Positions 1-61,103 of a stretch of DNA of 61,103 bases are shown one piece after another. Both the position numbers and the translations under genes were made by a program. Source of the stretch: a virus (lineage: Duplodnaviria > Caudoviricetes); IMG/VR virus record IMGVR_UViG_3300030090_003848, positions 1 through 61,103 of that record; one strand, 5' to 3'. The notes beneath the pieces were generated by a model. It searched no databases. It was given only the letters and a program-made list of their open reading frames with translations, and was not told where the DNA came from. The first letter of the stretch is position 1, and the number at the start of each line of letters is the position of its first letter.

Positions 1-74
1 CCATGCAGGCCGGAGAGACTCTTTTCCTCATGGACTAACCCCAGAAATTCTCAACCAGTTAACTACCCAAGATC

Positions 75-278
75 ATGATCAACGTATCTTCCCACAAGCG
101 GCTGAATCCCGACACCTGCCCCAAGCTCATCGCCTCCATCCGAGAGGCATGGGCCGATTGGAACGCTCGGGGCGTTACCATCTACAAAGGCTACGCCTAC
201 CACATCGATTCCATGGGCGTCTGGACTTGCCATCAAGGGGCCGAGCGCACCTTGGAGTTCGACTCCTACTCCGACTAA
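75..278 (+). CDS. Hypothetical early protein, 67 aa
   Basis: Exactly bounded by repeat copies 1 and 2; C-ending codon bias like its neighbours. Confidence 0.8.
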   Translation: MINVSSHKRLNPDTCPKLIASIREAWADWNARGVTIYKGYAYHIDSMGVWTCHQGAERTLEFDSYSD

Positions 279-316
279 CCCCAGAAATTCTCAACCAGTT
301 AACCACATCACATATC

Positions 317-874
317 ATGTCTGATACCACCACCACCACCACCAGCCAGCCCCTCGTGTTCGGGGGGATCGTATCCTCCACAGGCCGCCAGCATGACGGC
401 TTCACCAGCCGCTTCACCTGCGACCTCGACGCCGTCAAGGCCATCGAGGCGGACCCCAAAGCCAGCGATTTTGCCAAAAAACTGGCCGCCGATTACAGGA
501 AGTGGAAACGCCTCTTCCCGAACCAGTTATTCTGGCTCCACAAACTGGCGTCGCAGGACCCCAAGCCTGTCCCCGCTACCCCGCTCCTTGAATCCCCCCA
601 CTTGCACCCCGCCAACGGGAACAGGTGGAGTTTCGAGGGCAAGGTAGTCTCGACTCGGCGGACATGGTCCGGTCCGCACTTCGATCAGAAAGAGGTCTGG
701 AAGATCCTCGTCGCCCTCCCTGACGGTAACAAGGTCTGGGGCACCTGCCCCCGCCCCCTCCTCGACGAGTTCACGGGGGCGGAGCGTCTGACTAGCGTCA
801 AAATCGTAGCCCGTGTTCAGGCGTCTGATAAGGATGAGCATTTCGGCTTCTTCTCCTTCCCCAAGGCAGGCTAA
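317..874 (+). CDS. Early phage protein with C-terminal OB-fold-like region
   Basis: Start moved to ATG 317 (MSDTTT) at the end of repeat copy 2. C-terminal FEGKVVS..KILV..G.KVWGT..FGFF pattern resembles a common beta-barrel phage family. Confidence 0.75.
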   Translation: MSDTTTTTTSQPLVFGGIVSSTGRQHDGFTSRFTCDLDAVKAIEADPKASDFAKKLAADYRKWKRLFPNQLFWLHKLASQDPKPVPATPLLESPHLHPANGNRWSFEGKVVSTRRTWSGPHFDQKEVWKILVALPDGNKVWGTCPRPLLDEFTGAERLTSVKIVARVQASDKDEHFGFFSFPKAG

Positions 875-910
875 ACCCCAGAAAATAAAAACCAGTTAAC
901 CATCAAGATC

Positions 911-1054
911 ATGTCTTACTACCGCGTTACCTATACCGATATCATCGAAGCCTCCTCGCTCGAAGAGGCTGAACACAAACTGCTTGCCGCCCTCGAACGA
1001 GATGTTCACGGGGGTGATGTTGAGGCGTTCGAGATCACGCCAGTCGCCTCCTAA
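911..1054 (+). CDS. Small acidic protein, 47 aa (MSYYRVTYTDIIEASSLEEAE...PVAS), absent from ORF track
   Basis: Translated by hand; ATG and TAA coincide with repeat copies 3 and 4. Confidence 0.8.
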   Translation: MSYYRVTYTDIIEASSLEEAEHKLLAALERDVHGGDVEAFEITPVAS

Positions 1055-1089
1055 CCCCGAAAATTCTCAACCAGTTAACCATCAAGATC

Positions 1090-1533
1090 ATGTCTGATAC
1101 CGCTATCTCCATCTCCCCATCCGCCTTCACCATCCTCCGCTATCGGAACTGGACGGGCCTCGCCCTCGCCGAACTCATCGAAACTGGACGAGTCCCCCTT
1201 ATCGTGAGGGAACTCGGGTCACCCCACCCCGAGGCAATCGATGCCGCCGCCGATGCGGCCCTCGGTGAGGTCGCTCTCGTCGAGGAGATCCCCGCCCGCC
1301 GAGAGGTTGTCCGCGAAGTTCAGGTCGCCGCCAAGGCTATCATCGAGGGGGAGCAGGTTCTCTATGACAGGGTTGAATTGTTCACTGCGATTATGCTGGC
1401 TGACCAGCATGACGCAAACCATCGGGCTGTCGAGAGGGCTGCCGCCTTTCATCGGGCCGCCAAGATTGCCGCCGACCTCAAGGTGAATCCCGCTGTGTCA
1501 CAACCCGTTGACCCTGAGTCTCTTACAGACTAA
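1090..1533 (+). CDS. Hypothetical early protein, 147 aa
   Basis: Starts at repeat copy 4 (MSDT...). Confidence 0.8.
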   Translation: MSDTAISISPSAFTILRYRNWTGLALAELIETGRVPLIVRELGSPHPEAIDAAADAALGEVALVEEIPARREVVREVQVAAKAIIEGEQVLYDRVELFTAIMLADQHDANHRAVERAAAFHRAAKIAADLKVNPAVSQPVDPESLTD

Positions 1534-1556
1534 ATCAAAAAAAGTTCATTCAGTTA

Positions 1557-1584
1557 TTGCAAGTCCAATTCTTTTCCCTAGAAT
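1557..1584 (+). promoter_or_regulatory. Sigma70-like promoter TTGCAA-N16-TAGAAT, probably leaderless
   Basis: In an AT-rich gap; ATG 1591 is 6 nt after the -10 box. Confidence 0.6.
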
Positions 1585-1590
1585 ACCACC

Positions 1591-2820
1591 ATGTCCGATA
1601 AATCTAGCTCCCTGCCAGTCCTGACCCGCTCAGGAATCCCGACCGCCGCCCGCCTTGCCGACAAGGCCAAGACCTCCATCGCCCTCCGAGGGGGGACCGG
1701 ATGGGGCAAGTCCTCGATGGCCCTCCTTCTGGCTGCCTTCTACGGCATCCCCCAGAAGGTTGTAAGCTGGGCCGAGGCCGCTGACCCCAAGTGCAAGGGC
1801 GGCATCATCTTCGCAAACTACAACGGGGTCCATGAGGAGACCGTCGTCGGCCCCAAGGCCATCCACCATGTCGGCGGCATGGAATACCGTGGCATCACGG
1901 TCCCGCCGGATGAGTCCCCGACCGTCGCCATCCTCGGGGATCGCCCGTTCCTGATTGTCCTCGATGAATGGCAGGGAATCCCCGGCCCAGTGAAGCAGGT
2001 GTTCCGGCCCGTGCTGGAAGCCCCCGAGGGAGCCGACCGATTCATGGGCACCCAGAAGGTCGCGCCCAACGTCAAGTTCATGGTGACCTACAACGGGCGG
2101 GCCGATGACATGGACAACGGGCGAGAGCTGTCCCAGCCCGACATCGCTCGGGTCAACTGCTACGACTGGGGCCTGACTCTCCCCGAGTTTCTCGACCATA
2201 CCGCTGCCGAGTTTGCTGGCAGCCTGCCTTGGGCCTACCTCAACTTTTTCAAGGAAGGTGCCAAGACTGAAGGCGAGGGCCTGAATCCTTGGACCGGAAA
2301 GGTGAGTGGCGAGACCCGCTCCCGCTACGACGGCGGCCAGATCTGTTGCCCTCGGAATTTCAAGAAGGTCATGATGATGTTCCCATCCACCAAGCCCGCC
2401 GACGGCTGGTGTTTAGACGAGTTCCGCGACCATGCCCCGTCCCGCCTGCCCGATGCGGTGGTCAAGGACATGGCCCTTCTCATGGAGACTACCCTGTCTA
2501 TGGCCGATGTCATCACCGACATCCGCTCGGGCACCCAGAAGGTCGAGGACGTTCCCGCCCATGAGCAGCCGCCGCTGGCCTTCGCGGCCCTCCGCATCGC
2601 CCTGAATGAGGCTGGCAAGGACTACACCACCGCTGTCCATAGCGGCCAGTGGGACTGGGTCCTCGACCTCTTCTCGAAATGCAGCCCCGAGCTGGCGGCA
2701 TGGATATTCTCAACGCTCGTCGCCCATGTCGAGCCGACCGAAAAGCAGGCCAAGAACGGCTACCGCAACCCGCTTTATGACCACCCCAAGGGCAAAATCC
2801 TGAAGGGCCTCGTCAAGTAA
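1591..2820 (+). CDS. MoxR/dynein-related AAA+ ATPase
   Basis: Walker A GGTGWGKS, Walker B LIVLDE, sensor TYN, Arg finger IAR, CPRNF; adjacent to a vWA gene. Confidence 0.85.
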   Translation: MSDKSSSLPVLTRSGIPTAARLADKAKTSIALRGGTGWGKSSMALLLAAFYGIPQKVVSWAEAADPKCKGGIIFANYNGVHEETVVGPKAIHHVGGMEYRGITVPPDESPTVAILGDRPFLIVLDEWQGIPGPVKQVFRPVLEAPEGADRFMGTQKVAPNVKFMVTYNGRADDMDNGRELSQPDIARVNCYDWGLTLPEFLDHTAAEFAGSLPWAYLNFFKEGAKTEGEGLNPWTGKVSGETRSRYDGGQICCPRNFKKVMMMFPSTKPADGWCLDEFRDHAPSRLPDAVVKDMALLMETTLSMADVITDIRSGTQKVEDVPAHEQPPLAFAALRIALNEAGKDYTTAVHSGQWDWVLDLFSKCSPELAAWIFSTLVAHVEPTEKQAKNGYRNPLYDHPKGKILKGLVK

Positions 2821-2864
2821 ACCTCTCATTCAAAGTTAACTCGAAAAAAGAAAGACCAGATACC

Positions 2865-3821
2865 ATGTCAGATACCACTAGCCACCTCGACGCCATGACC
2901 GCCGACGAAATCAACTCGATCTTCCAGATCGTGATCAACCCCAGCCGGATCGTGACCACCGGAAAGAATGATGATGCCAAGAAGGCCATTCTGGAGGCCG
3001 CTCCGCCGGAGGACCGTGACGAACTCGCCAAGATATTCAACTCGTCGGGCCGATTCCTCCCGACCGCCAACACCTGCCTCGGGGAACTCCGCTCCCTGAA
3101 CAACGCCATGATCAAGGAGATGGTGAGCGCGGACGATGGCCGGAACTACGACGGCCTCGAAAAGACAGGCCGCGCCAAGACATACATCGGGCAGCTCAAG
3201 GACTACGACCGCGCCTTGGAAATCTTCGATACCTACTCCCCCCAGATTGGGGCCTGCGTTTCCAAGATCCGCTCCGAGTGGGAGTCCCTCAAGGAGCAGG
3301 GCCGGTTGGAGATGAAGCAATACGGGGACGGTTTCGAGTTCCCCGAGGTCGAGGATTTCCTTGCCAATTCCGATGCCAGTTTCGAGATCGACACGGTCAT
3401 CACCGACCAGAAGATCTTGAACTCGGCGCTGGCCGAGCAGGCGGCGAGGCTCAACGCCCGTCACAAGGCCGACAAGGATCGCCAGATCCGCGAGATCGCG
3501 GGTCGCCAGATCAAGCTCATCCTTGACCAGTTCAAGGCGTGTGAACAGCGGCTCCGCGAGGCTGGCACCGTTGTCGATGGCAAGCGCAAGCGGCTCAAGA
3601 AAAACAACTTCGAGAACACTCTCGATGCCGCCGCAAACGCGAAGAAAAAGAACTTCGCTAACATCCCCGAGGTCGAGGTCGCGGCTGCTACCGCCGCCTC
3701 CATCATCAAGGATGTGGACAACCTGCCCGACAACCCCGCCGAGCGGGCCGACATGGCCGACGAGATCAACAAGGCCCACACTGCCCTGAGCAGCAAGATG
3801 GCAGCCGCCGGATTGCTCTAG
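2865..3821 (+). CDS. Helical protein between AAA and vWA genes (possibly DUF3150-like)
   Basis: 318-aa ORF; family suggested only by synteny and helical character. Confidence 0.6.
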   Translation: MSDTTSHLDAMTADEINSIFQIVINPSRIVTTGKNDDAKKAILEAAPPEDRDELAKIFNSSGRFLPTANTCLGELRSLNNAMIKEMVSADDGRNYDGLEKTGRAKTYIGQLKDYDRALEIFDTYSPQIGACVSKIRSEWESLKEQGRLEMKQYGDGFEFPEVEDFLANSDASFEIDTVITDQKILNSALAEQAARLNARHKADKDRQIREIAGRQIKLILDQFKACEQRLREAGTVVDGKRKRLKKNNFENTLDAAANAKKKNFANIPEVEVAAATAASIIKDVDNLPDNPAERADMADEINKAHTALSSKMAAAGLL

Positions 3822-3841
3822 AAAATAATTTGAGAATCCCC

Positions 3842-3869
3842 TTGTAACATACCAGAATCCGAGTAGACT
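3842..3869 (+). promoter_or_regulatory. Sigma70-like promoter TTGTAA-N16-TAGACT
   Basis: Intergenic; ATG 3879 lies 9 nt downstream. Confidence 0.5.
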
Positions 3870-3878
3870 CCAAGAATC

Positions 3879-5492
3879 ATGACTGCTAGCCGCTTCATCA
3901 ACTTCGACCCCACAGGGTCAAGTCCCCTCGACATCGCCTACCGTAACCTCGGGCGATACCTCCCGCTGAACCACCGCTTCAACCTTCGCGGGGTGAAGAA
4001 TACGAAGGAGACCAAGTATGGTCAGGCCGATGGCCGCTTCCCCTACCTGAACGAGGAGACTTGCATGACCCTCACCGCCGCCCAAGTTGCCTTCATCCTT
4101 GGCCATGAGGACTATCACCTGCTCCTCAACCACATCCAGCGGATGAGGAAATTTGAGGGAGCCATGATGCACTGGCGGGGCCAGAATTGGAGCGCGGCCA
4201 ATGTCGGATGTGACCTGATCATCAACCCGAGGTTGATCAAGGACAACGAGGCGGCTCGGGGGAAGATGGTCAAGGAGGGGAAGACTCCCTACGATATCAT
4301 AAAGCCTCTCGGTGACATCCTCATCGACATTCCCGAGCTTTACGATACCCGCGAATTTATCCAGTGTGAGGAGACGGGGGTCTGGAAGACCAACCCCGAC
4401 AAGGAGGATCTGTCCTCCGAGGAACTGGTAGCGAAACTCGCCCGCCTGTTCCCTGTTCCCCCCATCCCGATCAACAGCAGCCCGTCCGGCGACCAGTCCA
4501 AAGAGGACGGTGCCGAGGGGCAGCAGGGCGCTGGCTCCGGCGAGGACGGCGAGGAAGGTGACGAGCAGCAGCAGCAGCAGCAGCAGGGCGGTGGCCAGTC
4601 CGACGAGGACGGCGACCAGTCCGGCGACCAGTCCGGCGACCAGTCCGGCGACCAGTCCGGCGAGGACGGCGAGGAAGGTGACAACGATTCTACGGGCAGT
4701 GATGGTGAGACCTCGTCCCCCGATGGCTCGGGGGGCGGGGCAACCGTCGGTGAATTCGGCGGAGGCCATGATGATTTCCGAGAGCCTGAGCTGGAAGAGG
4801 GCGAGACCCTTGAGGAATTCGATGAGTCGAATGAGGAGGCTATCAGGAAAATAATTTTTGAGGATAAGATCAACGAGACCAAGGGGATTCATGGGACAGG
4901 CAGCAGCCGTTTCGCACGGGGCGACCTCGACCGTGAGTCCAACCATGTCCCCTTCGCAGAGCATCTCAGGGACTGGTTCAAGAACCGGACTGACGAAGGA
5001 TACGACCGCCCCTTCTGCTCCAAGGCTTACCACCGACACGGCATCATCCGCCGCGCCCGAGGGTCCAATGTGGCACGGGAGATCGTGTTCCTTGTGGACA
5101 CCAGTGCGTCCAACGTGGACAAGATGGGGCCGATGCTCGACAAGATCCAGCGGGTGTTCGATGAGTTCCAGCCCCGCATTACTCACGTTGTCCCGTGCGA
5201 TACCAAGGTCACCGAGACCCATGAGGTCATGGCCGGAGGCCGCATCCCCCAGAATCTCAGGGGCGGGGGAGGCACCCGCTTCAAACCAGCCTTCGACTGG
5301 GTAGAGGAGAACGCCCCTACCGCCGACGGTATCATCTACCTGACCGACGGCTATGTCTTGCAGCATGAGTGGGACTCTCTGGAAGAACCCCAGATCCCCG
5401 TGCTCTGGCTCTGCTTTGGATACCACCCCGCCGAGACCATCGGGACCACCTGTTACACTTTCGGGGAGAGGGTGGAAGTTGAACTCTCATAA
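3879..5492 (+). CDS. DUF2201-type protein: N-terminal zincin-like metallopeptidase, acidic linker, C-terminal vWA domain
   Basis: HEDYH (HExxH); MIDAS-like DTSAS; GGGGTRF; IIYLTDG. Confidence 0.88.
   Translation: MTASRFINFDPTGSSPLDIAYRNLGRYLPLNHRFNLRGVKNTKETKYGQADGRFPYLNEETCMTLTAAQVAFILGHEDYHLLLNHIQRMRKFEGAMMHWRGQNWSAANVGCDLIINPRLIKDNEAARGKMVKEGKTPYDIIKPLGDILIDIPELYDTREFIQCEETGVWKTNPDKEDLSSEELVAKLARLFPVPPIPINSSPSGDQSKEDGAEGQQGAGSGEDGEEGDEQQQQQQQGGGQSDEDGDQSGDQSGDQSGDQSGEDGEEGDNDSTGSDGETSSPDGSGGGATVGEFGGGHDDFREPELEEGETLEEFDESNEEAIRKIIFEDKINETKGIHGTGSSRFARGDLDRESNHVPFAEHLRDWFKNRTDEGYDRPFCSKAYHRHGIIRRARGSNVAREIVFLVDTSASNVDKMGPMLDKIQRVFDEFQPRITHVVPCDTKVTETHEVMAGGRIPQNLRGGGGTRFKPAFDWVEENAPTADGIIYLTDGYVLQHEWDSLEEPQIPVLWLCFGYHPAETIGTTCYTFGERVEVELS
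4536..4682 (+). repeat. Coding low-complexity repeats: (CAG)7 4566-4586, (GGCGACCAGTCC)4 4611-4658, duplicated 27-mer at 4536 and 4656
   Basis: Directly visible; encode Q7, (GDQS)4 and SGEDGEEGD x2. Confidence 0.95.
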
Positions 5493-5510
5493 CTAAAATC
5501 ACCACCACCC

Positions 5511-5717
5511 ATGAACTCAGAATACAACAACTGGAACGAAGAGCATACGGTTATGATCCTCGACGGCCCTATCGTCCGCCCCGCCCCTACTCCGAAACGC
5601 GACCTGACCCCCGAGGAGGTTGCCGAGATCGAGGCCCGTGCCAAGGCGATCAAGGAAAAGAACACTCTGAGCGACTGGCAACTGCAACGCCGCGCCGAGA
5701 TCAGAAGGTGCAGCTAA
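5511..5717 (+). CDS. Hypothetical protein
   Basis: Tiles with neighbours in the early operon. Confidence 0.7.
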   Translation: MNSEYNNWNEEHTVMILDGPIVRPAPTPKRDLTPEEVAEIEARAKAIKEKNTLSDWQLQRRAEIRRCS

Positions 5718-5737
5718 ATCTTAACTCAAGAAATAAA

Positions 5738-6256
5738 ATGTCAACTACCATTACCGAAAACGTCTGGTCTCTACTCCGCTTCTCCTCCGAGGATCAGCGG
5801 GTGTGGAAAGCCGACAAGACTGGAAGCCTCTACCTGACCGACCACAGCGGCGACGGGTGTGGGGCACCCTACGGGGACAACGTCGGGAACCCCGACCAGT
5901 GCAGTGACGGCCCGCTCAGGATCGCCGTCGAGGAGATCCGAGAACTCAAGATGGCCTACGAGTGGAGCCGTGCATACGGCATCCGGTGCTATGTCCCGTG
6001 CTTCGCGGAGGCCCATGAGGACAAGCGGGTCAAGGTTAGCTGCCAGCCAGCCGTGGGCCTGTTCCTTGCCAAGCTACTCAAGGTTCCCGCAACGCTCACC
6101 ATCGGGAGCGATACCCGAACCAATGACGTTGAGCGGATGGTGGTGCTGCCCTTCCTCGACCCCCTCCCCTATGGCCGCGCCCAGACGTATACTCTCTGGG
6201 AGCCTAAGCGGCCCGAGCTAGACCTGTCAGAAGTTAACATAGAAAATAGTCTTTGA
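5738..6256 (+). CDS. Hypothetical protein
   Basis: ATG 5738 (MSTTIT) after an A-rich leader. Confidence 0.75.
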   Translation: MSTTITENVWSLLRFSSEDQRVWKADKTGSLYLTDHSGDGCGAPYGDNVGNPDQCSDGPLRIAVEEIRELKMAYEWSRAYGIRCYVPCFAEAHEDKRVKVSCQPAVGLFLAKLLKVPATLTIGSDTRTNDVERMVVLPFLDPLPYGRAQTYTLWEPKRPELDLSEVNIENSL

Positions 6257-6259
6257 GTT

Positions 6260-6457
6260 ATGCCCAGACCCATTCACCATTCCATCAGAAGCGCCTTCGA
6301 CAACGCCCGTCCCAAGGGTCTCCCGAGTCCCGAGGTAGTCTCCCGAGTCCTGAGAGAGATCAAGGAGTCAATCGAGGACGGCCCCCGAGACTACGCTGAC
6401 TTCGACTCCTACCAGATCGCACAGGAGATTGACGAAATAGAAAACGGAGATGCCTAA
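6260..6457 (+). CDS. Hypothetical protein
   Basis: Tiling ORF. Confidence 0.65.
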   Translation: MPRPIHHSIRSAFDNARPKGLPSPEVVSRVLREIKESIEDGPRDYADFDSYQIAQEIDEIENGDA

Positions 6458-6575
6458 AGAGATTAGAGAGGTTGCCAGTAGCTCTTCCCGTAACCATGAG
6501 AAGGCTTACAAGAAACGCCGCCGCAAGAAACAGAGACAACTCGACAAGAAGAAATGCCAGCGAGAACAAAAATGA
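6450..6575 (+). CDS. Small basic protein, 41 aa (MPKEIREV...KKRRRKKQRQ...), absent from ORF track
   Basis: Translated by hand; fills the gap and has an ATGA overlap with the next gene. Confidence 0.6.
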   Translation: MPKEIREVASSSSRNHEKAYKKRRRKKQRQLDKKKCQREQK

Positions 6576-6814
6576 ACCGCAACCGAGCAACCCGCCGCCA
6601 CAAATCCGCCGCCAAGTATGCTCGCCGCCTTGCAATCAATAGCAAGACTCAGGCCGAGGCTGTGGCTCACAAGCCCTACAAGTTCAAAAGCCAAGGCCGC
6701 ACCTGCTCTTGTGCAGTGTGCGCCTACAACCGACGACGCTTCCACGGCAACAGCCTTGCGGGTCTCTCTAATCAAGAACGACGCAACCTAGACTCAGCTA
6801 ATCACAACTACTAA
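6572..6814 (+). CDS. Basic protein with CSCAVC motif
   Basis: ATG 6572 coupled to the upstream stop; Cys cluster may bind Zn. Confidence 0.7.
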   Translation: MNRNRATRRHKSAAKYARRLAINSKTQAEAVAHKPYKFKSQGRTCSCAVCAYNRRRFHGNSLAGLSNQERRNLDSANHNY

Positions 6815-6816
6815 AT

Positions 6817-7044
6817 ATGAAGAAAGACAGTGAGACTCCAGAACCCACCCAATTTGAACTGCTCACCGAGGCGCTCCGTGTGAGAAGCCTGACCGAGGCC
6901 GAGGCTCTCCGCCGAAAGTTTATGCGTCAAAGGGGTGCAGGAGTTAAAGCGTGGAAACGATTCCTTGTGTCAGTCGAGGTTTTCGAGAAGGCCATGAAGC
7001 AGTGGCAGGGAGACGGCGCGGTTCCCGATGAGCCGGAATCTTAA
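6817..7044 (+). CDS. Hypothetical protein
   Basis: Tiling ORF. Confidence 0.65.
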   Translation: MKKDSETPEPTQFELLTEALRVRSLTEAEALRRKFMRQRGAGVKAWKRFLVSVEVFEKAMKQWQGDGAVPDEPES

Positions 7045-7048
7045 CCTG

Positions 7049-7318
7049 ATGAAAGTTTATCGAGTTAAGGATGCGGTCACGCCGTGGCTCGCCCAGTTCT
7101 TTACAACCAAGGCAGCCGCGACGAAGGAAGCTAAGTTGCGGACGGCGATGACTAAAAAAGAACATGAAGTCGAGGCCCTTGAAGTCCCCTCCAGCAAAGG
7201 AGGACTGCGTCGATTCTGTGAATCGTTATGGGAGGACGCGCTGGTGGAATATGACAAAGTTCATTTCCCCTCTACCCGACTCCGCACTACCGCTGAGAAA
7301 CTGAGAGAAGACAAATAA
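7049..7318 (+). CDS. Hypothetical protein
   Basis: ATG 7049 (MKVYRV) just after the upstream stop. Confidence 0.7.
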   Translation: MKVYRVKDAVTPWLAQFFTTKAAATKEAKLRTAMTKKEHEVEALEVPSSKGGLRRFCESLWEDALVEYDKVHFPSTRLRTTAEKLREDK

Positions 7319-7323
7319 AAGAA

Positions 7324-7722
7324 ATGAAGACGAGAGAGATAAGCGAGATAATATTTAAGACAAAGATAGGAGACTACTTCTGGGTGGTCACTAGGTATAT
7401 GGGTAAGGAAACTCGGCATCCCTTCTTCCCCGAGGAGCCAGAGGAAGTAGACATCTATCACTGCGTTGCCTACCGAGAGATTTTAGACGGTGTGGGGGAT
7501 TACGCGGGGGTCCGAATTACAGGTGATGAAGACATCGAAGGGCGGCACCTTGAGATGTGTGCAATCTATAAGAAGCGCCTCGAAAAAGGCGGCGAGTGGG
7601 AAGGGCAAGACCGCCCAATAAAGCCCCGCTCCCCCGATTGGGAGGAGCAGGAGGATGCCTTTGAGAGGAGCACCAGAATGATGGACGTAGACTACAACTG
7701 GAATAAACAAAATCCACAGTAA
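7324..7722 (+). CDS. Hypothetical protein
   Basis: Tiling ORF, 132 aa. Confidence 0.7.
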   Translation: MKTREISEIIFKTKIGDYFWVVTRYMGKETRHPFFPEEPEEVDIYHCVAYREILDGVGDYAGVRITGDEDIEGRHLEMCAIYKKRLEKGGEWEGQDRPIKPRSPDWEEQEDAFERSTRMMDVDYNWNKQNPQ

Positions 7723-7725
7723 CGC

Positions 7726-7809
7726 ATGACTGCAACCCTCTTCCTGATCCTTGTCCCGCTTATCTTGGTGATATTACTCCGGCGTAACAGAACCGAAAGA
7801 CATGATTAA
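7726..7809 (+). CDS. 27-aa single-TM peptide MTATLFLILVPLILVILLRRNRTERHD
   Basis: Translated by hand; fills the gap; hydrophobic stretch followed by a basic tail. Confidence 0.5.
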   Translation: MTATLFLILVPLILVILLRRNRTERHD

Positions 7810-8005
7810 AACCATTGGACAAACTGTTAGAACTATGTATAATCCCACCGTGGCTAAAATAATTGATGTCCGAAAATGGTTTCCGAAGATGCGTAAAGGT
7901 TGCACCCGTTACGTCATCGAGCAGGAACTGGAGGCCATCGCCAAAGAGAATGCCACACTCAAGCCGAGAATGAATGCCATCCTCTACTTGCTCAAGAAAC
8001 TGTAA
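7802..8005 (+). CDS. Hypothetical protein
   Basis: Tiling ORF. Confidence 0.6.
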   Translation: MIKTIGQTVRTMYNPTVAKIIDVRKWFPKMRKGCTRYVIEQELEAIAKENATLKPRMNAILYLLKKL

Positions 8006-8016
8006 CCCCCGATCCA

Positions 8017-8178
8017 ATGGACATGGCAACCTTGACCATCAGCACAGACAATGAATCACAAGCCCGAGTCATCCTCTCACTTCTTACCGAAGCAGAAGAG
8101 AACGGGGAGCTGGACTTCTCGTTCGGGTGCCGACTCTCTGAGGTCCGAGAGAAAGTCGAATTCGATCACGCGCTTTAA
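8017..8178 (+). CDS. Small acidic hypothetical protein
   Basis: Start moved to ATG 8017 (or 8023). Confidence 0.6.
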   Translation: MDMATLTISTDNESQARVILSLLTEAEENGELDFSFGCRLSEVREKVEFDHAL

Positions 8179-8179
8179 C

Positions 8180-8293
8180 ATGAAAAAAGAACTAGCTATT
8201 TACGAAGCGGTAACGCTTACCCTCGCCGCGTTGGTGGGGACACTCTTACTCGTCCACGCGGGCTTGTCCCTTATCGAGTATTTAATTTTTTGA
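8180..8293 (+). CDS. Small membrane protein, 37 aa
   Basis: MKKELAIYEAVTLTLAALVGTLLLV...; one TM segment. Confidence 0.55.
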   Translation: MKKELAIYEAVTLTLAALVGTLLLVHAGLSLIEYLIF

Positions 8294-8296
8294 GTT

Positions 8297-8378
8297 TAGT
8301 TGCTCGGGCATGGTGTGTGGGGAGATCCCACAACGGGTTTAGCTAGTGCCCAATGAAACACCCGAGCAACTATTTTTT
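8297..8378 (+). ncRNA. Structured RNA candidate / branched terminator closing the early operon
   Basis: 12-bp perfect stem TAGTTGCTCGGG/CCCGAGCAACTA enclosing two hairpins, followed by T6. Confidence 0.55.
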
Positions 8379-8397
8379 ATAATATATCAGAATGTCC

Positions 8398-8426
8398 TTG
8401 ACACTAGCCCCACAGCATATTAAACT
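8398..8426 (+). promoter_or_regulatory. Sigma70-like promoter TTGACA-N17-TAAACT
   Basis: Near consensus, AT-rich upstream, precedes the helicase gene. Confidence 0.75.
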
Positions 8427-8446
8427 CCGGCACCTTAAAACTAACC

Positions 8447-9748
8447 ATGAGCAAAATACTCTACCCTCCGCAAGCGCGAGCGTTCCGGTTCTTTTACCAA
8501 CGCCTTAACAGTGGCCTCGCCACACTCGACCAGTCTGATATGGGAACTGGTAAGACCCCAGTCGGAGTCAAACTGGCTAAGGCCCTCGGTCGCCCCGTAG
8601 CTGTCATCTGCCCCAAGGCCGTGATCCCATCATGGGAGCGCGAGCTAGCCGAGGAGGGCATCACGGCGACGTTTGTCCTGAATCTTGAGTCCCTTCGCAG
8701 GGGCAAGACTGGTTACGTTTCCAAGGTCGGGAAGAAGAACTTCAAGTGGCTGTTACCCCAAGATACTTTTTTCTTGGTAGACGAGATCCACATGTGCAAA
8801 GGGCCTTGGTCCCAGAACGCCGCTCTTCTGGTTGCGCTGGTTAAGCAGGGATATCTGATCCACGGCATGAGCGGGACCAGTTGTGAAGACCCAACCGAGA
8901 TGCGACCCCTTGGCCTGATGCTCGGACTCCACTCGGGCGATGAGAAGAAGGACGGTATGCTCCGTTGGTGGCCGTGGATGCGGCGGTATGGCTGCGAGAA
9001 AAACAACTGGGGTTCATGGATCTTGGAAGATCCGTTCCACCTGCCCAAGCTCAGGAAGGAGATGTATTCTACCCGAGTCCACCGCCTCACCGTGTCTGAC
9101 TTCCCGACCTCGTTTAAGGAGAACCGAGTGTTCGTCCAGCCTATCCAGTTCCGCGAGAACAAGAAGATCCAGAAGGCTTATGAGGACCTCGGGGTCACCC
9201 CGTCTATTGTCGAGGAGTATATCGAGAAGGGGACGGTGACTGATTCCGAGCATGTCCTCGCTAACATCACCGCTGCCCGTCGATTGGCCGAGGCGTTCAA
9301 GGTGGTGGACATCGCTGAGATGGCGGAAGATCTCATGCAGAAGGGTAACTCCGTAGTTCTTTTTGTGAATTACAGCGACACGGTAGACGCTCTCAGGCTC
9401 CGCCTGAAGTGTGACCGGATTGATGGGAGGCAAACTGCGACCGACCGCCAGAGAGTCATCGATGAGTTCCAAGCCGACCAGACCCACTGCATCGCAGTCA
9501 ACGCGGCTGCCGGAGGGACAGGGATCTCCCTGCATGACACTGTGGGAAACCGACCCCGAGTTGCTCTGATTTCCCCGACGTTCAACTTCAAGATTTACAA
9601 GCAGGTGCTGGGCCGTATCCACCGGAACGGCGGGAAGAGCGATGCGATCCAGAAAGTGTTGGTCGCCTCTGACTCTATCGAAGAGCATGTCATGCGGGCT
9701 ATCCAGCGTAGGCAGAGAAACATGAAGCACCTGCACAATGTCGAGTAA
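8447..9748 (+). CDS. SF2 (SNF2-like DExH) helicase
   Basis: DMGTGKT, ICPK, DEIH, SGT, GGTGISL, QVLGRIHRNG motifs. Confidence 0.92.
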   Translation: MSKILYPPQARAFRFFYQRLNSGLATLDQSDMGTGKTPVGVKLAKALGRPVAVICPKAVIPSWERELAEEGITATFVLNLESLRRGKTGYVSKVGKKNFKWLLPQDTFFLVDEIHMCKGPWSQNAALLVALVKQGYLIHGMSGTSCEDPTEMRPLGLMLGLHSGDEKKDGMLRWWPWMRRYGCEKNNWGSWILEDPFHLPKLRKEMYSTRVHRLTVSDFPTSFKENRVFVQPIQFRENKKIQKAYEDLGVTPSIVEEYIEKGTVTDSEHVLANITAARRLAEAFKVVDIAEMAEDLMQKGNSVVLFVNYSDTVDALRLRLKCDRIDGRQTATDRQRVIDEFQADQTHCIAVNAAAGGTGISLHDTVGNRPRVALISPTFNFKIYKQVLGRIHRNGGKSDAIQKVLVASDSIEEHVMRAIQRRQRNMKHLHNVE

Positions 9749-9995
9749 GCGCCACTATGTCCGAGAGCTATTCCCTCGCGGTATGCCTATGCTGATTCAG
9801 GGAGAGCTTGATCTCGATGAGGACTGCAATCTTTTCCAATGGTCGGGAGGAGGCCACCCTACCGTGGACCCTGATACCTGCACCCTGCATCCTGTCATCG
9901 GGGACAAGGTTCTGCCAGCCTCACCGACCCTCGATACCAAGACACGCTACAGTATCGCCATGAGATTGACCGACGTTATCCGAAATAAAACATAA
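9738..9995 (+). CDS. Hypothetical protein
   Basis: Overlaps the helicase end. Confidence 0.65.
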   Translation: MSSKRHYVRELFPRGMPMLIQGELDLDEDCNLFQWSGGGHPTVDPDTCTLHPVIGDKVLPASPTLDTKTRYSIAMRLTDVIRNKT

Positions 9996-10171
9996 TGAGT
10001 TTACACCGAGCATTAGAAAAGCAAGCCGCCGAACATTCCAAACTTGAAGCAGAGATCATGGACAACGTGGCCAACCGCAAGTGGACAAGGGAACAGCTTC
10101 AGAAGAAGATAGCTTACCTTTACATCATGGGCATCAAGCACGGCATCGAGAACGCTATCGAGAGAGGGTAA
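9995..10171 (+). CDS. Hypothetical protein, 58 aa (MSLHRALEKQ...IERG), absent from ORF track
   Basis: TAATG coupling; stop abuts the convergent giant gene. Confidence 0.7.
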   Translation: MSLHRALEKQAAEHSKLEAEIMDNVANRKWTREQLQKKIAYLYIMGIKHGIENAIERG

Positions 10172-10172
10172 G

Positions 10173-13100
10173 CTAGCGTTCCACTGTCAGAAATCTTTCA
10201 CGTTCCCCGTGTGCCCGCATCAAGGTCCGCAGTCTCTGCTGGCCTTGAGCTGTTCTCATCAGAGACTCTGTGACGTTCTTGGTCGGGACAGGGTTTTCCA
10301 TGAACCCTGCGAACAGGAGCTTGGACCGTCGGTCCCCGTATCGGGCGGCGGTCATGGCCCCGTAGATACTCTGGTTCGTCATGCCCAAACCTTTCATGCC
10401 GCGCATGGCCTGCATCAGTTTCTGGTTGACCCGTTTCCTGTCAGACAGAACTGACTTATGGACCGCCTCTACGGCTCCCTCGGTCATTCCCTTGGGAGTG
10501 AGCAGTTCATTGAAGGCTCGGCCAGCTCTCCGATGCTCGTCCCTTAACTGGTAAACAACTCTTGAGAATTGGTCTTCAGGCTTATAGAAGCGAGGCCGGA
10601 CTGGCAGGGAGTCATAAACGACAATCCCAAACGGAGAGTCTGCGAACGACTCCGGCGCGTCACCGAACCCTGCCTTGATAGCTTCAATCGCCTTGAGCGG
10701 AGTCCGAGGCCCATACGCTTCCCGACCGACATACTTTAGTTTGTTGAGCATACGGATATGCAGCGGCTGCGATGACTCAACAATAGGCATATTGGTTTTC
10801 GCATTGCGGTTCTCCATTACGTCTATGATAGAACCCGCTAGGATCTGCTCTCCCAAGTATGGCTGGAGGATAGCAGCGGTAGTCATCTTCTCGACTGCGG
10901 TGAACGGCTCTCCCCGAACCATGTGTTCCATGCCCCGAAGCAGGGGGTCCACGATAATGGAGAACGGGTTGAGGTAGGTAAGATCCAGAGAACCTATCTC
11001 CCCATCATCAGTCTTCCACAACCAGAAAGTATGATTTCTGAGATAAGGGGGCAGGGACATGCGGAATGCCTCGTCCTCGTCTTCTCCCATCTCGCTCAGT
11101 AAGGACCGGAGCAAAGTCGGAACAGCCATGCTCAACCCTCCGGCGATTGCAGTCATCGATAGAACCCGATTATACCCCCTCCGCCTCATCACAGGGTTCT
11201 TGGAACGTATGTCCCTGAACCCTCTTTTGTAGGTGTTAACAACGATGCGTGGGACTTCAGCGGTGAACCGGATGAACGGTGCGAATACGAGTCCCCATCC
11301 CGAGCCGCTTATTTTTTTGATGATCGGGAGAGCGCGTGAGTATGACTGGGCAGTGTCACCTATGATCTCCGCAGCCTCTTGCTTGAGTTCCAGATCAGAC
11401 ATATTTGCGTATGTCTGCTGGTCCGGCGGAAGCAACCTGTCTGCTTCTTGGGCTTTCCTGAGAATAGCCAGTTCATTCTCGTAGTAACCGATCTTGTAGA
11501 ACGAGTCCATTGCAGACGCCAGTCGAGCCAGAGTGTTCATCATGCTCGTATACTTAGCCCCGCCCTGCTTTATCAGGTTCTTATCAGAGAGTTTCTTTTG
11601 CAGGTTAACTATCTGCTCTTGGACCCCATCGAATGTTTCTTCGCCATTGATGAGCCGGAGCATGATCTGTGAGCGGACTTCGTTACCGAATACGTCCAGC
11701 CCCTCAAGCTCTCGTAGGTATGCATTGGTAGCCGCCTTGTTTCCTTTGAGTGCCCTGCGAACACCCTGCCAAGCAGACATCCCTCGGCCCTCGCCTACGT
11801 CCCCGCTCCATATGTCCTTGCCAGCTTTCCAATACCCTTGGGCTGGACCGAAGAACAGGACGTTTCCGAGCATGTTCCGTAAGAAGAATCCTACCGAGAA
11901 CAGGGTCTTGAATCCCATAGCCGAACCTGTCGCTAGCTGGGCTGCTCGCATGGACCCGTGCAAGAGTTGTGACGAAGCGTCATCCCCAGATCTGGGAGTC
12001 TGCTGGAACATAGGCCGGATACTATTGTAGATGTCTGGGTGGACATACATCCCAGCCAATGGGTTCAACCCACTATCGGCACTCGTCGAGAGAATCTTTT
12101 TGTATTCGATGAACTCACTGTAGTTCTCTCCCAGTGCTTTGTTGTATTGATCCGCAGTCAAGAGCCAAGGAGTCTCCGCCTGCGTCCCCGCCTGTTTCAT
12201 TTTCTCAAGGAACGACTGGTGTGCCGCGATCTTTGCAACGGTTCCAAACGAATACAAAAGGTTGTCGATGCTGGACTCGGGGAGGTTATTGGCTCCCATG
12301 AGATCCGCCAAGGGCTTAGGTATGTCAGACCTCTCCTTGAGGTTTTTCACGATAGCCTTCAGTCCACCAGACATTCTGGGGGCCACTGTCTTGGGCATGC
12401 CAGCCAGTTCAAATGCTGACGCGAAGTCTTGGGCCTCGGTCAGTTCTCCCTGACCTCTCCATGAGTTGAGGAACTCTGCGGCCATCTGGAATCCGAGAGA
12501 TGCTCCTCCGTTAGAGGACTTTGTGTATAAGCGGTAAGACTCATCTTTCGCGTCCTGCAAGGTAAACTCTCGGTTACCTGCATTGTCGCGCATGAGTTCA
12601 TCGGTCTTGTTTTCAATCCACTGTCCCCGCATAAACTCGATAGCCGCTTCCCTGACCGCTACATCTTTTTCTTCTTTTGAAGTTAAGATGCGCTTCACAT
12701 ACCCAGAGTCAGAGAACATCTGATACCTGCGGGTGATGTAAAGTCCCATATTATTATCGAACTTAGCAATAACATCGTGGCCTCCCCGACCGAACAGGTC
12801 TCGGGCTTTTGCGGAAAGCTCATCAGTAAGACGGCGGAGGTCTACGATAACGGTAAAGAGGTCTGGAGCAGTATCGGCTAGTTCCGAAAGGGCAGCGTCC
12901 CGACCACCCAGAGCTACCTGTTTGTTGGCCATCCTGCTTTTTTCCAAGGTCTCTTTGAACGACTGTTCTTCTATTTCTGTTTCCGCTCCCTTGCGGGCAT
13001 CGGCCCTTTTCCTAGCTTCATTGATGCGTTTGTTGAGCCGGTCTTTAGCTTCTTTAATTCTCTTCCTGCTTTCGGAACCCAGCTTGCGGATTTCTTCTGG

Positions 13101-16100
13101 GGTCTGATTTCCATCAGCCCGCATTTCGCGAACTATAAACGCTATGTTTTCTTTGTCTTTCGCGAACTGGTTTTCCGCGTCCTCGATCTCCTGTGACATG
13201 ACCACTCTGGACCTCGCCTTGATTTCATCCAGCCGTTTGATGTGCGCTTGCTGAAGATCGTTGTCTGGGTCTGGGTCGATATTGTCCAGTGTTCCCACAG
13301 CAGCTTGGATAAGATCCCAAGGAACATCGTCGGGCGAAGAGTAATACTTATCAATCGCGGCGGTATACTTGTCGTGGTATTCCTCGACCATTTTCTCGGT
13401 AGTCCGCAAGAACGCATCTCTCTGGCGGGCATACTTCTGAACAGTCGGGTCCGTCTCGCCAACGAACATCTTAGCGAACTGTCTTTTCACTAACTTAAAT
13501 CCACTACCCGCTCCTGCGACGGGGAGTTCAAGCAGTTCAATGAAGTTTCCGTAGTCAACCTTGTCCGCGTCAAACTCAGATGGAAGATCTGATTCATCCC
13601 CGAAGACCCCCGAAAAAATGTATCTCTCGTCTGCTGGATTAAATCTAGCTTCCAATGGAATAAGATTAAAGTCTTCGTCGAGAGTGACTGGTGCTGCTGA
13701 CTTGATCAGACGCGAATCTCTGACCGCGATGTTCATGTCGTTGTCATCAAGAACTGGGAAGTTACCGTCTACGTCCGTAGCTACCCCGTTCTCTGAAATC
13801 AGCATCCCGTCATATTCGCTCAGGACGGCATCGACGACTTGTTGATTTTCCCAGAAATTCCAATGCCCGTTTGCAAGGTTACCTTTGTTCTTTTTGATCC
13901 ACTCTTCTATTGGGGTTGCCCGCCGGTCGATCACCTCATCTGTAATCTTGAACTCCGTGTCTTTATTCGGGCGGTTTTCATACAGCAAATCAGAATACTT
14001 TTCCCAGTCTTTACGCGGGTCGAATAGCTTATCTACTTTTAAGTAGACGGGGATAATCTCCAGACTTCTTGGGGGCGCTAGCTTTCCACTTTCTACGACA
14101 TTGTGGTTAACTTTGTTCTGCCCAAACTCCCGTGCAGAGTCTACATCAGGAGTAAAGAACGTCAGGTTGGTTGCCGTGCTAGTGCTTACTATATCGGACC
14201 CCGTCTTTTTCGGGTCGAAGATGGTCAGCACCCTATCGGTCCCGTGGTAGGCTACCCCGATTTTCCAGCCAGCAGCCCGTGCCGCCGCGTCTACCATTGG
14301 GCGGAGTTTGTTTCGGATCTCCTGCCCCTTCAAAGAGTTTATCTCTGGGGCGGGTTTGTCTTCTTCAATCTCATACTCAACCTTGGACCCCCAAGGTTTC
14401 ATAGCCATGATCAAGGCCGACTGCTCGTCGTAGGCCAGATGTTTTTCGACAAGCTCCATGAACGCCTTGCTCCCCATGCTCTCCTTAGCTTCGTTAAGGA
14501 CAGACATGTATTCCTTGTTAATCGCCCGAAGTTCTTTGACCGTCGGGTCAGGTAGAATCGACGAGATGGGTTTAAGGAATGACGGATCAGCGGGGAATCC
14601 GCTAAGGCCAATGGCCGACGGGAGGTCGGTGCTAAGACCCTCTGGGTCTGGGGGAAGGTTATCTACCTCAACTGCTCCGGCACCAGCTCCATCAGGATCT
14701 CCTCCGGCACGGGCGTCGGGTGATCTGGATACTCCAGCATCAGGAAGTCGCTTGAGTCGAACGCTTTCTGTGTAGGATTTATCTCTAGCAACCAAGCTGC
14801 GCTCGACTGGTGTGGCCCAGTCTGGGAGGCCATATCCTCCAAATCGCTCCTCGATAAGGTTCCTTGCTTCGCCATCGTCATTTGTTTTATTCCATATTTT
14901 ACGGGACTCATCAAGAACTGTTTCTTCGACCCCCTTCTTAGCGTAGCTCGCGGCCTCCCGTTTCTGCTCTGCGGTAAAGAGAGTCCTGACTTGCTCCCAC
15001 GTTATCGACTGAATTTCTCTAGTAGATAAGTTAGTCCCGTCCCGCCCGTTGATAAACGCGGCAGCGTCTTGGTGCGCTCTGAGGAACATGGCGTAGACCC
15101 CCATCATGCCAAGCTCGGCGTTGCCACTGCTGCTGATGCCAGTCCCCCCGAAGTTGTGGGTAACTTCATCACTGCCTCCTGCAACCGGAAGCATGAGCGC
15201 GGCACCAACCGCGTGTGTGTCCACAGTCCCGTCCATGATATTGGTCGGGTCTGCAATATTGTTGCGGAAGTTTCTGACCTTGTGCTGATTCCCGAGGAGG
15301 TCACTGTGGACCTCGGGGTCGTCGGTAAGGAAAGAATCAACCGCCTTTTGGATCTCGGGGTATGAACCCCAACCCACCTTTGCGATCTCGCCGTTCTTGG
15401 TCCGTTGCAACTGGACCCTGTTTCCTTCTGGGGTGATAATCGCGTAACCTCTCGGGTGATTCAAATAGTCAAAAGTCCTAACGAACCTAGCGGGTAGCGG
15501 ACGCATCCTCGCCAGTTCTGCGTTCCTGCGTTTCTTGAACGCCTTGTCACTTTCGCCCTTTTTCTGTGGTTCAGGTTCAAACGAGGCTGCTTCTTCGATG
15601 AGCTGGGCTAGGGTCTTGCCCTCCATGATGACTACCATAGCCTCGGCGCTCTTCTTAGCCTGAGCTTTTTTCTTGGCATGAGCCGCCGCAGTAAGCCCAG
15701 TCTTAGGAATGTTCTGGGACATCTCGATGAACGCATCGGCCATCTCCTTATCGAAGACAGTTTCCTGCTGTTTAGATACCACCTCCATTACTCGGCCAGC
15801 CAAGGACACGTTCTGGAACCAGTCCTTCTGTGGGCTGAGAACCGCGATGGTCGCAGCAGCTTGACCCGTCGTTATGTTGTATCGGGTAGCAAAGTCTTGC
15901 GCGATACGGTTGGCCCCCTCATACCAGAGCTTGGCCCGCTCCCTGATCTCAGGGTGCATAGTGTCATGCAGGTGAACCAAGTTCTCAACCATTCCCTTAT
16001 GCACACTCTCATACACCTCGTCTGCGAGCGGGCGCATCTTATCGAAGAGATCATTCTTGAAATCAGACTTCCATTTTTTGGCGGCGGCCAAAGTAGTCGG

Positions 16101-19100
16101 CGTGTCTGGGTCACGAACAAACTCGATCAGCCCTCTAACAACTTCCATCTGGGCTTCGTCCCCAGTGTATGGAATTTGCCCTGCCTTGGCCTTTGCTGGG
16201 GCAACGTATAGCTTCTTTGCAATCCGCGTAACAAACGCATCAGTCACCTTACGGGCTGATTTTATTTCGCTTATAACGGGCGTGGTTACCTTCGTGTCTG
16301 AGAACGCGGCTTTGTATCTGTCGTTCAGATACTTCAGTTCCCTGTAGGCCGCCGTGTCCTCACCCCTCGCCTCAACCGCTCGGCCTTTGCGGTTCTTCCG
16401 ACCTTTGAATATCTGGTATCCAGCAACGGTGGGCGCGTTGAGGACATAACTTTTCTGACGGGCGTAGTTCTCAAAGGTGCTGTCCTCCGCTCTGTCGCTA
16501 GCCCCCTTGCCTGTCGCGGTCCTGAAGCGAGCAGCGGGTTTGATATCCAAAGCAGAAATATCCAATGGCGCGTCCACCGCAGACAAATCTTCTGCCGTAT
16601 CGACCATGATCCCTGAACCCAAGCCGACTGTGCCTTCGCTTATAGCCTTTTGCCTTACCTCCGCCTTCGTTAGCTTTTTAGGTTGCGGCTTTGCCCTGAG
16701 ATTAGCTATCTGGATAGTCAGATCCAATACTTCTTCCAGTGCTGTGTTGGCGCTTTCGCTTGCCTTGTCTCCAAGGAGGAGACGTTTGATTATATCAATA
16801 AACTCTTGGAATACTGACTTATCGGGTGAGGCGGGTAATTTTCTAAGGAAGTCTTGGAAGTGGGGGTTTGACCAAGCGTCAGCGATAAACTCCTCTATAC
16901 TGTCTGCGGCGTAGCCAAGTTTCCGGTCGGCGGCAAGCCCGCGATGGAAGACATCTGGGTGCATCCTGAGTTCCTCTTCAATCTGTGGCTTCACCCAATG
17001 ATAGAGCTTAAACAAATCCCTGATCGGAGCAGGAACCTTGGCCACTGCCTCGGGGTCTTTGAACCTACCACGACTAATATAGTTCACGGGCAGTAGGTCA
17101 CGTATCTCGGTATCATTGGGCGGTAATTTCCCTTCAGTGACGGCCCGCCCACCATCAGTGCCTTCAGCATACACCCAATTATCTAGTGCTTGTCGTTTGC
17201 GTGACGGTCCACCGCTTGTTTTCGAGACTCCCGCTTCGTATAGCTTTATCATGCTGGCTGCGTGTCCAGACTCATGCGTGAGTGACATGCCCCAAGCCTG
17301 TGCTGGGGTGAAGTGCCGCCCAAACGGCAATGACGTAGTAATGGAGATTTGACCTTGGGGTCCAGTCGCCGCGGTCCCCCTTAGACCAAACTCAGGCCCA
17401 CCAGTTTGCGTCTTAAATTTGTGCAGTCTGCTCCGACCAGCTTGGGGACGATCCTCGGGTTCCCACTCTTCGATCCTGCGCTGCTCGGAGGGTGTCAGTT
17501 CCTCTTCAGGCTTAATCGCATGCCAAACTACTCTGGTCTTATCAAAATCTTTACGGCCACTCGGACTCATGCCGTTCCGTAAAATAAGCAACGACCCGAG
17601 ATACCTAGACTTAGTGTCTTTGGGGATCAGGTCGATAACCTCCCCCAACGACATAGACAGACGCATTTCGCCAGCGCCCCCCTCTTCAGGCAATGATTTT
17701 TTTGCTGCCTGCCAGCCCTTTGTTTCCATTATCTCAGCGAACTCTGCGTCCCCTTCATCGGCGGGGAACAAATCAGCAGATTCTGGTCCGAACATGATCC
17801 CTGAACCCAGAGCCGTTGCCTTGCGCGGCTTGGCCACAATCATGCTCGCGGTAGATGCGTCTTCGTCAATGTCGAGCACTTCAGATATCTCATCCTTGTA
17901 TGCTTTCAGTGGACGGTGTAGCTGGTAGCCTTTGGAGGTCGGCCCTTCTTTCTTACTCCTGTCGTAATAAACTGTGATGTAGATTTCTCCCCCGTCTTTT
18001 ACGGCATCGTTCGCTTGTTGGAGAACCCTGCGCCTAGCTCCTTTTTCTTTAATGACGTTAAGAACATTGGACAAAGTTGCAGTATCGGCTTGGCCCCCGT
18101 GGATCTTCTCGACCGCTTCCTCAACGCCCTCGGGGCGGGCATACGGGTCATACACATAATTTGTCACCCCCTTGCCTGCTAAGTATTCAGTTGCCAGTTC
18201 TGACTTGCCGCCGCCGATGTCGGCATTGACCGTTCCGGCCACCCAGTTTTTAACTCTACCAAACAAAGCCCCCCGTTGTGAAAGGCTGGTATCTTGAGAG
18301 CCTATTTTCTGGGTAACGCCTTTGAGATCCCATACATCACTTACCTGTATCCCTGAACCCAGATCCAATGTTCCCTGCTCCAGTGGCTGGGCTGGTCTGC
18401 GGAGATCGAATCCCTCATCGTAAGCGTATGCCACTTTGGCTGCATGATACTCACGCATCACTTCCATCAGCCTTACATCTGACATGTCATACAAGCTGTA
18501 GGAAATTATTTTGTCGCCACTATGGGAAAAGAACTCTATCTCGTCTTCATATTGGTTATCCCTGATATCTTTCCAACGCTCAAATTCTCTTTTGATCCAC
18601 GACTCGGGGTCGTTAATCATCCTGCCTATGAATATGTCTTCGATTTCGGTGAAGCCTTCACTGGCGTAGAAATCATAGAGTTGCTTTCCTTCAATGCCGC
18701 GCCTGTCGGTAGATCTGAAAAACAAAGCAATGTCAGAGCCTGCCTCATCCATCTTTCTAAGAAGTGCCTTGAGCATAGCCCTGCCTACTCCTTTGGATCT
18801 AAATTCGTTTGGAACGACAATATGCCGGAGATAAACATGCGGTTTTATCTCTTGGTCAGGGGCATCTAAGAAACTTTTTGTAAACCCTTCGCGTGCTTCA
18901 ACAGCGAACGCAGGGAACATGGGGTCTTCCCCCGCTTCGATTGTCTCGGAGATAAGGTCTGTGAAGCCGAGATCGGCTGGGTCTACCGCCGTGTAGACAA
19001 GACCAGTAAACTTATCCCGTTCCTGCACTCCCAATGATTCGGCACCCTTGACGGCTTCGAGATTTAGATCCCGACCCGTCAGCGTTATGCCCGATGCAAC

Positions 19101-22100
19101 TGCAAGCTCTTGTTCGTCAGGTTGATCGACGGACTTATTCATCCCCGCTTGTTTCTTGAGCAGCTCAAGGACAGCTAGGGGGTTATCCGCGTCAAATGTT
19201 TTAATGTTACTGAGGCTTCTAAAGCCGAGCTTCAGCGCCCTCAGTTCATTAACTACTCTGTTTATCGCCGTGTTAAGTTCTGGAGATATGTTCTTACGGG
19301 AACGGTAGTAACCCAATTTCTTCAGGAACCGTTGGAAATAACGGATAACATACTGGAGAATGCTGGGGTTAGTCCGAAGGAAAGCTACGTCTTCTTCAGT
19401 AGAAAATCCGTTCGTGGCCCGATCCGCGTGTTGGCGAAGCATTTCCTCCATTACTTGGATCTGAGTGGTTGGGTCTCCAGCCCGCCACTTCTCCTTCATC
19501 TTCTCTCTCATCGAGGCAGCTCCCGCAGAGTCATCGCCATACTCATCAATCGCTTTGTATGCATCGGCAATAGTCATCGCGCCGATAATCTCCTGTTGCT
19601 CTGTGCGAGTAATCGCAGCTACTGATGCGGCGTGGGCAATCTCTTCGTTAATGACGACCGAGATAATCCCCCGAAGTGTTTCGGGGGGAACTTTTCTCCC
19701 CGCGTTCCGACGCTGTAGGTCCACCATTAGCCCGTTTAATTTTTTAGGGTTTATGGTCAGGACTCCGGTATCGTTGTCCATCTTGGCCATCTGAGGGATA
19801 GTCTCGCTCACCTCTGTCCTTACTTCAGGTGGAATGACGGCTCCTTTAAGATACCTGACTATCCGCTCATAAGCGTCCCCTTCTTCTTTCTTAGCCGTAG
19901 CGTCAACTCCGGTTGCTTCTTGAATCGCAGAAGACAAATCCGCTTGCTCTTGCTGGGCAGTCGAGACCCCCTTGGTAATCGTATGGACTACCGTGTCGGG
20001 AGTGATCGGCTCTTTTGGGATCGTGTTTTCCGACACAGGGGTAAACGGGAAAACGCTTTCCTCGATAAAGTCTACGGCTTGCTTGGACTTTTTGTTGGGC
20101 AGTGCGAGGAACTCGTTAACCGTAATTAAATCTTTCTTTTTACGACGGCGAGCGCCTGCTTCCAAAACAGAAGAATGCGAAAGATCCAGAACGGCAGAGA
20201 ACGCGGCATCGAATCTAGGGGTTGCCCCCCGAAAAAACGAGCGGATGGCCATGATGATTCTTTGGAACGCGCTGTAAACAGCGGGTCCGCGATCCCCCGT
20301 CATTGTTTTTACAAACTGTTGGAAGTCAGTTGACGTAAGGAAGTGGGCAACGAACTCATCTACGTTTGCCAATGCATCATTGATCCGTGAATCGTTAAAC
20401 GAGAACACTCCAAGGTTTGGCAGTCTGCTCGACGGAGTAGTGATCACATTCCTTATGGCATACTCTGAACCCATCGCAGCGTAGTCTTTCTTGAGTTCAG
20501 AAATAGTGGCCTCCAAAGTTTGGATCGCAGCCGTTTCCTGTGGGGTTCTAGCCGATTCGGGCTTCCCTGTAATGTTAGTTACATAAGCGTGGATAAGCTC
20601 ATGCAGAAGAGTGTCTGCCAGCCCCCTCGGATTATGGCCATTTATATTCAAGGAGATAGCCGGAGTTCCATCGGAGAGTCTGTCAAACTTGCCCGCGTAA
20701 GGTTGATTTGTTTCGTCAATCGACAACTCAATAGTCTTAATAAAATTAGGAGACTGAAGAAGGAGCCGCGCCAGCGATACAAGATGCGTGTCGTATTCTT
20801 TCTGAGCGCGTTGCGAAAGCCCAGCAATTCTGTTGAGGGCCTCAATGATAGAGTCGGGGTTTCCGCTCTCTAAGCCCAACGCGGCTATCGCGTCATTGTT
20901 GAGCATCTGGACATACCCCTTGCCCATGTTGTGGGGCTGTGACCGAAGAAAAAGAGTGCGAACAGATTGCTTAACGTAATTAAAGAAGTTAAGCGTTTCT
21001 AAATCGGTAGCGGGTTCACCCTTAATGTTCTCAACTGTATCTTTAATCAGGGACAGGTAATCCGCGTCAGACTTAGGAGTCCCTTCAATAGAATTAGAAG
21101 TAAGCCCCATCAGACGGAGCGCATCCCTGACTGGAGCAGCCATGTCGAATTGGCGTGTCCTTAGTTCTTTTTGAAACAGGAGGCTGATAGAGTTGGACTT
21201 AGCGTTGCCCTGAGCCATCCAGTTCACAAGATGACCCCAAAGGGTTTTATTAGTCGTCCGGTTAAAATCAATGTTAGTTGTCTGGAAGACTTCGTTCTGA
21301 ACAATCCCTACAATCCGACGACGAAGTGCCGAGTCAGCAGTCATAGCTGCGACGGCATTAGCTTGAACTTCTTTATACGCGGCTGTGATCCTCGCTGGGG
21401 CGAACGGAGGGGCTATCTCTTCTTGAGGCGGAACGTATGTGTCTTCTGCTTCTACCTCTGGGTTAAAGTCTGGGTCACCTTCTAACTCAGAAACTTCGTC
21501 AACAGATAACGTAGACACAAAAGATTCTTTCTGGTGCGCCAACCTAGACTCCTGTTCCGACACATATGCATCAGCAATGCGGCGTCCGGCACTTGGTAAT
21601 GATGAGTAACCAGAAAAATCTGCCCCTTCAAACAACGCCTCCATTGAACTCAATCGAAGTTCTAACAGCGCAGCTTCAGTAAACTCGGGAGCAAGTTCTC
21701 CTTTAGAGGGTGCGAGAAACGGGGCGACTGACTCGTTAGATTCCAGACGGTCCAAGATATCCTGATTGGAAATTTTTTCGTCTGGGTTAAACGGGGAGGT
21801 CACCATGCCTTCTGGGTCTGCTAATCCCTTAGCCCGAAGATTAACTACGCGCTCAGTCAACTTGACCAACCTTGTGTAATCTGGTTGCAACGACAACACG
21901 CGGTCCATAGGTGTAACCGCAGACACAAGGCCCCCTGACTCAGGGATAACTATATCAGAAACAAAAATCTTGTCGTTAAACTCAGTAAACCTGAATGAGG
22001 GGTTTATCTGGTTTTTAATAAAAGACCTTACGTTTTTATCGACAACAACAGGAATCCCACGCTCAAGGAAAGTGAGCATATCCAAGGGGTCGTTGTTAAA

Positions 22101-25100
22101 CATGCCGACGCCGAACCGATTTACGAAAATTTTCCCGTCCCCATAGGCAGAGTTCATGGGGATGTCCCCTTCCAACGGTGAATAAGAAATACGAAGGAAC
22201 TTACTTTTGATTCCTTCAGCAATCTTTGCATTTGCCGAGCGGATAAACGCATCCGAAGTGGTCCGCTGATTAACGGGAATCCCCAGTCTTTTTAGTTTAG
22301 CAGGCGTAATGACATGTCGGAACCCGCTTGCTATAAGATTGTCAATCGCTTCGATTTCATCAGGGGCCTCAGTGACTTCGTCCAAGGTAACGTCCGAATC
22401 AATCTTGAGATTTGAAAGGGCTTTGACTCGGTCTTTGAACGCTTGCCCGATCAACTCTTCAGCTTGTTCTGGACTCACCGCTTTTCCTTCTTGGACACGT
22501 TTCCGCAAAGCCCGACCGACCGATGATTCGCCAGCAACTTCAGCGGAAGAAGCCTCACGGTTCATCTTAACGTAAAGATCTTTTGCCCGATTTATTTCGG
22601 CAACCCGCTTCCCGAATCTTGCTTCGATTGCTCCTGCTTCGCCCACCCTGCGGGGGTCTAGTATTTTAGACCGCTGCGGGGGCAAGGCTTCTTCGATAAC
22701 AGGTGGCGCGGGGGTTGGAGAAATAAGATCCCTTACAGATTGGTGGTCTGCATTTTCTACATAGCTAGATGAACCAGCAGGCATATTCATCCGGTTCATC
22801 AGAGCGCCTTTAATTTCCATCGTGGCTGGGTTGGCGTTCGTAGCTACGCTGGCCTTGTCTGCCATGACATCAGCAATAGCTGACGCTACGGAATCGGGGT
22901 TGACCTTATCCTGCAAAGCCAACTCCATTTGAGGGTCCGAAGTAATACCGGAGGGGAGCGGAGTTTCAGTTTCTTCCGCCGCAGGCTCTTCCTCGACAGT
23001 CAACTGGAGCAGGTCGTTGGGAGCGATGTCTGCCCTAGCGTCCTTCCGTTTCATGTCGGACACGGCTTCTTGAAATGCCTTAGCCGTTATTGGTGACCCG
23101 TTCGCGTTGAGATCAGCGACGGCCTCATTGATGATGTCGTCATAAAACTGAGCCATTTGGTTGGACCTAGTTATGGCTGGCCGGATAGATTTAAGGCCGA
23201 GTTGAACCGCCGGAACAGAACCACCCATTACTCCTCCCAAGGCAACCGCATGCCACGTTTGCTGCATCCGCTCTAACATGGGGGTGTCTTCATGGAGAGC
23301 GACATCGGTTATCATGCCGTTGACAAACTCATCAATCCCTTCCTCAACTCCTTCGTCTACAACATTCTTGGCTACACCTTTGAGACCACCAAAAGCATAC
23401 TTCTTCATAGTAGCTTTGATAGCTTTCTGGGCAGAGCTAAGGAGGTCACCGTCCAGACGCCCAGTGATGCCTCTGGCTACAACCCGCATATCTTTTGGAG
23501 TCAGTCCTTTAAGAAGGGCATCTTCAAGGCCCCCCTTACCTATAAGAGAAAACGCCGACGTAAGGACGCCAGTAAATGTTCCTGCCATAAGCATGGCCCC
23601 TAAAGACCTGTCGTGCGCTTCTTCTTCGGTGATGTCGGGGTTCTGCTTTAACTGGTTATACACGGCCCCGTAAGTAGCCGACCCTGACCTAGTAGCCGCA
23701 GGAATAAATACAGCGGGAGCAATACCTAGTTTTTGGGCGAGGGTTCCGTTGTATGTCTTCAGTAATTGGACTGCTCCCTCGGGAGAACCTTTGACTAAGC
23801 CTTTTTGAATAAGATCTTCAGCTTGTTCAAAGGCGGATTTCCCTGCTTGGCGTCTGAATTGGTTAGACGTAATTGCTTTTACAACGCCCTTAGCCGCGAG
23901 GCTTGCCGACGTTTTCCCACCCGCTTTCAACGAAGCATAAGCAAGTGCGCCAGTTCCACCTATGGGAGCGGTTCCGACCGCCAAAAGACCAGTAGCCGCT
24001 ACATCCATAAGCATGGGGAAAGCTGTTTCGGCTACGTCTTGAAGGAATGGAAAATCCTCCCCGAACACAGACGCCAGTTGCCTGCGGTCGGCATTTTTCT
24101 GAGACACAGAAGCCAGATAATCTTTAGCCGGATCGAGTCCAAAAGCCGCAGCCACTCCAGCAAAGGGGAGCAAGAACCCATTAACAATGGATGCCTTCAC
24201 GCCTGCTGCCCGTTCTTTGAAAACATTATAGTTGTCTTCGTCCGCTACGAAACCCTCAAGAATCTTGTAGTCGGGAACTCCCGCCCTACGACCAATCATA
24301 AGAGATTGGTTCCAGTCCTCGGACACACTGTCTTGTGACGACAGGAATTTGTCCATAGTTGTGAACTCAGACTTGAGGACATTCACACGCTGTTTATCGA
24401 GCATATCCTTAACGCTCGGGCTAAGGTTGGGGTGCGCTGCTAGTGTCTTGTCATAAACGTCTTTGTTTAACATCGCGGGTAGCGGCATGGACGGAAGTCC
24501 GAAACCACCGAACCTCAAGTTCTTACCCACTTCGTCGTCCTTGTCGTAGGACTTAAACATTTGTTTCTGCATCGCGTTATCATGGATAATCTGCTTCATC
24601 GCAGCCTCCATGTCTTCGGGACGCATATTAAATTTAAGCGCATACTTAGCCGCGAGTTGGCTATGGTCTATGCCTCGGGCTTCTTCGACTGCCTTTCTCC
24701 GTTGTTCAGCTTTATCAAAGGCTTCCTCTTGCCCCATGATCCGGCTTAGTAGGCTTCTTCCAAATCTAGGAACAGCTTCCAGCGTCTTTAGAATTTTATC
24801 CCCCGTATCAAATTCTTTTTCGGCTTGTGCAGTCGATAAGCCATCAAGCTGAATTGCAAAATCGGGGTTCTGTTCCCGCTCTTCCTCAAGTAAGTTAACG
24901 GCGCTTACTATCTTTTTTAATTTGTAAAGCGGTAGCTTATGCCCGTCAGGGGTTTCTAGCTGTGGCATAACCGAGAGCGCATCCCGCATGGAAATGTTTG
25001 CTCTGGACGAAGCCTTCAGGGCGCTGACAAGGCCCATTTTTTCGGCGTTCTCTCCTACAAGGATCTCCCCATCAGATAGCCTCGCAATGGGGAGTTCTCC

Positions 25101-25577
25101 TGACTCGACCTGTGACCGGAAATTTTCGTCTTGCCGCGTGTTTAACGTGGATTCTACTTTTTCTTTTAGGGGCTGGAGTTCTTCCAGATATTCCGCAGAC
25201 GGGGCTTCTACGGAAGACGCTTGCAAGTAGTCCTTAAAAGACTGCTGGTCTGGGTCGTTGGGAGAAAGCGACTGGTAAAACGATCTCGCCCGTTGGTCAA
25301 ACGAACTGCCTTTTTCGAGGTCAGAAATCCTCTGCTCAATTTCTTCTGCGTTCTCCCCGTCAGAAGAAAGAATCCCTTCTTGTTGCAAAGAAAGGGTAAA
25401 CCCTTCTTTGATCTGACCCTCCACTGTTGGGTTGTAAGCTCTTGCCTTAATGTATTCTTCCCGAAGATAGTCTCCGTATTTCAAGCGGCTTTCGAGAGGA
25501 TCATCATAGGGATTCTCGGAGGACCATTCAGAAAAACCAAGTGGCGTAACAGGTGGGGTATCAGATTGCTCTGTCAT
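10173..25577 (-). CDS. Giant polyvalent (probably virion-injected) protein, 5134 aa, with zincin, GNAT, methyltransferase, glycosylase-like and ADP-ribosyltransferase domains
   Basis: HELIH (aa ~1659); degenerate NEEIAH (~1977); GNAT EFRSKGVG..FY...GF (~2258); MTase DIGGG..YDPY..SNVLNVI (~2453); HESGH..EEFIA (~2768); WY..LSPQ..KVRNF..TVDTH..Q..TW (~3247); YHGT..FFT..PVYL..YDG..IKSA (~3777); helical N- and C-terminal regions typical of large ejection proteins. Confidence 0.85.
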   Translation of the reverse strand: MTEQSDTPPVTPLGFSEWSSENPYDDPLESRLKYGDYLREEYIKARAYNPTVEGQIKEGFTLSLQQEGILSSDGENAEEIEQRISDLEKGSSFDQRARSFYQSLSPNDPDQQSFKDYLQASSVEAPSAEYLEELQPLKEKVESTLNTRQDENFRSQVESGELPIARLSDGEILVGENAEKMGLVSALKASSRANISMRDALSVMPQLETPDGHKLPLYKLKKIVSAVNLLEEEREQNPDFAIQLDGLSTAQAEKEFDTGDKILKTLEAVPRFGRSLLSRIMGQEEAFDKAEQRRKAVEEARGIDHSQLAAKYALKFNMRPEDMEAAMKQIIHDNAMQKQMFKSYDKDDEVGKNLRFGGFGLPSMPLPAMLNKDVYDKTLAAHPNLSPSVKDMLDKQRVNVLKSEFTTMDKFLSSQDSVSEDWNQSLMIGRRAGVPDYKILEGFVADEDNYNVFKERAAGVKASIVNGFLLPFAGVAAAFGLDPAKDYLASVSQKNADRRQLASVFGEDFPFLQDVAETAFPMLMDVAATGLLAVGTAPIGGTGALAYASLKAGGKTSASLAAKGVVKAITSNQFRRQAGKSAFEQAEDLIQKGLVKGSPEGAVQLLKTYNGTLAQKLGIAPAVFIPAATRSGSATYGAVYNQLKQNPDITEEEAHDRSLGAMLMAGTFTGVLTSAFSLIGKGGLEDALLKGLTPKDMRVVARGITGRLDGDLLSSAQKAIKATMKKYAFGGLKGVAKNVVDEGVEEGIDEFVNGMITDVALHEDTPMLERMQQTWHAVALGGVMGGSVPAVQLGLKSIRPAITRSNQMAQFYDDIINEAVADLNANGSPITAKAFQEAVSDMKRKDARADIAPNDLLQLTVEEEPAAEETETPLPSGITSDPQMELALQDKVNPDSVASAIADVMADKASVATNANPATMEIKGALMNRMNMPAGSSSYVENADHQSVRDLISPTPAPPVIEEALPPQRSKILDPRRVGEAGAIEARFGKRVAEINRAKDLYVKMNREASSAEVAGESSVGRALRKRVQEGKAVSPEQAEELIGQAFKDRVKALSNLKIDSDVTLDEVTEAPDEIEAIDNLIASGFRHVITPAKLKRLGIPVNQRTTSDAFIRSANAKIAEGIKSKFLRISYSPLEGDIPMNSAYGDGKIFVNRFGVGMFNNDPLDMLTFLERGIPVVVDKNVRSFIKNQINPSFRFTEFNDKIFVSDIVIPESGGLVSAVTPMDRVLSLQPDYTRLVKLTERVVNLRAKGLADPEGMVTSPFNPDEKISNQDILDRLESNESVAPFLAPSKGELAPEFTEAALLELRLSSMEALFEGADFSGYSSLPSAGRRIADAYVSEQESRLAHQKESFVSTLSVDEVSELEGDPDFNPEVEAEDTYVPPQEEIAPPFAPARITAAYKEVQANAVAAMTADSALRRRIVGIVQNEVFQTTNIDFNRTTNKTLWGHLVNWMAQGNAKSNSISLLFQKELRTRQFDMAAPVRDALRLMGLTSNSIEGTPKSDADYLSLIKDTVENIKGEPATDLETLNFFNYVKQSVRTLFLRSQPHNMGKGYVQMLNNDAIAALGLESGNPDSIIEALNRIAGLSQRAQKEYDTHLVSLARLLLQSPNFIKTIELSIDETNQPYAGKFDRLSDGTPAISLNINGHNPRGLADTLLHELIHAYVTNITGKPESARTPQETAAIQTLEATISELKKDYAAMGSEYAIRNVITTPSSRLPNLGVFSFNDSRINDALANVDEFVAHFLTSTDFQQFVKTMTGDRGPAVYSAFQRIIMAIRSFFRGATPRFDAAFSAVLDLSHSSVLEAGARRRKKKDLITVNEFLALPNKKSKQAVDFIEESVFPFTPVSENTIPKEPITPDTVVHTITKGVSTAQQEQADLSSAIQEATGVDATAKKEEGDAYERIVRYLKGAVIPPEVRTEVSETIPQMAKMDNDTGVLTINPKKLNGLMVDLQRRNAGRKVPPETLRGIISVVINEEIAHAASVAAITRTEQQEIIGAMTIADAYKAIDEYGDDSAGAASMREKMKEKWRAGDPTTQIQVMEEMLRQHADRATNGFSTEEDVAFLRTNPSILQYVIRYFQRFLKKLGYYRSRKNISPELNTAINRVVNELRALKLGFRSLSNIKTFDADNPLAVLELLKKQAGMNKSVDQPDEQELAVASGITLTGRDLNLEAVKGAESLGVQERDKFTGLVYTAVDPADLGFTDLISETIEAGEDPMFPAFAVEAREGFTKSFLDAPDQEIKPHVYLRHIVVPNEFRSKGVGRAMLKALLRKMDEAGSDIALFFRSTDRRGIEGKQLYDFYASEGFTEIEDIFIGRMINDPESWIKREFERWKDIRDNQYEDEIEFFSHSGDKIISYSLYDMSDVRLMEVMREYHAAKVAYAYDEGFDLRRPAQPLEQGTLDLGSGIQVSDVWDLKGVTQKIGSQDTSLSQRGALFGRVKNWVAGTVNADIGGGKSELATEYLAGKGVTNYVYDPYARPEGVEEAVEKIHGGQADTATLSNVLNVIKEKGARRRVLQQANDAVKDGGEIYITVYYDRSKKEGPTSKGYQLHRPLKAYKDEISEVLDIDEDASTASMIVAKPRKATALGSGIMFGPESADLFPADEGDAEFAEIMETKGWQAAKKSLPEEGGAGEMRLSMSLGEVIDLIPKDTKSRYLGSLLILRNGMSPSGRKDFDKTRVVWHAIKPEEELTPSEQRRIEEWEPEDRPQAGRSRLHKFKTQTGGPEFGLRGTAATGPQGQISITTSLPFGRHFTPAQAWGMSLTHESGHAASMIKLYEAGVSKTSGGPSRKRQALDNWVYAEGTDGGRAVTEGKLPPNDTEIRDLLPVNYISRGRFKDPEAVAKVPAPIRDLFKLYHWVKPQIEEELRMHPDVFHRGLAADRKLGYAADSIEEFIADAWSNPHFQDFLRKLPASPDKSVFQEFIDIIKRLLLGDKASESANTALEEVLDLTIQIANLRAKPQPKKLTKAEVRQKAISEGTVGLGSGIMVDTAEDLSAVDAPLDISALDIKPAARFRTATGKGASDRAEDSTFENYARQKSYVLNAPTVAGYQIFKGRKNRKGRAVEARGEDTAAYRELKYLNDRYKAAFSDTKVTTPVISEIKSARKVTDAFVTRIAKKLYVAPAKAKAGQIPYTGDEAQMEVVRGLIEFVRDPDTPTTLAAAKKWKSDFKNDLFDKMRPLADEVYESVHKGMVENLVHLHDTMHPEIRERAKLWYEGANRIAQDFATRYNITTGQAAATIAVLSPQKDWFQNVSLAGRVMEVVSKQQETVFDKEMADAFIEMSQNIPKTGLTAAAHAKKKAQAKKSAEAMVVIMEGKTLAQLIEEAASFEPEPQKKGESDKAFKKRRNAELARMRPLPARFVRTFDYLNHPRGYAIITPEGNRVQLQRTKNGEIAKVGWGSYPEIQKAVDSFLTDDPEVHSDLLGNQHKVRNFRNNIADPTNIMDGTVDTHAVGAALMLPVAGGSDEVTHNFGGTGISSSGNAELGMMGVYAMFLRAHQDAAAFINGRDGTNLSTREIQSITWEQVRTLFTAEQKREAASYAKKGVEETVLDESRKIWNKTNDDGEARNLIEERFGGYGLPDWATPVERSLVARDKSYTESVRLKRLPDAGVSRSPDARAGGDPDGAGAGAVEVDNLPPDPEGLSTDLPSAIGLSGFPADPSFLKPISSILPDPTVKELRAINKEYMSVLNEAKESMGSKAFMELVEKHLAYDEQSALIMAMKPWGSKVEYEIEEDKPAPEINSLKGQEIRNKLRPMVDAAARAAGWKIGVAYHGTDRVLTIFDPKKTGSDIVSTSTATNLTFFTPDVDSAREFGQNKVNHNVVESGKLAPPRSLEIIPVYLKVDKLFDPRKDWEKYSDLLYENRPNKDTEFKITDEVIDRRATPIEEWIKKNKGNLANGHWNFWENQQVVDAVLSEYDGMLISENGVATDVDGNFPVLDDNDMNIAVRDSRLIKSAAPVTLDEDFNLIPLEARFNPADERYIFSGVFGDESDLPSEFDADKVDYGNFIELLELPVAGAGSGFKLVKRQFAKMFVGETDPTVQKYARQRDAFLRTTEKMVEEYHDKYTAAIDKYYSSPDDVPWDLIQAAVGTLDNIDPDPDNDLQQAHIKRLDEIKARSRVVMSQEIEDAENQFAKDKENIAFIVREMRADGNQTPEEIRKLGSESRKRIKEAKDRLNKRINEARKRADARKGAETEIEEQSFKETLEKSRMANKQVALGGRDAALSELADTAPDLFTVIVDLRRLTDELSAKARDLFGRGGHDVIAKFDNNMGLYITRRYQMFSDSGYVKRILTSKEEKDVAVREAAIEFMRGQWIENKTDELMRDNAGNREFTLQDAKDESYRLYTKSSNGGASLGFQMAAEFLNSWRGQGELTEAQDFASAFELAGMPKTVAPRMSGGLKAIVKNLKERSDIPKPLADLMGANNLPESSIDNLLYSFGTVAKIAAHQSFLEKMKQAGTQAETPWLLTADQYNKALGENYSEFIEYKKILSTSADSGLNPLAGMYVHPDIYNSIRPMFQQTPRSGDDASSQLLHGSMRAAQLATGSAMGFKTLFSVGFFLRNMLGNVLFFGPAQGYWKAGKDIWSGDVGEGRGMSAWQGVRRALKGNKAATNAYLRELEGLDVFGNEVRSQIMLRLINGEETFDGVQEQIVNLQKKLSDKNLIKQGGAKYTSMMNTLARLASAMDSFYKIGYYENELAILRKAQEADRLLPPDQQTYANMSDLELKQEAAEIIGDTAQSYSRALPIIKKISGSGWGLVFAPFIRFTAEVPRIVVNTYKRGFRDIRSKNPVMRRRGYNRVLSMTAIAGGLSMAVPTLLRSLLSEMGEDEDEAFRMSLPPYLRNHTFWLWKTDDGEIGSLDLTYLNPFSIIVDPLLRGMEHMVRGEPFTAVEKMTTAAILQPYLGEQILAGSIIDVMENRNAKTNMPIVESSQPLHIRMLNKLKYVGREAYGPRTPLKAIEAIKAGFGDAPESFADSPFGIVVYDSLPVRPRFYKPEDQFSRVVYQLRDEHRRAGRAFNELLTPKGMTEGAVEAVHKSVLSDRKRVNQKLMQAMRGMKGLGMTNQSIYGAMTAARYGDRRSKLLFAGFMENPVPTKNVTESLMRTAQGQQRLRTLMRAHGERERFLTVER
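16605..18362 (-). repeat. Dispersed junction repeat CATGATCCCTGAACCCA (16605-16621, 17793-17809; 13-bp core at 18349-18361), encoding LGSGI
   Basis: Exact DNA identity including synonymous positions; each copy lies at a domain boundary of the giant gene. Confidence 0.9.
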
Positions 25578-25614
25578 AGCAGATGCGATGGGATATGTGT
25601 TTATGAAAAACTGC

Positions 25615-26571
25615 TTACTTTAGAAAATGGCTTCCAGCGTGGCCTCCTGCGGGGCTTCCAGCGTGGCCTCCTGCGGGGGCAGGTGTAGTCATCTCGGGCA
25701 TATCGGCAAGGTAATTAGCCGCTTTTATTCCGAGCGCGTTAAGGAGAAAACTTTTCCGTGAGGCCGCGTCAAAAAAGTCAGTCGTGTTATACGTCTCCAG
25801 TTCTTTTGTCCCTGCCAACTGACGGTCGGCAATACCCTGCATACGCATAATTTCGCTCTTATTAAGGAAGAAAACGTCTTCCATAGAGGCTGACCCTATT
25901 TCGGCGTCGTCACTAATGCCCGCGCTAGTCATGTCTCCAAAACCGCGAACTTGGCTAATATCGTCTTTCAAGAGAGCGGCCTCGGCAGCCCTTTTCTTGG
26001 TGGCTAATGTCGTTCTTAGCCTTTGGCTGTCAGATTGACTCTGGGCTTCAGCCTGAACAATAGTAGCTTCCTCTTTTGGGGTAACAATCCCGTCCATTCC
26101 CGCAATCTCCTTTGCCGCAGGGACGTTCCCGAGTCGGGCTGCTTCCGTCATTTGTGGCATTAACCTGTCTTGCTGTGCTTGAGTTCCTTGAACTGATTGT
26201 AGCGCACTGTTAAACAGTCCGTTAAATAGAGAACTTCCGGCTACAAGCGGGGCCTTACTAAAGAGGCTTTGTCTGGTCCGATTGATAAACTGCACCTTAT
26301 CAAAGGAACTCATATCAGAGTTAATCCCTTCAGACAAAGTGGAAGACACTTCTGCAATGTGGTCGGCTTCTTGCCGACGCCTGCGATTTTCTTCAGCGGC
26401 CTGTTGATATCTAAGATTAGCTGTGCGGGCAGCAAGTTCTTGGGCCTGCATTTGCATCATCGGCTTATCGTATTCTTCATACAGATATTCAGACATGCGG
26501 GTCGATATCGGACGCCCAAAATGATCCCCCTTCAGAGGAGCAATATCGTCATTATAAGATAGCGTAGCCAT
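25615..26571 (-). CDS. Probable internal virion protein
   Basis: Ala/Gln-rich helical 318 aa immediately upstream of the giant gene; 24-bp tandem duplication 25630-25677 (PAGGHAGS x2). Confidence 0.6.
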   Translation of the reverse strand: MATLSYNDDIAPLKGDHFGRPISTRMSEYLYEEYDKPMMQMQAQELAARTANLRYQQAAEENRRRRQEADHIAEVSSTLSEGINSDMSSFDKVQFINRTRQSLFSKAPLVAGSSLFNGLFNSALQSVQGTQAQQDRLMPQMTEAARLGNVPAAKEIAGMDGIVTPKEEATIVQAEAQSQSDSQRLRTTLATKKRAAEAALLKDDISQVRGFGDMTSAGISDDAEIGSASMEDVFFLNKSEIMRMQGIADRQLAGTKELETYNTTDFFDAASRKSFLLNALGIKAANYLADMPEMTTPAPAGGHAGSPAGGHAGSHFLK

Positions 26572-26575
26572 GATA

Positions 26576-28603
26576 TTACGACCCGATTGCTTTTTCTCCT
26601 TCTTGTTCCATCATTGCTGATTTCCTTCTCCGCTCAAAAAAAGCAGCCATTTCTCGTTTTTTGCGTTCTTCTTGCAAGACATCAGCTTGTGACTTTAGTC
26701 GAGGCTCTGTGCTCATGGCGGCGGCGGATCGAAGCGCACCCGCTTCTCGTCGGTAGCCCATTCCTTCAAGCTCTCGCGCTCTACGACGGGCGGCTCCGGC
26801 TCTGGTTCCCAGTTGACGGGGGGCGTCTTTTAAAGACCCTACAGAACCACTCAGGGCCGTGTTGGTTCCGAAAGGTCGGGACTGCATCTCTGCAAGTGCA
26901 TCGAGGCCCGGTGTAGCTATGTATTCACTAGCTTCAGGAGACCGAAGATAGTCTATGCGGTCTTGCTCTTTACGCTTTGCAGCGTCTTGCAACATCTGCC
27001 TCCCGATACGATTGAACTGGGCAGGGGTAGTGAGACCTTGGTCAACCATAGACTCCCTGATTGACCGCATAACATCATTCCGCTCATCAACAGTGATTGA
27101 GTCATTCCCAATCGCCTGCCGCATCATGTTCGCGTAATCCATTGTAGTTGGCGGATCGTCTTCAAGATAAGACGGGTCCAACATAACGGGAGACGTTTCG
27201 CCGTATATGGCGTCTCGCGCAATCGACTTGCCGTAATCAGCAGCCCCTGTGTCAGGGGTTTCGGGCATCATCTTGTTTGGGCCACCCGCAAGGAATCCTT
27301 GCTCTCGGTCAAAGAATAACGAGCGTTCTTCTTTTGAAAGAGCTTCGTCGTTGTCGGTGTCAAACATTTTGACTAAGTCCCCCGACTTAGCGGCCTTGAG
27401 AAAGGCTTTCCGATCTTCTTGGTCAAAGAAAACTTTGTTTTTGTCTTCAGCAATTTGCGCTTGCTGGGCAGCCCGTTGCTCTACAAAAGGAGAATACTTG
27501 TCTTGGAGACCCGTAACGAGGACTCCTTTTTCAACTTCTGAAAATTCAGGGTCGTCTGCCCGCCCTAAAAAATAACGGTCGTCTGAGCCAACAGGTTTGT
27601 ATTCAAGCCCCTTCAGGTATTTGTCTCTACCTTCCTTGCCCCTAGCTTGAGCAATACGCAATACCGTTGGCGCGCTAAACCCGAAATCAGTTTTTGTTTT
27701 AGGGTAAACAGCAGGGGTTCGGGTAACCCGCTCAAGGTCTTCTTTTGTCCCCATCAAACCTTTAGTGGCGGCATACACAGCTCCGCTCGCAGCAGTGGGG
27801 TCAAGGAAAGCAGTTCGGGGGTCGCCTATATACTCGTTACCCCCTGTGATAGCTCTTATGTCTTCTTCAAGAATATCCCTTTGGCCTTTCTGAACCAAGA
27901 TCCGGTCTCCTAATTCTACCGCAACTTCTTGTCCTTGGGCATTAACCTTCGTTAAGCCTGCGTCAACGTCTGCTTGAGTCGCGTCACGATAAGTAGAATC
28001 GGCGGGCCTGAAAAATTGTTCCCCACCAAAATCAACAAATCGTCCTGTGGTCCCCACGGCAGCTTGGCCTGCTGATACAACCCCACCCAGCTTGGTTGCA
28101 GCCCCCAAAGCTCGCCGCAATAAACCTCGGGGTTTCTTGGTCTTTTCTTTCTTGGGCTTTTCTTCCTTCGGCTTTTCTTCCTTCGGCTTTTCTTCCTTCG
28201 GCTTTTCTTCTTTGCGTGTTTCCTTCTTAGCTTCGGCGTCGGCTTGGGATTTTTTTAAGGCGTCACGCCTTTCGCGTCCGATATCTTCAGGGGTCTTAAC
28301 AGGTGCTTTTGCAGTAGTAGGCTGCCCCATAACTCGGGGCTGCGCGGAAGAAGTAGCTCGCGGCAATGGGCGAGGACGACCAAGAGAACCAGCAGCTCCA
28401 GCGGGAGACGGAGCCGACACAGGCCGAGGGGCAGGAGCAGGCGTGGCAGGGCGGGGGCTAGACGGGCTGCCTACAGGAAATGGGCTACCTCCACCAGCAG
28501 GGGGAGCGGAGCGGGGAAGCCCAGCTTGGATTCTAGCGGCTTCACGCATCATAGCCGCTCTTTGTGCGGCCTTGATGGCTGCTCTTCTTTCTGCGTCAGT
28601 CAT
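26576..28603 (-). CDS. Probable internal virion protein with Pro-rich and KPKEE-repeat N-terminus
   Basis: 675 aa, low complexity; 15-bp tandem repeats near 28150-28210; synteny. Confidence 0.6.
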   Translation of the reverse strand: MTDAERRAAIKAAQRAAMMREAARIQAGLPRSAPPAGGGSPFPVGSPSSPRPATPAPAPRPVSAPSPAGAAGSLGRPRPLPRATSSAQPRVMGQPTTAKAPVKTPEDIGRERRDALKKSQADAEAKKETRKEEKPKEEKPKEEKPKEEKPKKEKTKKPRGLLRRALGAATKLGGVVSAGQAAVGTTGRFVDFGGEQFFRPADSTYRDATQADVDAGLTKVNAQGQEVAVELGDRILVQKGQRDILEEDIRAITGGNEYIGDPRTAFLDPTAASGAVYAATKGLMGTKEDLERVTRTPAVYPKTKTDFGFSAPTVLRIAQARGKEGRDKYLKGLEYKPVGSDDRYFLGRADDPEFSEVEKGVLVTGLQDKYSPFVEQRAAQQAQIAEDKNKVFFDQEDRKAFLKAAKSGDLVKMFDTDNDEALSKEERSLFFDREQGFLAGGPNKMMPETPDTGAADYGKSIARDAIYGETSPVMLDPSYLEDDPPTTMDYANMMRQAIGNDSITVDERNDVMRSIRESMVDQGLTTPAQFNRIGRQMLQDAAKRKEQDRIDYLRSPEASEYIATPGLDALAEMQSRPFGTNTALSGSVGSLKDAPRQLGTRAGAARRRARELEGMGYRREAGALRSAAAMSTEPRLKSQADVLQEERKKREMAAFFERRRKSAMMEQEGEKAIGS

Positions 28604-28608
28604 GCCTC

Positions 28609-29247
28609 TTATTCTTTTTTATTTTTAGGGACTTTAGATCGGCGGCGGCTACCTACTGGTCTGCGGTTCCCAAACCCTTTGTCAGAACTAACTACCCCGC
28701 CTCGCCCATAAGTTTGCAGCCCTGTTCCGGCTGCACCAGTGCCAAGCCCTTGAGCTGAGTCAAGGCCTTGAGCAGAGTCAAGTCCGCCAGTTTCGAGTCC
28801 CGTGTCTTCAAGTGGTTTTGTTTTGTCCGCTGCGGTTTTTAACGCATCATTACGCGCTTGTTCAGTAGGGTCTTTAAAAACCATTGGGACATCATACTCA
28901 TCTTGCCCTTCCTTTAGTGAGGTTAAAGTCTTGTCATCCATGACTAACCCCGCGTCTACAAAAGCCTTATCAAATTGCTCGGAAGAAAGTCCTACTCCCT
29001 CACGCTCACGGCTTTGGAGATCGCGATACTCTCCAAAAGAAAGGTCACCTTCTTTGGCCTTACCCATTACAAGGTCAAATAGTTTCCGACGTTCTTTTGT
29101 CCGCTGTTTTTTAGGGTCTAAAGGAATTGAAACTTCTGGCCCTGACGGTGCGGAAGGGGTGTTATATCCCGCGAGAGACTGAACACTACTTGTAAAAACA
29201 GAAAGCGGGCTTCCTTTTGGGGGTTGAAAAAACCTAAAACTAGACAT
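28609..29247 (-). CDS. Probable internal virion protein
   Basis: 212 aa, Gly-rich then basic C-terminus (GLDSAQ x2); synteny. Confidence 0.55.
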   Translation of the reverse strand: MSSFRFFQPPKGSPLSVFTSSVQSLAGYNTPSAPSGPEVSIPLDPKKQRTKERRKLFDLVMGKAKEGDLSFGEYRDLQSREREGVGLSSEQFDKAFVDAGLVMDDKTLTSLKEGQDEYDVPMVFKDPTEQARNDALKTAADKTKPLEDTGLETGGLDSAQGLDSAQGLGTGAAGTGLQTYGRGGVVSSDKGFGNRRPVGSRRRSKVPKNKKE

Positions 29248-29271
29248 CCCAAACGACTAAAATGCGCGTTA

Positions 29272-29300
29272 AGAATATGAGTTAAGGGCTGAACTGTCAA
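29272..29300 (-). promoter_or_regulatory. Sigma70-like promoter TTGACA-N17-TATTCT
   Basis: -35 overlaps the TerL stop; would drive the internal-protein operon. Confidence 0.65.
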
Positions 29301-31084
29301 TCCAGCAAAACCGCATTTTGGTTCTGTAACGCCCGACCTAACTGTTTAATAGTCCGTCTTTTAGGTGGGCTGTTGTTTGTGCCTTTTTCAGGGGGATCAA
29401 CGGCAACAAGCCCTAACCTTTGGCGGGCGCAATCTAGCGCCAGAAATGCCGCATCAGCAAGGTCGGGGCTGCGTCCGAAGCGGGCTTTGAACTCAGGTTT
29501 AGATTCAATTTTTACCCGCAAAGTCCCACTCTTTACCATGTCATAATTACGGCTGGTAATCTCTTGGGCTAAGTCTGAGCTAACCCCAAAGACTTGACGA
29601 GTCCTCATTAGTTCTTTCCCCACAAACCAAAGCTCAGAGACTCTGTTTACATATAGCTCTGTCCCTACAGAGCGGCTGTTGGCGCTGACTCGTTTGTCGC
29701 TAGCTTTCCCCCCAAAACCTACCCGAAGGAACCCGCTTTCCCACTCGCCAGACAACACATCGCAAAAAGGTGCCCCCGCCCCAGTAGCATCAACAGCTAC
29801 GTTTTCGACAGATATATTATGTTTAACACAATAATTTTTAATCTGCCTAACAATTTGATACGTTCTTGGGACCGCTTTATTTGTAGCGTCGTCGTTCAAA
29901 TGAACAGCATCTCCAAACTCAATGACATACTGCCCTGATTTGTCATACCCTACCGAAGCTGTGTAAAGGATTGTCCGGTCGCCTCCGTTAGTAAAAGCGG
30001 GGTCGATTCCCGCTACACGGACGGGGGTTCCTTCCCACTCGACCTTGTTCATGGCTTTTGACATGGATAGCTCGTTCTCCCCATAAATTCCTGTTGTCTC
30101 GTCCGAGTCGAAAAATATAGCGCGAACCATCCGCATGTATCCACGGGACTCAGGTCCAAGCAGCCCCTTATCTTCGTCAATCTTTTCCTGAGTAGGGAGC
30201 CAAGGGTAGAGAACTTCTCCAGCGATTATGTTGGGGGAGCGTTCCCCATCCAACCGAATGTAATCACCTCCCCATTTAGTGGGCCACCCATCCTCTAGGC
30301 TAGTGTCAACCGAGTCCCACCCGTTGATCGGCTCTGACCATATGCCGAAAGCATCGAATCGACTGTTAGGGTTAGACATGCCGATCAGTTGGAATTCAGG
30401 GTTCTTGGACAAGTTGGATAGCCCCGCCTGAAGAATGGCCTCGGATAACTCAGAAAGCTCGTCCCCGATCAGGATCACTCGTTTCTGCTTTATACCGATA
30501 AACTTGCCAACGGCCTCCCTCGTCTTGCTCTTTTCCGCCGCGATCAACGAAATGCCCGCTCGCTCAATGAGCGTCCCTTTCTCATCAATGTAAGCGGCAT
30601 TACCAATCGAATCCCGAATCTTAATCGGGGCACCATCAATCACAGACAGCAAAGACATGACTGAACCCCAGATCCTCTTGCGAGCCTCACGCAGTGTGGT
30701 CGAAGTCATCAATACAAGTGTGTCCTTGGGTTTGGACAACCAGTTGATAATGCCCCACGCAGCCATCGTGTGCGACTTGCCAGAAGACGCAGAACCGCCG
30801 ATAGCCAAATATTTGTTGTTGAGTGCCGCCCAAATCATTTGTTCGGCCCACGGGTGTTTCACCATTAACTTTTCAGGAAGATCGTCGTGATTCCACAGCT
30901 CGTCGCATATGCGCCAAAAATAATATTCTTTCGCCCGCAAGTGTTCGTGGTTTGCAAAGCCATACAACAAAGCGGTGATAAGACTGGTCGGCGGAATGAA
31001 CAACCCCCCTACATCCATGCGTTTTGTTTTGCTGTCGATTCTCGGTTCGAGTATCTGCTTGATGGAAGGATTGCTTACCGCCAT
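29297..31084 (-). CDS. terL: Terminase large subunit
   Basis: Walker A GGSASSGKS, Walker B VILIGDE, SNP coupling motif, nuclease GIDPA, VDATG, SPDLADA. Confidence 0.92.
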   Translation of the reverse strand: MAVSNPSIKQILEPRIDSKTKRMDVGGLFIPPTSLITALLYGFANHEHLRAKEYYFWRICDELWNHDDLPEKLMVKHPWAEQMIWAALNNKYLAIGGSASSGKSHTMAAWGIINWLSKPKDTLVLMTSTTLREARKRIWGSVMSLLSVIDGAPIKIRDSIGNAAYIDEKGTLIERAGISLIAAEKSKTREAVGKFIGIKQKRVILIGDELSELSEAILQAGLSNLSKNPEFQLIGMSNPNSRFDAFGIWSEPINGWDSVDTSLEDGWPTKWGGDYIRLDGERSPNIIAGEVLYPWLPTQEKIDEDKGLLGPESRGYMRMVRAIFFDSDETTGIYGENELSMSKAMNKVEWEGTPVRVAGIDPAFTNGGDRTILYTASVGYDKSGQYVIEFGDAVHLNDDATNKAVPRTYQIVRQIKNYCVKHNISVENVAVDATGAGAPFCDVLSGEWESGFLRVGFGGKASDKRVSANSRSVGTELYVNRVSELWFVGKELMRTRQVFGVSSDLAQEITSRNYDMVKSGTLRVKIESKPEFKARFGRSPDLADAAFLALDCARQRLGLVAVDPPEKGTNNSPPKRRTIKQLGRALQNQNAVLLD

Positions 31085-31096
31085 AATCAAATACAC

Positions 31097-31125
31097 AGAT
31101 TACGTCTTAACAAAGTGCCTGACAA
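31097..31125 (-). promoter_or_regulatory. Sigma70-like promoter TTGTCA-N17-TAATCT for terL
   Basis: 12 nt upstream of ATG 31084; overlaps the start of the divergent gene. Confidence 0.5.
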
Positions 31126-31687
31126 ACCTAAAGACAGCCTCCAACAACGAGCTTTGACGATGTATAAAGCGGACTGGAAAACAGTTTCCATCGCTAAAGA
31201 GCTAGGGGTTCACCCCGGCACAGTGCGTCGGTGGTTCAAAAAGATGGGGATTCCAGCAAAAAAGAACGGACTACAGCCGCATGTAGACATTCCCGAAGAA
31301 AAACCCGCTGACGACCTAGCCGATGCAATCGACCAGCAACTAGAGTCTACTACCGACGAAGCAATTCGTCGCGCAAGCCACGACGCTCGGCAAGAGGAAG
31401 ATGAGGCAATTCTTGAAATCGCTGAAAGGCAATCGAGTCCCGCTGATAAATACCAGCACTACGCGGCGGCAACGGGGATAAAGCTCATGCGGGACAGCGT
31501 GAAGAACTTGCGCCCCGCCAAGACAGTCCGCGAGTTGTCAGAGCTTGACCAGTTTATCCGCAGAAACCTCGGCTTGAACGCCAAATCAGGGGGTAGCGGA
31601 AAAATGCAAATCGACATTTCTATCCTCAACAACACGAAAGCAGATCGAGGTGACGGGGCGGTTAAACCGATTATTGACTTAGACTGA
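31115..31687 (+). CDS. HTH DNA-binding protein (terminase small subunit or regulator candidate)
   Basis: KTVSIAKELGVHPGTVRRWFKK helix-turn-helix; probable GTG start 31115, divergent from terL. Confidence 0.7.
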   Translation: MPDKPKDSLQQRALTMYKADWKTVSIAKELGVHPGTVRRWFKKMGIPAKKNGLQPHVDIPEEKPADDLADAIDQQLESTTDEAIRRASHDARQEEDEAILEIAERQSSPADKYQHYAAATGIKLMRDSVKNLRPAKTVRELSELDQFIRRNLGLNAKSGGSGKMQIDISILNNTKADRGDGAVKPIIDLD

Positions 31688-32052
31688 TGATTTACGATTT
31701 TGACTCTGGGGCACCTGAGTTTAGTGGGGCGCACTATGTGCCGTCTGACGACCCATACTTTTACCGACAAGTTGATCCGACTTGTTACGAAGGGTTTTCG
31801 GAATCTCCTGAAGGCGGAAAGAAAAACGGGGTGATGCTGTTCAGTGAACTAAAAGACGCTTACATTGGTGTTGTTGAGCACCCCCGTAACCCTCCGGTTG
31901 CTTGCTACTCAATAGCAGGGACTAAGATTATTCTCAAAGAGAAGCACGGGCTAAATGAAAAAGAAATTGAACTGGCGCTTGACCAACTGAAGTCGTGCGA
32001 CCTCGGGCCAAATACTCCCTGCTTTCTTGACTCGGATACTTTAGGGGAATGA
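31687..32052 (+). CDS. Conserved phage hypothetical protein
   Basis: LKDAYIG..ACYS..GLNEKE..GPNTPCF pattern; resembles 59522-59776. Confidence 0.7.
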   Translation: MIYDFDSGAPEFSGAHYVPSDDPYFYRQVDPTCYEGFSESPEGGKKNGVMLFSELKDAYIGVVEHPRNPPVACYSIAGTKIILKEKHGLNEKEIELALDQLKSCDLGPNTPCFLDSDTLGE

Positions 32053-32300
32053 AAAAATTGTTCCAACAAAAGTCGGTCGAGACAAACCCCACAGTCTTGA
32101 TAAGAAAAGAGAACCCATTGAAAAATGATTTCTTTTTTATCCACAAGAAATTAGTGGGGACATTTTTCAGGGTAATACCTGCAACTGGAAAAGAAGTCTT
32201 CTTCATTCAGGGGCTAATAAAAAATGCAACCGTGTTTACTCCTGAATCAGGGAACGGATTGATAATCTCTCCTTCTTGTTTAAAAGGGATACAAGAATGA
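32049..32300 (+). CDS. Hypothetical protein
   Basis: ATGA overlaps on both sides. Confidence 0.65.
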   Translation: MKKLFQQKSVETNPTVLIRKENPLKNDFFFIHKKLVGTFFRVIPATGKEVFFIQGLIKNATVFTPESGNGLIISPSCLKGIQE

Positions 32301-32788
32301 TCGTCGGCATCGACAATGGGCTAGACGGAGGGCTTTGTGCTATCTCTAAATTTGACGGAGGCATCATCGATAAAATTGCTATGCCGACAATGCAGCGCAG
32401 CAAAAAAAGAGAAGTTGACGCGGCAAAAATAAACAAGTGGTTGGTAGATCTCAACACGCCGTTCACGCTGGCAGTAGAGGAACCGCTAGCCCACGCGAAG
32501 AGTTCGCAGGCAGTCCGTTCAATGGCGTTGAGCTTTGGAAAGATTGTCGGGATGGCCGAAATCAAAGGCTACGACTTAATGCGCGTCTCTGTCCATAAGT
32601 GGCAAAAACAAATACTAGGTAACATCCCAAAGGGAATGTCTAAAAAAGCGGCCCTTGCTACAGCCGAGCGGCTTGCTCCAGAAGAAAACTGGTTAAAAAA
32701 CAAACGATGCCGAACTCCTCACGACGGAATGATTGATGCGTTTTTAATTGCTCAATATATTTTGACAGGGCGACAAAAGCAGATATAG
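32297..32788 (+). CDS. RuvC-like Holliday junction resolvase
   Basis: IVGIDNGLDGG, AVEE, W.K, HDGMIDAFLIA. Confidence 0.85.
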   Translation: MIVGIDNGLDGGLCAISKFDGGIIDKIAMPTMQRSKKREVDAAKINKWLVDLNTPFTLAVEEPLAHAKSSQAVRSMALSFGKIVGMAEIKGYDLMRVSVHKWQKQILGNIPKGMSKKAALATAERLAPEENWLKNKRCRTPHDGMIDAFLIAQYILTGRQKQI

Positions 32789-32789
32789 T
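32762..32789 (+). promoter_or_regulatory. Sigma70-like promoter TTGACA-N16-TATAGT, leaderless
   Basis: ATG 32797 lies 7 nt after the -10 box. Confidence 0.7.
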
Positions 32790-32796
32790 CCGGCCC

Positions 32797-33915
32797 ATGC
32801 CAGATAGCCATTCTGATCGAGACCATGCCGAATTTTCGCCCTCTGCCCTGAAGTATATCGCGGGCTGTTCTGGGTTCCACGGGAGAAGTGGGACGAATGC
32901 CGCCGCAGAAAAAGGCACAAGGATACATGAGGCGTTAGAAGTTGAGAACACATCCAACCTTCAGAGCGAAGAAGAAATTTCTATCTATGAGCAAATCATG
33001 GAGGAAGAAAAGGCGTTCCTTGCTAACTACGCCCAGAGCGGAAGACTGCTGCAAGAGGACTTCAAAGAGATCCAGTTGACCGTTGAACTGGAGGGGACAG
33101 AAACTTGGGGGACATGCGACCGCCTTACTGTCTTCGACGACAACACGGCGGTTCAGGCTGATTACAAAACGGGGATCTCTATGATTGATCCACCGGAAAA
33201 AAACTGGCAGGCCCAAGCCTACACCGTCGGCAGCTTTCAGAAGTTCCCTGAGCTGAAAGAAATTACATTTGTGTTTTACGTCCCCGTTAGAAACGAGACG
33301 CTGTTTCACACGTTCACTCGGGATGATATTCCTGCGCTTGTCAGGAAGCTATCGGAGACAATTAAGAAAGCAGAGAAAGTCCGACCTAAATGGAACGGCG
33401 GCACACCGGAACTTTCCGATCTAACTCCCACCGTAAACTGTAGGTTCTGCCGCCACGAAGATGCCTGCCCTGCGCTAGGCGGGTTAGTCGTTTCGGTTGC
33501 AAAGAAAATCAACACTGAGCTACCCGACGTTGACCTCGACGAAACAGACGATCCAGAGGTCGTGGAACAGCTATGGGTCATCGCAAAGATGGTATCGAAC
33601 TGGGCTGACCGTTTGAAGAAGCGAGCCGTCAACATGGCTAAAAACGGAATCGAGTTTCCAACTTTACGTCTCCGCAACATGGGGGCTACAAAGAAGGTAG
33701 AGAACAATATGGGGCTGGTAGAACTTGCTGAACAGTTCGGGTTGGATAAGGACGAAGTGCTGGAGACGGCTAACCTCCCCCTTGCAAAGTTGGCAAAAGT
33801 GGTAGGGGACAAAGTGCCAAAGGAAGACCGGAAAAAAATTTCTCAAGAATTTGTTGACGCCTGCGTTGAGCAAGGTATTGTCACGGCCACTCAGGCGAGG
33901 CACACCCTCTCCTAA
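32797..33915 (+). CDS. Cas4-like / PD-(D/E)XK exonuclease (DUF2800-like)
   Basis: HAEFSPS..C, GTRIH, GTCD, DYKTG, Q..AY, CRFC..C. Confidence 0.88.
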   Translation: MPDSHSDRDHAEFSPSALKYIAGCSGFHGRSGTNAAAEKGTRIHEALEVENTSNLQSEEEISIYEQIMEEEKAFLANYAQSGRLLQEDFKEIQLTVELEGTETWGTCDRLTVFDDNTAVQADYKTGISMIDPPEKNWQAQAYTVGSFQKFPELKEITFVFYVPVRNETLFHTFTRDDIPALVRKLSETIKKAEKVRPKWNGGTPELSDLTPTVNCRFCRHEDACPALGGLVVSVAKKINTELPDVDLDETDDPEVVEQLWVIAKMVSNWADRLKKRAVNMAKNGIEFPTLRLRNMGATKKVENNMGLVELAEQFGLDKDEVLETANLPLAKLAKVVGDKVPKEDRKKISQEFVDACVEQGIVTATQARHTLS

Positions 33916-33941
33916 ACAGAGAAACAGAGAAACAGAGAAAC
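33914..33941 (+). repeat. (AAACAGAG)3.5 tandem repeat filling the leader of the SSB-like gene
   Basis: Directly visible between stop 33915 and ATG 33943. Confidence 0.9.
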
Positions 33942-33942
33942 T

Positions 33943-34608
33943 ATGGCAAGTATAACTAAGGCCGCACCGACGGAAATCATGTCTCCTGCGAGCATGAATA
34001 TCGAACCAACGGACATCGAGATTCCACGAATCAACATTGTCCAGAAGACATCGGACATCGACGCTCCTTTTGGGAGTATCGTGATCGACAAACAATTCGT
34101 GATCGCTGAACCGGAGACGGTTATTTTGGCGGTTCCGGTTTCAGTAACAAAGGGGTGGCGCGAGGACATCCCTTACGATGACGACGAGATTCCGCGTATC
34201 GCTAACTCTCAGGAGGAGCGGGATGAAATCGCAAAGACTTCGGAATACCCTATTCTGGAGTTTGCAGACATCACGTTGGCGATTGAGAAGCCCGAGAAAA
34301 CAAACGCGGCGGCGGCATTCCCGTTCCCAATCGGGGGTAAGTTTTATGCTCTTGGCCGCATTAACACGGCAAAGGATGCATACCGTCAGACGTTCAAGCG
34401 TCTGGCAACCTTCACAATGTTTAACCCTGATACTCCCCCCTTCACCAGATACTGGGACTTCGTGTCCACTCTTATCTCTAGGGGAAAGTATTCGTGGTAT
34501 GCACCATCTCTGTCGTTTACCGCTCCCGACGAGGACTCCGAGTCCGAGGCTACTGGGGTGGAGACCCCCGAGGATATTCAGAAATTCGCCGCTAACTTTG
34601 GAAGATAA
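33943..34608 (+). CDS. Probable single-stranded DNA-binding protein
   Basis: DIEIPRINIVQ motif, aromatic KYSWY, acidic C-terminal region; lies between exonuclease and PolA. Confidence 0.65.
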   Translation: MASITKAAPTEIMSPASMNIEPTDIEIPRINIVQKTSDIDAPFGSIVIDKQFVIAEPETVILAVPVSVTKGWREDIPYDDDEIPRIANSQEERDEIAKTSEYPILEFADITLAIEKPEKTNAAAAFPFPIGGKFYALGRINTAKDAYRQTFKRLATFTMFNPDTPPFTRYWDFVSTLISRGKYSWYAPSLSFTAPDEDSESEATGVETPEDIQKFAANFGR

Positions 34609-34844
34609 TGAGTATGCTCGACGAACAAGTAGTAGAGGAAGAGATTGCGATGCTCACCGGAATGCTCGCGGAGATTGATACCTCGATTCAAACTGCGAAG
34701 GAGAATAAAGATAAGCTCTCCACCATTCGTGCCGCGTTGATTAAGTCTATTGGCAAGGAGCTTCCGGTTGAAGACAAAGATCAACTGGACTTTAGCCTCG
34801 TCGTAGACGGGGAAGAAGTTGAGGCTATATCGGAGGGGGACTAA
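34608..34844 (+). CDS. Small acidic coiled-coil protein
   Basis: TAATG coupling; 78 aa. Confidence 0.7.
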   Translation: MSMLDEQVVEEEIAMLTGMLAEIDTSIQTAKENKDKLSTIRAALIKSIGKELPVEDKDQLDFSLVVDGEEVEAISEGD

Positions 34845-34855
34845 TAAGATCAGGC

Positions 34856-34976
34856 ATTGCGGCGGTGGGCTTTAACGATCCCTCTGGTTATTATTGTCGC
34901 CTTGGTGGTAACCGCATAAAAGCCACTACACTTAAAACCCCTCACTGGTTCGGTTCATTCCAGTGGGGGGTTTTCT
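34856..34976 (+). ncRNA. Structured leader upstream of PolA (pseudoknot candidate plus terminator-like hairpin 34934-34974)
   Basis: TGCGG/CCGCA, GGCGGTG/TGTCGCC and TGGTGG/CCACTA pairings; AAAACCCCTCACTGG/CCAGTGGGGGGTTTT hairpin. Confidence 0.45.
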
Positions 34977-34982
34977 TTAGCT

Positions 34983-36755
34983 ATGAAAATCTACGCGCTC
35001 GATTACGAGACCTACTACGACAAACGGTGCAGCATCAAGACGCTCGGCCCGTTGGGATACTTTTCGCACCCTGACTTTGATGCCTACATGCTGACCGTAA
35101 AAGGAACCGATGGAACTGAGTTCGTCGGGCACCCCAAGGATTTTAACTGGAATTTACTTAATGGTAATACGGCACTGAGCCACAACGCAGCTTTTGATGA
35201 AACCTTATATTTATATGGCACTACCAAAGCGTGGTGGCCAGAAGTCCAACCAGCCGAGTGGCATTGCACGGCGGACCTTGCGGCGTATTGCCGCCTTCCT
35301 CGGTCGCTTAAAGGAGCGTCTCATGCAGCTTTTGGACTAGAGATCGACAAGACTACCCGCGACAACATGAGCGGGAAGAGGTGGGAGTCGATGACGGAAG
35401 AGTTCCGCGAAGAGGTCAGTGCCTACGCGATTAAGGACGCCGAGCTTTGTTTACGGTTGTGGGAGGAGTTTGGTGACCGCTGGCCAGAAGAGGAACGGGT
35501 TATCAGCACCCTGAACCGGAGGATCTGTCAGGGAGGAATCCCTATTGACACAGATCTTTTGAGGAAACAACTGGAGACCATCAATGAGAAGTTGTTTGAA
35601 GCCGAGTCTAACATCCCGTGGTTGGGCAGTAAGCCACTCCTTAGCCGCGCTGCTTTTGACGAGGAATGTCAAAAAGTAGGGCTGGAGCCTCCAGCTAGTC
35701 TGGCGAAGACAGATCCTGAGAGCAGGAAATGGATTGAATACAACAGCAAAAAACACGATTGGATTGAAGCTACCCAGAACTGGCGGAGAATAAACGCACT
35801 AAAGAAAAAGGTCGAAAGTTTCGATGTGGCGACCATGCCCGACGGAAGATACTACGGAGGCTTTATGTATTTTGGGGCGCACACGGGGCGGTTCAGTGGG
35901 AGCGGCGGTAATCTTAATCTTCAGAATTTGCCACGGGACGAGATGTTTGGGATTAACCTCCGCAACCTCATAGCAACAAAAGAAAATAAGAGGTTAGTCG
36001 TGGCAGACTTGAGTCAGATAGAAGTGCGGACACTTTGCTGGCTCGCGGGGGACAAGGACATGATGAAGGAGATTGAGGAGTCGGATGATATCTACGAAGC
36101 GTTCGCGATTCGATTCGGGGCATGGAGCAAAGAAAAAGGGTCACTAAAACAAGACCCCAAGCTACGCCATAAAGTCAAAGCTATGGTTCTTGGTTGTGGC
36201 TACGGAGCAGGTAAGAAGAGATTTGCGGAAATGTCTGGCATGGAACAACGCGAAGCTAACGCAGCCGTGGATATGTATCGCGACTCAATGCAAAGCGTTA
36301 CGAGGTTATGGAGAGATTACAATGAGGACATCGTAGGGGCCTACAACTTATCTGATAAAATACCCACGGCGTTTACAGTGGACTTACCAAGCGGGCGGAC
36401 CCTCGACTATGGATTGATAACTGCGACTAAAGTTTCAAAAGGCAGACTTGAATACACATCGTTTTTTCCTAAAGGGGTTAAAATGGTGCCCGTTAAATTG
36501 TGGGGTGGGTTTATTGCCGAGAATGCTTCACAAGCTCTGGCCAGAGATATTTTTTCGGACATGCTTGTCAGGATTAGCGCGGCGGGCCATAACGTCATTA
36601 TGCATGTCCATGACGAAATTGTTGTTGAAGCAGATGCCGATACGGCAGACGAGGATCTTAAAGACATAATTAAAATAATGTCTACCCCACCGGAATGGAT
36701 ACCCGATATCCCCCTTGACGCCGAGGGGTCAATTCTAACGCGATACACAAAGTGA
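34983..36755 (+). CDS. polA: Family A DNA polymerase with 3'-5' exonuclease domain
   Basis: LDYET, HNAAFD, TGRFSG..NLQNLP, ADLSQIEVR, K...LG.GYG, HVHDE. Confidence 0.95.
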   Translation: MKIYALDYETYYDKRCSIKTLGPLGYFSHPDFDAYMLTVKGTDGTEFVGHPKDFNWNLLNGNTALSHNAAFDETLYLYGTTKAWWPEVQPAEWHCTADLAAYCRLPRSLKGASHAAFGLEIDKTTRDNMSGKRWESMTEEFREEVSAYAIKDAELCLRLWEEFGDRWPEEERVISTLNRRICQGGIPIDTDLLRKQLETINEKLFEAESNIPWLGSKPLLSRAAFDEECQKVGLEPPASLAKTDPESRKWIEYNSKKHDWIEATQNWRRINALKKKVESFDVATMPDGRYYGGFMYFGAHTGRFSGSGGNLNLQNLPRDEMFGINLRNLIATKENKRLVVADLSQIEVRTLCWLAGDKDMMKEIEESDDIYEAFAIRFGAWSKEKGSLKQDPKLRHKVKAMVLGCGYGAGKKRFAEMSGMEQREANAAVDMYRDSMQSVTRLWRDYNEDIVGAYNLSDKIPTAFTVDLPSGRTLDYGLITATKVSKGRLEYTSFFPKGVKMVPVKLWGGFIAENASQALARDIFSDMLVRISAAGHNVIMHVHDEIVVEADADTADEDLKDIIKIMSTPPEWIPDIPLDAEGSILTRYTK

Positions 36756-38911
36756 CCTACCGATATATTGAAAATCTACGAAGCTCTACGGCAAGGAAGT
36801 CAGCCGACTTGTCGAAGTTAACCCCGTCTATCCCTAAGTTTTCTACGAAAGCAGAGTATCGTGCATGGTGTGCTGACGCCAAAACTAAACACGTATTTTA
36901 CTCAACAGTAGAAGGACGCGCCCCATCGAAACGGGTGTCTACTGATAACCCACTCAACAAGGTTTATGGTATTGTTGCTGACTACGACGCTCCCGTTAAC
37001 TGGAGTTTAGTAGACGGAAAGATTCAAACTATATGCGCTAACAGTCTCCCAACATGGCAAACTAAAACACACAGCGGGTATATCCGACTGGTCTGGGAGT
37101 TTGAGCAAGGGGTTCCGATTTCTCCCGATATGTTTTCGGCGTTTGCCAAGGAGATGAAGAAGATACTGAAGCTAAACAAAATTTTTGCAGGCTTCGACGA
37201 GACTTCTTTAAACCCATCACAATACTTTGAGTTAGGGTCCAACTGGAAAAAAATGGGACCGCCCCTCCCGAAAGCTACTTTCCACACGGCATTACTTAAA
37301 GCGGCGGAATCCAACCCACCCCAGTCGGGGGATACTGCAATCCCTATTGATGTAGTGGGGGAGAAAGTTAAATCGGACTATGGCCATAGGTGGGCAGGCG
37401 CATTTGAAATAGGCAGCAGGGGGCCTTTGTTTTGGATTGATGACGGAATTGACAGAGAAGGCTGTCAGGTAGCTGAGGACGGGATAATCTGTTATTCAGA
37501 TAGAGCTGGTAGAGGGTTTATGTCTTGGAGAGACATTTTCGGGCCGTCTTTTGTCGAAGACTACGAACAAAAGAAACTGGGTTGTCTGTTAGATGAATAT
37601 TGGTTTAACGGGAAAAGGTTCTTTAAGTTGCTGAACGAAATCGCGGTTGAAATACCAAGGGACCAACTGGTGCTTGAACTCAGACAAATGGGGTTCTGTC
37701 CGAAACAGAAAAAGGGTAAGCCTTTATCAGAAGTAGAGGCTGCAATACTCGTTATCAGCAACCAAAACAGGATCACGGAAATCGCTCCGGTAGTCTTCTC
37801 AAAGGATCGAGTGGTCGAAGAAAGTGGCAACCGCATTCTTAACACGGCAACTGTGGAGCCAGTGGAGCCTGCGGATGACGGTGACCCAAAGAACTGGCCG
37901 TTCCTACACGCATGGCTCTCCCAGCTATTTGAAAACTCCACATCCCGCCCCACCGTGGAATACTTCTTCGCATGGATGAAGAGATTCTACGAAGCAGTCT
38001 TTGAGCGGGAGACACGGCAGGGGCAAGCGTTGATTCTTGTCGGGCCAACTAACAAAGGAAAGAGTCTGCTATCTAACAGAGTTATCTCGGGACTAGTCGG
38101 TGGGTTCTCCGATGCTTCCGATTACTTATCGGGCCACACCAAGTTCAACAAAGATTTGGGGCGCGTGGCGGCATGGGTTATTGATGACACGACAAGTGCG
38201 AGTTCCTTTCAGGATCAGAGAAAAGCAACCGAGCTAATCAAGCGAGCCGTTGCTAACCCGAGGATTGAATACATGGCTAAATACGCAGACGCCATCTCGA
38301 TCCCGTGGGCAGGGCGCGTAATCATGTCCTTGAATATGGATGCTAACAGTCTTTCTGTGATCCCTGCTCTCGACAGTAGTAACCGCGACAAACTAATGGC
38401 TTTAAAAGTAAGTGACTTGGCTACAAGTAACTTTCCCCCCAATAAAATGCTGGAGGCGACGATTAAGTCGGAACTACCCTACTTCGCCAAATGGCTTCTG
38501 GACTGGACCGTTCCACAAGAGATCGAGTCATATGGCCGATTCGGAGTGGTCAGCTTTATAGACATCTCGGTGGCGTCTGCGGCTTACGACAATTCATCCC
38601 GCTCGGCAGTTGCAGAGCTGGTAGAATTTTTTGCCAAGAAGTGCAGGGGGATGAACGATGCAATGAAGAGCTGGGAAGGAACCTTAACTGAGTTCCAAGT
38701 GACTCTCCACGACTTCAACAACGGGCGTAATGTGGGTATGTCAAATAACCTTGAGTTTGTTCGTCGCGGAATGTCTGCTCTTGAAGAAGCGGGTAAGGCA
38801 AATACCAACGTCCGTCCGGTCAAATCGGTGGGACACGGGGGCGGCAAAGTGTGGACTATAAGCGTGGAGGAGAAATACGACATCACGCCCGCCACAGTTG
38901 TTACTTCATAA
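36752..38911 (+). CDS. Primase-helicase (AEP/PrimPol-like N-terminus, SF3-like NTPase C-terminus)
   Basis: IVADYD, TKTHSGY; GPTNKGKS, VIDD; GTGA overlap with polA. Confidence 0.82.
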   Translation: MTYRYIENLRSSTARKSADLSKLTPSIPKFSTKAEYRAWCADAKTKHVFYSTVEGRAPSKRVSTDNPLNKVYGIVADYDAPVNWSLVDGKIQTICANSLPTWQTKTHSGYIRLVWEFEQGVPISPDMFSAFAKEMKKILKLNKIFAGFDETSLNPSQYFELGSNWKKMGPPLPKATFHTALLKAAESNPPQSGDTAIPIDVVGEKVKSDYGHRWAGAFEIGSRGPLFWIDDGIDREGCQVAEDGIICYSDRAGRGFMSWRDIFGPSFVEDYEQKKLGCLLDEYWFNGKRFFKLLNEIAVEIPRDQLVLELRQMGFCPKQKKGKPLSEVEAAILVISNQNRITEIAPVVFSKDRVVEESGNRILNTATVEPVEPADDGDPKNWPFLHAWLSQLFENSTSRPTVEYFFAWMKRFYEAVFERETRQGQALILVGPTNKGKSLLSNRVISGLVGGFSDASDYLSGHTKFNKDLGRVAAWVIDDTTSASSFQDQRKATELIKRAVANPRIEYMAKYADAISIPWAGRVIMSLNMDANSLSVIPALDSSNRDKLMALKVSDLATSNFPPNKMLEATIKSELPYFAKWLLDWTVPQEIESYGRFGVVSFIDISVASAAYDNSSRSAVAELVEFFAKKCRGMNDAMKSWEGTLTEFQVTLHDFNNGRNVGMSNNLEFVRRGMSALEEAGKANTNVRPVKSVGHGGGKVWTISVEEKYDITPATVVTS

Positions 38912-39442
38912 CGAGGAGGGGGACCGCAAGCTAGAGATAGGGATGTGATACCCCGACACTTTGTAAGCAAAGCCGTAGTCATCTTCTTCTCCCTTGCGCT
39001 TGAACTCGCCTTGCTCCAGCAGGCGGTTCTTGGTTATCCACCCCAACATCCAAGCGCGGGTTAGGTCTTTACGGACACGCACAAAAAAGTAATGGCTTGC
39101 TTTCAGCGGTTTGCCTTCCCCGCAAACAACAGACGCAGTGTAATGGGGCCTCGGTTTGTCATGGCATGTCTTCGACTTTACGTCGATTTTTCTATTTCCC
39201 AATAAATAATCGTGGGTCAGGCTGTAGTTGCCGACGTATTTGGCATCAGGAAAAAGAAGTTCAAAACCAATTTCACCAAGGAACCCAGTCATCCGGCCCG
39301 CGCCACGGGTGAACGAATTGGGGAGCACACCAAGATTCTGGCTCCTCTCGAAAGCCTGTTTTACATTTTCGGAGTTCGGGGTGAACTTTATGAGCTTGCC
39401 GCGTTTGTCTTTTGAAAACTGACGCGGCAGTTTTTTCTTCAT
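38906..39442 (-). CDS. PD-(D/E)XK nuclease-like protein
   Basis: GFLGE..HDY..IDVKSK..YFFVRV..LGW pattern. Confidence 0.65.
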   Translation of the reverse strand: MKKKLPRQFSKDKRGKLIKFTPNSENVKQAFERSQNLGVLPNSFTRGAGRMTGFLGEIGFELLFPDAKYVGNYSLTHDYLLGNRKIDVKSKTCHDKPRPHYTASVVCGEGKPLKASHYFFVRVRKDLTRAWMLGWITKNRLLEQGEFKRKGEEDDYGFAYKVSGYHIPISSLRSPSSL

Positions 39443-39735
39443 CACCAAAGATGCTTACACGCCCAATACCTAGCTGTAGTTTTATCTTTGGCGGTTTTGC
39501 AATTATGACGAGCGCGGAAATTAGCGCGTCTCTTGGGGTTCTTGTGCTTGCGGAAATCAGAATAGTCGCGATGCCCGTATGATACCTTTTTAACTTTGTC
39601 GCCTTGCTTGCCGAGGACCACAAACTTTTTCTTGCTTCCTTTAGGAGCGCGTTTCGGTTTGTTGAAACCAGCAAAGGTTTCGCCGTGATATTGTATTCTA
39701 CCCGAAGGCAGGCGTTTGAATCGCTTAGTAGCCAC
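39442..39735 (-). CDS. Highly basic conserved viral protein (RRANFRARH..ARYWAC..W)
   Basis: Motif widespread in aquatic phages; K/R-rich. Confidence 0.8.
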   Translation of the reverse strand: MATKRFKRLPSGRIQYHGETFAGFNKPKRAPKGSKKKFVVLGKQGDKVKKVSYGHRDYSDFRKHKNPKRRANFRARHNCKTAKDKTTARYWACKHLW

Positions 39736-39934
39736 TTCCCATCCGCCTTTCTACTGCCTCCGTAAAAGACTCGTCTCTCTTGGCGGTTTTCTTTTTAGCT
39801 GCTTTTTTCTTCGGGGCCGAATGCCCATAACCTTTTTTCTTGAGCGCGAGATGTTGCTCGTAGGTTTTAGCGGCTACAGCTTTACCCGTCTTCGGGTGAT
39901 ACATGTTGTGTGGTCTGAAATCTTTTTTCTTCAT
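39725..39934 (-). CDS. Small basic protein with H1-like APKKKAAKKKTAK tail
   Basis: Tiling ORF; composition. Confidence 0.7.
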   Translation of the reverse strand: MKKKDFRPHNMYHPKTGKAVAAKTYEQHLALKKKGYGHSAPKKKAAKKKTAKRDESFTEAVERRMGSGY

Positions 39935-39939
39935 GTTGA

Positions 39940-40185
39940 TTATCGTTTTGAGGCTCTCAAAAAAGCTCGTCGTTCTGCATCTGTGTATTTGGCTCGCTGT
40001 TTTCCCTTTGCCGTAGCCGCACGTTTTTTGCGGTTACCCGCTGCTTTTTGCGCGGAAGACAACATTTTCCTAGCCGCTCGGGGCAAGTAACGCTCCCCCG
40101 TTTCGGAAGACTTCTTACCAGAGCTGGTTCCCCAGTCTTCTTTTGTCCACTTCTTCAAGGACTTCTGCGACTTCTTCAAGGCCAT
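39940..40185 (-). CDS. Basic protein, DUF5872-like C-terminal half
   Basis: SQKSLKKWTKEDW..RYLP motif. Confidence 0.75.
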   Translation of the reverse strand: MALKKSQKSLKKWTKEDWGTSSGKKSSETGERYLPRAARKMLSSAQKAAGNRKKRAATAKGKQRAKYTDAERRAFLRASKR

Positions 40186-40364
40186 TAGCGGTATCCTCCT
40201 CCCTTAGCTTTGTATTCACGGGCTAGCATTTGGGCTTTGCGGGCAGACCACTGACCGCTGCGGCCTCCTTTTGATCCGGCTTTAATCCGTTCAAAAAGAC
40301 TTTTACGCATCGTAGGCTTTGTGTAGTTGCCTGCTTCGTTAACTCTGGATTTCTTTTTTGGCAT
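40185..40364 (-). CDS. Basic protein, DUF5872-like N-terminal half
   Basis: YTKP..GSKGG..GQWSARKAQ.LA.EY..GGGY; start moved to MPKKK. Confidence 0.8.
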   Translation of the reverse strand: MPKKKSRVNEAGNYTKPTMRKSLFERIKAGSKGGRSGQWSARKAQMLAREYKAKGGGYR

Positions 40365-40659
40365 TAGCTTGGAATCTTTTCGTAAACCGCTCCCACGCTG
40401 GGAAAAATATTTCGTCAATACAACGAACAAGGGCCTCCTCTTCGTATGTTTCGCAGTAAGCGAGACCGGAAATGCCTAACGCCGCGTGAACCATCTCATG
40501 GCGAATCGTCTCGATTAGGTCTTTCCCCTTCAAACTCTTGTCGATCTCGATGAGCTTCCGCCTATGGGAATACATCCCATAGCAGTCGTCGTCTCCTAGA
40601 TCTCTGAAGCGGATTCGGACCCGAACCCCACCCATTGTTATGCTCTTGGGGACGCTCAT
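40339..40659 (-). CDS. Small zincin-like metallopeptidase
   Basis: ETIRHEMVHA plus downstream EEE. Confidence 0.75.
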   Translation of the reverse strand: MSVPKSITMGGVRVRIRFRDLGDDDCYGMYSHRRKLIEIDKSLKGKDLIETIRHEMVHAALGISGLAYCETYEEEALVRCIDEIFFPAWERFTKRFQANAKKEIQS

Positions 40660-41207
40660 CCTTCGGCAAACTTTTCAATCGCACGGGCGTAGACCCCAAC
40701 TAAGGCCCCGCGATTGTGGTTAATATTGTCCCACTCTTCCTCGTTACTCCCAAAAAACGGTTCAGCAATAACAGCTACAGGGCGCACCTTTCGCAGAAAG
40801 TAAGAGCCGCGTTGATTACGTGTCCTTGGCTTCGCCCCCCTAACTTTCATGTCAGGAAAGGACGCGGACATTTCATCGCTCAATATACTGGCAAACTTCT
40901 TGCCGCCCCCGCTTGTGTGCCAATACAACCATTCATGCCCAGAGGCTGATGGACCGGCGGAATTAAAATGAAGCTCAACCACCGCATCGATGTCGTCTTC
41001 GACCAACTTACGGGCTAGATAGTTAATCCCACCTACGTAGCTCTTGGCGGGGTATTGGTCGTAGATTTTGTAATCAACAGACAACACGCTGGAAATACGC
41101 CGGACGATGTCGCGGTTGAAATCCCACTCCGAAAGGATGTAGCTCCCCGTTGTGTAGGCTCCCTGATCTCCTAAACGGGAATGTCCGACTGCCAAGCCTA
41201 CTTTCAT
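40656..41207 (-). CDS. N-acetylmuramoyl-L-alanine amidase (Amidase_3) endolysin
   Basis: GH..E..ELHFN..EPFF zinc-amidase motifs. Confidence 0.92.
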   Translation of the reverse strand: MKVGLAVGHSRLGDQGAYTTGSYILSEWDFNRDIVRRISSVLSVDYKIYDQYPAKSYVGGINYLARKLVEDDIDAVVELHFNSAGPSASGHEWLYWHTSGGGKKFASILSDEMSASFPDMKVRGAKPRTRNQRGSYFLRKVRPVAVIAEPFFGSNEEEWDNINHNRGALVGVYARAIEKFAEG

Positions 41208-41368
41208 TTTCTAACGATCCGGTAGAGTGAAGCCAGCCCCACAGCGATGCCCACGATGAGCGACCCCACTCGTAGCCAGTATTCAAACTGCTCCTGCATG
41301 CTTGTGATCAGCCCGATGACGGGTGCCGCCATCCCGATAAGGGAATCGAATATTCGGGTGTTGATCAT
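41204..41368 (-). CDS. Holin-like membrane protein, 54 aa, absent from ORF track
   Basis: MINTRIFDSLIGMAAPVIGLITS...VGSLIVGIAVGLASLYRIVRK; coupled to both neighbours. Confidence 0.65.
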   Translation of the reverse strand: MINTRIFDSLIGMAAPVIGLITSMQEQFEYWLRVGSLIVGIAVGLASLYRIVRK

Positions 41369-41610
41369 TACTTCTCCCCAATAATCACAGCACGGCGATA
41401 TGAGTAGTCGCTGTGGAATTTATGGTCTTTACGCCCAACAAGAACGCCTTCCTTGAACTGGTAAGACTGCCCCTCAATCAGAGTTACTGTCGGAGGGTCG
41501 TAGAGTGCGCTCGCGTTCGCGCTTGAGGCGTTTGGCAACTCGTTCCATCCGCAGCTTGCTAGCGGGATCGCCATCAGCGGCCAGTGCATCAAGACGATCT
41601 TCCAAACCAT
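41368..41610 (-). CDS. Lipoprotein, o-spanin (Rz1)-like
   Basis: Signal peptide with LASC lipobox; starts inside the upstream gene in another frame; lysis context. Confidence 0.55.
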   Translation of the reverse strand: MVWKIVLMHWPLMAIPLASCGWNELPNASSANASALYDPPTVTLIEGQSYQFKEGVLVGRKDHKFHSDYSYRRAVIIGEK

Positions 41611-41692
41611 CGATATACCTGTCTCGTTGCCACTTGATGTGCTCGACATATGCGTGGAGGGCTGCGGTTAATAGTTGAAAGAATGTCTTCAC
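41474..41692 (-). CDS. i-spanin (Rz)-like protein
   Basis: Short hydrophobic N-terminus, charged helix, overlaps the lipoprotein gene. Confidence 0.45.
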   Translation of the reverse strand: MKTFFQLLTAALHAYVEHIKWQRDRYIDGLEDRLDALAADGDPASKLRMERVAKRLKRERERTLRPSDSNSD

Positions 41693-41868
41693 TTACTCTT
41701 GGCCTTGCCCACATTAAGGGCCAGCCACGAAATAACTCCTGAGATGCGCTGCACCCACTTATTATCCGATTCGTTCGGTGTCATGGTTGCGATAAGGGAT
41801 GCCACCGCGATAACGCTGGCTGCGATTTGCAGAAGCTGTTCTGCGTTTTCTGTGATGTATTGGATCAT
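41689..41868 (-). CDS. Holin-like protein, 59 aa
   Basis: IAASVIAVASLIATMTP..D pattern; start moved to MIQYIT. Confidence 0.6.
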   Translation of the reverse strand: MIQYITENAEQLLQIAASVIAVASLIATMTPNESDNKWVQRISGVISWLALNVGKAKSK

Positions 41869-41876
41869 GGTGGGGG

Positions 41877-42908
41877 TTACATTATGTTGATTGTGCTCCC
41901 GCCTGCTCCGGCGGGAGAGAAATTTACAGCGGGCTTGGCCGCTCCACGGTGTGCGTCCAGTTGCTCGTCGAGCAAAGCACGGCACACAGCCCAGTGGTAA
42001 TTTGCCCGCTCAACGTCGGCGTTATCTTCAGCAATATTGCCTAGCATTGCGTGCTTGATCGCGTTGAGACTTGAGACATAGACAACGTCCGTGCTGCTGA
42101 GAAGTTTTTGGAACTTCCGCTTTAAAAGAAGGCGAAGAGTAACAGTCTTGTCATCTCTGTTATCAATCCGGTAGCGTCGGTAGCGGGTTATTTGGTTGGC
42201 TTGCTGAAGATTATTAGCAGCCACTAAAGATGTAGAAGATCCAGTCTCTTCCCAAGTCAGTCGAACGGGAGCTGATAAATCAGACGTTCCAACTCTAATC
42301 TCACTTATACTTACAACGGTCGTCTTTGCCGAAGATATACTCGCTTGCCCTCCGCAAACAAACTTGCCGCCATTGTTTGTCACATGGTCATAGAGGTCGC
42401 CTACATCAGAGGTTACACTCCCGTCTGAAAAAGTAATGAATATATCCCCAGAGTCGGGAAGTGTAGACTCAGGGCTTATTGGAGATAAGGTAAGCTGGTA
42501 TGTTTTACCCGCCACAGGCTCTTCGACAGTAGCCGAATAACCGTCATCTACAATACCCAGCGCGGCCAATGTGTGCTCGCCAGCAGTGTCATCCCGCCCA
42601 AACAAACGATAGTCGTGGAACTGGCTGCGGATAGTCCTCGGAAAAGAATAATCGGTGCTGCTCCCGTCACCATCGGCAATAGCCGAAATAATTGATTCGG
42701 CATTGTCGGGGATAGTAAATGTGCTGGAAGTAGTGGTGACTACATCCTCGAAAACGAGGTCGCGCCACATACCCATATTATAAAGTCTGGGCAGAGCTAA
42801 ATTCAATTCTCTTCGGAACTGCGGAGCGCCTTCAGTGCCTTGTGCTGCGGGTGACCCGCACACAGATTGGAGGGCATCGGTTACCCCTTGGGCAGTCAAT
42901 GTGGCCAT
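41877..42908 (-). CDS. Probable head-tail adaptor / tail tubular protein
   Basis: Helical ends (LN.A..RL...G.W; AIKHAM) flanking a beta-rich insert; synteny. Confidence 0.55.
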   Translation of the reverse strand: MATLTAQGVTDALQSVCGSPAAQGTEGAPQFRRELNLALPRLYNMGMWRDLVFEDVVTTTSSTFTIPDNAESIISAIADGDGSSTDYSFPRTIRSQFHDYRLFGRDDTAGEHTLAALGIVDDGYSATVEEPVAGKTYQLTLSPISPESTLPDSGDIFITFSDGSVTSDVGDLYDHVTNNGGKFVCGGQASISSAKTTVVSISEIRVGTSDLSAPVRLTWEETGSSTSLVAANNLQQANQITRYRRYRIDNRDDKTVTLRLLLKRKFQKLLSSTDVVYVSSLNAIKHAMLGNIAEDNADVERANYHWAVCRALLDEQLDAHRGAAKPAVNFSPAGAGGSTINIM

Positions 42909-42913
42909 AATCC

Positions 42914-42942
42914 ACAGTAACAATATTCGTGTTAAGGGTCAA
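42914..42942 (-). promoter_or_regulatory. Sigma70-like promoter TTGACC-N17-TACTGT, leaderless
   Basis: ATG 42908 lies 5 nt after the -10 box; spacer begins CTTAAC. Confidence 0.55.
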
Positions 42943-42988
42943 GATTCGGGGTGGGTGGGCGGCACGTTAAGTAGAAAAAATATTAACA

Positions 42989-43906
42989 CTATACCTTTTC
43001 CCGATCCAATACAGTGGGTTGCCAAACTACGTCGCTAGACACGTATTGTCTAACAGGATCACCCTTTATGACGGTCCCTAGTTTTACGTTATAGACTCCG
43101 GCTTCCTCCCCCTCTGGCTGTCCCGTAGCTGTGTGCGGTTCATTTTCGTTTCTGCGGTTGGTCGTTGAATTGCCCATGCCTAGAGCAATAACGGGGTCTC
43201 CATCAGGTTCTCCAACTTGGACCCAGCATTTTGTTACCTCGTTGCCCACATTTTCAAGATCAACTTTCCAACACAAGTAAACGTCCCCATACTCTTCAAG
43301 TTCGTGGTATTTAACATCGTTAATGTTAGCGACCATTAAATCCCCATCTTCTCTGGGATAATTAGGAACTTTTTGAGTAATATTACCGAGGCTTTCTTGG
43401 GAGGCCCCGCTGCAATAAGTAATCTGACCAGATACGGTGTGGCTAAGAACCGCTGGAGGAGCTGTTGATGAACCACCAACGTCTTTGACTCCTGAGTGAG
43501 TCAATGTTTCGGACCCCGCAGAATCAGTCCCTACAGAACCATCCATAGATCCAGTATAATCCCCACTCCCCGAACCAGATCCAGATCCAGATCCACAATC
43601 GCCACAAAGGTGTCTATGGTCCTCTACATTGTGGGTGTGACTACTTGTTGTGTGCGGAGCGTGTGAGTGGTCGTCGTGGTCCGCTACTGAAATGGCGCTC
43701 GTTTCAAATTTTAATTTGAACGAATTGACAGAGTAGTGAAGCTCCCCGTAGGCGACCTTGGCTCCTCTTTTCCCATGTATTAAAGCAAACGCATGGGGGC
43801 GATGGAGAACTTCAGGGCTTTCAGGAAGAACGGTGTCTGCCCCAAAACTGCCCGTAACAGACCCGTCGGGGTAAACGACGGCAGGTAGTTTTTCTAGTTC
43901 AGACAT
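42989..43906 (-). CDS. Tail-associated protein with His-x-His and (GS)n segment
   Basis: DHDDHSHAPH..HTH..HRHLCGDCGSGSGSGSGSG. Confidence 0.6.
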   Translation of the reverse strand: MSELEKLPAVVYPDGSVTGSFGADTVLPESPEVLHRPHAFALIHGKRGAKVAYGELHYSVNSFKLKFETSAISVADHDDHSHAPHTTSSHTHNVEDHRHLCGDCGSGSGSGSGSGDYTGSMDGSVGTDSAGSETLTHSGVKDVGGSSTAPPAVLSHTVSGQITYCSGASQESLGNITQKVPNYPREDGDLMVANINDVKYHELEEYGDVYLCWKVDLENVGNEVTKCWVQVGEPDGDPVIALGMGNSTTNRRNENEPHTATGQPEGEEAGVYNVKLGTVIKGDPVRQYVSSDVVWQPTVLDREKV

Positions 43907-43907
43907 T

Positions 43908-45203
43908 TTATGACGGGGGGTGAACGAATACTACCTCCAGTAGGTAACCCCCACGGAAAGGTTTTTGGGTTACCGCCGCTTCAAACTCGGATTCAGGCCA
44001 ATCTGTAGGGTCAGACGCTTGGCACCAAGGTTTAGGAAAAGCGTATTCCCCCAGCTTGTATGTTGGGTGTTTTGTCCCAATAAAATCAGTCAAAGTAATC
44101 GCAGGAGTCAAAACATTCGTAACCGAAACCTTGAATTGAATTCCGGCGTATCGGGCACTTGTTGTTTTGAACACAGTCGGGGTGGGTAAGCTACCCGACG
44201 AAAATACTGATTTTGACCACACCTGTTTGACTGTCATCTTGGTTGGCCAATTACCGCCTTGTTTACCCTCTTTCATTCGGACAGTCACCGTGGTCTGGCT
44301 GGCTCCGTCTTTCCTATCAGCAGTAGTAAATACTAAACCATCCACAACAGAGGGCCATGTGAAGTTTTGCCAAGTGTCATACTGTCTAATCAGCTTACCC
44401 CCATACAAAGAACCTAGCCCTTGGGGGATAACGTCTTGGATAGTTATTTTCCACCAATCATAAGACACTTGTTCGCAGGCCCAACTCCGTCCGTCATCAT
44501 CAAGACCCCATTTATCATCGTCGTCTTGTTCAGCGATTGTTTCAATAAAAGCTGCTGTGGCGTTAGGTGGATTAAATTCCTCACCCCGATACACAACTTT
44601 TTCTACTCGGGCCAAAACTCCGCCAGTAGCGGAGTCCATGTTATGTGTAACAATGTCTACTCGGTTAAAGTAGACGCGCTGCTCGACAACAAACAAGCCA
44701 TCCAGTTCTTTATCTCCAACGCGCTTTTGTTTGCGCGTCATAAGAATATATTTATCTACCTCAAAAAACTTTGTGTCGTCCGTTCGCAACGCCGTATTGG
44801 GCATCGCGTCTCCCGCTTTAAGGGATGCGTCGTCGTCATCAAAATCTTCGCGTTTAATAACGTATGTGCGAACGACGGTGTCGTATTTATTTCCGCCCAG
44901 ATCAGCTTGACTGAACTCAAAGTTGTAGTCGTCTTGTGACGCTCGGTCTGCCGCGTAATAGTATTGATAAAATAGCCCCTCGGGGTCTGCTTGTTTTACA
45001 AAACAAAGCGTGTGCGTGGGGAAATTTTCTGTATCAGGATGCGCGGTTCCGTAAGCAGGAAGGTTAGCCTCTATTTCTTTCGGGGTATTCCCGATCTTCT
45101 GAGCATCAACCGTCTCAAAGAATAGCAGATCGGCTACCTTCGGAGAAACGAAGGAAAGGACGGACTGCCTTTTGGGGCTGGGCTGATTCCTAGATACGGG
45201 CAT
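43908..45203 (-). CDS. Probable tail protein
   Basis: 431 aa, beta-rich, in the structural operon. Confidence 0.55.
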   Translation of the reverse strand: MPVSRNQPSPKRQSVLSFVSPKVADLLFFETVDAQKIGNTPKEIEANLPAYGTAHPDTENFPTHTLCFVKQADPEGLFYQYYYAADRASQDDYNFEFSQADLGGNKYDTVVRTYVIKREDFDDDDASLKAGDAMPNTALRTDDTKFFEVDKYILMTRKQKRVGDKELDGLFVVEQRVYFNRVDIVTHNMDSATGGVLARVEKVVYRGEEFNPPNATAAFIETIAEQDDDDKWGLDDDGRSWACEQVSYDWWKITIQDVIPQGLGSLYGGKLIRQYDTWQNFTWPSVVDGLVFTTADRKDGASQTTVTVRMKEGKQGGNWPTKMTVKQVWSKSVFSSGSLPTPTVFKTTSARYAGIQFKVSVTNVLTPAITLTDFIGTKHPTYKLGEYAFPKPWCQASDPTDWPESEFEAAVTQKPFRGGYLLEVVFVHPPS

Positions 45204-45371
45204 TTAGTCTGGAACCTCCACTTCGGGTTCCGGCTGTGGTTCATCAACAGCAAACTTAGCAGCCAGTTGCGCTGCTGCGCCTGCCACGTTAAGCCCGCCA
45301 GCTTTTACTGCGATATCGATGAGCTGCACCAAAGCGCGGCGTTCGTTGTCGGATAGTTCGATTTTGACCAT
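45204..45371 (-). CDS. Small protein, 55 aa (MVKIELSDNERRALVQLIDIAVKAGG...), possible fibre chaperone; absent from ORF track
   Basis: Translated by hand; follows the fibre gene and has its own promoter. Confidence 0.7.
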   Translation of the reverse strand: MVKIELSDNERRALVQLIDIAVKAGGLNVAGAAAQLAAKFAVDEPQPEPEVEVPD

Positions 45372-45380
45372 ATGCGGGGC

Positions 45381-45409
45381 AACGTAAGGGGTGGAGGATC
45401 AGGGTTCAA
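45381..45409 (-). promoter_or_regulatory. Sigma70-like promoter TTGAAC-N17-TACGTT
   Basis: 9 nt before ATG 45371. Confidence 0.45.
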
Positions 45410-45417
45410 CTATTTTC

Positions 45418-47946
45418 TTAGGTGGAATACTTGTTAAGAATAAACCAGTTTGACCCGTCAGCTATTAAAGTGATTGATCCTCTGGCAGTCTGAGTGCCTA
45501 TAATCATGCTAGAACCGTCGATGTTCTCGCTCCCTTCTGTTTGGATGTAAATATACTCAGAGTTGTCCCTGTTCTTCACATGAATCTTCCGGCCCGCTAC
45601 GCAATCGGCTGACGCAAGCGTCAGGTAACGGTAGGTGCTCATGCTGTGAAAGAGGATCACCGAGTCGCTCCGCGTGGTGGTATAGTTACTGTCGTTTACT
45701 AACGTGGTGCTATAATTGAGGGCCTTGGAAAAGGCAACCTGTTCGGTGCTTCCGTCGAGGGTTATGTAGGGCGTAACCCCACCGCTACCGTCATCCGTCT
45801 GGAAGATGATGTCTTTGTCGTCAGTGAAATTGGTAACGTATATGTGGCCCGTGCTGTTCTCTATCTTAGAATCAAGAGCGTCGTGGTAGATCTGGAAGTC
45901 ATCGCTACTCCCAAGTGCCAACCGTTTATTGTCAGGGAATTGAGTGTATCCGGTGCTCCCGTCTAAGAAAAAGTAAGTCTCAAGGCCACCGCTTCCATTG
46001 TCGGAACGGAAAAGGATGTCTTTGTCGTCAGCGTAGTTTTCGATATGCAAATCCCCCACAGAGTTTTGCACGTAACTGTTTGTCGCGTTATGCCAAATTA
46101 TCAGATCCTTACCATCTCCGATAGCGAGGATTGAGTTGTCTGGGAATACTGTGTAAGGGTTGGCCCCTCCGTTAGCGGACCCGTCCAAGAAGAAGTAAGT
46201 CTCAACCCCACCGCTGCCGTCGTCACACCGGAAAATTATGTCCCCGTCATCGGAGTTGTTGGTGAACTGAAGGTTCCCCGTGTAATTAGAAAACGTCGTG
46301 TTGGTCCCGTTGTGGGCCATGATAAAGTCGCCCGTGCCATTGCTACCCAGTCCGATGTAGCTGCTGTCTGGGAAGATTGTGAACAGGTTTCCAGAACCGG
46401 CTGCTGACCCGTCTAAACGGAAGTATTCAGCCGTGCCACCGCTGCCGTCGTCCGTTTTAAAGATTATGTCTTTGTCATTAGCGTAGTTAACTATTTCTAT
46501 GTCTCCAGTATAGTTCCCTAAGTTCGTGTTAGAACCATTATGGTTGAGGATAAAATCCCTGCCGCTACCAAAAGCTAACAGAGAGTTATCGGGGAAGACC
46601 GTGAAAGGGTTCCCGCTAGAAGCGGACCCGTCCAAGAAGAAGTAAGTCTCAACCCCACCGCTGCCATCGTCTGACTGGAAGATGATATCTTTGTCGTTAG
46701 CGGAGTTTCTAATGTAGAGGTCGCCTGTTTCGTTAGCGATGTAAGAGTTACTAGCGTCATGTGACAGAGTTAAGTCCGCGCTATCCCCGCATCTAAAAAA
46801 GAGGTTGTCCCCAAGGGAAAGTCCGTCGCTTGAAAGCGTGGCTACATTTGAGTTGCTGACCGCAAGTTCAATATTGCCCTCACGGTTATTTAGACGAGCA
46901 GTCGTTGAGCTGAGTTCAATATCGAAGCCGTCAGTAATGGTGGCTCCGCTCGTAGAGTTTGAGATCTTGAAAGTGGTGAGAGCGTCACCAGAGTCAAGAT
47001 GTAGCTCGCGTGTGGGGGCCGAAGTCCCGAGGCCGACGTTGCCAGCAGTAGTAACTGTGACATAACCAGAATTGTTCGCCATCAACTGGAGGTTGTGGTT
47101 ACTCGATGTCCCGAAACGCCCTAGGCTTGCCTGCGCTTGAGTTAGTATGGCCGCACCACTTGCCCTCTCGACTTCTATTTCTCCGTTGCCTGATGAGTAG
47201 ACATGGAGAAGGTGAGCAGGACTTGCCGTCCCGATGCCGACGTTGCCGTCAGAAGACTCAACATGCAGGGCGGAGGCACTAGTCGCTGACTTGACTGTAA
47301 AATCAAAACTGCTGGATGATGTTGCGTTTACAACAGCCCCGTTAGAACCAAGAGTTATTGTCTCACCGCCACTGCCAGCGCCATTGCGAAGAGTGAGTGC
47401 GCTTGCCGAGAACTCGATCCCTTGGTTATTTTGGCTAGCGGTTCCTGAAATGTTACCGTCTACGGTAATGTTACCCGTCAACAGATTCCCTGCCGTCCCA
47501 CTAAAGACCTCGTTGGAATTTGTCGCGCTCGTCAGGAATGTAAACGCATCCGCGCTATCGTCGTAACCCATGAAGCCAGTCTTCTGGGCACCGTCGTGGT
47601 AAAAGAATTCTATGCCGCGATCTTTTGAGTCATCAAGCGCGTCAGTCCGCTGCTGACCACCAAGAGTGAAGATCGGGTCATCAATCGTGATGACGGTTGA
47701 GTTAAAAGTGGTGGCGGTCCCATTAACTTCAATCTCACCATTGACGAACAACTTATCGGCGCTCTGGTCCCACTGCATGTATTTGCCAGCGGTGTCACCG
47801 AAGAACTTTACGTCGTGGCCAGTGCCGTCAACGCCGACATTAAGGGCACCTAAGATGGTGCCCCCTGCGTTCAGACCTATTGGCCCATCTGAAACTACGG
47901 TTACCTGATCGAGACTTTGAGTAACTGTGACGGACTCATTGGCCAT
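45418..47946 (-). CDS. Tail fibre protein with internal ~55-60 aa repeats
   Basis: GNVGIGT motifs; five DIIF.[ST]DDGSGG.E.YF.LDGS-type repeats; G/S/T/D-rich. Confidence 0.85.
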   Translation of the reverse strand: MANESVTVTQSLDQVTVVSDGPIGLNAGGTILGALNVGVDGTGHDVKFFGDTAGKYMQWDQSADKLFVNGEIEVNGTATTFNSTVITIDDPIFTLGGQQRTDALDDSKDRGIEFFYHDGAQKTGFMGYDDSADAFTFLTSATNSNEVFSGTAGNLLTGNITVDGNISGTASQNNQGIEFSASALTLRNGAGSGGETITLGSNGAVVNATSSSSFDFTVKSATSASALHVESSDGNVGIGTASPAHLLHVYSSGNGEIEVERASGAAILTQAQASLGRFGTSSNHNLQLMANNSGYVTVTTAGNVGLGTSAPTRELHLDSGDALTTFKISNSTSGATITDGFDIELSSTTARLNNREGNIELAVSNSNVATLSSDGLSLGDNLFFRCGDSADLTLSHDASNSYIANETGDLYIRNSANDKDIIFQSDDGSGGVETYFFLDGSASSGNPFTVFPDNSLLAFGSGRDFILNHNGSNTNLGNYTGDIEIVNYANDKDIIFKTDDGSGGTAEYFRLDGSAAGSGNLFTIFPDSSYIGLGSNGTGDFIMAHNGTNTTFSNYTGNLQFTNNSDDGDIIFRCDDGSGGVETYFFLDGSANGGANPYTVFPDNSILAIGDGKDLIIWHNATNSYVQNSVGDLHIENYADDKDILFRSDNGSGGLETYFFLDGSTGYTQFPDNKRLALGSSDDFQIYHDALDSKIENSTGHIYVTNFTDDKDIIFQTDDGSGGVTPYITLDGSTEQVAFSKALNYSTTLVNDSNYTTTRSDSVILFHSMSTYRYLTLASADCVAGRKIHVKNRDNSEYIYIQTEGSENIDGSSMIIGTQTARGSITLIADGSNWFILNKYST
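46174..46665. repeat. 45-bp exact direct repeat (46174-46218 and 46621-46665) in the fibre gene
   Basis: AGCGGACCCGTCCAAGAAGAAGTAAGTCTCAACCCCACCGCTGCC occurs twice. Confidence 0.9.
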
Positions 47947-47948
47947 TG

Positions 47949-48314
47949 TTAAACTACTTCAGGGGTTATGTCGAAAGTTAAGCGTATGTGGTGAATCACT
48001 TCACCACTAGTAAAGGTGCTGTTATCGGCTATTCTTAAATCCCCGATTACAGTGATGGACTCATTAGGGAGGGCAGTAGATTGGGCAGTCGTCCATTTTA
48101 AATTTATGTTGGGGGCACTAGAACCAAGAATAATTCGTAAACCAGAATTACCAGCAACTCCGGTTAAGGTGTCAATTATAGCACCCGTCAAAGAACGGCG
48201 GATAACAAGTTGAGCTGACTTATTAGAACTAAGATCAACAACACTACCTCCAGAGTCTTTAAGTGTTACGTCGATCTGCTGCTGCTGCCCGCGCTGTAAT
48301 TGAATGTTAGCCAT
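47949..48314 (-). CDS. Fibre-attachment / Ig-like adaptor candidate
   Basis: I.LQRG..VTLKD..VDLS pattern preceding the fibre gene. Confidence 0.55.
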   Translation of the reverse strand: MANIQLQRGQQQQIDVTLKDSGGSVVDLSSNKSAQLVIRRSLTGAIIDTLTGVAGNSGLRIILGSSAPNINLKWTTAQSTALPNESITVIGDLRIADNSTFTSGEVIHHIRLTFDITPEVV

Positions 48315-48320
48315 AGTCCA

Positions 48321-48623
48321 CTAATCGGGGTTGGGTGGGGTCCACTCAGGCTTCGCCAGTTCCGCCAAGATTTCTGAATGGGTATAAGTGTTAGTAGATG
48401 CCAATACTTCTGGAGTATCGCCCTCCCACTTCAAGAGCGCCTGTGTGCCATCAACTGAAAGGCGAAGAGTGTCCTTGGATGATTGAATGCAAGAATCGAT
48501 GTAGACGTTGGATGACTCTGTTCTTGTCTCGCCATCCACTTCTGTTTCCTCTGTCACATCTGCGCCATCAATCGTGGTAACGGGGACAATCGCCCATCGG
48601 TAAGTGTCGTAATTGCTTGGCAT
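48321..48623 (-). CDS. Conserved phage protein accompanying LamG genes
   Basis: LRLSVDGT..LKW..YTHSEIL..L..EW. Confidence 0.65.
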   Translation of the reverse strand: MPSNYDTYRWAIVPVTTIDGADVTEETEVDGETRTESSNVYIDSCIQSSKDTLRLSVDGTQALLKWEGDTPEVLASTNTYTHSEILAELAKPEWTPPNPD

Positions 48624-48624
48624 G

Positions 48625-49797
48625 TTAAGGGCTTTCTGTTTCGATGTCTGAAGAGACCATGTTCGTCATCTCGGCAGTGGCCCCCATAATCTTCTTAACG
48701 GAGACGTTAGAAATTTTCATATACTTACCTTGGCTGAGATTTCTGCCTTCAAGGTAATCGTTGTGCGACGACGAGCCTTTTTTGTAGACGACCGTCTTAG
48801 TCCCGTTTCCTGTTCCACTCAAAATTGTGGAGGCTACGTTACCGAACTTCATGTAAACGTACGCATCTGCGTCGTCTGATTCTACATCGAAAGTAAGCAA
48901 GTAGAAACTGTCGGTCGTAGGAGTGGAAGTTAAAATGCTATTTGCAGACGCAGACGTCCGTAAATAGGTGAACCACCCATTGCTATCCCCGCTTGCTGTG
49001 CGCTCACATCGCATGTAGTTATCACCGAACGTAAGCGTGTTGCCTGCGTAGTCATACCATTCGGCTGAAACGTAGGCATCCGCAATGACCAGCTCACTAG
49101 CGAGCGAAGTATTAACTTGGTCAAAAATATACAGCTTGTTGGTGTGTGAGCCAGTGCCGTCTGTTGCGGGGGATGTTGCGTCCCCCATGCGATACCAGAC
49201 TTTCAAATCTCCTGAACTCGCATAGCCGCCGCCGTCCACGGATAGGTCGATTGGCGTTCCTGAATTGTAAATCGCCGCAACGGTGTTGGCATCAAGAGCG
49301 GTGTCCCAGACAGAAAACTCATCCAAGTTGCCCTGCAAATAAGCGTAGTCAGTATAGCGAGTTCCAATCGTCAACTGAGAAGCTGCCGTGCCTAAAGATA
49401 CGCTACCTTTTGTGTTGTCTAGCGATCCATCAACGTAGAGCTTGCCCTCGCTCGCCGATGAGTTGTAGGTAATGACGATGTTGTGCCACGCATTGATTGA
49501 AATCTCTGAGCTGTCGTCAAAAGCATTTGAGACCAGCTTGTATCCCGACCCTTCATCAGAAGTATGCACATAAATCGCGCTTGTATTTCCAGAGTCTCTT
49601 GCGTCAAAAGCGTAACGTGTTCCCGCCGCCGAGCGATTGATCCAATAGGAAACAGTAAAGCTAGATGGGAGTTGGTAGTTAGCTACCAACTTGTCATTCG
49701 ACCCATCAAAGTCCAGCGACTTGCTGTTGCTTATAGCTGCCACCCCAGACGGCACAAAGCCGCCTGTAGACAGGCCCTGTGATAGTCCTAAGCGCAT
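48625..49797 (-). CDS. LamG/concanavalin A-like domain virion protein
   Basis: SLDFDG, FTVSYW, WHNIVITY, LYVDG, GNLDEFSVWD. Confidence 0.88.
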   Translation of the reverse strand: MRLGLSQGLSTGGFVPSGVAAISNSKSLDFDGSNDKLVANYQLPSSFTVSYWINRSAAGTRYAFDARDSGNTSAIYVHTSDEGSGYKLVSNAFDDSSEISINAWHNIVITYNSSASEGKLYVDGSLDNTKGSVSLGTAASQLTIGTRYTDYAYLQGNLDEFSVWDTALDANTVAAIYNSGTPIDLSVDGGGYASSGDLKVWYRMGDATSPATDGTGSHTNKLYIFDQVNTSLASELVIADAYVSAEWYDYAGNTLTFGDNYMRCERTASGDSNGWFTYLRTSASANSILTSTPTTDSFYLLTFDVESDDADAYVYMKFGNVASTILSGTGNGTKTVVYKKGSSSHNDYLEGRNLSQGKYMKISNVSVKKIMGATAEMTNMVSSDIETESP

Positions 49798-50093
49798 TAG
49801 GCTTGGTTGTATGCAATAACGCGGCCAGCGCCCAAAGTGAACCCGCTGATCTGTCCGTAGATAGTTACACCTTTGGGGATAGTCGCATTGGTGTCGGCCA
49901 AAGTAGCGGAATAGCCAATAGCTGTTCCGTCTTTATTTTTATTCATTTCTGGCCAAGTGATGGCGCTAAGATAGGTTGCATCGTCGAGTGAAGTAATGGC
50001 GCAAAAGTCGCCTGTGACCGAGGCCCCTGCATCTTTTATGTATGCGGCTCCAGCCTGACCGAAGGATTGTTTGTCGATGTTTGAAGTTGCCAT
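49797..50093 (-). CDS. Small virion structural protein
   Basis: TIPKGVTIYG..G.VIAY pattern; synteny. Confidence 0.65.
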   Translation of the reverse strand: MATSNIDKQSFGQAGAAYIKDAGASVTGDFCAITSLDDATYLSAITWPEMNKNKDGTAIGYSATLADTNATIPKGVTIYGQISGFTLGAGRVIAYNQA

Positions 50094-50110
50094 GATTGTT
50101 GGTTGTTAAA

Positions 50111-50755
50111 TTATGCTTCAGTGAGGGTGTAGCGGTAACGAGCGATGTAGACTAGATTAACAGTGGTGTCGGTATCGTAACCACTGGTGCTCCCCTCCCC
50201 TGTCTTTAGGTCTTTCTTAGTTGTCCCATCTAACTCAAAAACGGTGCCTGTAGTTGCTGAATCGATTTCAACAATCAAATCATCAGCGAAGTCGCCGCTT
50301 GATGAGGCTGTCATTATAGCAGTTCCCACATGAACTGTGGGTGATGACCCGAATACAATCGCGCCAGCGGTTGTAACAGAAACTACGTCTGCGTTAGATA
50401 CGTTGGGATGGCTATCAGGAGTTTTGACATTAACAGCATGGTCAGGGCCAACCGAAATAAGATTAGCCACCTTAGCTGGGATACTAATATCCCAGTTAGA
50501 CCCTCCGTCCACGCTAACCATCAAGGCTCCAATATTGTTGTTATTCTTTATGAGCAACAAACCTTCGTTGCCGCCTGTTATTGAGCCTGTTGGGAGAGCG
50601 ACTCCGCTGGTCCCTGTCACAGCCCTGCCGCTGCCTGCGGCGTATTCATTGAAGGGGTTGGCGTCGGTCAAGGCAACCGTAGTAGTGGAAAAAGACTCGT
50701 CATGGGAGTGAGATCCATAACTCAAGCTAACCGATCCGACAATGTTAGTGGCCAT
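50111..50755 (-). CDS. Probable virion structural protein
   Basis: 214 aa, T/S/G/V-rich beta composition. Confidence 0.6.
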   Translation of the reverse strand: MATNIVGSVSLSYGSHSHDESFSTTTVALTDANPFNEYAAGSGRAVTGTSGVALPTGSITGGNEGLLLIKNNNNIGALMVSVDGGSNWDISIPAKVANLISVGPDHAVNVKTPDSHPNVSNADVVSVTTAGAIVFGSSPTVHVGTAIMTASSSGDFADDLIVEIDSATTGTVFELDGTTKKDLKTGEGSTSGYDTDTTVNLVYIARYRYTLTEA

Positions 50756-50765
50756 ACGTTAAAGA

Positions 50766-50793
50766 AGTTTACAGATTTACAGTTAAGGTGCAA
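50766..50793 (-). promoter_or_regulatory. Sigma70-like promoter TTGCAC-N16-TAAACT
   Basis: 10 nt before ATG 50755; spacer begins CTTAAC. Confidence 0.55.
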
Positions 50794-50795
50794 GG

Positions 50796-51164
50796 CTACC
50801 GCTGGGATAGCCGCTTCTCAATTACAACCATGAATCCGCCGCCGTCATCATGTTCTTCGGCGTGATCGCTGTCGTGCCCTTTTTCGTGACCGCTGAAAAC
50901 GTAGTCGCGAGCTGAATCGAGATAGTCCGTGGCTAGGGTTATCTTTTTTTTAACCCATTCTTCTTCGATGTGTGGGCACTCACACTTCGACATATGCTCC
51001 AGCAGGGCCTCGGCATTCTGCTTCAGGTTGGTGAGCTGGTGCTGAACCATCTTGTGGCCGTCGTCCATCTTGTGGCCCTCATGCTTGTCAGGCGACACCC
51101 CCTTGGCTTCAGGGGAGTCTACAGGCATCATGTCCCCTTTCTTGTTGTCGTCGTGAGTATACAT
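50796..51164 (-). CDS. His/Asp-rich protein with conserved WV.KKIT.A.DY helix
   Basis: 122 aa; motif recurs in aquatic phage hypothetical proteins. Confidence 0.65.
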   Translation of the reverse strand: MYTHDDNKKGDMMPVDSPEAKGVSPDKHEGHKMDDGHKMVQHQLTNLKQNAEALLEHMSKCECPHIEEEWVKKKITLATDYLDSARDYVFSGHEKGHDSDHAEEHDDGGGFMVVIEKRLSQR

Positions 51165-51169
51165 AAACT

Positions 51170-53101
51170 TTAATCAAACATTGCTCGGTATTCTCTTGGT
51201 GACGTTCCAGCAAAGCGGGGGTCCGCCGCGTATTGACGAATCATGTCTAGGGCGGAAACTGGCTCTGCGCTGTACCTGTCGTAGGGAACTCCAAAAACAA
51301 GCGAGTAGAATTTCTCTAACTCTGGTTCGGACATTTCTTCCGATAAGACGGGGATTTCTCCACGGCGGATACCTTCGCGCTCAAGAAGATTTTGCTCAGT
51401 GGCATCTAAAAAAGATTCATCCAAATCCTCAAACTCATCGGGCCTTTCTAGGCCCCCCGCTAGTTCCGTCAGGGGTCTATTCAAAACCTTATTCAAGGCA
51501 TCAGTTTTTTCTAAGGCCGTGTCTAGTTTTTCCCGCTGCTCGGCAGACTCTATTTCGCCCCCTAGTTCTTGGTCGATGGCCGAGGTATCATACGAGAGTG
51601 GGGGGGCTTTATCAGGGTCAACGCGCTGTGGGAGAGGTCGTTCCTTCAGGGTATACCCTGCTGGTTGCGTTGTTCTAAAGCGAGGGCCTTGCATGGCCTT
51701 TTGTTCTTCTACGCTAAGAGGCAGCAAAGGCGTATACTCACCTACTCCCGGTTCAGTCAAAGTAGGCCCTGCTTGGACTCTATCGGGGTCGTCTACAAAC
51801 TTTTCGGTAGTAGTCTGAACAAAGTCGGGCTGTGGCTCCCGAGAGGGAGCGGAGGCGGCTTTTTTGCCCATTTCTGGATCTATGCGGATGTCTGGGATTT
51901 CGGGGCCAGCCGCTTGGTTAGCAAGCGCCTCGGCATATTCCTCATCGGTAAGTCCTGCTTGTGCGAGTCGTTTCCGGTCAGCTCGGATTTTATCCGCCGC
52001 CAGTTGGGTTGCTTCGCCTTCTGCGGTCGAGCGTCTGATATTGCCTTGGGCCTCCATTCCTTCGGGGCTAAGTGCGCGGGTCAATTCATCTTTGGCCATA
52101 GCCGCATCTAATTCCTCAACTTGTTGGTCGAGTTTAGCAGCGGTTTCAGCATCGGGAGTTTTGAAATTATAGTCTTTAAGACCCTGTTTCATGCGGGAAC
52201 GAAAAGCTCCGAACTTGCCGGAGTGGTCTCCTTCTACCCCCTCACCGGCATCATAGTAAGCTCCTCGGACAAGGGGACGTTGTGAGCGAATGAATTGGCT
52301 ATATTCATCTCCGCCTGTGAGAAAGTAAACATCTCCAGTTTCTGCATCGACAAACTTTCCCCTGCCGGGGTTGCGGGAATCGATGTAGCCTTTGGGTAGC
52401 TCTCCAAGCTCTAGGCTATACTTAGGTTTCCCTCCGTAACCTGCGCCCGCGTCAAAAGCGGTAGGCACAATAAGTTCTTGGCGGTTAAGCCCCATTTTGG
52501 CCATCGCCATATCTGCCTCCATACGCTGTTGGGTAGGTAGGGCATCAAACTGAGCCTGAGTCATGGGCAACCGAATGCCCGTATCTGACCCCTGAAGGTA
52601 GGGTAGAATTTCAGTTTGTTTTTTTGCAGGCTTTGGAGGAGGTGTGCCCTCATACTGAGGAGCTTCAAAAGGAGCAGTCCCGCCACCGAAGTCTTCACCC
52701 GTTTCCATTGGGGCGTCCGCAGGGTCGGCAGCGGCCAAACCAAGGGCTTCTAAACTAGGGGCGGCAATATCACCAACCTCTTGGCGCAGCGTTTTTTGAG
52801 GGATGGGGGGATCAGCGGGCCTGTCTTTAGAAGGATCTCTAGGCGGTGGGGCTGGTACAGTGTATCGGGAGACTTCGGGGGTGCCGTCGGGGTTCAGCGT
52901 AACTTCAGGAATAGAAACCGTTGAAGGGTATTTAGGAACTTGAGGGAATAACTTAGACGAATCGGTATAAACATCTGACTTTGGAGGAACGGGCGGGAGA
53001 GGGGGGCTTTGTTGCGTGATATCCGGTAGACCGAAGATCAAGTTCCTTGTAAAATTTAAGACTCCTGTTTTCTTCTTATCCTTCTTTGGTTTAGCGGCCA
53101 T
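51170..53101 (-). CDS. Pro/Glu-rich, largely disordered protein, possibly virion-internal
   Basis: 643 aa ORF in the head operon. Confidence 0.65.
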   Translation of the reverse strand: MAAKPKKDKKKTGVLNFTRNLIFGLPDITQQSPPLPPVPPKSDVYTDSSKLFPQVPKYPSTVSIPEVTLNPDGTPEVSRYTVPAPPPRDPSKDRPADPPIPQKTLRQEVGDIAAPSLEALGLAAADPADAPMETGEDFGGGTAPFEAPQYEGTPPPKPAKKQTEILPYLQGSDTGIRLPMTQAQFDALPTQQRMEADMAMAKMGLNRQELIVPTAFDAGAGYGGKPKYSLELGELPKGYIDSRNPGRGKFVDAETGDVYFLTGGDEYSQFIRSQRPLVRGAYYDAGEGVEGDHSGKFGAFRSRMKQGLKDYNFKTPDAETAAKLDQQVEELDAAMAKDELTRALSPEGMEAQGNIRRSTAEGEATQLAADKIRADRKRLAQAGLTDEEYAEALANQAAGPEIPDIRIDPEMGKKAASAPSREPQPDFVQTTTEKFVDDPDRVQAGPTLTEPGVGEYTPLLPLSVEEQKAMQGPRFRTTQPAGYTLKERPLPQRVDPDKAPPLSYDTSAIDQELGGEIESAEQREKLDTALEKTDALNKVLNRPLTELAGGLERPDEFEDLDESFLDATEQNLLEREGIRRGEIPVLSEEMSEPELEKFYSLVFGVPYDRYSAEPVSALDMIRQYAADPRFAGTSPREYRAMFD

Positions 53102-53113
53102 GATCGTAAAGTA

Positions 53114-53153
53114 AAATCCCGAACCCCGAAGGGATACTCAGGGTTCGGGATTT
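53114..53153 (-). terminator. Intrinsic terminator-like hairpin after the capsid genes
   Basis: 13-bp IR AAATCCCGAACCC/GGGTTCGGGATTT with a T-rich tail on the minus strand. Confidence 0.7.
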
Positions 53154-53175
53154 ATGGTTAGGGTTGCGGGTGAAA

Positions 53176-53370
53176 TTAGATAGTCACATTCAACGCGGCA
53201 GCAAGAGCTTCCAAAGTAACGACTTTGGCTTTCTGTTCAGAAACGTCGTAAACTTGAACGAGGTCTTGCTCATGCAAAACAGTGGCTACATCGGCGCTGT
53301 CGGCAGCATCTCCAGCAAGATTGGTGCCTGTCAGGGTTTCGACTGTGGGGGCGTCATCAAGAGTGGGCAT
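53176..53370 (-). CDS. Small acidic protein after MCP (decoration candidate)
   Basis: 64 aa; position. Confidence 0.6.
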   Translation of the reverse strand: MPTLDDAPTVETLTGTNLAGDAADSADVATVLHEQDLVQVYDVSEQKAKVVTLEALAAALNVTI

Positions 53371-53388
53371 GATCGTATTTGTGGTTAG

Positions 53389-53423
53389 GTGCGGGGCGGC
53401 AGTATTAAGCTACCGCCCCGCAC
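53389..53423 (-). other. GC-rich hairpin directly after the MCP stop, no U-tract
   Basis: GTGCGGGGCGG/CCGCCCCGCAC 11-bp IR. Confidence 0.7.
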
Positions 53424-53434
53424 AAGTTATGAAC

Positions 53435-54754
53435 CTACGCAGCAGGAGTGCTGCTGGTGCGCTGGAAGAGGATGACGTAACCGAAGTTGGTCTTGATCGG
53501 CTTGGAGGCCGAAGCAAGGATACCACGGAAGAATCCGATGGTGCCGTCGGGGTTCAGCGTAACGTCAGGAATGTTCGTCCACTTAAACTCGCCCTTGTAG
53601 TTGACGGGGTCAAACTTCAGACCACTTGCGTTGGTCACGGGGGCAGGAATCAGCGACTCCATCACGTTGTCAACGAGCACGAAGGCTGCTTCATAATCGG
53701 CAGAATCGTATGCGGTGTTGACGATAACCTTGTTGGTTGCCGAACCGCTGGTGTTGCTGACGGTGTAAGGATCGACACGCTCCAGTTTGTCGGTGGAAGC
53801 GTTGAACGTAAACCGAGGAGCGAGGTCGTCAACCAAGTGGTAGAAACCACGGAAGGACTTCTCGACTCCGAGCGGAGCGATGAGGTCGGAGACCCGAGCG
53901 TTGTTGTAACGAACGTCGTCGCGGAATCCTGCTTCGGTCTGAAGCTGGTAGGATGCCTCAGACGAGAGGACGATAGAGAACACTGGACGGCCATTCTCAC
54001 GACCGTAAGCGTTAGCTCCGGCACCAGCCCGAACGAGCTTGAAGTAAACATCGTCAAGAATCTTGTTGGAGATGTTAGCGTCGATGTCGCAACCGTTGTT
54101 GCCAGTATCGACGTTAATGTCGGTGATGACCGTTCCTTCAAGGTTGGTGTTAGTCGCTGTGCCTGTAGTTGAGCATTCTACGACGTTGTCGCAGAGCTTG
54201 GAATACTCATCGCGGTAACGCTCTTCCCAAGAGTTGCGGGTAGCTTCCTTCAGGATGTCCATGATAGCCCGAAGCTGCTCAGTCCGGTGGGCGGTGTAAC
54301 GAAGCTCCTCGACGTTAATCCGAGGGGATTCGATGATAGCCCGCTCAAGGCTGTAGCTCTTCTGGACTTTGGTGAAGTCGAGCGTGTTGACGCTTGCCTT
54401 CTCAGTGCCCATCGCAAGAGTCTGATCCTGCTGGTTCGCGGACATACCATTAGAGGCAGTTCCGTGAGTCGATCCGATAGGGGAGAAGTCAACGCCGACG
54501 CTAATTCCAGAGTCAGTGAAGTCCTTGTTGATCGGGGACAGTGGAAGAGCACGGTCGTAAATGAGGGTGCTCAGTTGATAGCCCATTCCTTCGGGGAAGG
54601 TGGACTGCTTGATAAGGTCGATCCACGGGGAAGTGTGGAGGGTCGCCTTGTGGATGTCTGCACCAATACGCCCCGCTTCTTGGGTAAGAACAGTATCTAC
54701 TGCTGCGGAGGCGTCCGTTGCAAAGTCATGTGGTAGCGCGAAATCTGCGGCCAT
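53435..54754 (-). CDS. Major capsid protein
   Basis: 439 aa, strong codon bias, downstream of portal and scaffold, followed by hairpins; no catalytic motifs. Confidence 0.8.
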   Translation of the reverse strand: MAADFALPHDFATDASAAVDTVLTQEAGRIGADIHKATLHTSPWIDLIKQSTFPEGMGYQLSTLIYDRALPLSPINKDFTDSGISVGVDFSPIGSTHGTASNGMSANQQDQTLAMGTEKASVNTLDFTKVQKSYSLERAIIESPRINVEELRYTAHRTEQLRAIMDILKEATRNSWEERYRDEYSKLCDNVVECSTTGTATNTNLEGTVITDINVDTGNNGCDIDANISNKILDDVYFKLVRAGAGANAYGRENGRPVFSIVLSSEASYQLQTEAGFRDDVRYNNARVSDLIAPLGVEKSFRGFYHLVDDLAPRFTFNASTDKLERVDPYTVSNTSGSATNKVIVNTAYDSADYEAAFVLVDNVMESLIPAPVTNASGLKFDPVNYKGEFKWTNIPDVTLNPDGTIGFFRGILASASKPIKTNFGYVILFQRTSSTPAA

Positions 54755-54840
54755 TGTATCGTGGGGTAAAAAAGTTGGATGAGAGGATAGACCGCTCCCC
54801 CTGTCTGGGGCTTAAAGCGGCCTGACTGAATCGGTGAATA

Positions 54841-54962
54841 CTGCCTGAATAGAACTAATTATACGGCTAGAGCAACCGGCAGATTCGGGTGGTATGGTTT
54901 GGAACGCAGCCCAAGAGCAGCGACTTCGTAGAACTATTTTTGGCTAGAGCAACCTCGTCGCT
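54841..54962 (-). ncRNA. Tandem structured RNA motif in the MCP leader (54919-54962 and 54841-54882)
   Basis: Two copies of GGTTGCTCTAGCC-N5/7-TAGTTCTA, each closed by a different complementary stem. Confidence 0.65.
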
Positions 54963-54971
54963 ATGTTTTGC

Positions 54972-55000
54972 ATTCTTAACTAAGAATACAAAAATGTCAA
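54972..55000 (-). promoter_or_regulatory. Promoter candidate TTGACA-N17-AAGAAT for MCP
   Basis: Perfect -35, imperfect -10; just upstream of the tandem motif. Confidence 0.5.
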
Positions 55001-55008
55001 TAGGGGAA

Positions 55009-56214
55009 TTACCTGTTCAAATTTCGCGACCCAAACGCCGCGTTGATGGCGTCCTCAAACGAGGTGTCGGCTCCAGCGCCACTGGCAACCTGACCAGAGG
55101 TCGGGGCATTGCCAGACATGGTAGGTTCCGCGCCCTCGTATTCCGCCAGCCTGTCAGTCAGGGCGTTATTCTCCGCCCGCATCGCAACAAACTCGCGAAC
55201 CACCGTGGGGAGGAGCTGTGCGGAAATCGAGTTGAAGGTAAAATCTACAGGGTGCATGACAGAGGGGTCGGTCTCTGCCGCTTTTTCCTGAATAGCCTCC
55301 ATGTCCAATCCGTCTATCCCCGCCAAGAAAGGTAGCTTTTGTTGAACTCTTTCGGCTACATTTTGTGCGACTTCCTTTCGGACACGCAAATTTTCAGCCG
55401 CCTCATGCTGGGATTGGCGCTCCGCAAGGAGTTCCGCTTCTTTTAAAGCGGCTTCTGCGTTTTCCCACATGTTATTCCTGCGCTCAAGAATGGGGTCAAT
55501 TTGATTAACCAAATGGTAAATTTTTGCGCGGTCCCTGTCTGAGGCGTCGTGCAAGATGTCGTTCAGGGCGCGGTCCTGTTCGTCTTGGTCCGACAGGGAC
55601 ATCACATCGATCAAGGCGTCAGCATCGGCTCCGTATTTGTCGGCTATCTGGCCAGCTTCTTCCACAATAGTTTGCAATGGAACAGCTACCGACTGCTGGT
55701 ATGCATCAGTTTGTTCCAAATCACTGAACATTTGAGCCTGCTCATACTCAGTAATTTTTTGCTGGAGAGCTTGGACATCATTGTTTTCAGCCAACCCAGT
55801 AAGTTCCTGCACTTTTTGCTCATACTCTTGCTGCTGCTGACGAAGAGTTTGAAGCTCGGTATTACTAGATCTTAATTCTTCTTTAAGCTGCTTGAATCGA
55901 GATGCAGCTTTCGGGGTCCAGTCGTCACCGATATCCTCGGAAAGGTCGGAGGTGGGGTCGGGGGTGTCGTCCTCAATAGCTTCTGGCTCGGGGGCAGGTT
56001 CTGGTTCCGGCTCAGGTTCTGGCTCCGGCTCGGGCGCAGGCTCAGGAGTAGTAACCGCCTGTGACCCGCCCGCTTCCATTCCAGAGAACGCAGCATCTAA
56101 CGCATCCATAAAAGAAGATCCTGAATCTTCGCTAGCGTCGGGGACGTTAGCGGTTACTTCTACTACGGGATCTGCTGATACTTCAGCTACGTCATTCGAT
56201 GTGGGTCCACTCAT
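55009..56214 (-). CDS. Capsid scaffolding protein
   Basis: Acidic, (PE)n repeat, coiled coil; between portal and MCP. Confidence 0.75.
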   Translation of the reverse strand: MSGPTSNDVAEVSADPVVEVTANVPDASEDSGSSFMDALDAAFSGMEAGGSQAVTTPEPAPEPEPEPEPEPEPAPEPEAIEDDTPDPTSDLSEDIGDDWTPKAASRFKQLKEELRSSNTELQTLRQQQQEYEQKVQELTGLAENNDVQALQQKITEYEQAQMFSDLEQTDAYQQSVAVPLQTIVEEAGQIADKYGADADALIDVMSLSDQDEQDRALNDILHDASDRDRAKIYHLVNQIDPILERRNNMWENAEAALKEAELLAERQSQHEAAENLRVRKEVAQNVAERVQQKLPFLAGIDGLDMEAIQEKAAETDPSVMHPVDFTFNSISAQLLPTVVREFVAMRAENNALTDRLAEYEGAEPTMSGNAPTSGQVASGAGADTSFEDAINAAFGSRNLNR

Positions 56215-56488
56215 CTGGAGTTATGCTTGTTTGGTTATTTGCGGGAGGGTTAGCTAATTTATACAAATCATTAAGCGCATCTCGGTAACCAGCATACCAA
56301 GCGTGGCGCTGTGCGTTCCCCGCTTCATCTTGCAAAGTATTAAACGAGGGTCCAGCAATTTCTTTTAATGTGGCCGCAGCCACCTTGAAAACTTCAGATT
56401 CAAGAATTTCGTTAAGCTGATTTACAGAAGATAAATCTTTATACCAGCGAGCTAACGGAATTGGAGCGGTTATTTCTTTTTTAGGCAT
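56192..56488 (-). CDS. Small helical protein between portal and scaffold
   Basis: 98 aa; AGYRDAL..L helix; synteny. Confidence 0.65.
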   Translation of the reverse strand: MPKKEITAPIPLARWYKDLSSVNQLNEILESEVFKVAAATLKEIAGPSFNTLQDEAGNAQRHAWYAGYRDALNDLYKLANPPANNQTSITPDEWTHIE

Positions 56489-56807
56489 CGGTTGATCTTT
56501 GCTCGCGCAACATCGCCTTAGCGAGGATAGCGTAGTTTACAATGTCATTACATGCATCCTCGACGCTTTCGTCGGGGACTTGAAGCTCGTTGTCGTTAAC
56601 GAATGATCGTATGCGCTGGATTTTGTCGAGCACACGCATCAACAATCCGTGGACAGGGTGGATACCAATCACCGCGCTACTTTTGAAATTAGCAAACGGA
56701 TCGGTGGCATCCTTGCCGCCCGTGTAGTCTGAATTTTTTGTTCGCATGATCTCCTTGCACTCGCGGCAAGTTTCATCATGCAACTCAAGAAGTTCTTTAG
56801 AGTTCAC
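56481..56807 (-). CDS. Nucleotide-modification-associated domain protein (DUF1599-like, MazG-like helical fold)
   Basis: KNSDY..DPFANF..R..DK..R..ESVED...D..NYA. Confidence 0.8.
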   Translation of the reverse strand: MNSKELLELHDETCRECKEIMRTKNSDYTGGKDATDPFANFKSSAVIGIHPVHGLLMRVLDKIQRIRSFVNDNELQVPDESVEDACNDIVNYAILAKAMLREQRSTDA

Positions 56808-59014
56808 TGTTCGCGGAACTCTAGGGCAGCTTTCGCGTCGCGTATAGCCATTTCTTGATCATGTTTTTTCTGCTTAATAGCCAGATCAAGGTTGGCTTTT
56901 TCTTGGGCGATTTGCATCTTCATTTGATGCTCCAGCATTTTAGCGTCGGGCTGTTGGGGCTGCTGCGGCTGACCTTCGGCTTCTGCTTGCTGGGCCTGAT
57001 CCCGCTGCATCTTTTGAATCGCCTTGGTCGTGTTGTTGATAACCTCTTCGGCAAACTGCAAGACCTGTTTGGTCTGGCCTACGGCTCCCTCAAGAGCAGG
57101 GTCACCGCTTGCAAATTGGATGGTCTGACTGATGTGCTGGTAAAACGCCTGCACTGCGGGCAACGACTGCATTGGGTCAGCAGCCCCGGTATTTAGTTGT
57201 TCTATTAGCTGGCTAAGAGCAGGAACATGAACCTCCAAATGTGTGCCGTGCAACTCGTTTCCTACAACCGGAACCTGTTGGCCTGCCATCAACTGCTGGT
57301 TCTCAAAGTAAGCAATCTTGAGGTCCACCGTCGGGCGCTTCTCGGTCTCAGCCGGAACGTAGCGGTCGGCTAGGTCGTGGCCCACTCGGGTCGATACAAT
57401 ATCGCGGGTCAGGTTGCGCCGACCAACGTCGTCGAACTGTCCGCTTATCCCCTGAAGTTCTTTCAGGGCTACCATGCGGTTGGCGTGGCTACCGTTACCG
57501 ATTGACCTAACGGCTTTGGTGCGGGCGACATCAAGGGTCTTGATAAACTCCTTAGAGACTCCCCTAGCCTCACACCGCTCAAAGAAGTCCTTGATTGCCC
57601 CGTCAGGCTTCTTGGTAGTAACAACACGACGGACTACCTCGCGGAGGAGTCGATTCCAACTGGCGTAGAACAGGTTGAGGCTCGCACCGGACAGACGGGT
57701 GGTGACATCCATGTCGGCCACAATCTGCATCTGGTTCCGGTAAGGTGAACCTTGTTGCGGGCCATATGTGCTGACGGTGTCCGTGTTCAACTGCAACTGC
57801 TGGGTCAGATCCTGCAAGGCAGGTTGGACCGCAGTGCCGAGGTTCGGGATCGCCTTCTCGACGATCTTCACGTTCGGGGACAACACAGCGTAAGCGCCGT
57901 AGTAGGTGAACTGCAATTCGTCCAGAGACCTTTGTGTTTCGGGTTGGATCATCACCGCAGAGGCGAGCATGGCTCCGTCGATCTGCTGGCAACGCAATCG
58001 GTTACTGGTCTGGACATGGGCAAAGATCCTCTGACCTAAGCCCCGAATTGAATGATATGTTCCATTGCTGCCGACCCCGTAGGTGAACATCACATACGCC
58101 TGCTCGGCCTTTTCGTAACGAGAAACTTTCTTATACAGGAAATCCTTCGGACCATCTTCGGCACAGATGTAGTGGCTGACGCTGCCGTCCATCTCCTTGA
58201 CCCAGAAGTGAAGAACCGAAACCGACGGGTTCTCAATTCCAGTGTAGATGTCGTTGTTTTTCAGCTCCTGCTGCAACGCTTCAAAATCGTTGTAGAGGTT
58301 CCTGTTATCCGTCCGCACGTTTTTCTGGATAACGCGCTTCACCTCGTCCACGTTCCACCCGACCTTGGCCGCTGCTTCAGGGTTCTTGATGTAGGAGAAC
58401 AGTTCGTGCAGCAGGTAGTTGCGACGGCCAATGGCTACGTCAACGCACTCTTCGTTGGCTGCGGTCTGCCGAGGGATCAGGATGTCGGTGAACCCGCCAA
58501 CGCGGAAACGCCAGTCGTCCGGCGAATCAAAATAAGCAACGGCAACGCCGTGCTTGATGAAAGTCGTGCAAAGCCGGAGGTAGGCGCTGTGGAACTCGGG
58601 CCAGTTACGCATCAAATGCGTCAGCTCTTCCGCGACGATTTCTTCCGACGGTTTGATTTCGCTCGCTTCGCCCTGCGTTCCTCGCACCTCGACAAGTCTT
58701 TCCAGAGAAGAATAAAGGTCAACATAAGCAGACAAAGCCACATCGAGGAGTCGTTGGGCATCACCAAAATTCAGGTTTGTTTTCAGCCCCTGTCCGCTAA
58801 TCGCAAGTGAAGCAGAATTGTAGGGGGCTGCTCCGTCAAACATCGAGTCAATGCGGGCGCGGTTAAGTGCCGACTTCTCGTCCGCAGTGCGTAGCGTGGT
58901 GTAAATACCAAGCGCACTCTTTACGTCCTTCAGTCTGGTCTCTACGGGTTTCCCCTTCTCGTCCAAGGAACCAAGGTTCAGGGTGTCGATGGTGTCGAGC
59001 GGCGTGTCTGACAT
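56804..59014 (-). CDS. Portal protein
   Basis: ~736 aa, Q-rich coiled-coil C-terminus (P22-like barrel), first gene of the head operon. Confidence 0.8.
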   Translation of the reverse strand: MSDTPLDTIDTLNLGSLDEKGKPVETRLKDVKSALGIYTTLRTADEKSALNRARIDSMFDGAAPYNSASLAISGQGLKTNLNFGDAQRLLDVALSAYVDLYSSLERLVEVRGTQGEASEIKPSEEIVAEELTHLMRNWPEFHSAYLRLCTTFIKHGVAVAYFDSPDDWRFRVGGFTDILIPRQTAANEECVDVAIGRRNYLLHELFSYIKNPEAAAKVGWNVDEVKRVIQKNVRTDNRNLYNDFEALQQELKNNDIYTGIENPSVSVLHFWVKEMDGSVSHYICAEDGPKDFLYKKVSRYEKAEQAYVMFTYGVGSNGTYHSIRGLGQRIFAHVQTSNRLRCQQIDGAMLASAVMIQPETQRSLDELQFTYYGAYAVLSPNVKIVEKAIPNLGTAVQPALQDLTQQLQLNTDTVSTYGPQQGSPYRNQMQIVADMDVTTRLSGASLNLFYASWNRLLREVVRRVVTTKKPDGAIKDFFERCEARGVSKEFIKTLDVARTKAVRSIGNGSHANRMVALKELQGISGQFDDVGRRNLTRDIVSTRVGHDLADRYVPAETEKRPTVDLKIAYFENQQLMAGQQVPVVGNELHGTHLEVHVPALSQLIEQLNTGAADPMQSLPAVQAFYQHISQTIQFASGDPALEGAVGQTKQVLQFAEEVINNTTKAIQKMQRDQAQQAEAEGQPQQPQQPDAKMLEHQMKMQIAQEKANLDLAIKQKKHDQEMAIRDAKAALEFREQ

Positions 59015-59021
59015 TGTCAAG

Positions 59022-59107
59022 TTGATACCGTTTTAAATCTACATAGTCAAGATTCGGGAATTTAATTACGAAATATCTTTGACACTTATCGTGGCCTTTC
59101 TTAGAAG
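59022..59107. promoter_or_regulatory. Divergent promoter pair: TTGACT-N17-TATCAA (-, portal) and TTGACA-N17-TAGAAG (+, lipoprotein)
   Basis: Each -10 lies 7 nt from its ATG (59014, 59115); both -10 boxes are imperfect. Confidence 0.5.
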
Positions 59108-59114
59108 TCAGGAG

Positions 59115-59333
59115 ATGAAACTTCATATCATTGCAGCCAGTGCAGCATGTATCCTGTTCGGGGCATCATGTTCCACTGCGGACTTAGGCAGCTCAGTTCC
59201 ACTTCCGTTTACCGAGCCAGCAACCTCGGCAAAACTGGATCTGGAACTTCGCCCACTTCCTCCAAAATTCTGTATCGGGCTTGACCTCGTTCCGACGAGC
59301 GAAGAGTCCGGTGCGGGCGAGACAGCAAAGTAG
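59115..59333 (+). CDS. Small lipoprotein
   Basis: MKLHIIAASAACILFGASC signal peptide and lipobox. Confidence 0.7.
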   Translation: MKLHIIAASAACILFGASCSTADLGSSVPLPFTEPATSAKLDLELRPLPPKFCIGLDLVPTSEESGAGETAK

Positions 59334-59401
59334 GGTCAGCGCGGGGGCGTCAGACCCTACTGGACATGACAACTGACAGGCAGTTCAGTTGGCTCCCGCG
59401 C
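59329..59401 (+). ncRNA. Pseudoknot candidate overlapping the lipoprotein stop codon
   Basis: S1 AGTAGGGTC/GACCCTACT (9 bp), S2 GCGCGGGGGC/GCTCCCGCGC (10 bp, one G-U), internal hairpin CAACTGA/TCAGTTG. Confidence 0.6.
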
Positions 59402-59407
59402 AGCTTT

Positions 59408-59461
59408 ATGGCCTACGAAAAACCAAAGCCAAAGCCTAAACCGAAGCCTAAAGGTAGGTAA
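59408..59461 (+). CDS. 17-aa peptide MAYEKPKPKPKPKPKGR (or C-terminal extension of the lipoprotein)
   Basis: KP repeat encoded by varied synonymous codons; followed by a terminator. Confidence 0.5.
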   Translation: MAYEKPKPKPKPKPKGR

Positions 59462-59470
59462 GGGCGAACA

Positions 59471-59514
59471 ACAAAAAACCCGCTTCGCAGCTCATGGCGA
59501 AGCGGGTTTTTTTG
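59471..59514. terminator. Bidirectional intrinsic terminator
   Basis: AAAAAACCCGCTTCGC/GCGAAGCGGGTTTTTT between convergent genes. Confidence 0.88.
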
Positions 59515-59521
59515 TGCCTAG

Positions 59522-59776
59522 TCAGACAGGGGGGGTCATCATAATGAACCCCGCCCCGTTCGGCTGGACACCCATGACGTTGTAGCCGACCCACTCTTCC
59601 GCGTCTTCAGCGGTCCATCCTTCGCGGTCCATGAATATTTTGAGGACTTTCTCGTAGTCGTATATCAGCCGCCCACAATCGGAAACCCCCTCGACGGCCT
59701 CGTCCAGTCCGGTAAGGACAAGGGCGTCCTCCTTTAAGGAATCGCACTGATTTATACGTGTTGCCTTAGTAGACAT
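59522..59776 (-). CDS. Conserved phage hypothetical protein
   Basis: GLDEAVEG..IYDYEK..GWTAEDAEEW..YN..G pattern. Confidence 0.75.
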   Translation of the reverse strand: MSTKATRINQCDSLKEDALVLTGLDEAVEGVSDCGRLIYDYEKVLKIFMDREGWTAEDAEEWVGYNVMGVQPNGAGFIMMTPPV

Positions 59777-59795
59777 ATTCTCAATACGTGTCGAT

Positions 59796-60254
59796 TTAAC
59801 CCCAAAGTTCCGCCACGACTTTATCAATACGCACCTTGCGTGTTTTTCCGTCAGGGGTCATCAGGGATGCGCTCTCCCATCCTTGGTGGTCGTGTGTATC
59901 TACAACGTGTATACGGTTGGCCTTGCGGCCCCGCTTCTTCGGTTCAATACAGTATAGCACCCCCAGTTTCGTAATCGCGTAGCGTGGGTAGTCCGGCAGG
60001 ATCTTGGCTCCCTCATCCTGAAGCACTTGTTCCCGAGTCAGGGTGGGGGGTTCAGGTTTGTTGATGCTTTCATGGACGAAGAAGAACGGTTTCCCGTCGG
60101 AATCTACGACCTTTGTTCGGAGCGTTCCTTCTGTCTGCCCCCACTGGGGTTTGAGGACGCGCTCCGTTTTTAGGTTCATCACTAGGTTTGTAACAGGGTA
60201 AAACGCATAGTGGGTCGTGCGGGGGATTAGCTTGAAGCCTTCTGGTATTTGCAT
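59796..60254 (-). CDS. Protein with two NUMOD4-like DNA-binding repeats, no HNH domain
   Basis: KLIPRTTHYA..VMN..RVLKP and KILPDYPRYAITKLG.LY; ends RIDKVVAELW. Confidence 0.6.
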   Translation of the reverse strand: MQIPEGFKLIPRTTHYAFYPVTNLVMNLKTERVLKPQWGQTEGTLRTKVVDSDGKPFFFVHESINKPEPPTLTREQVLQDEGAKILPDYPRYAITKLGVLYCIEPKKRGRKANRIHVVDTHDHQGWESASLMTPDGKTRKVRIDKVVAELWG

Positions 60255-60338
60255 GGCGTGACTGAAAAGTTTCTCTGTAGCTTATATAATATTTAGTTCT
60301 ATCTAAAAAGTATACTCTTATCAAGAAAAGTTTCCAAC

Positions 60339-60611
60339 TCAGATTTGCATATCCCCGCTCTTAGCGGCAATTTGTTTCTCCGCCTTTAGCTTGCGGTAAC
60401 GCTCCGCCCGTCTTTTGAGCAGCTTCTCTCTGTGTTTTCTGTAATATGCACGGTTATATTCTAGCCTGCGCTCCGCCTTCTCGGGGTCTGTGGCCTCGTC
60501 GATCTGCCTCTTTCGGTTTATCCGGTCCTTGTTTTTCTTGTAATACTCCCGCTGATAAGCACATCGGGCCTCCTTGTTTCGCTCGTAATAGGATGCTTTT
60601 TCCTTTTGCAT
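60339..60611 (-). CDS. Basic helical protein with YY..NK repeats
   Basis: YYERNKE, YYKKNKD, YYRKHRE. Confidence 0.65.
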   Translation of the reverse strand: MQKEKASYYERNKEARCAYQREYYKKNKDRINRKRQIDEATDPEKAERRLEYNRAYYRKHREKLLKRRAERYRKLKAEKQIAAKSGDMQI

Positions 60612-60649
60612 AGAGGGGCAATTCAACCAGATATACTATAGTTGTCAAA

Positions 60650-61103
60650 TTTTTTCACACGCACACATATATACATGAGGCGCGCCCCGCAAAAAAGCAC
60701 TCATGGGCGGGTGGCGTGCCCTGCCCCATGCACCCGCGCCCCTGCATCCCCGCGCCCGCTGCCCGAGCCGCGAATCCTGACTAACTTGATAAACTTACTC
60801 ATGGTTCCGGCCTCCTGTCTCCGGCTGCACGGTCCACGGTGCCTGATCCGGTGGGGCGGGCTGGCGCTGGCAGGCCCCCGATCCCTGCACCCTGTCTCCG
60901 GCTCCCTGACCCCCTAAAACGTAGGCCCTGAGCCCCTCCCCCTCGGCCCCTACCCCCCTAAATCCTCAATCATAACCCACTGAGCCCCAACGAGTTACAT
61001 AAGCTCATACGGCCCCTGTGAGCCTCTCTGAGGGCCTTTACCCCCTCTCGGGTGTCCTGACCCTCGGAACCAATTCAAACGATTCTTTACATTGTATATA
61101 CAA
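60650..61103. other. Non-coding C-skewed end region (terminus/origin candidate)
   Basis: No credible ORF; C-runs on the + strand; hairpin at ~60703-60730; lies between divergent transcription units if the genome is circular. Confidence 0.45.

Follow-up and report, generated by a model that had tools for sequence, protein, structure and literature searches.

The window analysed here was an entire virus record of 61,103 nucleotides (IMGVR_UViG_3300030090_003848), estimated to be 98% complete. About 25% of this 61.1-kb phage genome was taken up by a single ORF at 10173..25577 (-), encoding a protein of 5134 aa with a mass of about 560 kDa. The gene sat downstream of the gene for the large terminase (E 4.6e-17), in a phage context that also included DNA polymerase and primase genes. 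No portal, capsid or prohead protease was recognised in the genome with PHROGs and Pfam, in which most of its structural genes had no family match. Judging from the position of the gene and the literature on this class of proteins, the giant protein is probably carried in the virion.

Layout of the giant ORF

The N-terminal scaffold (aa 1–873; 22959..25577 (-)), conserved among the full-length relatives compared, contained hydrophobic stretches at aa 460–482 and 661–679. It was followed by the pentapeptide LPSGI at aa 874 (22944..22958 (-)), where cassettes never change, and by a middle scaffold (aa 879–2159; 19101..22943 (-)) holding the backbone zincin, with HELIH at aa 1659–1663 (20589–20603 (-)) and a conserved DEFVAHF downstream. 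The variable zone began at VASGI, aa 2160 (19086..19100 (-)). Cassette 1, weakly GNAT-like (aa 2165–2405; 18363..19085 (-)), extended to LGSGI at aa 2406 (18348..18362 (-)); cassette 2, the methyltransferase (aa 2411–2589; 17811..18347 (-)), to LGSGI at aa 2590 (17796..17810 (-)); and cassette 3, zincin-like with HESGH (aa 2595–2985; 16623..17795 (-)), to LGSGI at aa 2986 (16608..16622 (-)). These three junctions combined the motif with a DNA repeat. Beyond them lay a DUF7178 module (aa 2991–3651; 14625..16607 (-)) with a conserved core at about aa 3186–3590, and LPSAI at aa 3652 (14610..14624 (-)), the start of a second variable slot. This slot was occupied by an ART-PolyVal ADP-ribosyltransferase cassette (aa 3657–3986; 13620..14609 (-)), and IFSGV at aa 3987 (13605..13619 (-)) ended the ART-type tail IPLEARFNPADERY. 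The C-terminal scaffold (aa 3992–5134; 10176..13604 (-)) was common to 44 giant proteins (E<=1e-20). The initial annotation had placed seven pentapeptides at these residues, and all seven were found there.

The domain order proposed in that annotation was borne out for the methyltransferase and the ADP-ribosyltransferase, while the GNAT assignment stayed weak and the 'glycosylase-like' segment corresponded to DUF7178. Cassette 1 matched four GNAT models of Pfam at E values of 5e-4 to 2.5e-3, with Acetyltransf_7/1/10 at 5e-4 to 1.5e-3, all under the cut-offs, and its AF2 model was of low confidence over most of its length. For cassette 2, with a weak Pfam match, AF2 gave a methyltransferase core with pLDDT 85–98, Foldseek returned 18 matches at E<=1e-3 with a SAM methyltransferase in every listed row, and D304, G306, G307 and G308 were nearly invariant (alignment A1). 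At the level of predicted structure, this cassette is confirmed as a class I SAM methyltransferase with a Rossmann-like fold and a glycine-rich SAM-binding motif. Matches to its more than 1000 homologues (E<=1e-10) stayed in model positions 258–444, within the flanking junctions, and an exact 4-mer was found in both flanks in 12 of 84 carriers of the module, versus 2.15 ± 1.46 in controls. The ART-PolyVal cassette scored 32.6 bits in Pfam (cut-off 31.2). The DUF7178 module (Pfam, E 4e-18) had no Foldseek match at E<=1e-3; in VIA-align, HhH-GPD glycosylases or the DUF2419 queuosine hydrolase filled 8 of the 8 top rows and 18 of the top 25, at Z scores of 7.8–4.6, a middling range for helical models. 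Distant DUF7178 relatives had precomputed domains PF18857, PF18834, PF18798, PF18823 and PF18838, which we take to belong to the LPD/InPase set of the paper on polyvalent proteins.

Neither the HELIH nor the HESGH zincin module had a Pfam match or a PDB sequence match, and the zincin part of the AF2 model was of moderate confidence only. The HESGH motif, at aa 2768 and accompanied by EEFIADAW, belonged to a module that is weakly paralogous to the backbone zincin. This cassette was missing from P0004, L084 and P0006–P0009 and, being dispensable, cannot be the general processing enzyme, a role for which the initial annotation had listed it beside the HELIH domain. The backbone zincin, by contrast, kept its HExxH (HELIH or HELTH) at a scaffold position of about aa 1607–1714 in 18 of the 18 SGI-clade proteins compared.

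With GNAT-like, SAM methyltransferase, DUF7178 and ART-PolyVal segments and two HExxH modules, the ORF places at least two unrelated effector or enzymatic domains in one phage polypeptide, and ART-PolyVal is a signature Pfam domain of the polyvalent class. The giant ORF is a phage polyvalent protein. It resembles the proteins of that class as described in the main text of Iyer, Burroughs, Anand, de Souza and Aravind (2017, PMC5512222), where unrelated effector domains (ART-PolyVal, methyltransferase, zincin-like peptidase) are joined in one huge phage polypeptide.

Junction repeats and cassette turnover

The pattern [LIVMF]xSG[IV] was observed 6 times against 0.69 expected in shuffles of the giant protein, and in three sister clades an SGI-type motif occurred 5–8 times per protein versus 0.5–0.9 expected. 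Short motifs do recur in a protein of 5134 aa, and the loose pattern also matched inside domains (aa 223, 897, 1217 and 1881); given these excesses and the breakpoints described below, it is very improbable that the repeats are chance or remnants of an old internal duplication devoid of present function. In the AF2 models, all junctions lay in stretches with pLDDT <50, adjoining the confident methyltransferase and DUF7178 cores. At junction 2160 the term linker is not discriminating, because the GNAT part of the model is mostly of low confidence.

At the DNA level, the 13-mer ATCCCTGAACCCA (+ strand) had exactly three copies in the whole 61-kb record, one at each LGSGI, and junctions 2590 and 2986 were identical over 17 nt. 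The 9-mer core of the repeat had 3 matches against 0.65 expected, a number reached in 2 of 100 shuffles. In simulations given the peptide and the codon usage of the gene, a run of at least 13 nt common to the three LGSGI had P about 1.5e-5, and the same Gly/Ser/Gly codons at all three had P about 1.7e-4; the identity of the central junctions at wobble positions, already pointed out in the initial annotation, thus stood. The sequence TCA-GGG-AT was found at 7 of 9 central junctions (window, L004 and L005) versus 0 of 11 peripheral copies, and identical scaffold Ser/Gly residues used the same codon just 31–35% of the time between clades. Junction pairs were identical over 17 nt in the window and L005 and over 19 nt in L084, and the repeats were extended by a genome-specific ATCATG or ATCACG. 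The junction DNA consists of 13–19-nt direct repeats, homogenised within a genome.

About 20 scaffold relatives varied almost solely in one zone, 49 to 2070 aa long, with the scaffold anchors at both of its ends present in 19 of 19 sequences (blastp) and eight architectures among 11 sequences; these relatives are few, all metagenomic and not independent, the close ones being 95–96% identical. In seven of them (P0003–P0009), blastp breakpoints fell at 2160, 2406, 2590, 2986, about 3636–3652 and about 3950–3987, and every non-homologous cassette breakpoint seen coincided with a motif position. Nucleotide identity to L084/L085 dropped from about 98–100% to about 55–80% in the 20-aa bin starting at VASGI 2160. 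An ASCH-like cassette replaced the zincin in P0004/L084, exchanged in P0004 at both junctions, and P0005–P0009 had other modules instead of ART-PolyVal. P0188 was an empty scaffold with a single LETGIT, and its sister P0187 was the same protein plus one cassette between LASGIT and LGTGIT. The junction is where relatives have gained, lost or exchanged cassettes, as had been anticipated for an alignment of homologous giant genes. Breakpoints sited in linkers are partly expected from selection alone, because in-frame indels that break folds would be purged.

The methyltransferase cassette was missing in P0003/L085, and the crossover lay inside a 15-nt repeat: the joint in L085 ran from the upstream flank of junction 2406 through the repeat into the downstream flank of junction 2590, with two blastn HSPs overlapping by 18 nt. 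The junction repeat is the crossover site of at least one cassette indel. In a metagenomic contig of run X17, 16604 was joined to 17793, skipping the zincin cassette with 1188 nt gone, and 17 nt at the joint fit either side; this joint was flagged 'between: not known', its shorter side being just 42 nt. The proposal that the junction acts as a microhomology for cassette exchange was upheld to this extent, but breakpoints between diverged homologous alleles were also located inside modules, at about aa 2335 (L084) and 3080–3180 (L084 and L085). Where a cassette has the same neighbours in two genomes, flanking homology suffices to replace it and the junction repeat is not needed. Nor is the junction strictly required between modules: L084 had none between its methyltransferase and ASCH-like modules (AKPRK-VA-APVTRG, versus AKPRK-ATALGSGIM-APVTRG in P0004), and therefore two modules can stay fused.

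Junction peptides of other lineages

The repeat in DNA did not extend to all junctions as a general property. At about aa 874, the L, S, G and I of L-x-S-G-I were invariant in nine representatives of four clades amid a variable acidic linker, with codons unlike those of the central junctions and a Ser codon varying even between 96%-identical genomes. In the clade of P0189–P0192, whose scaffold identity was 42%, the junction was SGLGP, and this scaffold held the same cassettes (ASCH-like, 69% identity; that of P0187, 73–77%). Other lineages had repeated boundary motifs of their own, such as [FY]ALDP, present six times with synonymous variation at all degenerate codons but the aromatic one. Since the same cassettes carry another junction in another scaffold and lineages have their own motifs, the junction peptide is a property of the scaffold, following scaffold lineage and not cassette; with its synonymous codon variation, it is under selection at the protein level.

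We slightly favour an explanation that combines a scaffold, swappable cassettes and a junction with both recombination and predicted cleavage roles. In this explanation, a conserved scaffold (aa 1–2159 and 3992–5134, with the embedded HELIH zincin) frames a 'magazine' of interchangeable enzyme cassettes whose boundaries are all marked by a short junction, which in this clade takes the form hydrophobic-x-S-G-[IV]. Cassettes are probably deleted and inserted in frame when the short repeats at the junctions recombine, either inside a single genome or between relatives that infect the same cell. The chances are about even that the junction peptide is also a putative cut site freeing separate effectors during or after delivery, with the scaffold zincin as the likeliest enzyme. 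Such a dual role in module exchange and putative cleavage would be like that of VENN in CdiA.

It is unlikely, though to be taken seriously, that the junction is a linker and recombination feature only, the protein remaining uncut as one multi-enzyme polypeptide or being threaded out unfolded, and the motif persisting through continual homogenisation by recombination and because an S-G turn makes a good hinge. The within-genome identity of the central junctions in DNA and the loss of a junction in L084 with no loss of reading frame fit this explanation, as does the example of the N4 virion RNA polymerase, ArdC and TraC1, all zincin-bearing proteins that, according to the main text of PMC5512222, undergo packaging or transfer without being processed. 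However, the peptide at about aa 874 is invariant in four clades with varying codons at a place where cassettes do not change, other lineages maintain different boundary peptides with synonymous variation, the same cassette adopts the junction of its host scaffold, and a plain hinge would not require that four or five residues stay identical throughout a lineage.

Cleavage at the junction by a separate phage protease, in the procapsid during maturation and not by the embedded zincin after injection, seems improbable. Such cutting would be akin to the trimming of internal proteins by the head proteases of T4 and phiKZ. The candidates would be an unrecognised prohead protease, which could be hidden because most structural genes match no family, or the metallopeptidase-like product of the ORF at 3879..5492 (+), which matched Pfam DUF2201_N ('putative metallopeptidase', 1.1e-9) and a VWA-like domain (1.4e-12); the dispensability of the cassette zincin also favours such an enzyme. 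Against it, no prohead protease family was detected with PHROGs and Pfam, and the junction type tracks the lineage of a scaffold that has its own conserved HExxH domain.

Extending the preferred scaffold-and-cassette explanation, we tentatively raise the possibility of a 'junction code', in which the boundary peptide of each lineage would be both the predicted cut site of its own zincin and an in-frame, integron-like exchange point, the latter because its coding DNA consists of near-identical short repeats. Candidate boundary peptides were SGI[T], SGLGP, [FY]ALDP, FSRRG, IR[FY]S-type, ISFMP and L[FY]Q. Under such a code, the injected polypeptide would be divided into a burst of individual enzymes directed against the host, and phages infecting the same cell could exchange entire effector domains with no need for a specialised recombinase; no dedicated recombinase for cassette exchange was identified.

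Comparison with known systems and implications

In T4 and phiKZ, proteins packaged in the head, among them the injected ADP-ribosyltransferase Alt of T4 and the inner-body proteins of phiKZ, are cut by the head protease at short consensus sequences and are delivered together with the DNA. These are separate small proteins or involve few sites, with a dedicated prohead protease, and we know of no cassette exchange at these sites. Recombination also diversifies T-even tail-fibre adhesins and integron-type cassette arrays in a modular way, the variable segments being bordered by short conserved sequences where crossovers take place, whereas the giant protein swaps whole enzymatic domains in frame inside a coding sequence. 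Closer at the junction are CdiA and Rhs, in which a short conserved peptide (VENN; PxxxxDPxGL) demarcates a variable module exchanged at the motif. As set out in the texts of PMC9424206 and PMC3150448, VENN delineates swappable CdiA-CT regions and cleavage occurs precisely after it; heterologous modules work when fused at the VENN or Rhs motif, and acquired modules recombine. Each protein of those systems bears a single C-terminal toxin, paired with an immunity gene, and orphan cassettes follow downstream, while the giant phage protein has several internal tandem cassettes with a junction on both sides and no immunity genes. No separate gene lay between its cassettes, because they are in tandem inside one uninterrupted ORF. 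The giant protein works like CdiA/Rhs at the junction but is no member of the polymorphic-toxin systems.

For polyvalent proteins, release of domains by embedded zincin-like peptidases was proposed by analogy with viral polyproteins, and in the main text of that paper neither 'linker' nor 'boundar' occurs, nor is a motif named for cleavage sites or junctions (PMC5512222). The present analysis adds a defined scaffold whose variable slot accommodates from none to five or more cassettes, a junction peptide that is specific to the scaffold, and DNA repeats where indels cross over. Processing by embedded peptidases, put forward in 2017, had been without candidate sites until now; the junction peptide is the best candidate yet for the predicted cut sites of such giant proteins, and its lineage-specific conservation supplies exact residues for N-terminomics and mutation, making a nine-year-old hypothesis directly testable. 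Repeated flank motifs also provide a sequence rule for delimiting effector domains in metagenomic giant genes, several cassettes so delimited matching no known family. A scaffold plus magazine, ranging from empty to at least five cassettes, would amount to in-frame reshuffling of the phage's injected arsenal.

The phage genome and its giant gene

The giant protein was encoded by an ORF at 10173..25577 (-), which specified 5134 aa, occupied one quarter of the genome and was the final gene of a minus-strand block starting with the terminase. The window, 61,103 bp long, is a whole virus record from IMG/VR with an estimated completeness of 98%, and its gene products included a large terminase, a family-A DNA polymerase, a primase, an exonuclease, tail/structural proteins and an amidase endolysin (Amidase_3; 40656..41207 (-)). 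No tRNA genes were found in the window, and Pfam and PHROGs named no prohead protease, portal or capsid among about 27 neighbouring ORFs. The protein at 48625..49797 (-), with a Laminin_G_3 (concanavalin-like lectin) domain, is likely a receptor-binding tail protein. The GC content was 58–60% in positions 1..6000, compared with about 48–53% across the remaining genome, and this block may be of different origin; two long minus-strand ORFs (2868..3779 and 3918..5426), antisense to plus-strand ORFs in the block, were of a kind typical of GC-rich coding. Among annotated phage records, blastn gave no match and tblastn matched only four, over the DUF7178 or methyltransferase parts.

Junctions and cassette exchange

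Comparison with relatives revealed a conserved scaffold (aa 1–2159 and 3992–5134) framing a variable magazine of cassettes, with exchange at junction peptides and repeat-mediated crossover. The seven pentapeptides proposed in the initial annotation to delimit the enzymatic modules were each found at the residue claimed (LPSGI, aa 874; VASGI, 2160; LGSGI, 2406, 2590 and 2986; LPSAI, 3652; IFSGV, 3987), and the giant protein held six copies of [LIVMF]xSG[IV] against 0.69 expected. The common DNA claimed for the LGSGI copies was present as a coding-strand 13-mer, TGGGTTCAGGGAT, in all three, and the identity of 17 nt held between junctions 2590 and 2986. Given the peptide and the codon usage of the gene, a run of at least 13 nt common to all three had P ∼1.5e-5, and neither the 13-mer nor its 9-mer core recurred elsewhere in the 61-kb record. 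TCA-GGG-AT codons occurred at 7 of the 9 central junctions of the window and two related metagenome loci (L004 and L005) but at none of 11 peripheral motif copies, while between these clades only 31–35% of the identical Ser or Gly positions in the scaffold had a codon in common. The repeats were homogenised within genomes, both the window and locus L085 having two copies that end in ATCATG, locus L084 two that end in ATCACG (19 nt identical), and L005 two that end in ATCACGGC. Internal translation starts were considered for the ATG right behind the motif at two junctions (..GGGATCATG..), an idea that was dropped because the same codon is ACG in clade 2 and L084.

A search with the magazine region returned seven giant relatives besides the window's own cluster entry, and one with the C-terminal scaffold returned 44 proteins at E ≤ 1e-20. 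The expectation that homologues gain or lose domains at the junctions was borne out by the blastp breakpoints against the window protein (2160, 2406, 2590, 2986, ∼3636–3652 and ∼3950–3987) and by the architectures of the relatives. The order GNAT, methyltransferase, zincin, DUF7178, ART of the window was found without the methyltransferase in P0003 and L085; in P0004 the zincin was replaced by an ASCH-like cassette of 129 aa (ASCH being a language-model lead only), and P0005 to P0009 and L004 carried different cassettes in both slots. L005, identical in architecture to P0005, was left out of this comparison. Among 19 sequences the zone between two scaffold anchors was shortest in P0188 (49 aa) and longest in P0184 (2070 aa); the zone clustering lumped DUF7178 with ART-type segments, and only zone lengths and junction lists were taken from it. 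P0188 was an empty scaffold of 3250 aa in which one junction-like LETGIT separated the middle part from the C-terminal scaffold (aa 2060–2115), and its sister P0187 was the same protein with one 250-aa cassette between LASGIT and LGTGIT (aa 2060–2340), LETGIT and LGTGIT having Thr in place of the motif Ser.

The motif was enriched in all members of four sister clades, with 5–8 copies each in P0001–P0009, L004 and L005 (0.5–0.7 expected), 6–8 in P0179–P0184, and 4, 3, 2 and 1 in P0185 to P0188, respectively, in a sample of relatives that was small and drawn exclusively from metagenomes. Neither the remaining 73 DUF7178 giants and hits (39 observed, ∼27.5 expected) nor 26 more distant scaffold relatives (0–3 copies each) showed enrichment.

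At the DNA level, two metagenome loci (L084 and L085) were 95–96% identical to the window gene. In L085, which lacks the methyltransferase, the sole junction ran from the upstream flank of junction 2406 through the repeat into the downstream flank of junction 2590, with an overlap of 18 nt between the two HSPs. This joint is, at the level of sequence, the signature of a crossover within the repeat, in agreement with the earlier suggestion that junction DNA serves as a microhomology for in-frame cassette change. A contig from an independent marine run (X17) joined 16604 to 17793 and left out the zincin cassette (1188 nt), with 17 nt at the joint that fit either flank; its shorter side was 42 nt and the join was marked 'between: not known'. 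Three runs (X10, X12 and X17) left the zincin cassette without contig cover at ≥88% likeness, with X10 contigs spanning 15202–16621 and 17797–19213; such holes prove nothing, and therefore the X17 joint alone was used. All runs were available as contigs, in which minor variants and excised circles are invisible. Sliding identity fell from 98–100% to ∼55–80% in the 20-aa bin beginning at aa 2160.

Cassette breakpoints coincided with junctions, yet allelic mosaic breakpoints also lay within modules, and this counts against reading the junction as an exchange and putative cleavage site. At ∼16040–16340 (aa 3080–3180, N-terminal DUF7178 module) nucleotide identity to L084 and L085 was 40–75% amid 95–100%, which suggests allelic mosaicism through ordinary homologous recombination, because junction motifs do not bound the patch. 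A natural junction deletion weighs against the same reading: in L084 (4050–4120, compared with P0004 aa 2585–2600) the methyltransferase cassette ran straight into the ASCH-like one (AKPRKVAAPVTRG), the LGSGI being absent. An excess of breakpoints in linkers would also arise purely from selection against indels that disrupt the reading frame or a fold.

The junction peptide was scaffold-specific and under purifying selection. The L-x-S-G-I at ∼874, a site without any cassette variation, did not vary among nine representatives from four clades within an otherwise unconserved acidic linker, whereas its codons were other than those of the central junctions and varied even among 96%-identical genomes. 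In P0189–P0192, scaffold relatives at 42% identity, x-S-G-L-G-P junctions surrounded the same cassettes as in the clades with x-S-G-[IV]-type junctions (SGI clades), and these cassettes were 69% (ASCH-like) and 73–77% (P0187 cassette) identical to their SGI[MT]-flanked counterparts. Cassettes were therefore more alike than scaffolds, and the junction followed the scaffold. Likewise, the tail of ART-type cassettes (IPLSQRFD, 4–6 residues, then I-[RL]-[FY]-[SQT]) continued by lineage as SGIT, SGLGP, IRYSRA, IRFQPA, IRFALDP or INFSRRG. In locus L007 (giant ORF aa 886–3241), [FY]ALDP occurred six times, once immediately after the Pfam ART-PolyVal domain, with synonymous variation at all degenerate codons except the aromatic one. 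Among carriers with ≥30 aa on either side of the methyltransferase module, the window's close relatives excluded, 12 of 84 had an identical 4-mer in both flanks, compared with 2.15 ± 1.46 in mismatched controls (maximum 8 in 200); examples were DISFMP (×5), IRFQ (×3), R[FY]QP (×3) and L[FY]Q (×4).

These four motifs also belong to a wider set of repeats at apparent module boundaries in other giant DUF7178/polyvalent lineages (L007, L006, L022, L042, P0024/L077/L080, P0100, P0110, P0070, P0032, P0209 and P0213), each with its own, the set further including [FY]ALDP (×6), FSRRG (×3), LSRGR (×3), LFGG (×5), [RK]FSLR, IRYS[RK]A (×4) and FQPA (×4). Codons varied synonymously wherever DNA was at hand.

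Cassette domains and predicted structure

The domain assignments of the initial annotation were supported to different degrees. The methyltransferase was solid, with weak Pfam matches, an AF2 core of pLDDT 85–98 and Foldseek matches to SAM methyltransferases, and ART-PolyVal scored narrowly over the Pfam cut-off. The GNAT assignment was weak, its Pfam matches lying below the cut-off, and the zincin was recognised by motif only (HESGH, aa 2768), being weakly paralogous to the HELIH domain of the scaffold (aa 1659). The "glycosylase-like" module (14625..16607 (-)) corresponded to Pfam DUF7178; its predicted helical fold (pTM 0.75) most resembled those of HhH-GPD glycosylases and of the DUF2419 queuosine hydrolase, a consistent family of hits with middling scores (Z 7.8–5), and Foldseek gave no match at E ≤ 1e-3. 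Its core (∼aa 3186–3590) had many invariant residues among 47 sequences, including SPQKDWFQN, HK.R.F..NI, T.DTHA and QS..WE..R, and no paper mentioning DUF7178 was found in the literature searched. PDB sequence searches with the zincin, DUF7178 and ASCH-like cassettes gave no significant match, a Protein Atlas search with the zincin cassette returned only unnamed viral clusters, and Pfam named none of the protein-specific cassettes of P0004–P0007. In P0003/P0004, as well as in contigs from three independent runs, 2 nt stood in place of 35 nt of the ART cassette (13919..13953; ∼aa 3875–3886), an in-frame indel of 11 aa.

Structure prediction placed the modelled junctions in low-confidence stretches. 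In the AF2 model of aa 2150–3000, four junctions (model residues 11–15, 257–261, 441–445 and 837–841) fell in stretches of pLDDT <50, and the two flanking the methyltransferase were predicted to lie immediately outside its core; junctions 2986 and 3652 were within the low-confidence ends of the DUF7178 model. The GNAT part was of low confidence over most of its length, and the structure was therefore uninformative at 2160.

Candidate processing and known systems

Cassettes would be deleted and inserted in frame through short-repeat recombination, and the junction peptide would be a putative processing site. The HESGH zincin, earlier put forward as a possible processor, is excluded as the general enzyme since this dispensable cassette is absent from some relatives. 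The scaffold zincin, HELIH or HELTH in all 18 SGI-clade proteins compared, the empty scaffold included, is the leading candidate. When this domain (aa 1560–1860, alignment A3) was co-folded in the presence of Zn with a junction segment of 40 aa, the prediction scored 0.14 against a mark of 0.32, arguing neither for nor against. Possibly, a cutting enzyme would instead be an unrecognised prohead protease or a separate protease, the 537-aa metallopeptidase-like product of 3879..5492 (+), in which Pfam identified DUF2201_N (putative metallopeptidase) together with a DUF2201 domain of VWA-like type. The PHROGs label of its family, 'HNH endonuclease', looks like a misnomer.

The giant protein is a polyvalent protein as defined in PMC5512222, where processing by embedded zincin-like peptidases was proposed and an analogy with polyproteins drawn; the main text of that paper, its supplements aside (which may carry alignments with such motifs), names no boundary or cleavage motif and has no occurrence of 'linker' or 'boundar'. 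Judging by titles and the beginnings of abstracts, no junction motif was described in the listed papers on polyvalent proteins and cleavage sites in phage, and nothing relevant to polyprotein, virion or effector-domain proteolysis was among the matches listed. By analogy, the closest functional precedent is the VENN motif of CdiA, which, according to passages of PMC9424206 and PMC3150448, delimits exchangeable toxin regions and is the exact cleavage site. In contrast to CdiA, no immunity genes accompany the phage cassettes, the giant protein offers several internal tandem slots, each flanked at both ends, and the carrier is a phage scaffold.

Follow-up and report, generated by a model that had tools for sequence, protein, structure and literature searches.

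A tandem, helix-closed pseudoknot predicted in the leader of a probable phage capsid gene

The operator of phage T4 gene 32 is an H-type pseudoknot near the 5′ end of the leader; between it and the start codon the mRNA is open and A/U-rich, and the operator acts in cis on one gene. The put sites of phage HK022 are two bulged stem-loops, without pseudoknots and different from each other, which make RNA polymerase resistant to termination. Among riboswitches, the preQ1-I aptamer follows the order stem 1, short loop, stem 2, return of stem 1, A-rich loop and return of stem 2, and aptamers in tandem are known for glycine and guanidine-II. Exonuclease-resistant RNAs (xrRNAs) thread their 5′ end through a ring, and the H-type knots of luteovirus frameshift sites, which carry an A-rich third loop, are mechanically stable. 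Antitoxins of the ToxI kind consist of head-to-tail, near-identical repeats of ~36 nt adjoining an endoribonuclease toxin gene, the N4 virion RNA polymerase uses promoters before early genes that are DNA hairpins of the template strand, with a stem of 5-7 bp and a 3-nt loop, and many of the known small ribozymes reside in phage DNA. No phage protein is made in larger amounts than the capsid protein and, to our knowledge, very little is known about control of its synthesis at the level of RNA in DNA phages.

A large survey of viral sequences has reported 8,495 covarying intergenic RNA candidates from IMG/VR, of which 879 sit no more than 25 bp upstream of a gene with a known domain, and it mentions the T4 gene 32 mRNA pseudoknot operator (Fremin et al. 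2023, PMC10690425).

The window analyzed here is a stretch of 61,103 nt that makes up an entire IMG/VR virus record, with an estimated completeness of 98%. Its phage genes include a family-A DNA polymerase, a helicase, a primase-like protein, a large terminase, an amidase endolysin and tail-like proteins, and no tRNA gene was found in the whole window. The interval 54755-55008 lies between the stop codon of a 401-aa open reading frame (55009-56214) and the ATG (54754) of a 439-aa open reading frame. All genes surrounding this interval are on the − strand, and the leader heads a ~14 kb block of structural and lysis genes on that strand. Read on the mRNA, the leader runs from a predicted promoter through unit 1, a small hairpin, unit 2, a third hairpin and an open stretch to the ATG. 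Its features and those of the flanking genes are as follows.

55009-56214, − strand: gene for a 401-aa protein with a Pro/Glu-rich repeat; weak PARP-repeat match; phrog_15186 (unknown function).
55000-54972, − strand: predicted sigma-70-like promoter; −35 box TTGACA at 55000-54995, 17-nt spacer, −10 box AAGAAT at 54977-54972.
54962-54919, − strand: pseudoknot unit 1, AGCGAC-ga-GGUUGCUCUAGCC-aaaaa-UAGUUCUA-cgaa-GUCGCU.
54962-54957 with 54924-54919, − strand: closing helix P1 of unit 1.
54954-54942, 54941-54937 and 54936-54929, − strand: box A (GGUUGCUCUAGCC), A-rich linker L3 and box B (UAGUUCUA) of unit 1.
G54954-C54942, G54953-C54943 and U54952·G54944, − strand: pairs of stem S1 in unit 1.
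C54947-G54934, U54946-A54935 and A54945-U54936, − strand: pairs of stem S2 in unit 1.
Next to S2 of unit 1, − strand: S2 extension, with C·U and U·U mismatches and then G54950-C54931.
54914-54899, − strand: candidate small hairpin between the units, UUGG-GCUGCGUU-CCAA, from the alignment consensus.
54886-54836, − strand: pseudoknot unit 2, CUGCC-GGUUGCUCUAGCC-guauaau-UAGUUCUA-uuca-GGCAG, in a helix longer than written here.
54886-54878 with 54845-54836, − strand: P1 of unit 2, GAAUCUGCC with GGCAGUAUUC, one bulge.
54877-54865, 54864-54858 and 54857-54850, − strand: box A, L3 (GUAUAAU) and box B of unit 2.
54822-54790, − strand: third hairpin, GGCCGCU (54822-54816) with AGCGGUC (54796-54790) and an inner CCCC/GGGG(G) stem.
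54789-54752, − strand: pyrimidine- and A-rich stretch, predicted unpaired, ending in the ATG (54754-54752).
53435-54754, − strand: gene for the probable HK97-fold major capsid protein, 439 aa, assigned with Foldseek.

The original prediction had described both copies of the motif and the third hairpin from the sequence of this leader. Direct reading of the − strand agrees with its transcription of all three, and the helix of copy 2 extends further, to GAAUCUGCC/GGCAGUAUUC; the GAA/UUC base of this P1 is itself conserved across copy-2 units. The hairpin between the units is conserved as TTGGGCTnnGTTCCA within the sub-clade of the window, by the consensus of the 15-leader alignment A2. The third hairpin is retained with altered sequence in the sub-clade (AGACCAC/GUGGUCU, AGAUCGCU/AGCGGUCU and AGAUUGCU/AGUGGUCU), a different hairpin occupies its site in other sub-clades, and a U run follows it on the 3′ side in some relatives only (L106 and L094). 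Between the third hairpin and the start codon, at ~20-50 nt from the ATG, three relatives (L090, L093 and L097) have CUUAA repeated four to five times in a run; the capsid protein of L097 is 93% identical to that of the window, and the leader of the window has no such repeats. No Shine-Dalgarno sequence precedes the capsid ATG, which is unremarkable because most genes of this phage lack one. This scarcity hints at a host that makes little use of Shine-Dalgarno sequences.

The 439-aa protein has no Pfam, PHROG or PDB-sequence match and no tblastn match across 50,697 phage records. Its AlphaFold model, built from 29 homologues, is poor (mean pLDDT 54.9). A Foldseek search with this model returned nearly all HK97-fold phage capsids, with Pan3 at E 8.5 × 10−4 (probability 0.99) and the N4 capsid at E 0.013, and Phage_capsid_3 occurs on 11% of the members of one Atlas neighbor cluster. 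The assignment of the downstream gene as the major capsid gene, made in the original prediction, is therefore probable, given that the top structural matches are HK97-fold capsids and that the model is poor. The 401-aa gene occupies the position of a scaffold gene. Within it, 55922-56115 is a Pro/Glu-rich low-complexity repeat with a weak Trypan_PARP match, and the very high summed contig depth over this repeat comes from many unrelated contigs in four runs and is uninformative. A 108-aa protein within the head-gene block (56481-56807, − strand) matches DUF1599, "nucleotide modification associated domain 1" (E 4.1 × 10−7). A 5134-aa open reading frame (10173-25577, − strand) carries "polyvalent"-type domains (ART-PolyVal, methyltransferase, GNAT acetyltransferase and DUF7178) and a faint match to the N4 virion RNA polymerase (phrog_2206, E 1.6 × 10−6).

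The motif is rare in the window and tied to one gene outside it. Two instances of the composite pattern GGTTGCTCTAGCC-N3-10-TAGTTCTA are present in the 61,103 nt, compared with none in any of 100 dinucleotide shuffles, which excludes chance for the composite motif; the 13-mer alone, allowing up to two mismatches, occurs three times, a count reached by 14 of 100 shuffles and thus unremarkable. With filters off, a covariance model of the core gave the two units as the sole sites in the window (47.5 bits for unit 2 and 41.8 bits for the other), with the next best site at 11 bits. In the loci of 80 relatives, all 98 matches that score 27 bits or more are on the coding strand, just upstream of the capsid gene. 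Pattern scans for the exact core retrieved 87 stretches from IMG/VR and at least 116 marine metagenome contigs from JGI. In 79 of the 87 IMG/VR loci, the last copy is followed, 64-240 nt downstream, by a gene for a capsid-protein homologue in the same orientation; of the 116 metagenome loci among the matches listed, 107 have such a gene, also in the same orientation, no more than 400 nt downstream. The remaining 8 IMG/VR loci and 9 metagenome loci (the latter among the matches listed) end too early to be judged. A capsid homologue thus stands after the core in 186 of 186 assessable loci among the IMG/VR and metagenome matches listed, none of which has another gene context. Matches in prokaryote genomes were set aside as chance: they were to a pattern of 17 fixed bases, and the 120 loci listed are single-copy, have no capsid homologue nearby and lack the TA of the motif.

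Capsid identity to the window ranges from 39% to 95% across the exact-core loci, and the core is identical in all of them, as the scan demanded. Variation in the core was judged instead from a protein-based set, because the scans required an exact core. This set comprises 80 loci with capsid homologues at 52-93% identity, and the compact motif, or a variant with at most five substitutions, is present in 50 of them. Copies are spaced 52-90 nt from start to start. Loci that appeared to have a single copy have a first copy ending in UAGUUCAG in place of UAGUUCUA, so the tandem arrangement is the rule in the compact family.

We next consider the helix that closes each unit. Because the linkers that join P1 to the core are of variable length (0-6 nt), the covariance model covers the core only and P1 was assessed by comparing cognate with non-cognate flanks. 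There are 105 distinct P1 helices among 132 unique copies, with a mean of 8.7 pairs and a minimum of 5, compared with a mean of 5.4 pairs when the 5′ flank of one copy is matched with the 3′ flank of another; the copies share descent, so these counts are not independent events. In a 120-copy set, the duplex energy of P1 was −9.2 kcal/mol for cognate and −4.0 kcal/mol for mismatched flanks (Mann-Whitney p = 3 × 10−55). The claim that the closing stems co-vary is thus supported, with flanks that pair in 132 of 132 unique copies through 105 helix sequences. The original prediction had also held that a core conserved without pairing flanks would point to a DNA operator, and the pairing of flanks in every one of the 132 copies favors RNA.

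The strand of the structure can be read from its wobble pairs. G·U pairs make up 120 of 1147 P1 pairs and would be A·C on the opposite strand, the predominant U·G wobble in S1 would likewise be a mismatch on the other strand, and P1 is more stable on the sense strand in 78 copies compared with 40. These strand-specific pairs, together with the fixed orientation to the gene, argue for RNA rather than duplex DNA or the template strand. The central proposal, that a selected RNA structure exists in tandem on the mRNA strand of the capsid-gene leader, is borne out by the covariation of P1 and by this strand evidence.

Within P1, compensatory changes indicate that each unit folds as an H-type pseudoknot, since the 5′ strand of S2 sits within S1. 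S1 has the form GGY/RCC, with GG at positions 1-2 and CC at positions 12-13 of box A bracketing the 5′ strand of S2, and its third pair varies among U·G, C-G and U-A. S2 joins three nucleotides of box A to the first three of box B. Its third pair (A10-U1′) is A-U in 50, G-C in 13, C-G in 1 and U-A in 1 of 66 aligned copies of the compact family, and its covariation exceeds that of shuffled and slid controls. Relatives show S2 as CCG/CGG, UCG/CGA, CCA/UGG, UUG/CAA, UUA/UGA, CUG/CAG and CAC/GUG (the last found by eye), and there are at least 10 different compensatory pair sets. S2 is preceded by GCU and followed by UUC, both invariant, and these would extend the stem as U·U, C·U and G-C. C6 and U5′ are swapped jointly in six unique copies, giving GUU...UCC, and the extension positions are Watson-Crick in a third sequence family described below. 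The linker L3 is 5-9 nt long, A-rich and usually ends in AAN; a hairpin takes its place in some relatives. The original prediction of two conserved boxes held within a stem was correct in the layout of the core and had missed that the boxes pair with each other as a pseudoknot. In all, the module measures 45-50 nt, with ~16 invariant nucleotides and a 21-nt core common to both units. A simple hairpin within box A (GGUU/AGCC) was rejected: position 10 changes to G, C or U jointly with the first base of box B, and its supposed partner, U4, stays constant. The minimum free energy of the leader is −50.7 kcal/mol compared with −50.4 kcal/mol for shuffles (z = −0.08), in a fold whose scoring leaves pseudoknots aside; the leader thus shows no unusual thermodynamic stability against shuffles, a result that is uninformative.

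The 30 of 80 loci without the compact motif comprise ~19 with an extended form, 7 with a third family, 2 that end too early and 2 that are ambiguous. The extended form, found in 16 loci by a loose regular expression and in 3 by eye, has a longer first loop and a hairpin inserted in the linker. The third family consists of P1, GNCCU-GCCAGU-RGGNC, an A-rich loop and RCUGCGCUA; it is closed by P1 and occupies the same place, and one locus carries a compensatory CAAU/AUUG change. We conclude, from pairing kept across divergent families, that the P1-closed pseudoknot in the capsid leader is conserved beyond any single sequence. Extended relatives (L101, L102, L112, L116, L119, L123 and others) also carry a second conserved element ~60-130 nt upstream of the capsid ATG, GAAGC-uaa-GGCC..GCC-ug-UCGC-..-GCUUC-ug-CGAC (elsewhere drawn ending in GCUUC..GCGA). 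This element matches no Rfam family, and a pseudoknot of another kind can be drawn for it.

Rfam 15 at the gathering score gave no match in the whole window and none in the loci of 12 relatives, and searches at E values up to 10 gave none in 54300-55500; the leader is empty of Rfam 15 families, and the original failure to match it to a known riboswitch stands. A literature search yielded no paper with the core sequence, and a keyword search found no description of a phage capsid-leader pseudoknot. The candidates of Fremin et al. 2023 (PMC10690425) resemble the capsid-leader motif in data source and in kind of object; the passages of that article consulted here describe no capsid-leader pseudoknot, and the motif may be among its anonymous candidates. 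On the covariation presented above, we regard the capsid-leader element as an uncatalogued structured RNA, absent from Rfam 15.

Where the transcript begins bears on what the element could do. The promoter-like site of the window matches the consensus at 10 of 12 positions. A comparable promoter, defined as a TTGACA-like box (at least 5 of 6), 16-18 nt and NANNNT, is present in 34 of 46 unique tandem leaders, ending 14-31 nt (mostly 14-21) before the first G of unit 1, and TTGAC is invariant or nearly so in alignment A2 (15 leaders). The argument for a promoter rests on this conservation because the region contains promoter-like sites at about the frequency of chance (18, with 15.3 expected). 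As a consensus match, the promoter places the predicted transcript start near 54966-54964, ~211 nt before the ATG at 54754, consistent with the ~210-nt leader proposed originally. With the start assumed ~7 nt after the −10 box, the first base of P1 in unit 1 would coincide with the predicted 5′ end of the transcript or lie a few nucleotides from it, a location that the original prediction did not include. In one run, assembled RNA-library contigs extend over 54769-54914 and over portions of the capsid gene, and they span unit 2 (54809-54914). This cover is compatible with transcription and is weak evidence, as start, strand and level are unreadable from contigs; the gaps over unit 1 and the upstream gene carry no information.

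The promoter region of the window also contains a 13-nt inverted repeat, TTTTGCATTCTTA/TAAGAATACAAAA (54966-54993, 92% complementary), across the spacer and the −10 box. At this position, relatives carry inverted repeats that differ in sequence (ATCCTAA/TTAGGAT, GCATATT/AATATGC and TTCTTGTT/AACAAGAA), and perfect ones of at least 7 nt occur in 11 of 45 leaders, many of them closely related, compared with 4% of shuffled controls. The repeat could be a hairpin in transcripts reading through from upstream genes, or an operator.

We tentatively favor, at somewhat less than an even chance, a cis-acting leader element, putatively bound by a factor, that would set the stability or translation of the capsid mRNA. 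A docking site is favored because ~16 nucleotides are invariant despite freely varying helices, three families keep the fold as though evolving together with a partner, and two sites would suit an oligomer. Host sigma-70 polymerase would start the transcript near copy 1, and P1 would give the mRNA a paired 5′ end. The ~16 invariant nucleotides, more than a plain stabilizing hairpin needs, would form the docking surface for a conserved trans-acting factor, most likely a protein of the phage or the host, whose binding would set the lifetime of the capsid mRNA, its translation or both, in the manner of the T4 gene 32 pseudoknot operator. The two copies would then be two sites for an oligomeric or cooperative binder. 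The invariant nucleotides could instead serve the tertiary fold alone. Pfam and PHROG scans of the phage open reading frames recognized no RNA-binding protein. No terminator-like or anti-terminator hairpin was found on the − strand of the leader in the window and no masking of the start codon, the start region being open in the minimum-energy fold, and so a simple on/off mechanism is not visible. A further proposal, which we consider unlikely, is that the tandem pseudoknots are sensors that read the progress of infection, through the pool of a replication or assembly protein or through a small molecule, and release capsid synthesis from a constitutive host-type promoter.

The same features could be explained without a partner. 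A self-sufficient protective fold at the very 5′ end, in which P1 caps compact knots of the triplex type, might block decay that depends on the 5′ end (entry or scanning by RppH/RNase E, or RNase J) and yield a long-lived late mRNA, with the copies redundant. In 34 of 46 leaders the predicted transcript start coincides with P1 of copy 1 or lies close to it; searches for an alternative switch-like fold, a terminator and masking of the start codon found none; an H-type topology with an A-rich third loop is the mechanically stable kind seen in luteovirus frameshift knots; and the invariant residues could be tertiary contacts. Emory, Bouvet and Belasco reportedly found in 1992 that a 5′ hairpin of any sequence stabilizes E. 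coli mRNA, and against that background ~16 invariant nucleotides seem to exceed the need. P1 encloses both ends, which leaves no xrRNA-like threading of the 5′ end, and in a fold that ignores pseudoknots the leader is of ordinary predicted stability (z = −0.08). A protective fold would therefore explain the 5′ position and the lack of a switch but not the frozen sequence, and we hold it to be rather unlikely, though it is the main rival of the docking site. Placing the invariant nucleotides in loops and mismatches, with the stems free, is also what a tandem riboswitch would do, each pseudoknot being an aptamer for a small molecule or ion that alters the fate of the capsid mRNA; the order of elements is that of preQ1-I-type aptamers, and tandem aptamers exist, as in glycine and guanidine-II. 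However, no Rfam riboswitch matched at E values up to 10, the motif precedes a single phage structural gene (186 of 186 assessable loci listed) and never metabolic or transport genes, and no expression platform is visible. The two other families, which share topology and site but differ in the "pocket" nucleotides, better fit a macromolecular partner or pure structure, and a riboswitch is accordingly doubtful.

The remaining explanations are less probable still. The elements stand directly after the promoter, at the head of the ~14 kb structural and lysis block, and like put they comprise two structured units, so nascent tandem structures might bind polymerase and confer resistance to pausing or termination in the late operon; a hairpin and U run follow in some relatives (L106 and L094). 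Most leaders, that of the window included, have no terminator to overcome, the put stem-loops have no pseudoknot and nothing ties the leader RNA to polymerase, which makes such a role very unlikely. A small self-cleaving ribozyme, trimming transcripts (those reading through from upstream included) to a 5′-OH end before the capsid gene, would fit the ~45-50 nt, the pseudoknot and the invariant unpaired nucleotides, all in the range of small ribozymes, many of which are found in phage DNA. We regard it as highly improbable, given no Rfam ribozyme match, no recognizable known catalytic core and RNA-library contigs that bridge unit 2 (54809-54914), though partial cleavage is compatible with the last of these. 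Finally, the boxes are invariant as DNA and might be an operator for a DNA-binding protein or a single-stranded hairpin promoter or origin, and the giant polyvalent protein faintly resembles the N4 virion RNA polymerase (E 1.6 × 10−6), a user of hairpin promoters. Yet compensatory changes in S2, S1 and P1 are unexpected for a duplex operator, the G·U pairs are specific to the mRNA strand, and a late structural gene with a sigma-70-type promoter ahead of it is not where an early hairpin promoter would be looked for; we consider this the least probable of the explanations weighed here.

Invariant unpaired nucleotides, freely covarying helices, a pseudoknot, duplication and a strict tie to a single gene are hallmarks of functional RNAs, and the ~45-nt size suits direct structural and biochemical work. 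If the units bind a factor, they would offer a handle on late-gene control in an abundant group of uncultured marine phages and a compact RNA-partner pair for engineering. If they are self-sufficient stabilizers, viral RNAs that resist nucleases would have a counterpart in bacteria. Were the sensor reading true, late genes would be timed by RNA instead of a sigma factor or activator in a widespread clade of uncultured marine phages, with three co-evolving families.

Compared with the systems described at the outset, the units are unlike type III toxin-antitoxin RNAs (ToxI) in that only the 21-nt core is common to the copies, the flanks differ and the spacing is 52-90 nt; their neighbors are the 401-aa and capsid genes, with no ToxI-like endoribonuclease gene adjoining. 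They differ from N4 hairpin promoters as mRNA-sense pseudoknots with wobble pairs that precede a late structural gene. With the tandem xrRNAs of flaviviruses and the triplex pseudoknots of luteoviruses they share compact folds and an A-rich loop, and their duplication resembles redundancy, but those RNAs belong to eukaryotic RNA viruses, lie in 3′ UTRs or coding regions and have no sequence relation to the units, and threading through a ring is impossible in a unit closed by P1. HK022 put and the present leader each place two structured RNAs just after a phage promoter at the head of a long operon, whereas the units here are pseudoknotted, the leader of the window has no terminator and the action of put on polymerase is demonstrated. 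The preQ1-I aptamer (RF00522) has the same small H-type topology and an A-rich third loop, a resemblance and not membership: the units have no RF00522 match, are enclosed by P1, have an S1 of three pairs and keep other nucleotides invariant, and preQ1-I sits before queuosine genes, whereas the units stand before a capsid homologue in 186 of 186 assessable loci among the matches listed. The T4 gene 32 operator regulates the gene of the single-strand-binding protein that binds it, whereas the gene here is HK97-fold capsid-like; there is no sequence similarity, and here there are two units, each closed by P1 and known from sequence. The two leaders are alike in having a pseudoknot proximal to the 5′ end (a predicted end in the present case) and a stretch, here predicted to be unstructured, that leads to the AUG, and the CUUAA repeats in the open stretch of some relatives recall the A/U-rich stretch of gene 32.

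Follow-up and report, generated by a model that had tools for sequence, protein, structure and literature searches.

A predicted, conserved pseudoknotted RNA element at the stop codon of a probable phage lipoprotein gene

The lipoprotein gene and the small Lys-Pro ORF

The window, by which we mean the whole stretch of DNA analysed here (61,103 bp), is an entire IMG/VR virus record with a completeness estimate of 98%. Its gene content includes DNA polymerase A, primase, helicase, exonuclease, terminase and endolysin together with an ORF of 5,134 codons, and ARAGORN returned no tRNA-like or tmRNA-like match in the window. Shine-Dalgarno motifs are missing from the genes of this phage and therefore initiation is probably set by local structure. 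A small gene unit on the + strand, flanked by genes of the - strand, consists of a lipoprotein gene (59115-59333) and a small ORF (59408-59461). A G+C-rich hairpin with an A-run and a T-run on its two sides lies at 59473-59513 (assigned to neither strand); it was not picked up by a simple terminator scan of the window, and is likely to be a bidirectional intrinsic terminator which ends the lipoprotein/small-ORF unit. The - strand neighbour of 738 codons has no match in Pfam, PHROG or PDB.

The lipoprotein gene, taken from the list of open reading frames, encodes a probable lipoprotein of 72 aa (MKLHIIAASAACILFGASC followed by STADLG...) and ends with GCA AAG TAG, the TAG stop codon being located at 59331-59333. 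The N-terminus is hydrophobic and is followed by ...G-A-S-C/S-T..., in which the Cys is invariant, by reading, across 34 homologous loci. Searches of Pfam, PHROG and PDB with this protein were empty, and the lead obtained from the Atlas is 'Lipoprotein family' with a score of only 0.76. Relatives were collected with two queries, the lipoprotein (34 viral loci) and the 738-aa neighbour (49 loci, on largely identical contigs). The closest of them, L052, has a lipoprotein identity of 94%.

The small ORF comprises 17 codons and a stop (MAYEKPKPKPKPKPKGR; + strand) and has homologous ORFs in relatives. Three-frame translation combined with a script identified a Lys-Pro small ORF in 13 of the 34 relatives' loci, every time with an ATG of its own and mostly beginning with MAYGK.... 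Two further loci, L060 and L062 (MSKKQTARVAPKKPSRK), passed the filter for K, R and P and were excluded from these 13 because their ORFs are located past a terminator and are dissimilar. Altogether 17 distinct peptides of 17-30 aa were obtained, which are composed almost exclusively of K, P and G and have their ATG at the homologous place. They start with MAYGK or with MANK, MPNK or MPKH, and GY or GR is frequent at the C-terminus. Compared with L123, the window carries a duplication of 4 nt (GGTA) that trims ...KGKGY to ...KGR. Lys-Pro repeats form rigid periplasmic spacers in TonB. The putative gene of a conserved, polycationic Lys-Pro peptide of 17-30 codons is flagged here, and ORFs of this kind would be overlooked by gene callers.

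The distance between the two genes falls into two groups. At eight loci the ATG is found 2-5 nt past the lipoprotein stop codon (TAA or TAG, then ATG GCY TAC GG), with no structured element and no space for one. The other 5 of the 13 loci have a spacer of 69-74 nt, as in the window, and these spacers are homologous and alike in fold.

A pseudoknotted RNA element across the stop codon

A pseudoknotted RNA element of 73 nt, conserved in relatives, is predicted at 59329-59401 on the + strand. Stem 1 pairs a 5' arm at 59329-59337 (AGTAGGGTC; AGUAGGGUC), which includes the UAG stop codon, with a 3' arm at 59353-59361 (GACCCTACT; GACCCUACU) and thus places nine Watson-Crick pairs across the stop. 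The 5' arm of stem 2 (GCGCGGGGGC, 59339-59348) lies within the loop of stem 1 and pairs with a 3' arm at 59392-59401 (GCTCCCGCGC; GCUCCCGCGC), giving ten pairs, one of them G.U; this 3' arm stops 6 nt short of the ATG of the small ORF. A third hairpin, P3 (59370-59391), is formed by seven pairs between CAACTGA (59370-59376) and TCAGTTG (59385-59391), has the loop CAGGCAGU and adjoins the 3' arm of stem 2. With respect to the stop codon, stem 1 begins 2 nt before and stem 2 begins 5 nt after it. All of these were read directly from the sequence, in agreement with the earlier note, which had described the GCA AAG TAG ending and stems of 9, 10 and 7 bp.

In its layout the element resembles preQ1-II riboswitches, which are H-type knots whose loop 3 contains a hairpin beside stem 2. 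The 5' arms of stems 1 and 2 are separated by only 1-3 nt, which makes a stem 2 of 10 bp a tight fit, and the two stems could therefore be alternative states. The nested minimum free energy (MFE) fold retains stem 2 and drops stem 1. In one MFE fold codons 2-3 of the small ORF (CCUAC) were seen to pair with the 5' arm of stem 1; being missing from the L054 and L066 groups, this pairing was set aside as not conserved. A weak outer helix (AAAG/CUUU) can be drawn in some copies of the element and is not present in L136 and L109.

Taken on its own, the window sequence gives only moderate support for the structure. An 89-nt fold has a z-score of -3.5, with 2 of 200 shuffles folding equally well, and a 206-nt fold which includes the terminator has a z-score of -4.8. 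With G.U allowed, the + strand of the window contains 25 cases of interleaved stems of at least 9 and at least 10 pairs, as compared to 3-10 per shuffled 61 kb. The structure is therefore judged real from covariation across relatives and not from fold statistics of the window.

A covariance model, R1, was built from the window and L052 using stem 2 and the hairpin only, and it recovered the element in 10 viral contigs which had been reached via protein homology. Further copies were searched for with a three-part pattern, which took from stem 1 the stop/stem-1 motif and the 3' arm and from stem 2 the G-rich arm. The pattern left free both the base preceding UAG and the 3' arm of stem 2. Applied to viral contigs, the pattern returned 11 stretches, nine of them known copies and two rejected by the model. 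Scans of metagenome contigs and of genomes demanded UAGGG together with G-rich and C-rich arm motifs, and copies in other contexts lie outside their reach. In metagenome contigs these scans gave at least 120 pattern stretches, and the model accepts 21 loci among the 80 examined; among 80 of the 105 pattern stretches from prokaryote genomes, which could hold host or prophage copies, there is no convincing model match. In total, at least 21 distinct copies of the element are present in viral and metagenome contigs. Several candidates were dropped: L087 and L088, with pattern matches and no model match, and weak R1 rows in which the stems or the layout are missing (L003/L150 near 6433, E 0.2; L143, E 0.006; L239, E 0.21). 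No second copy was detected by R1 in the window or in 84 + 82 + 80 sources (~1.8 Mb in all), and on these grounds a mobile element was rejected.

Covariation was evaluated in two tables, since stem 2 and the hairpin had guided the model alignment, which also contains some register slips; the second table is anchored on fixed motifs. On the model alignment with stem 1 added, 96.7% of 456 cells are paired, as compared to 35-48% when partners are slid, and changes on both sides are seen at 11 of 23 pairs. The covariation score is 0.313 against 0.120 in shuffles, and none of 500 shuffles reaches it. By helix, the core of helix 1 has 97.3% of its cells paired with both-sided changes at 1 of 7 pairs, helix 2 has 97.6% with 6 of 10, and helix 3 (P3), to which the alignment had been fitted, has 94% with 4 of 6.

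In the anchored table, the seven-pair core of stem 1 is paired in 21 of 21 copies, except for the A of UAG, which is paired in 17. The pair immediately 5' of the stop is G-C in 15 copies, A-U in five and G.U in one, and inner pairs of stem 1 are variable too. The nine core pairs of stem 2 are formed in all 21 copies with a single G*A exception. Two of its positions, e1 and e3, alternate between C-G and U-A (10/11 and 10/10, plus one U.G), while e7 is G-C in 15, G.U in three and A-U in three copies. Swaps of C-G and U-A are already present among the 10 copies found solely by protein homology. Strong compensatory changes, which the earlier note had named as a check on the stems, are thus seen in the relatives. 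Over nine pair positions in each of stems 1 and 2 the anchored table holds 14 G.U cells and no A.C cell, suggesting that the structure belongs to the + strand RNA.

Conserved letters are located in the stems, with little conservation at the unpaired positions. A motif, CUGNCAGG, is found in or near the P3 loop in most copies and is missing in L162 and L130. A check against Rfam covariance models, also proposed in the earlier note, was run and gave no family overlapping 59329-59401 in the window at E values up to 10, and none on the element in the loci of eight relatives at E values up to 1. The literature searched describes neither the element nor a comparable Lys-Pro peptide of phages. Taken together, the comparisons indicate a real RNA of pseudoknot topology, conserved on the + strand and predicted to have two interleaved helices with a third hairpin beside stem 2. 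It would represent an undescribed structured RNA with strong covariation, fixed at a stop codon in abundant uncultured marine phages.

The surroundings of the element differ among the copies on its 3' side and are constant on its 5' side. A homologue of the lipoprotein precedes the element in 20 of 20 copies with a readable upstream region, the remaining one (L130) being cut by the contig end, and all 21 have the UAG within the 5' arm of stem 1. The Lys-Pro ORF follows 6-7 nt past stem 2 in 10 of the 21 copies and is missing from the other 11. In place of it, L053, L105, L004 and L106 have a second, terminator-like structured element after the knot. In the L061 group the knot is followed by a U-run and by inverted repeats resembling operators, and in L136 and L109 inverted repeats come immediately after it. 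Compensatory changes are found inside these groups without the small ORF as well (e.g., L061 versus L063, or L004/L106 versus L136/L109), which suggests that the knot is selected independently of the peptide gene. The comparison thus shows a predicted structure which is anchored at the 3' end of the lipoprotein cistron and is maintained by selection with or without the small ORF.

The knot is missing at 26 of the 34 homologous lipoprotein loci, where the stop codon is mostly TAA. By identity of the 738-aa neighbour, knot-less loci such as L058 (91%) and L059 (86%) are intermixed with knot-bearing relatives, which points to repeated loss or exchange of the element or of the ORF.

Frame relation between the two genes

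A_AAG followed by a pseudoknot drives -1 frameshifting in IS3-family elements, and the earlier note had suggested that programmed frameshifting of this type gives two isoforms of the lipoprotein. The window does carry the signals for it. The A_AAG tetramer, proposed as the slip site, is located at 59327-59330 on the + strand and its AAG is the last sense codon; stem 2 starts 8 nt downstream, a gap which was claimed earlier, is confirmed by direct reading and falls within the 5-9 nt at which a stimulatory structure is expected. The -1 frame, also claimed to be open, extends from 59285 to a stop at 59459-59461 and ends with the residues of the small ORF. The window resembles IS3-type -1 signals in its tetramer, its 8-nt spacer and the strong helix or pseudoknot that follows, and in addition the A site holds a stop codon and the -1 frame is open. 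An identical combination is present in L123, L055 and L103, which together with the window make up four of the ten copies with both ORF and knot and come from two lineages.

In contrast to IS3-type signals, however, neither the slip site nor the frame relation, the open -1 frame or the product of a shift is conserved among the relatives. At the position of the slip site the 21 knot copies have A_AAG (6), A_AAA (3), C_AAG (6), G_AAA (1) or N_GAG/A_GAA (5). The small ORF occurs in all three frames relative to the lipoprotein gene, being in frame 0 at five, in -1 at five and in +1 at three of the 13 loci with the ORF, and, among the 10 knot-bearing copies including those from metagenomes, in -1 in six, in 0 in two and in +1 in two. 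Stop codons in relatives had been named beforehand as evidence against frameshifting, and such codons interrupt the -1 frame between the two ORFs in L054 and L056, both of which have C_AAG in place of A_AAG. In the closest relative, L052, a 5-nt deletion in P3 shifts the intact small ORF into frame 0. The linker of 25 codons which a shift would translate is unconserved as protein, whereas the ATG and the MAYGK start, which a fusion does not need, are conserved. Moreover, the small ORF exists free of the knot at the eight loci with a 2-5 nt spacer, and the knot exists free of the ORF in 11 copies. A -1 fusion is possible only in the window, L123, L055 and L103, and is not what is kept by selection. 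It is therefore very improbable that A_AAG, with stem 2 or the knot as stimulator, promotes frameshifting to a Lys-Pro-tailed lipoprotein in the lineage of the window, and the claim of two isoforms is not borne out. The textbook appearance of the cassette is best regarded as a coincidence of this lineage, and a tempting false positive is thereby removed.

Two other routes to a joint product were rejected. Read-through of the stop codon would extend frame 0 past UAG by just 6-28 unconserved codons. Hopping, in which the ribosome leaves the last Lys codon and lands on another Lys codon within the small ORF, is at odds with the ATG and MAYG start, which are conserved whether or not the knot is present.

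Start, open frame and residue make-up of the small ORF thus survive changes in nucleotides and in relative frame. From this pattern the lipoprotein gene and the Lys-Pro ORF are shown to be two separate predicted genes, the latter with a conserved ATG of its own. This agrees in part with a second suggestion of the earlier note, a standalone RNA gating a 17-aa peptide: a real RNA and a separate small ORF are both indicated, and only the gating is conjectural.

Candidate roles of the element

The position of the element suggests a role at the termination of translation. We consider the chances about even that it is an intercistronic translational gate or insulator which acts in cis on ribosomes. 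A ribosome arriving at the UAG would have to open up stem 1 together with the 5' arm of stem 2. After the departure of this ribosome, the knot would refold in the path of a scanning post-termination ribosome, ending 6-7 nt before the next ATG, and would thereby replace the direct hand-over from stop to start which is possible in relatives with a spacer of 2-5 nt. Two options may be envisaged: the knot could insulate the downstream region from re-initiation, or the small ORF could start only while a terminating ribosome holds the knot open. In keeping with a mechanical role, stem 2 starts 8 nt past the last sense codon and the distance from the end of its 3' arm to the ATG is 6-7 nt in the 10 ORF-bearing copies. 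The knot is absent where the spacer is 2-5 nt (8 loci) and present where it is 69-74 nt (10) or where there is no ORF (11), a split which is drawn from related sequences and reflects few independent events. About half of the copies, however, have no downstream ORF to control. The pattern of conservation, concentrated in the stems and poor at unpaired positions, agrees more readily with a mechanical role than with a ligand pocket or an active site. On the other hand, a generic insulating hairpin needs no conserved knot, third helix or semi-conserved loop motif, and so something more specific may be recognised.

Stable structures centred ~9 nt past stop codons are described by Chemla et al. (bioRxiv 10.1101/2020.02.10.941153) as insulating against re-initiation, and they are reported there to be depleted if the next gene is less than 25 nt away and enriched if it is further away or if the gene is the last of its operon. 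The knot is similar to such a ribosome termination structure (RTS) in that it is a stable mRNA structure at the stop codon, at the edge of the footprint of the terminating ribosome. It also follows the same dichotomy, being present when the next ORF is 69-74 nt off or lacking and missing when it is 2-5 nt off. However, the RTS is so far known mainly as a genome-wide statistical signal of generic local folding, whereas the knot is one discrete, homologous and covarying pseudoknot of three helices, with the stop codon in a stem, at one gene of one phage group; insulation by it is conjectural. If the role suggested here is true, the element would be a discrete and conserved case of a termination-linked translational insulator or gate.

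A second comparison is offered by coupling through RNA unfolding, which has been described across long spacings, e.g., for genes VII and IX of phage f1 and for rpmI-rplT at +52 nt (PMC12548453). As in these cases, the knot reaches from within the upstream cistron to a point just short of the downstream start, it has to be opened by a terminating ribosome, and the spacing admits a second ribosome. It differs from them in that the start codon of the small ORF is unpaired in the knot, so that blocking of the start is only putative, and in that 11 of 21 copies have no downstream ORF.

An alternative, which we regard as rather unlikely, is that the knot is an element of the mRNA 3' end which blocks 3'-to-5' exonucleases or aids termination or processing, so that the message of the lipoprotein would outlive or outnumber what lies downstream. 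The invariable link to the 3' end of the lipoprotein gene, to which the small ORF is irrelevant, would be expected for such an element, as would G+C-rich stems with little conserved loops. The same role is suggested by UUUU(U) directly after stem 2, with no other terminator nearby, in the ORF-less copies L061, L063, L162, L174 and L130, and by the knot lying immediately upstream of the terminator-like element in L053, L105, L004 and L106. Yet a U-run is not present in L136 and L109 and is interrupted in the window (AGCUUUAUG), a canonical terminator follows the small ORF anyway in the window and nine other copies, and a stabiliser would not need a stop codon in its stem, which all 21 copies have. 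It is more doubtful still that the knot is a sensory or catalytic RNA, i.e. a riboswitch-like or protein-binding switch between stems 1 and 2, a small RNA derived from the 3' UTR, or a self-cleaving ribozyme. Two interleaved helices, a coaxial third hairpin and the loop motif do exceed the needs of a barrier, and the pseudoknot topology, the very short ORF downstream and the marine origin are shared with pseudoknotted cis-regulators of Rfam (preQ1-II, SAM-II/V and the glutamine-II 'Downstream-peptide'). In contrast to these, the element gives no covariance-model match (E = 10 in the window, E = 1 in the loci of eight relatives) and does not have conserved unpaired nucleotides of the kind usual in ligand pockets; even the loop motif is gone in L162 and L130. 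Moreover, stem 2 has a C-rich 3' arm, and Shine-Dalgarno sites, which such an arm might sequester, are not used by the phage.

Of similarly low probability to frameshifting is a programmed pause at the end of the 72-codon preprolipoprotein ORF, which would let the signal peptide reach the membrane before release. The element is partnered exclusively with a short gene that encodes a signal peptide, and with stem 1 starting two bases upstream of the stop, unwinding would begin ~4 codons before termination. Homologous lipoprotein genes of equal length are, however, often free of the knot, which is missing at 26 of 34 loci. A further reading, which we consider a long shot, is that the element is a new class of switchable RNA. 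A signal such as a metabolite, temperature or a protein, possibly the Lys-Pro peptide itself, would set stems 1 and 2 as alternative or cooperative states, and the switch would tune the ratio of lipoprotein to peptide in hosts which do without Shine-Dalgarno sites. In that case the peptide would be the minimal form of the Lys-rich disordered proteins of distant relatives.

In these distant relatives, Lys-rich low-complexity proteins of 70-155 aa come after the lipoprotein gene, and searches with them in Pfam, PHROG and PDB gave no matches. Their presence beside the lipoprotein gene suggests that the pairing of a lipoprotein with a polycationic disordered protein predates the knot. It may be speculated that the acidic tail of the lipoprotein could bind the basic peptide.

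The end of the small ORF and its possible long forms

In comparison to the locus L123 of a relative, the end of the small ORF encoding the Lys-Pro peptide carries a 4-nt duplication (GGTA) in the window at 59451-59461. The duplication shifts the frame, and the peptide therefore ends in ...KGR instead of the ...KGKGY of L123. A strong hairpin, preceded by an A-run and followed by a T-run, is located between convergent genes at 59473-59513 and is likely to act as a bidirectional terminator; a simple terminator scan of the window did not report it.

Distant relatives encode Lys-rich low-complexity proteins of 70-155 aa behind the lipoprotein gene, about 40-60 nt past its stop (loci L071, L074-L078, L082 and L085). 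Some of these proteins start with MAYKFK or MAFKFK and some finish with GGYGY. No PHROG family was found for them. It is possible that they represent long forms of the Lys-Pro peptide.

Elements downstream of the knot in relatives

In relatives, TCGACA/TGTCGA half-sites form repeated inverted repeats 60-150 nt 3' of the conserved pseudoknotted RNA (the knot), for example ATGTCG-N8-CGACAT. Such repeats, which probably act as operators or promoter elements, are present in, among others, the loci L053, L061, L063, L162, L174, L136 and L109. The 'ATG' seen right behind the knot in these loci is part of a half-site and not an ORF start. In L061, the repeats are followed by a tRNA gene (3404-3476).

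A second structured element, conserved and about 76 nt long, is located at 3300-3376 in L053, at 1085-1160 on the (-) strand in L004 and at 1396-1471 in L106; it is also present in L105, and in L059 it is positioned after the small ORF. Its long closing stem (ACCCGCU.../...AGCGGGU) encloses conserved inner hairpins and is followed by U's on the 3' side, an arrangement like that of a branched terminator. No Rfam match to this element was found in L053, L004 or L059.

Translation starts and the giant ORF of the window

A Shine-Dalgarno motif is absent upstream of nearly all of the 42 ORF starts inspected in the window, and A/C/U-rich sequence precedes nearly all of them, which suggests that initiation in the host of the phage proceeds without Shine-Dalgarno pairing. 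No tRNA gene was found in the window.

A quarter of the genome is occupied by a single ORF of 5,134 codons (10173-25577, (-) strand). In Pfam it matches DUF7178 with 66.6 bits and, with 32.7 bits, ART-PolyVal, the ADP-ribosyltransferase of polyvalent proteins; matches to methyltransferase and GNAT are sub-threshold. Its product looks like a phage 'polyvalent protein'.
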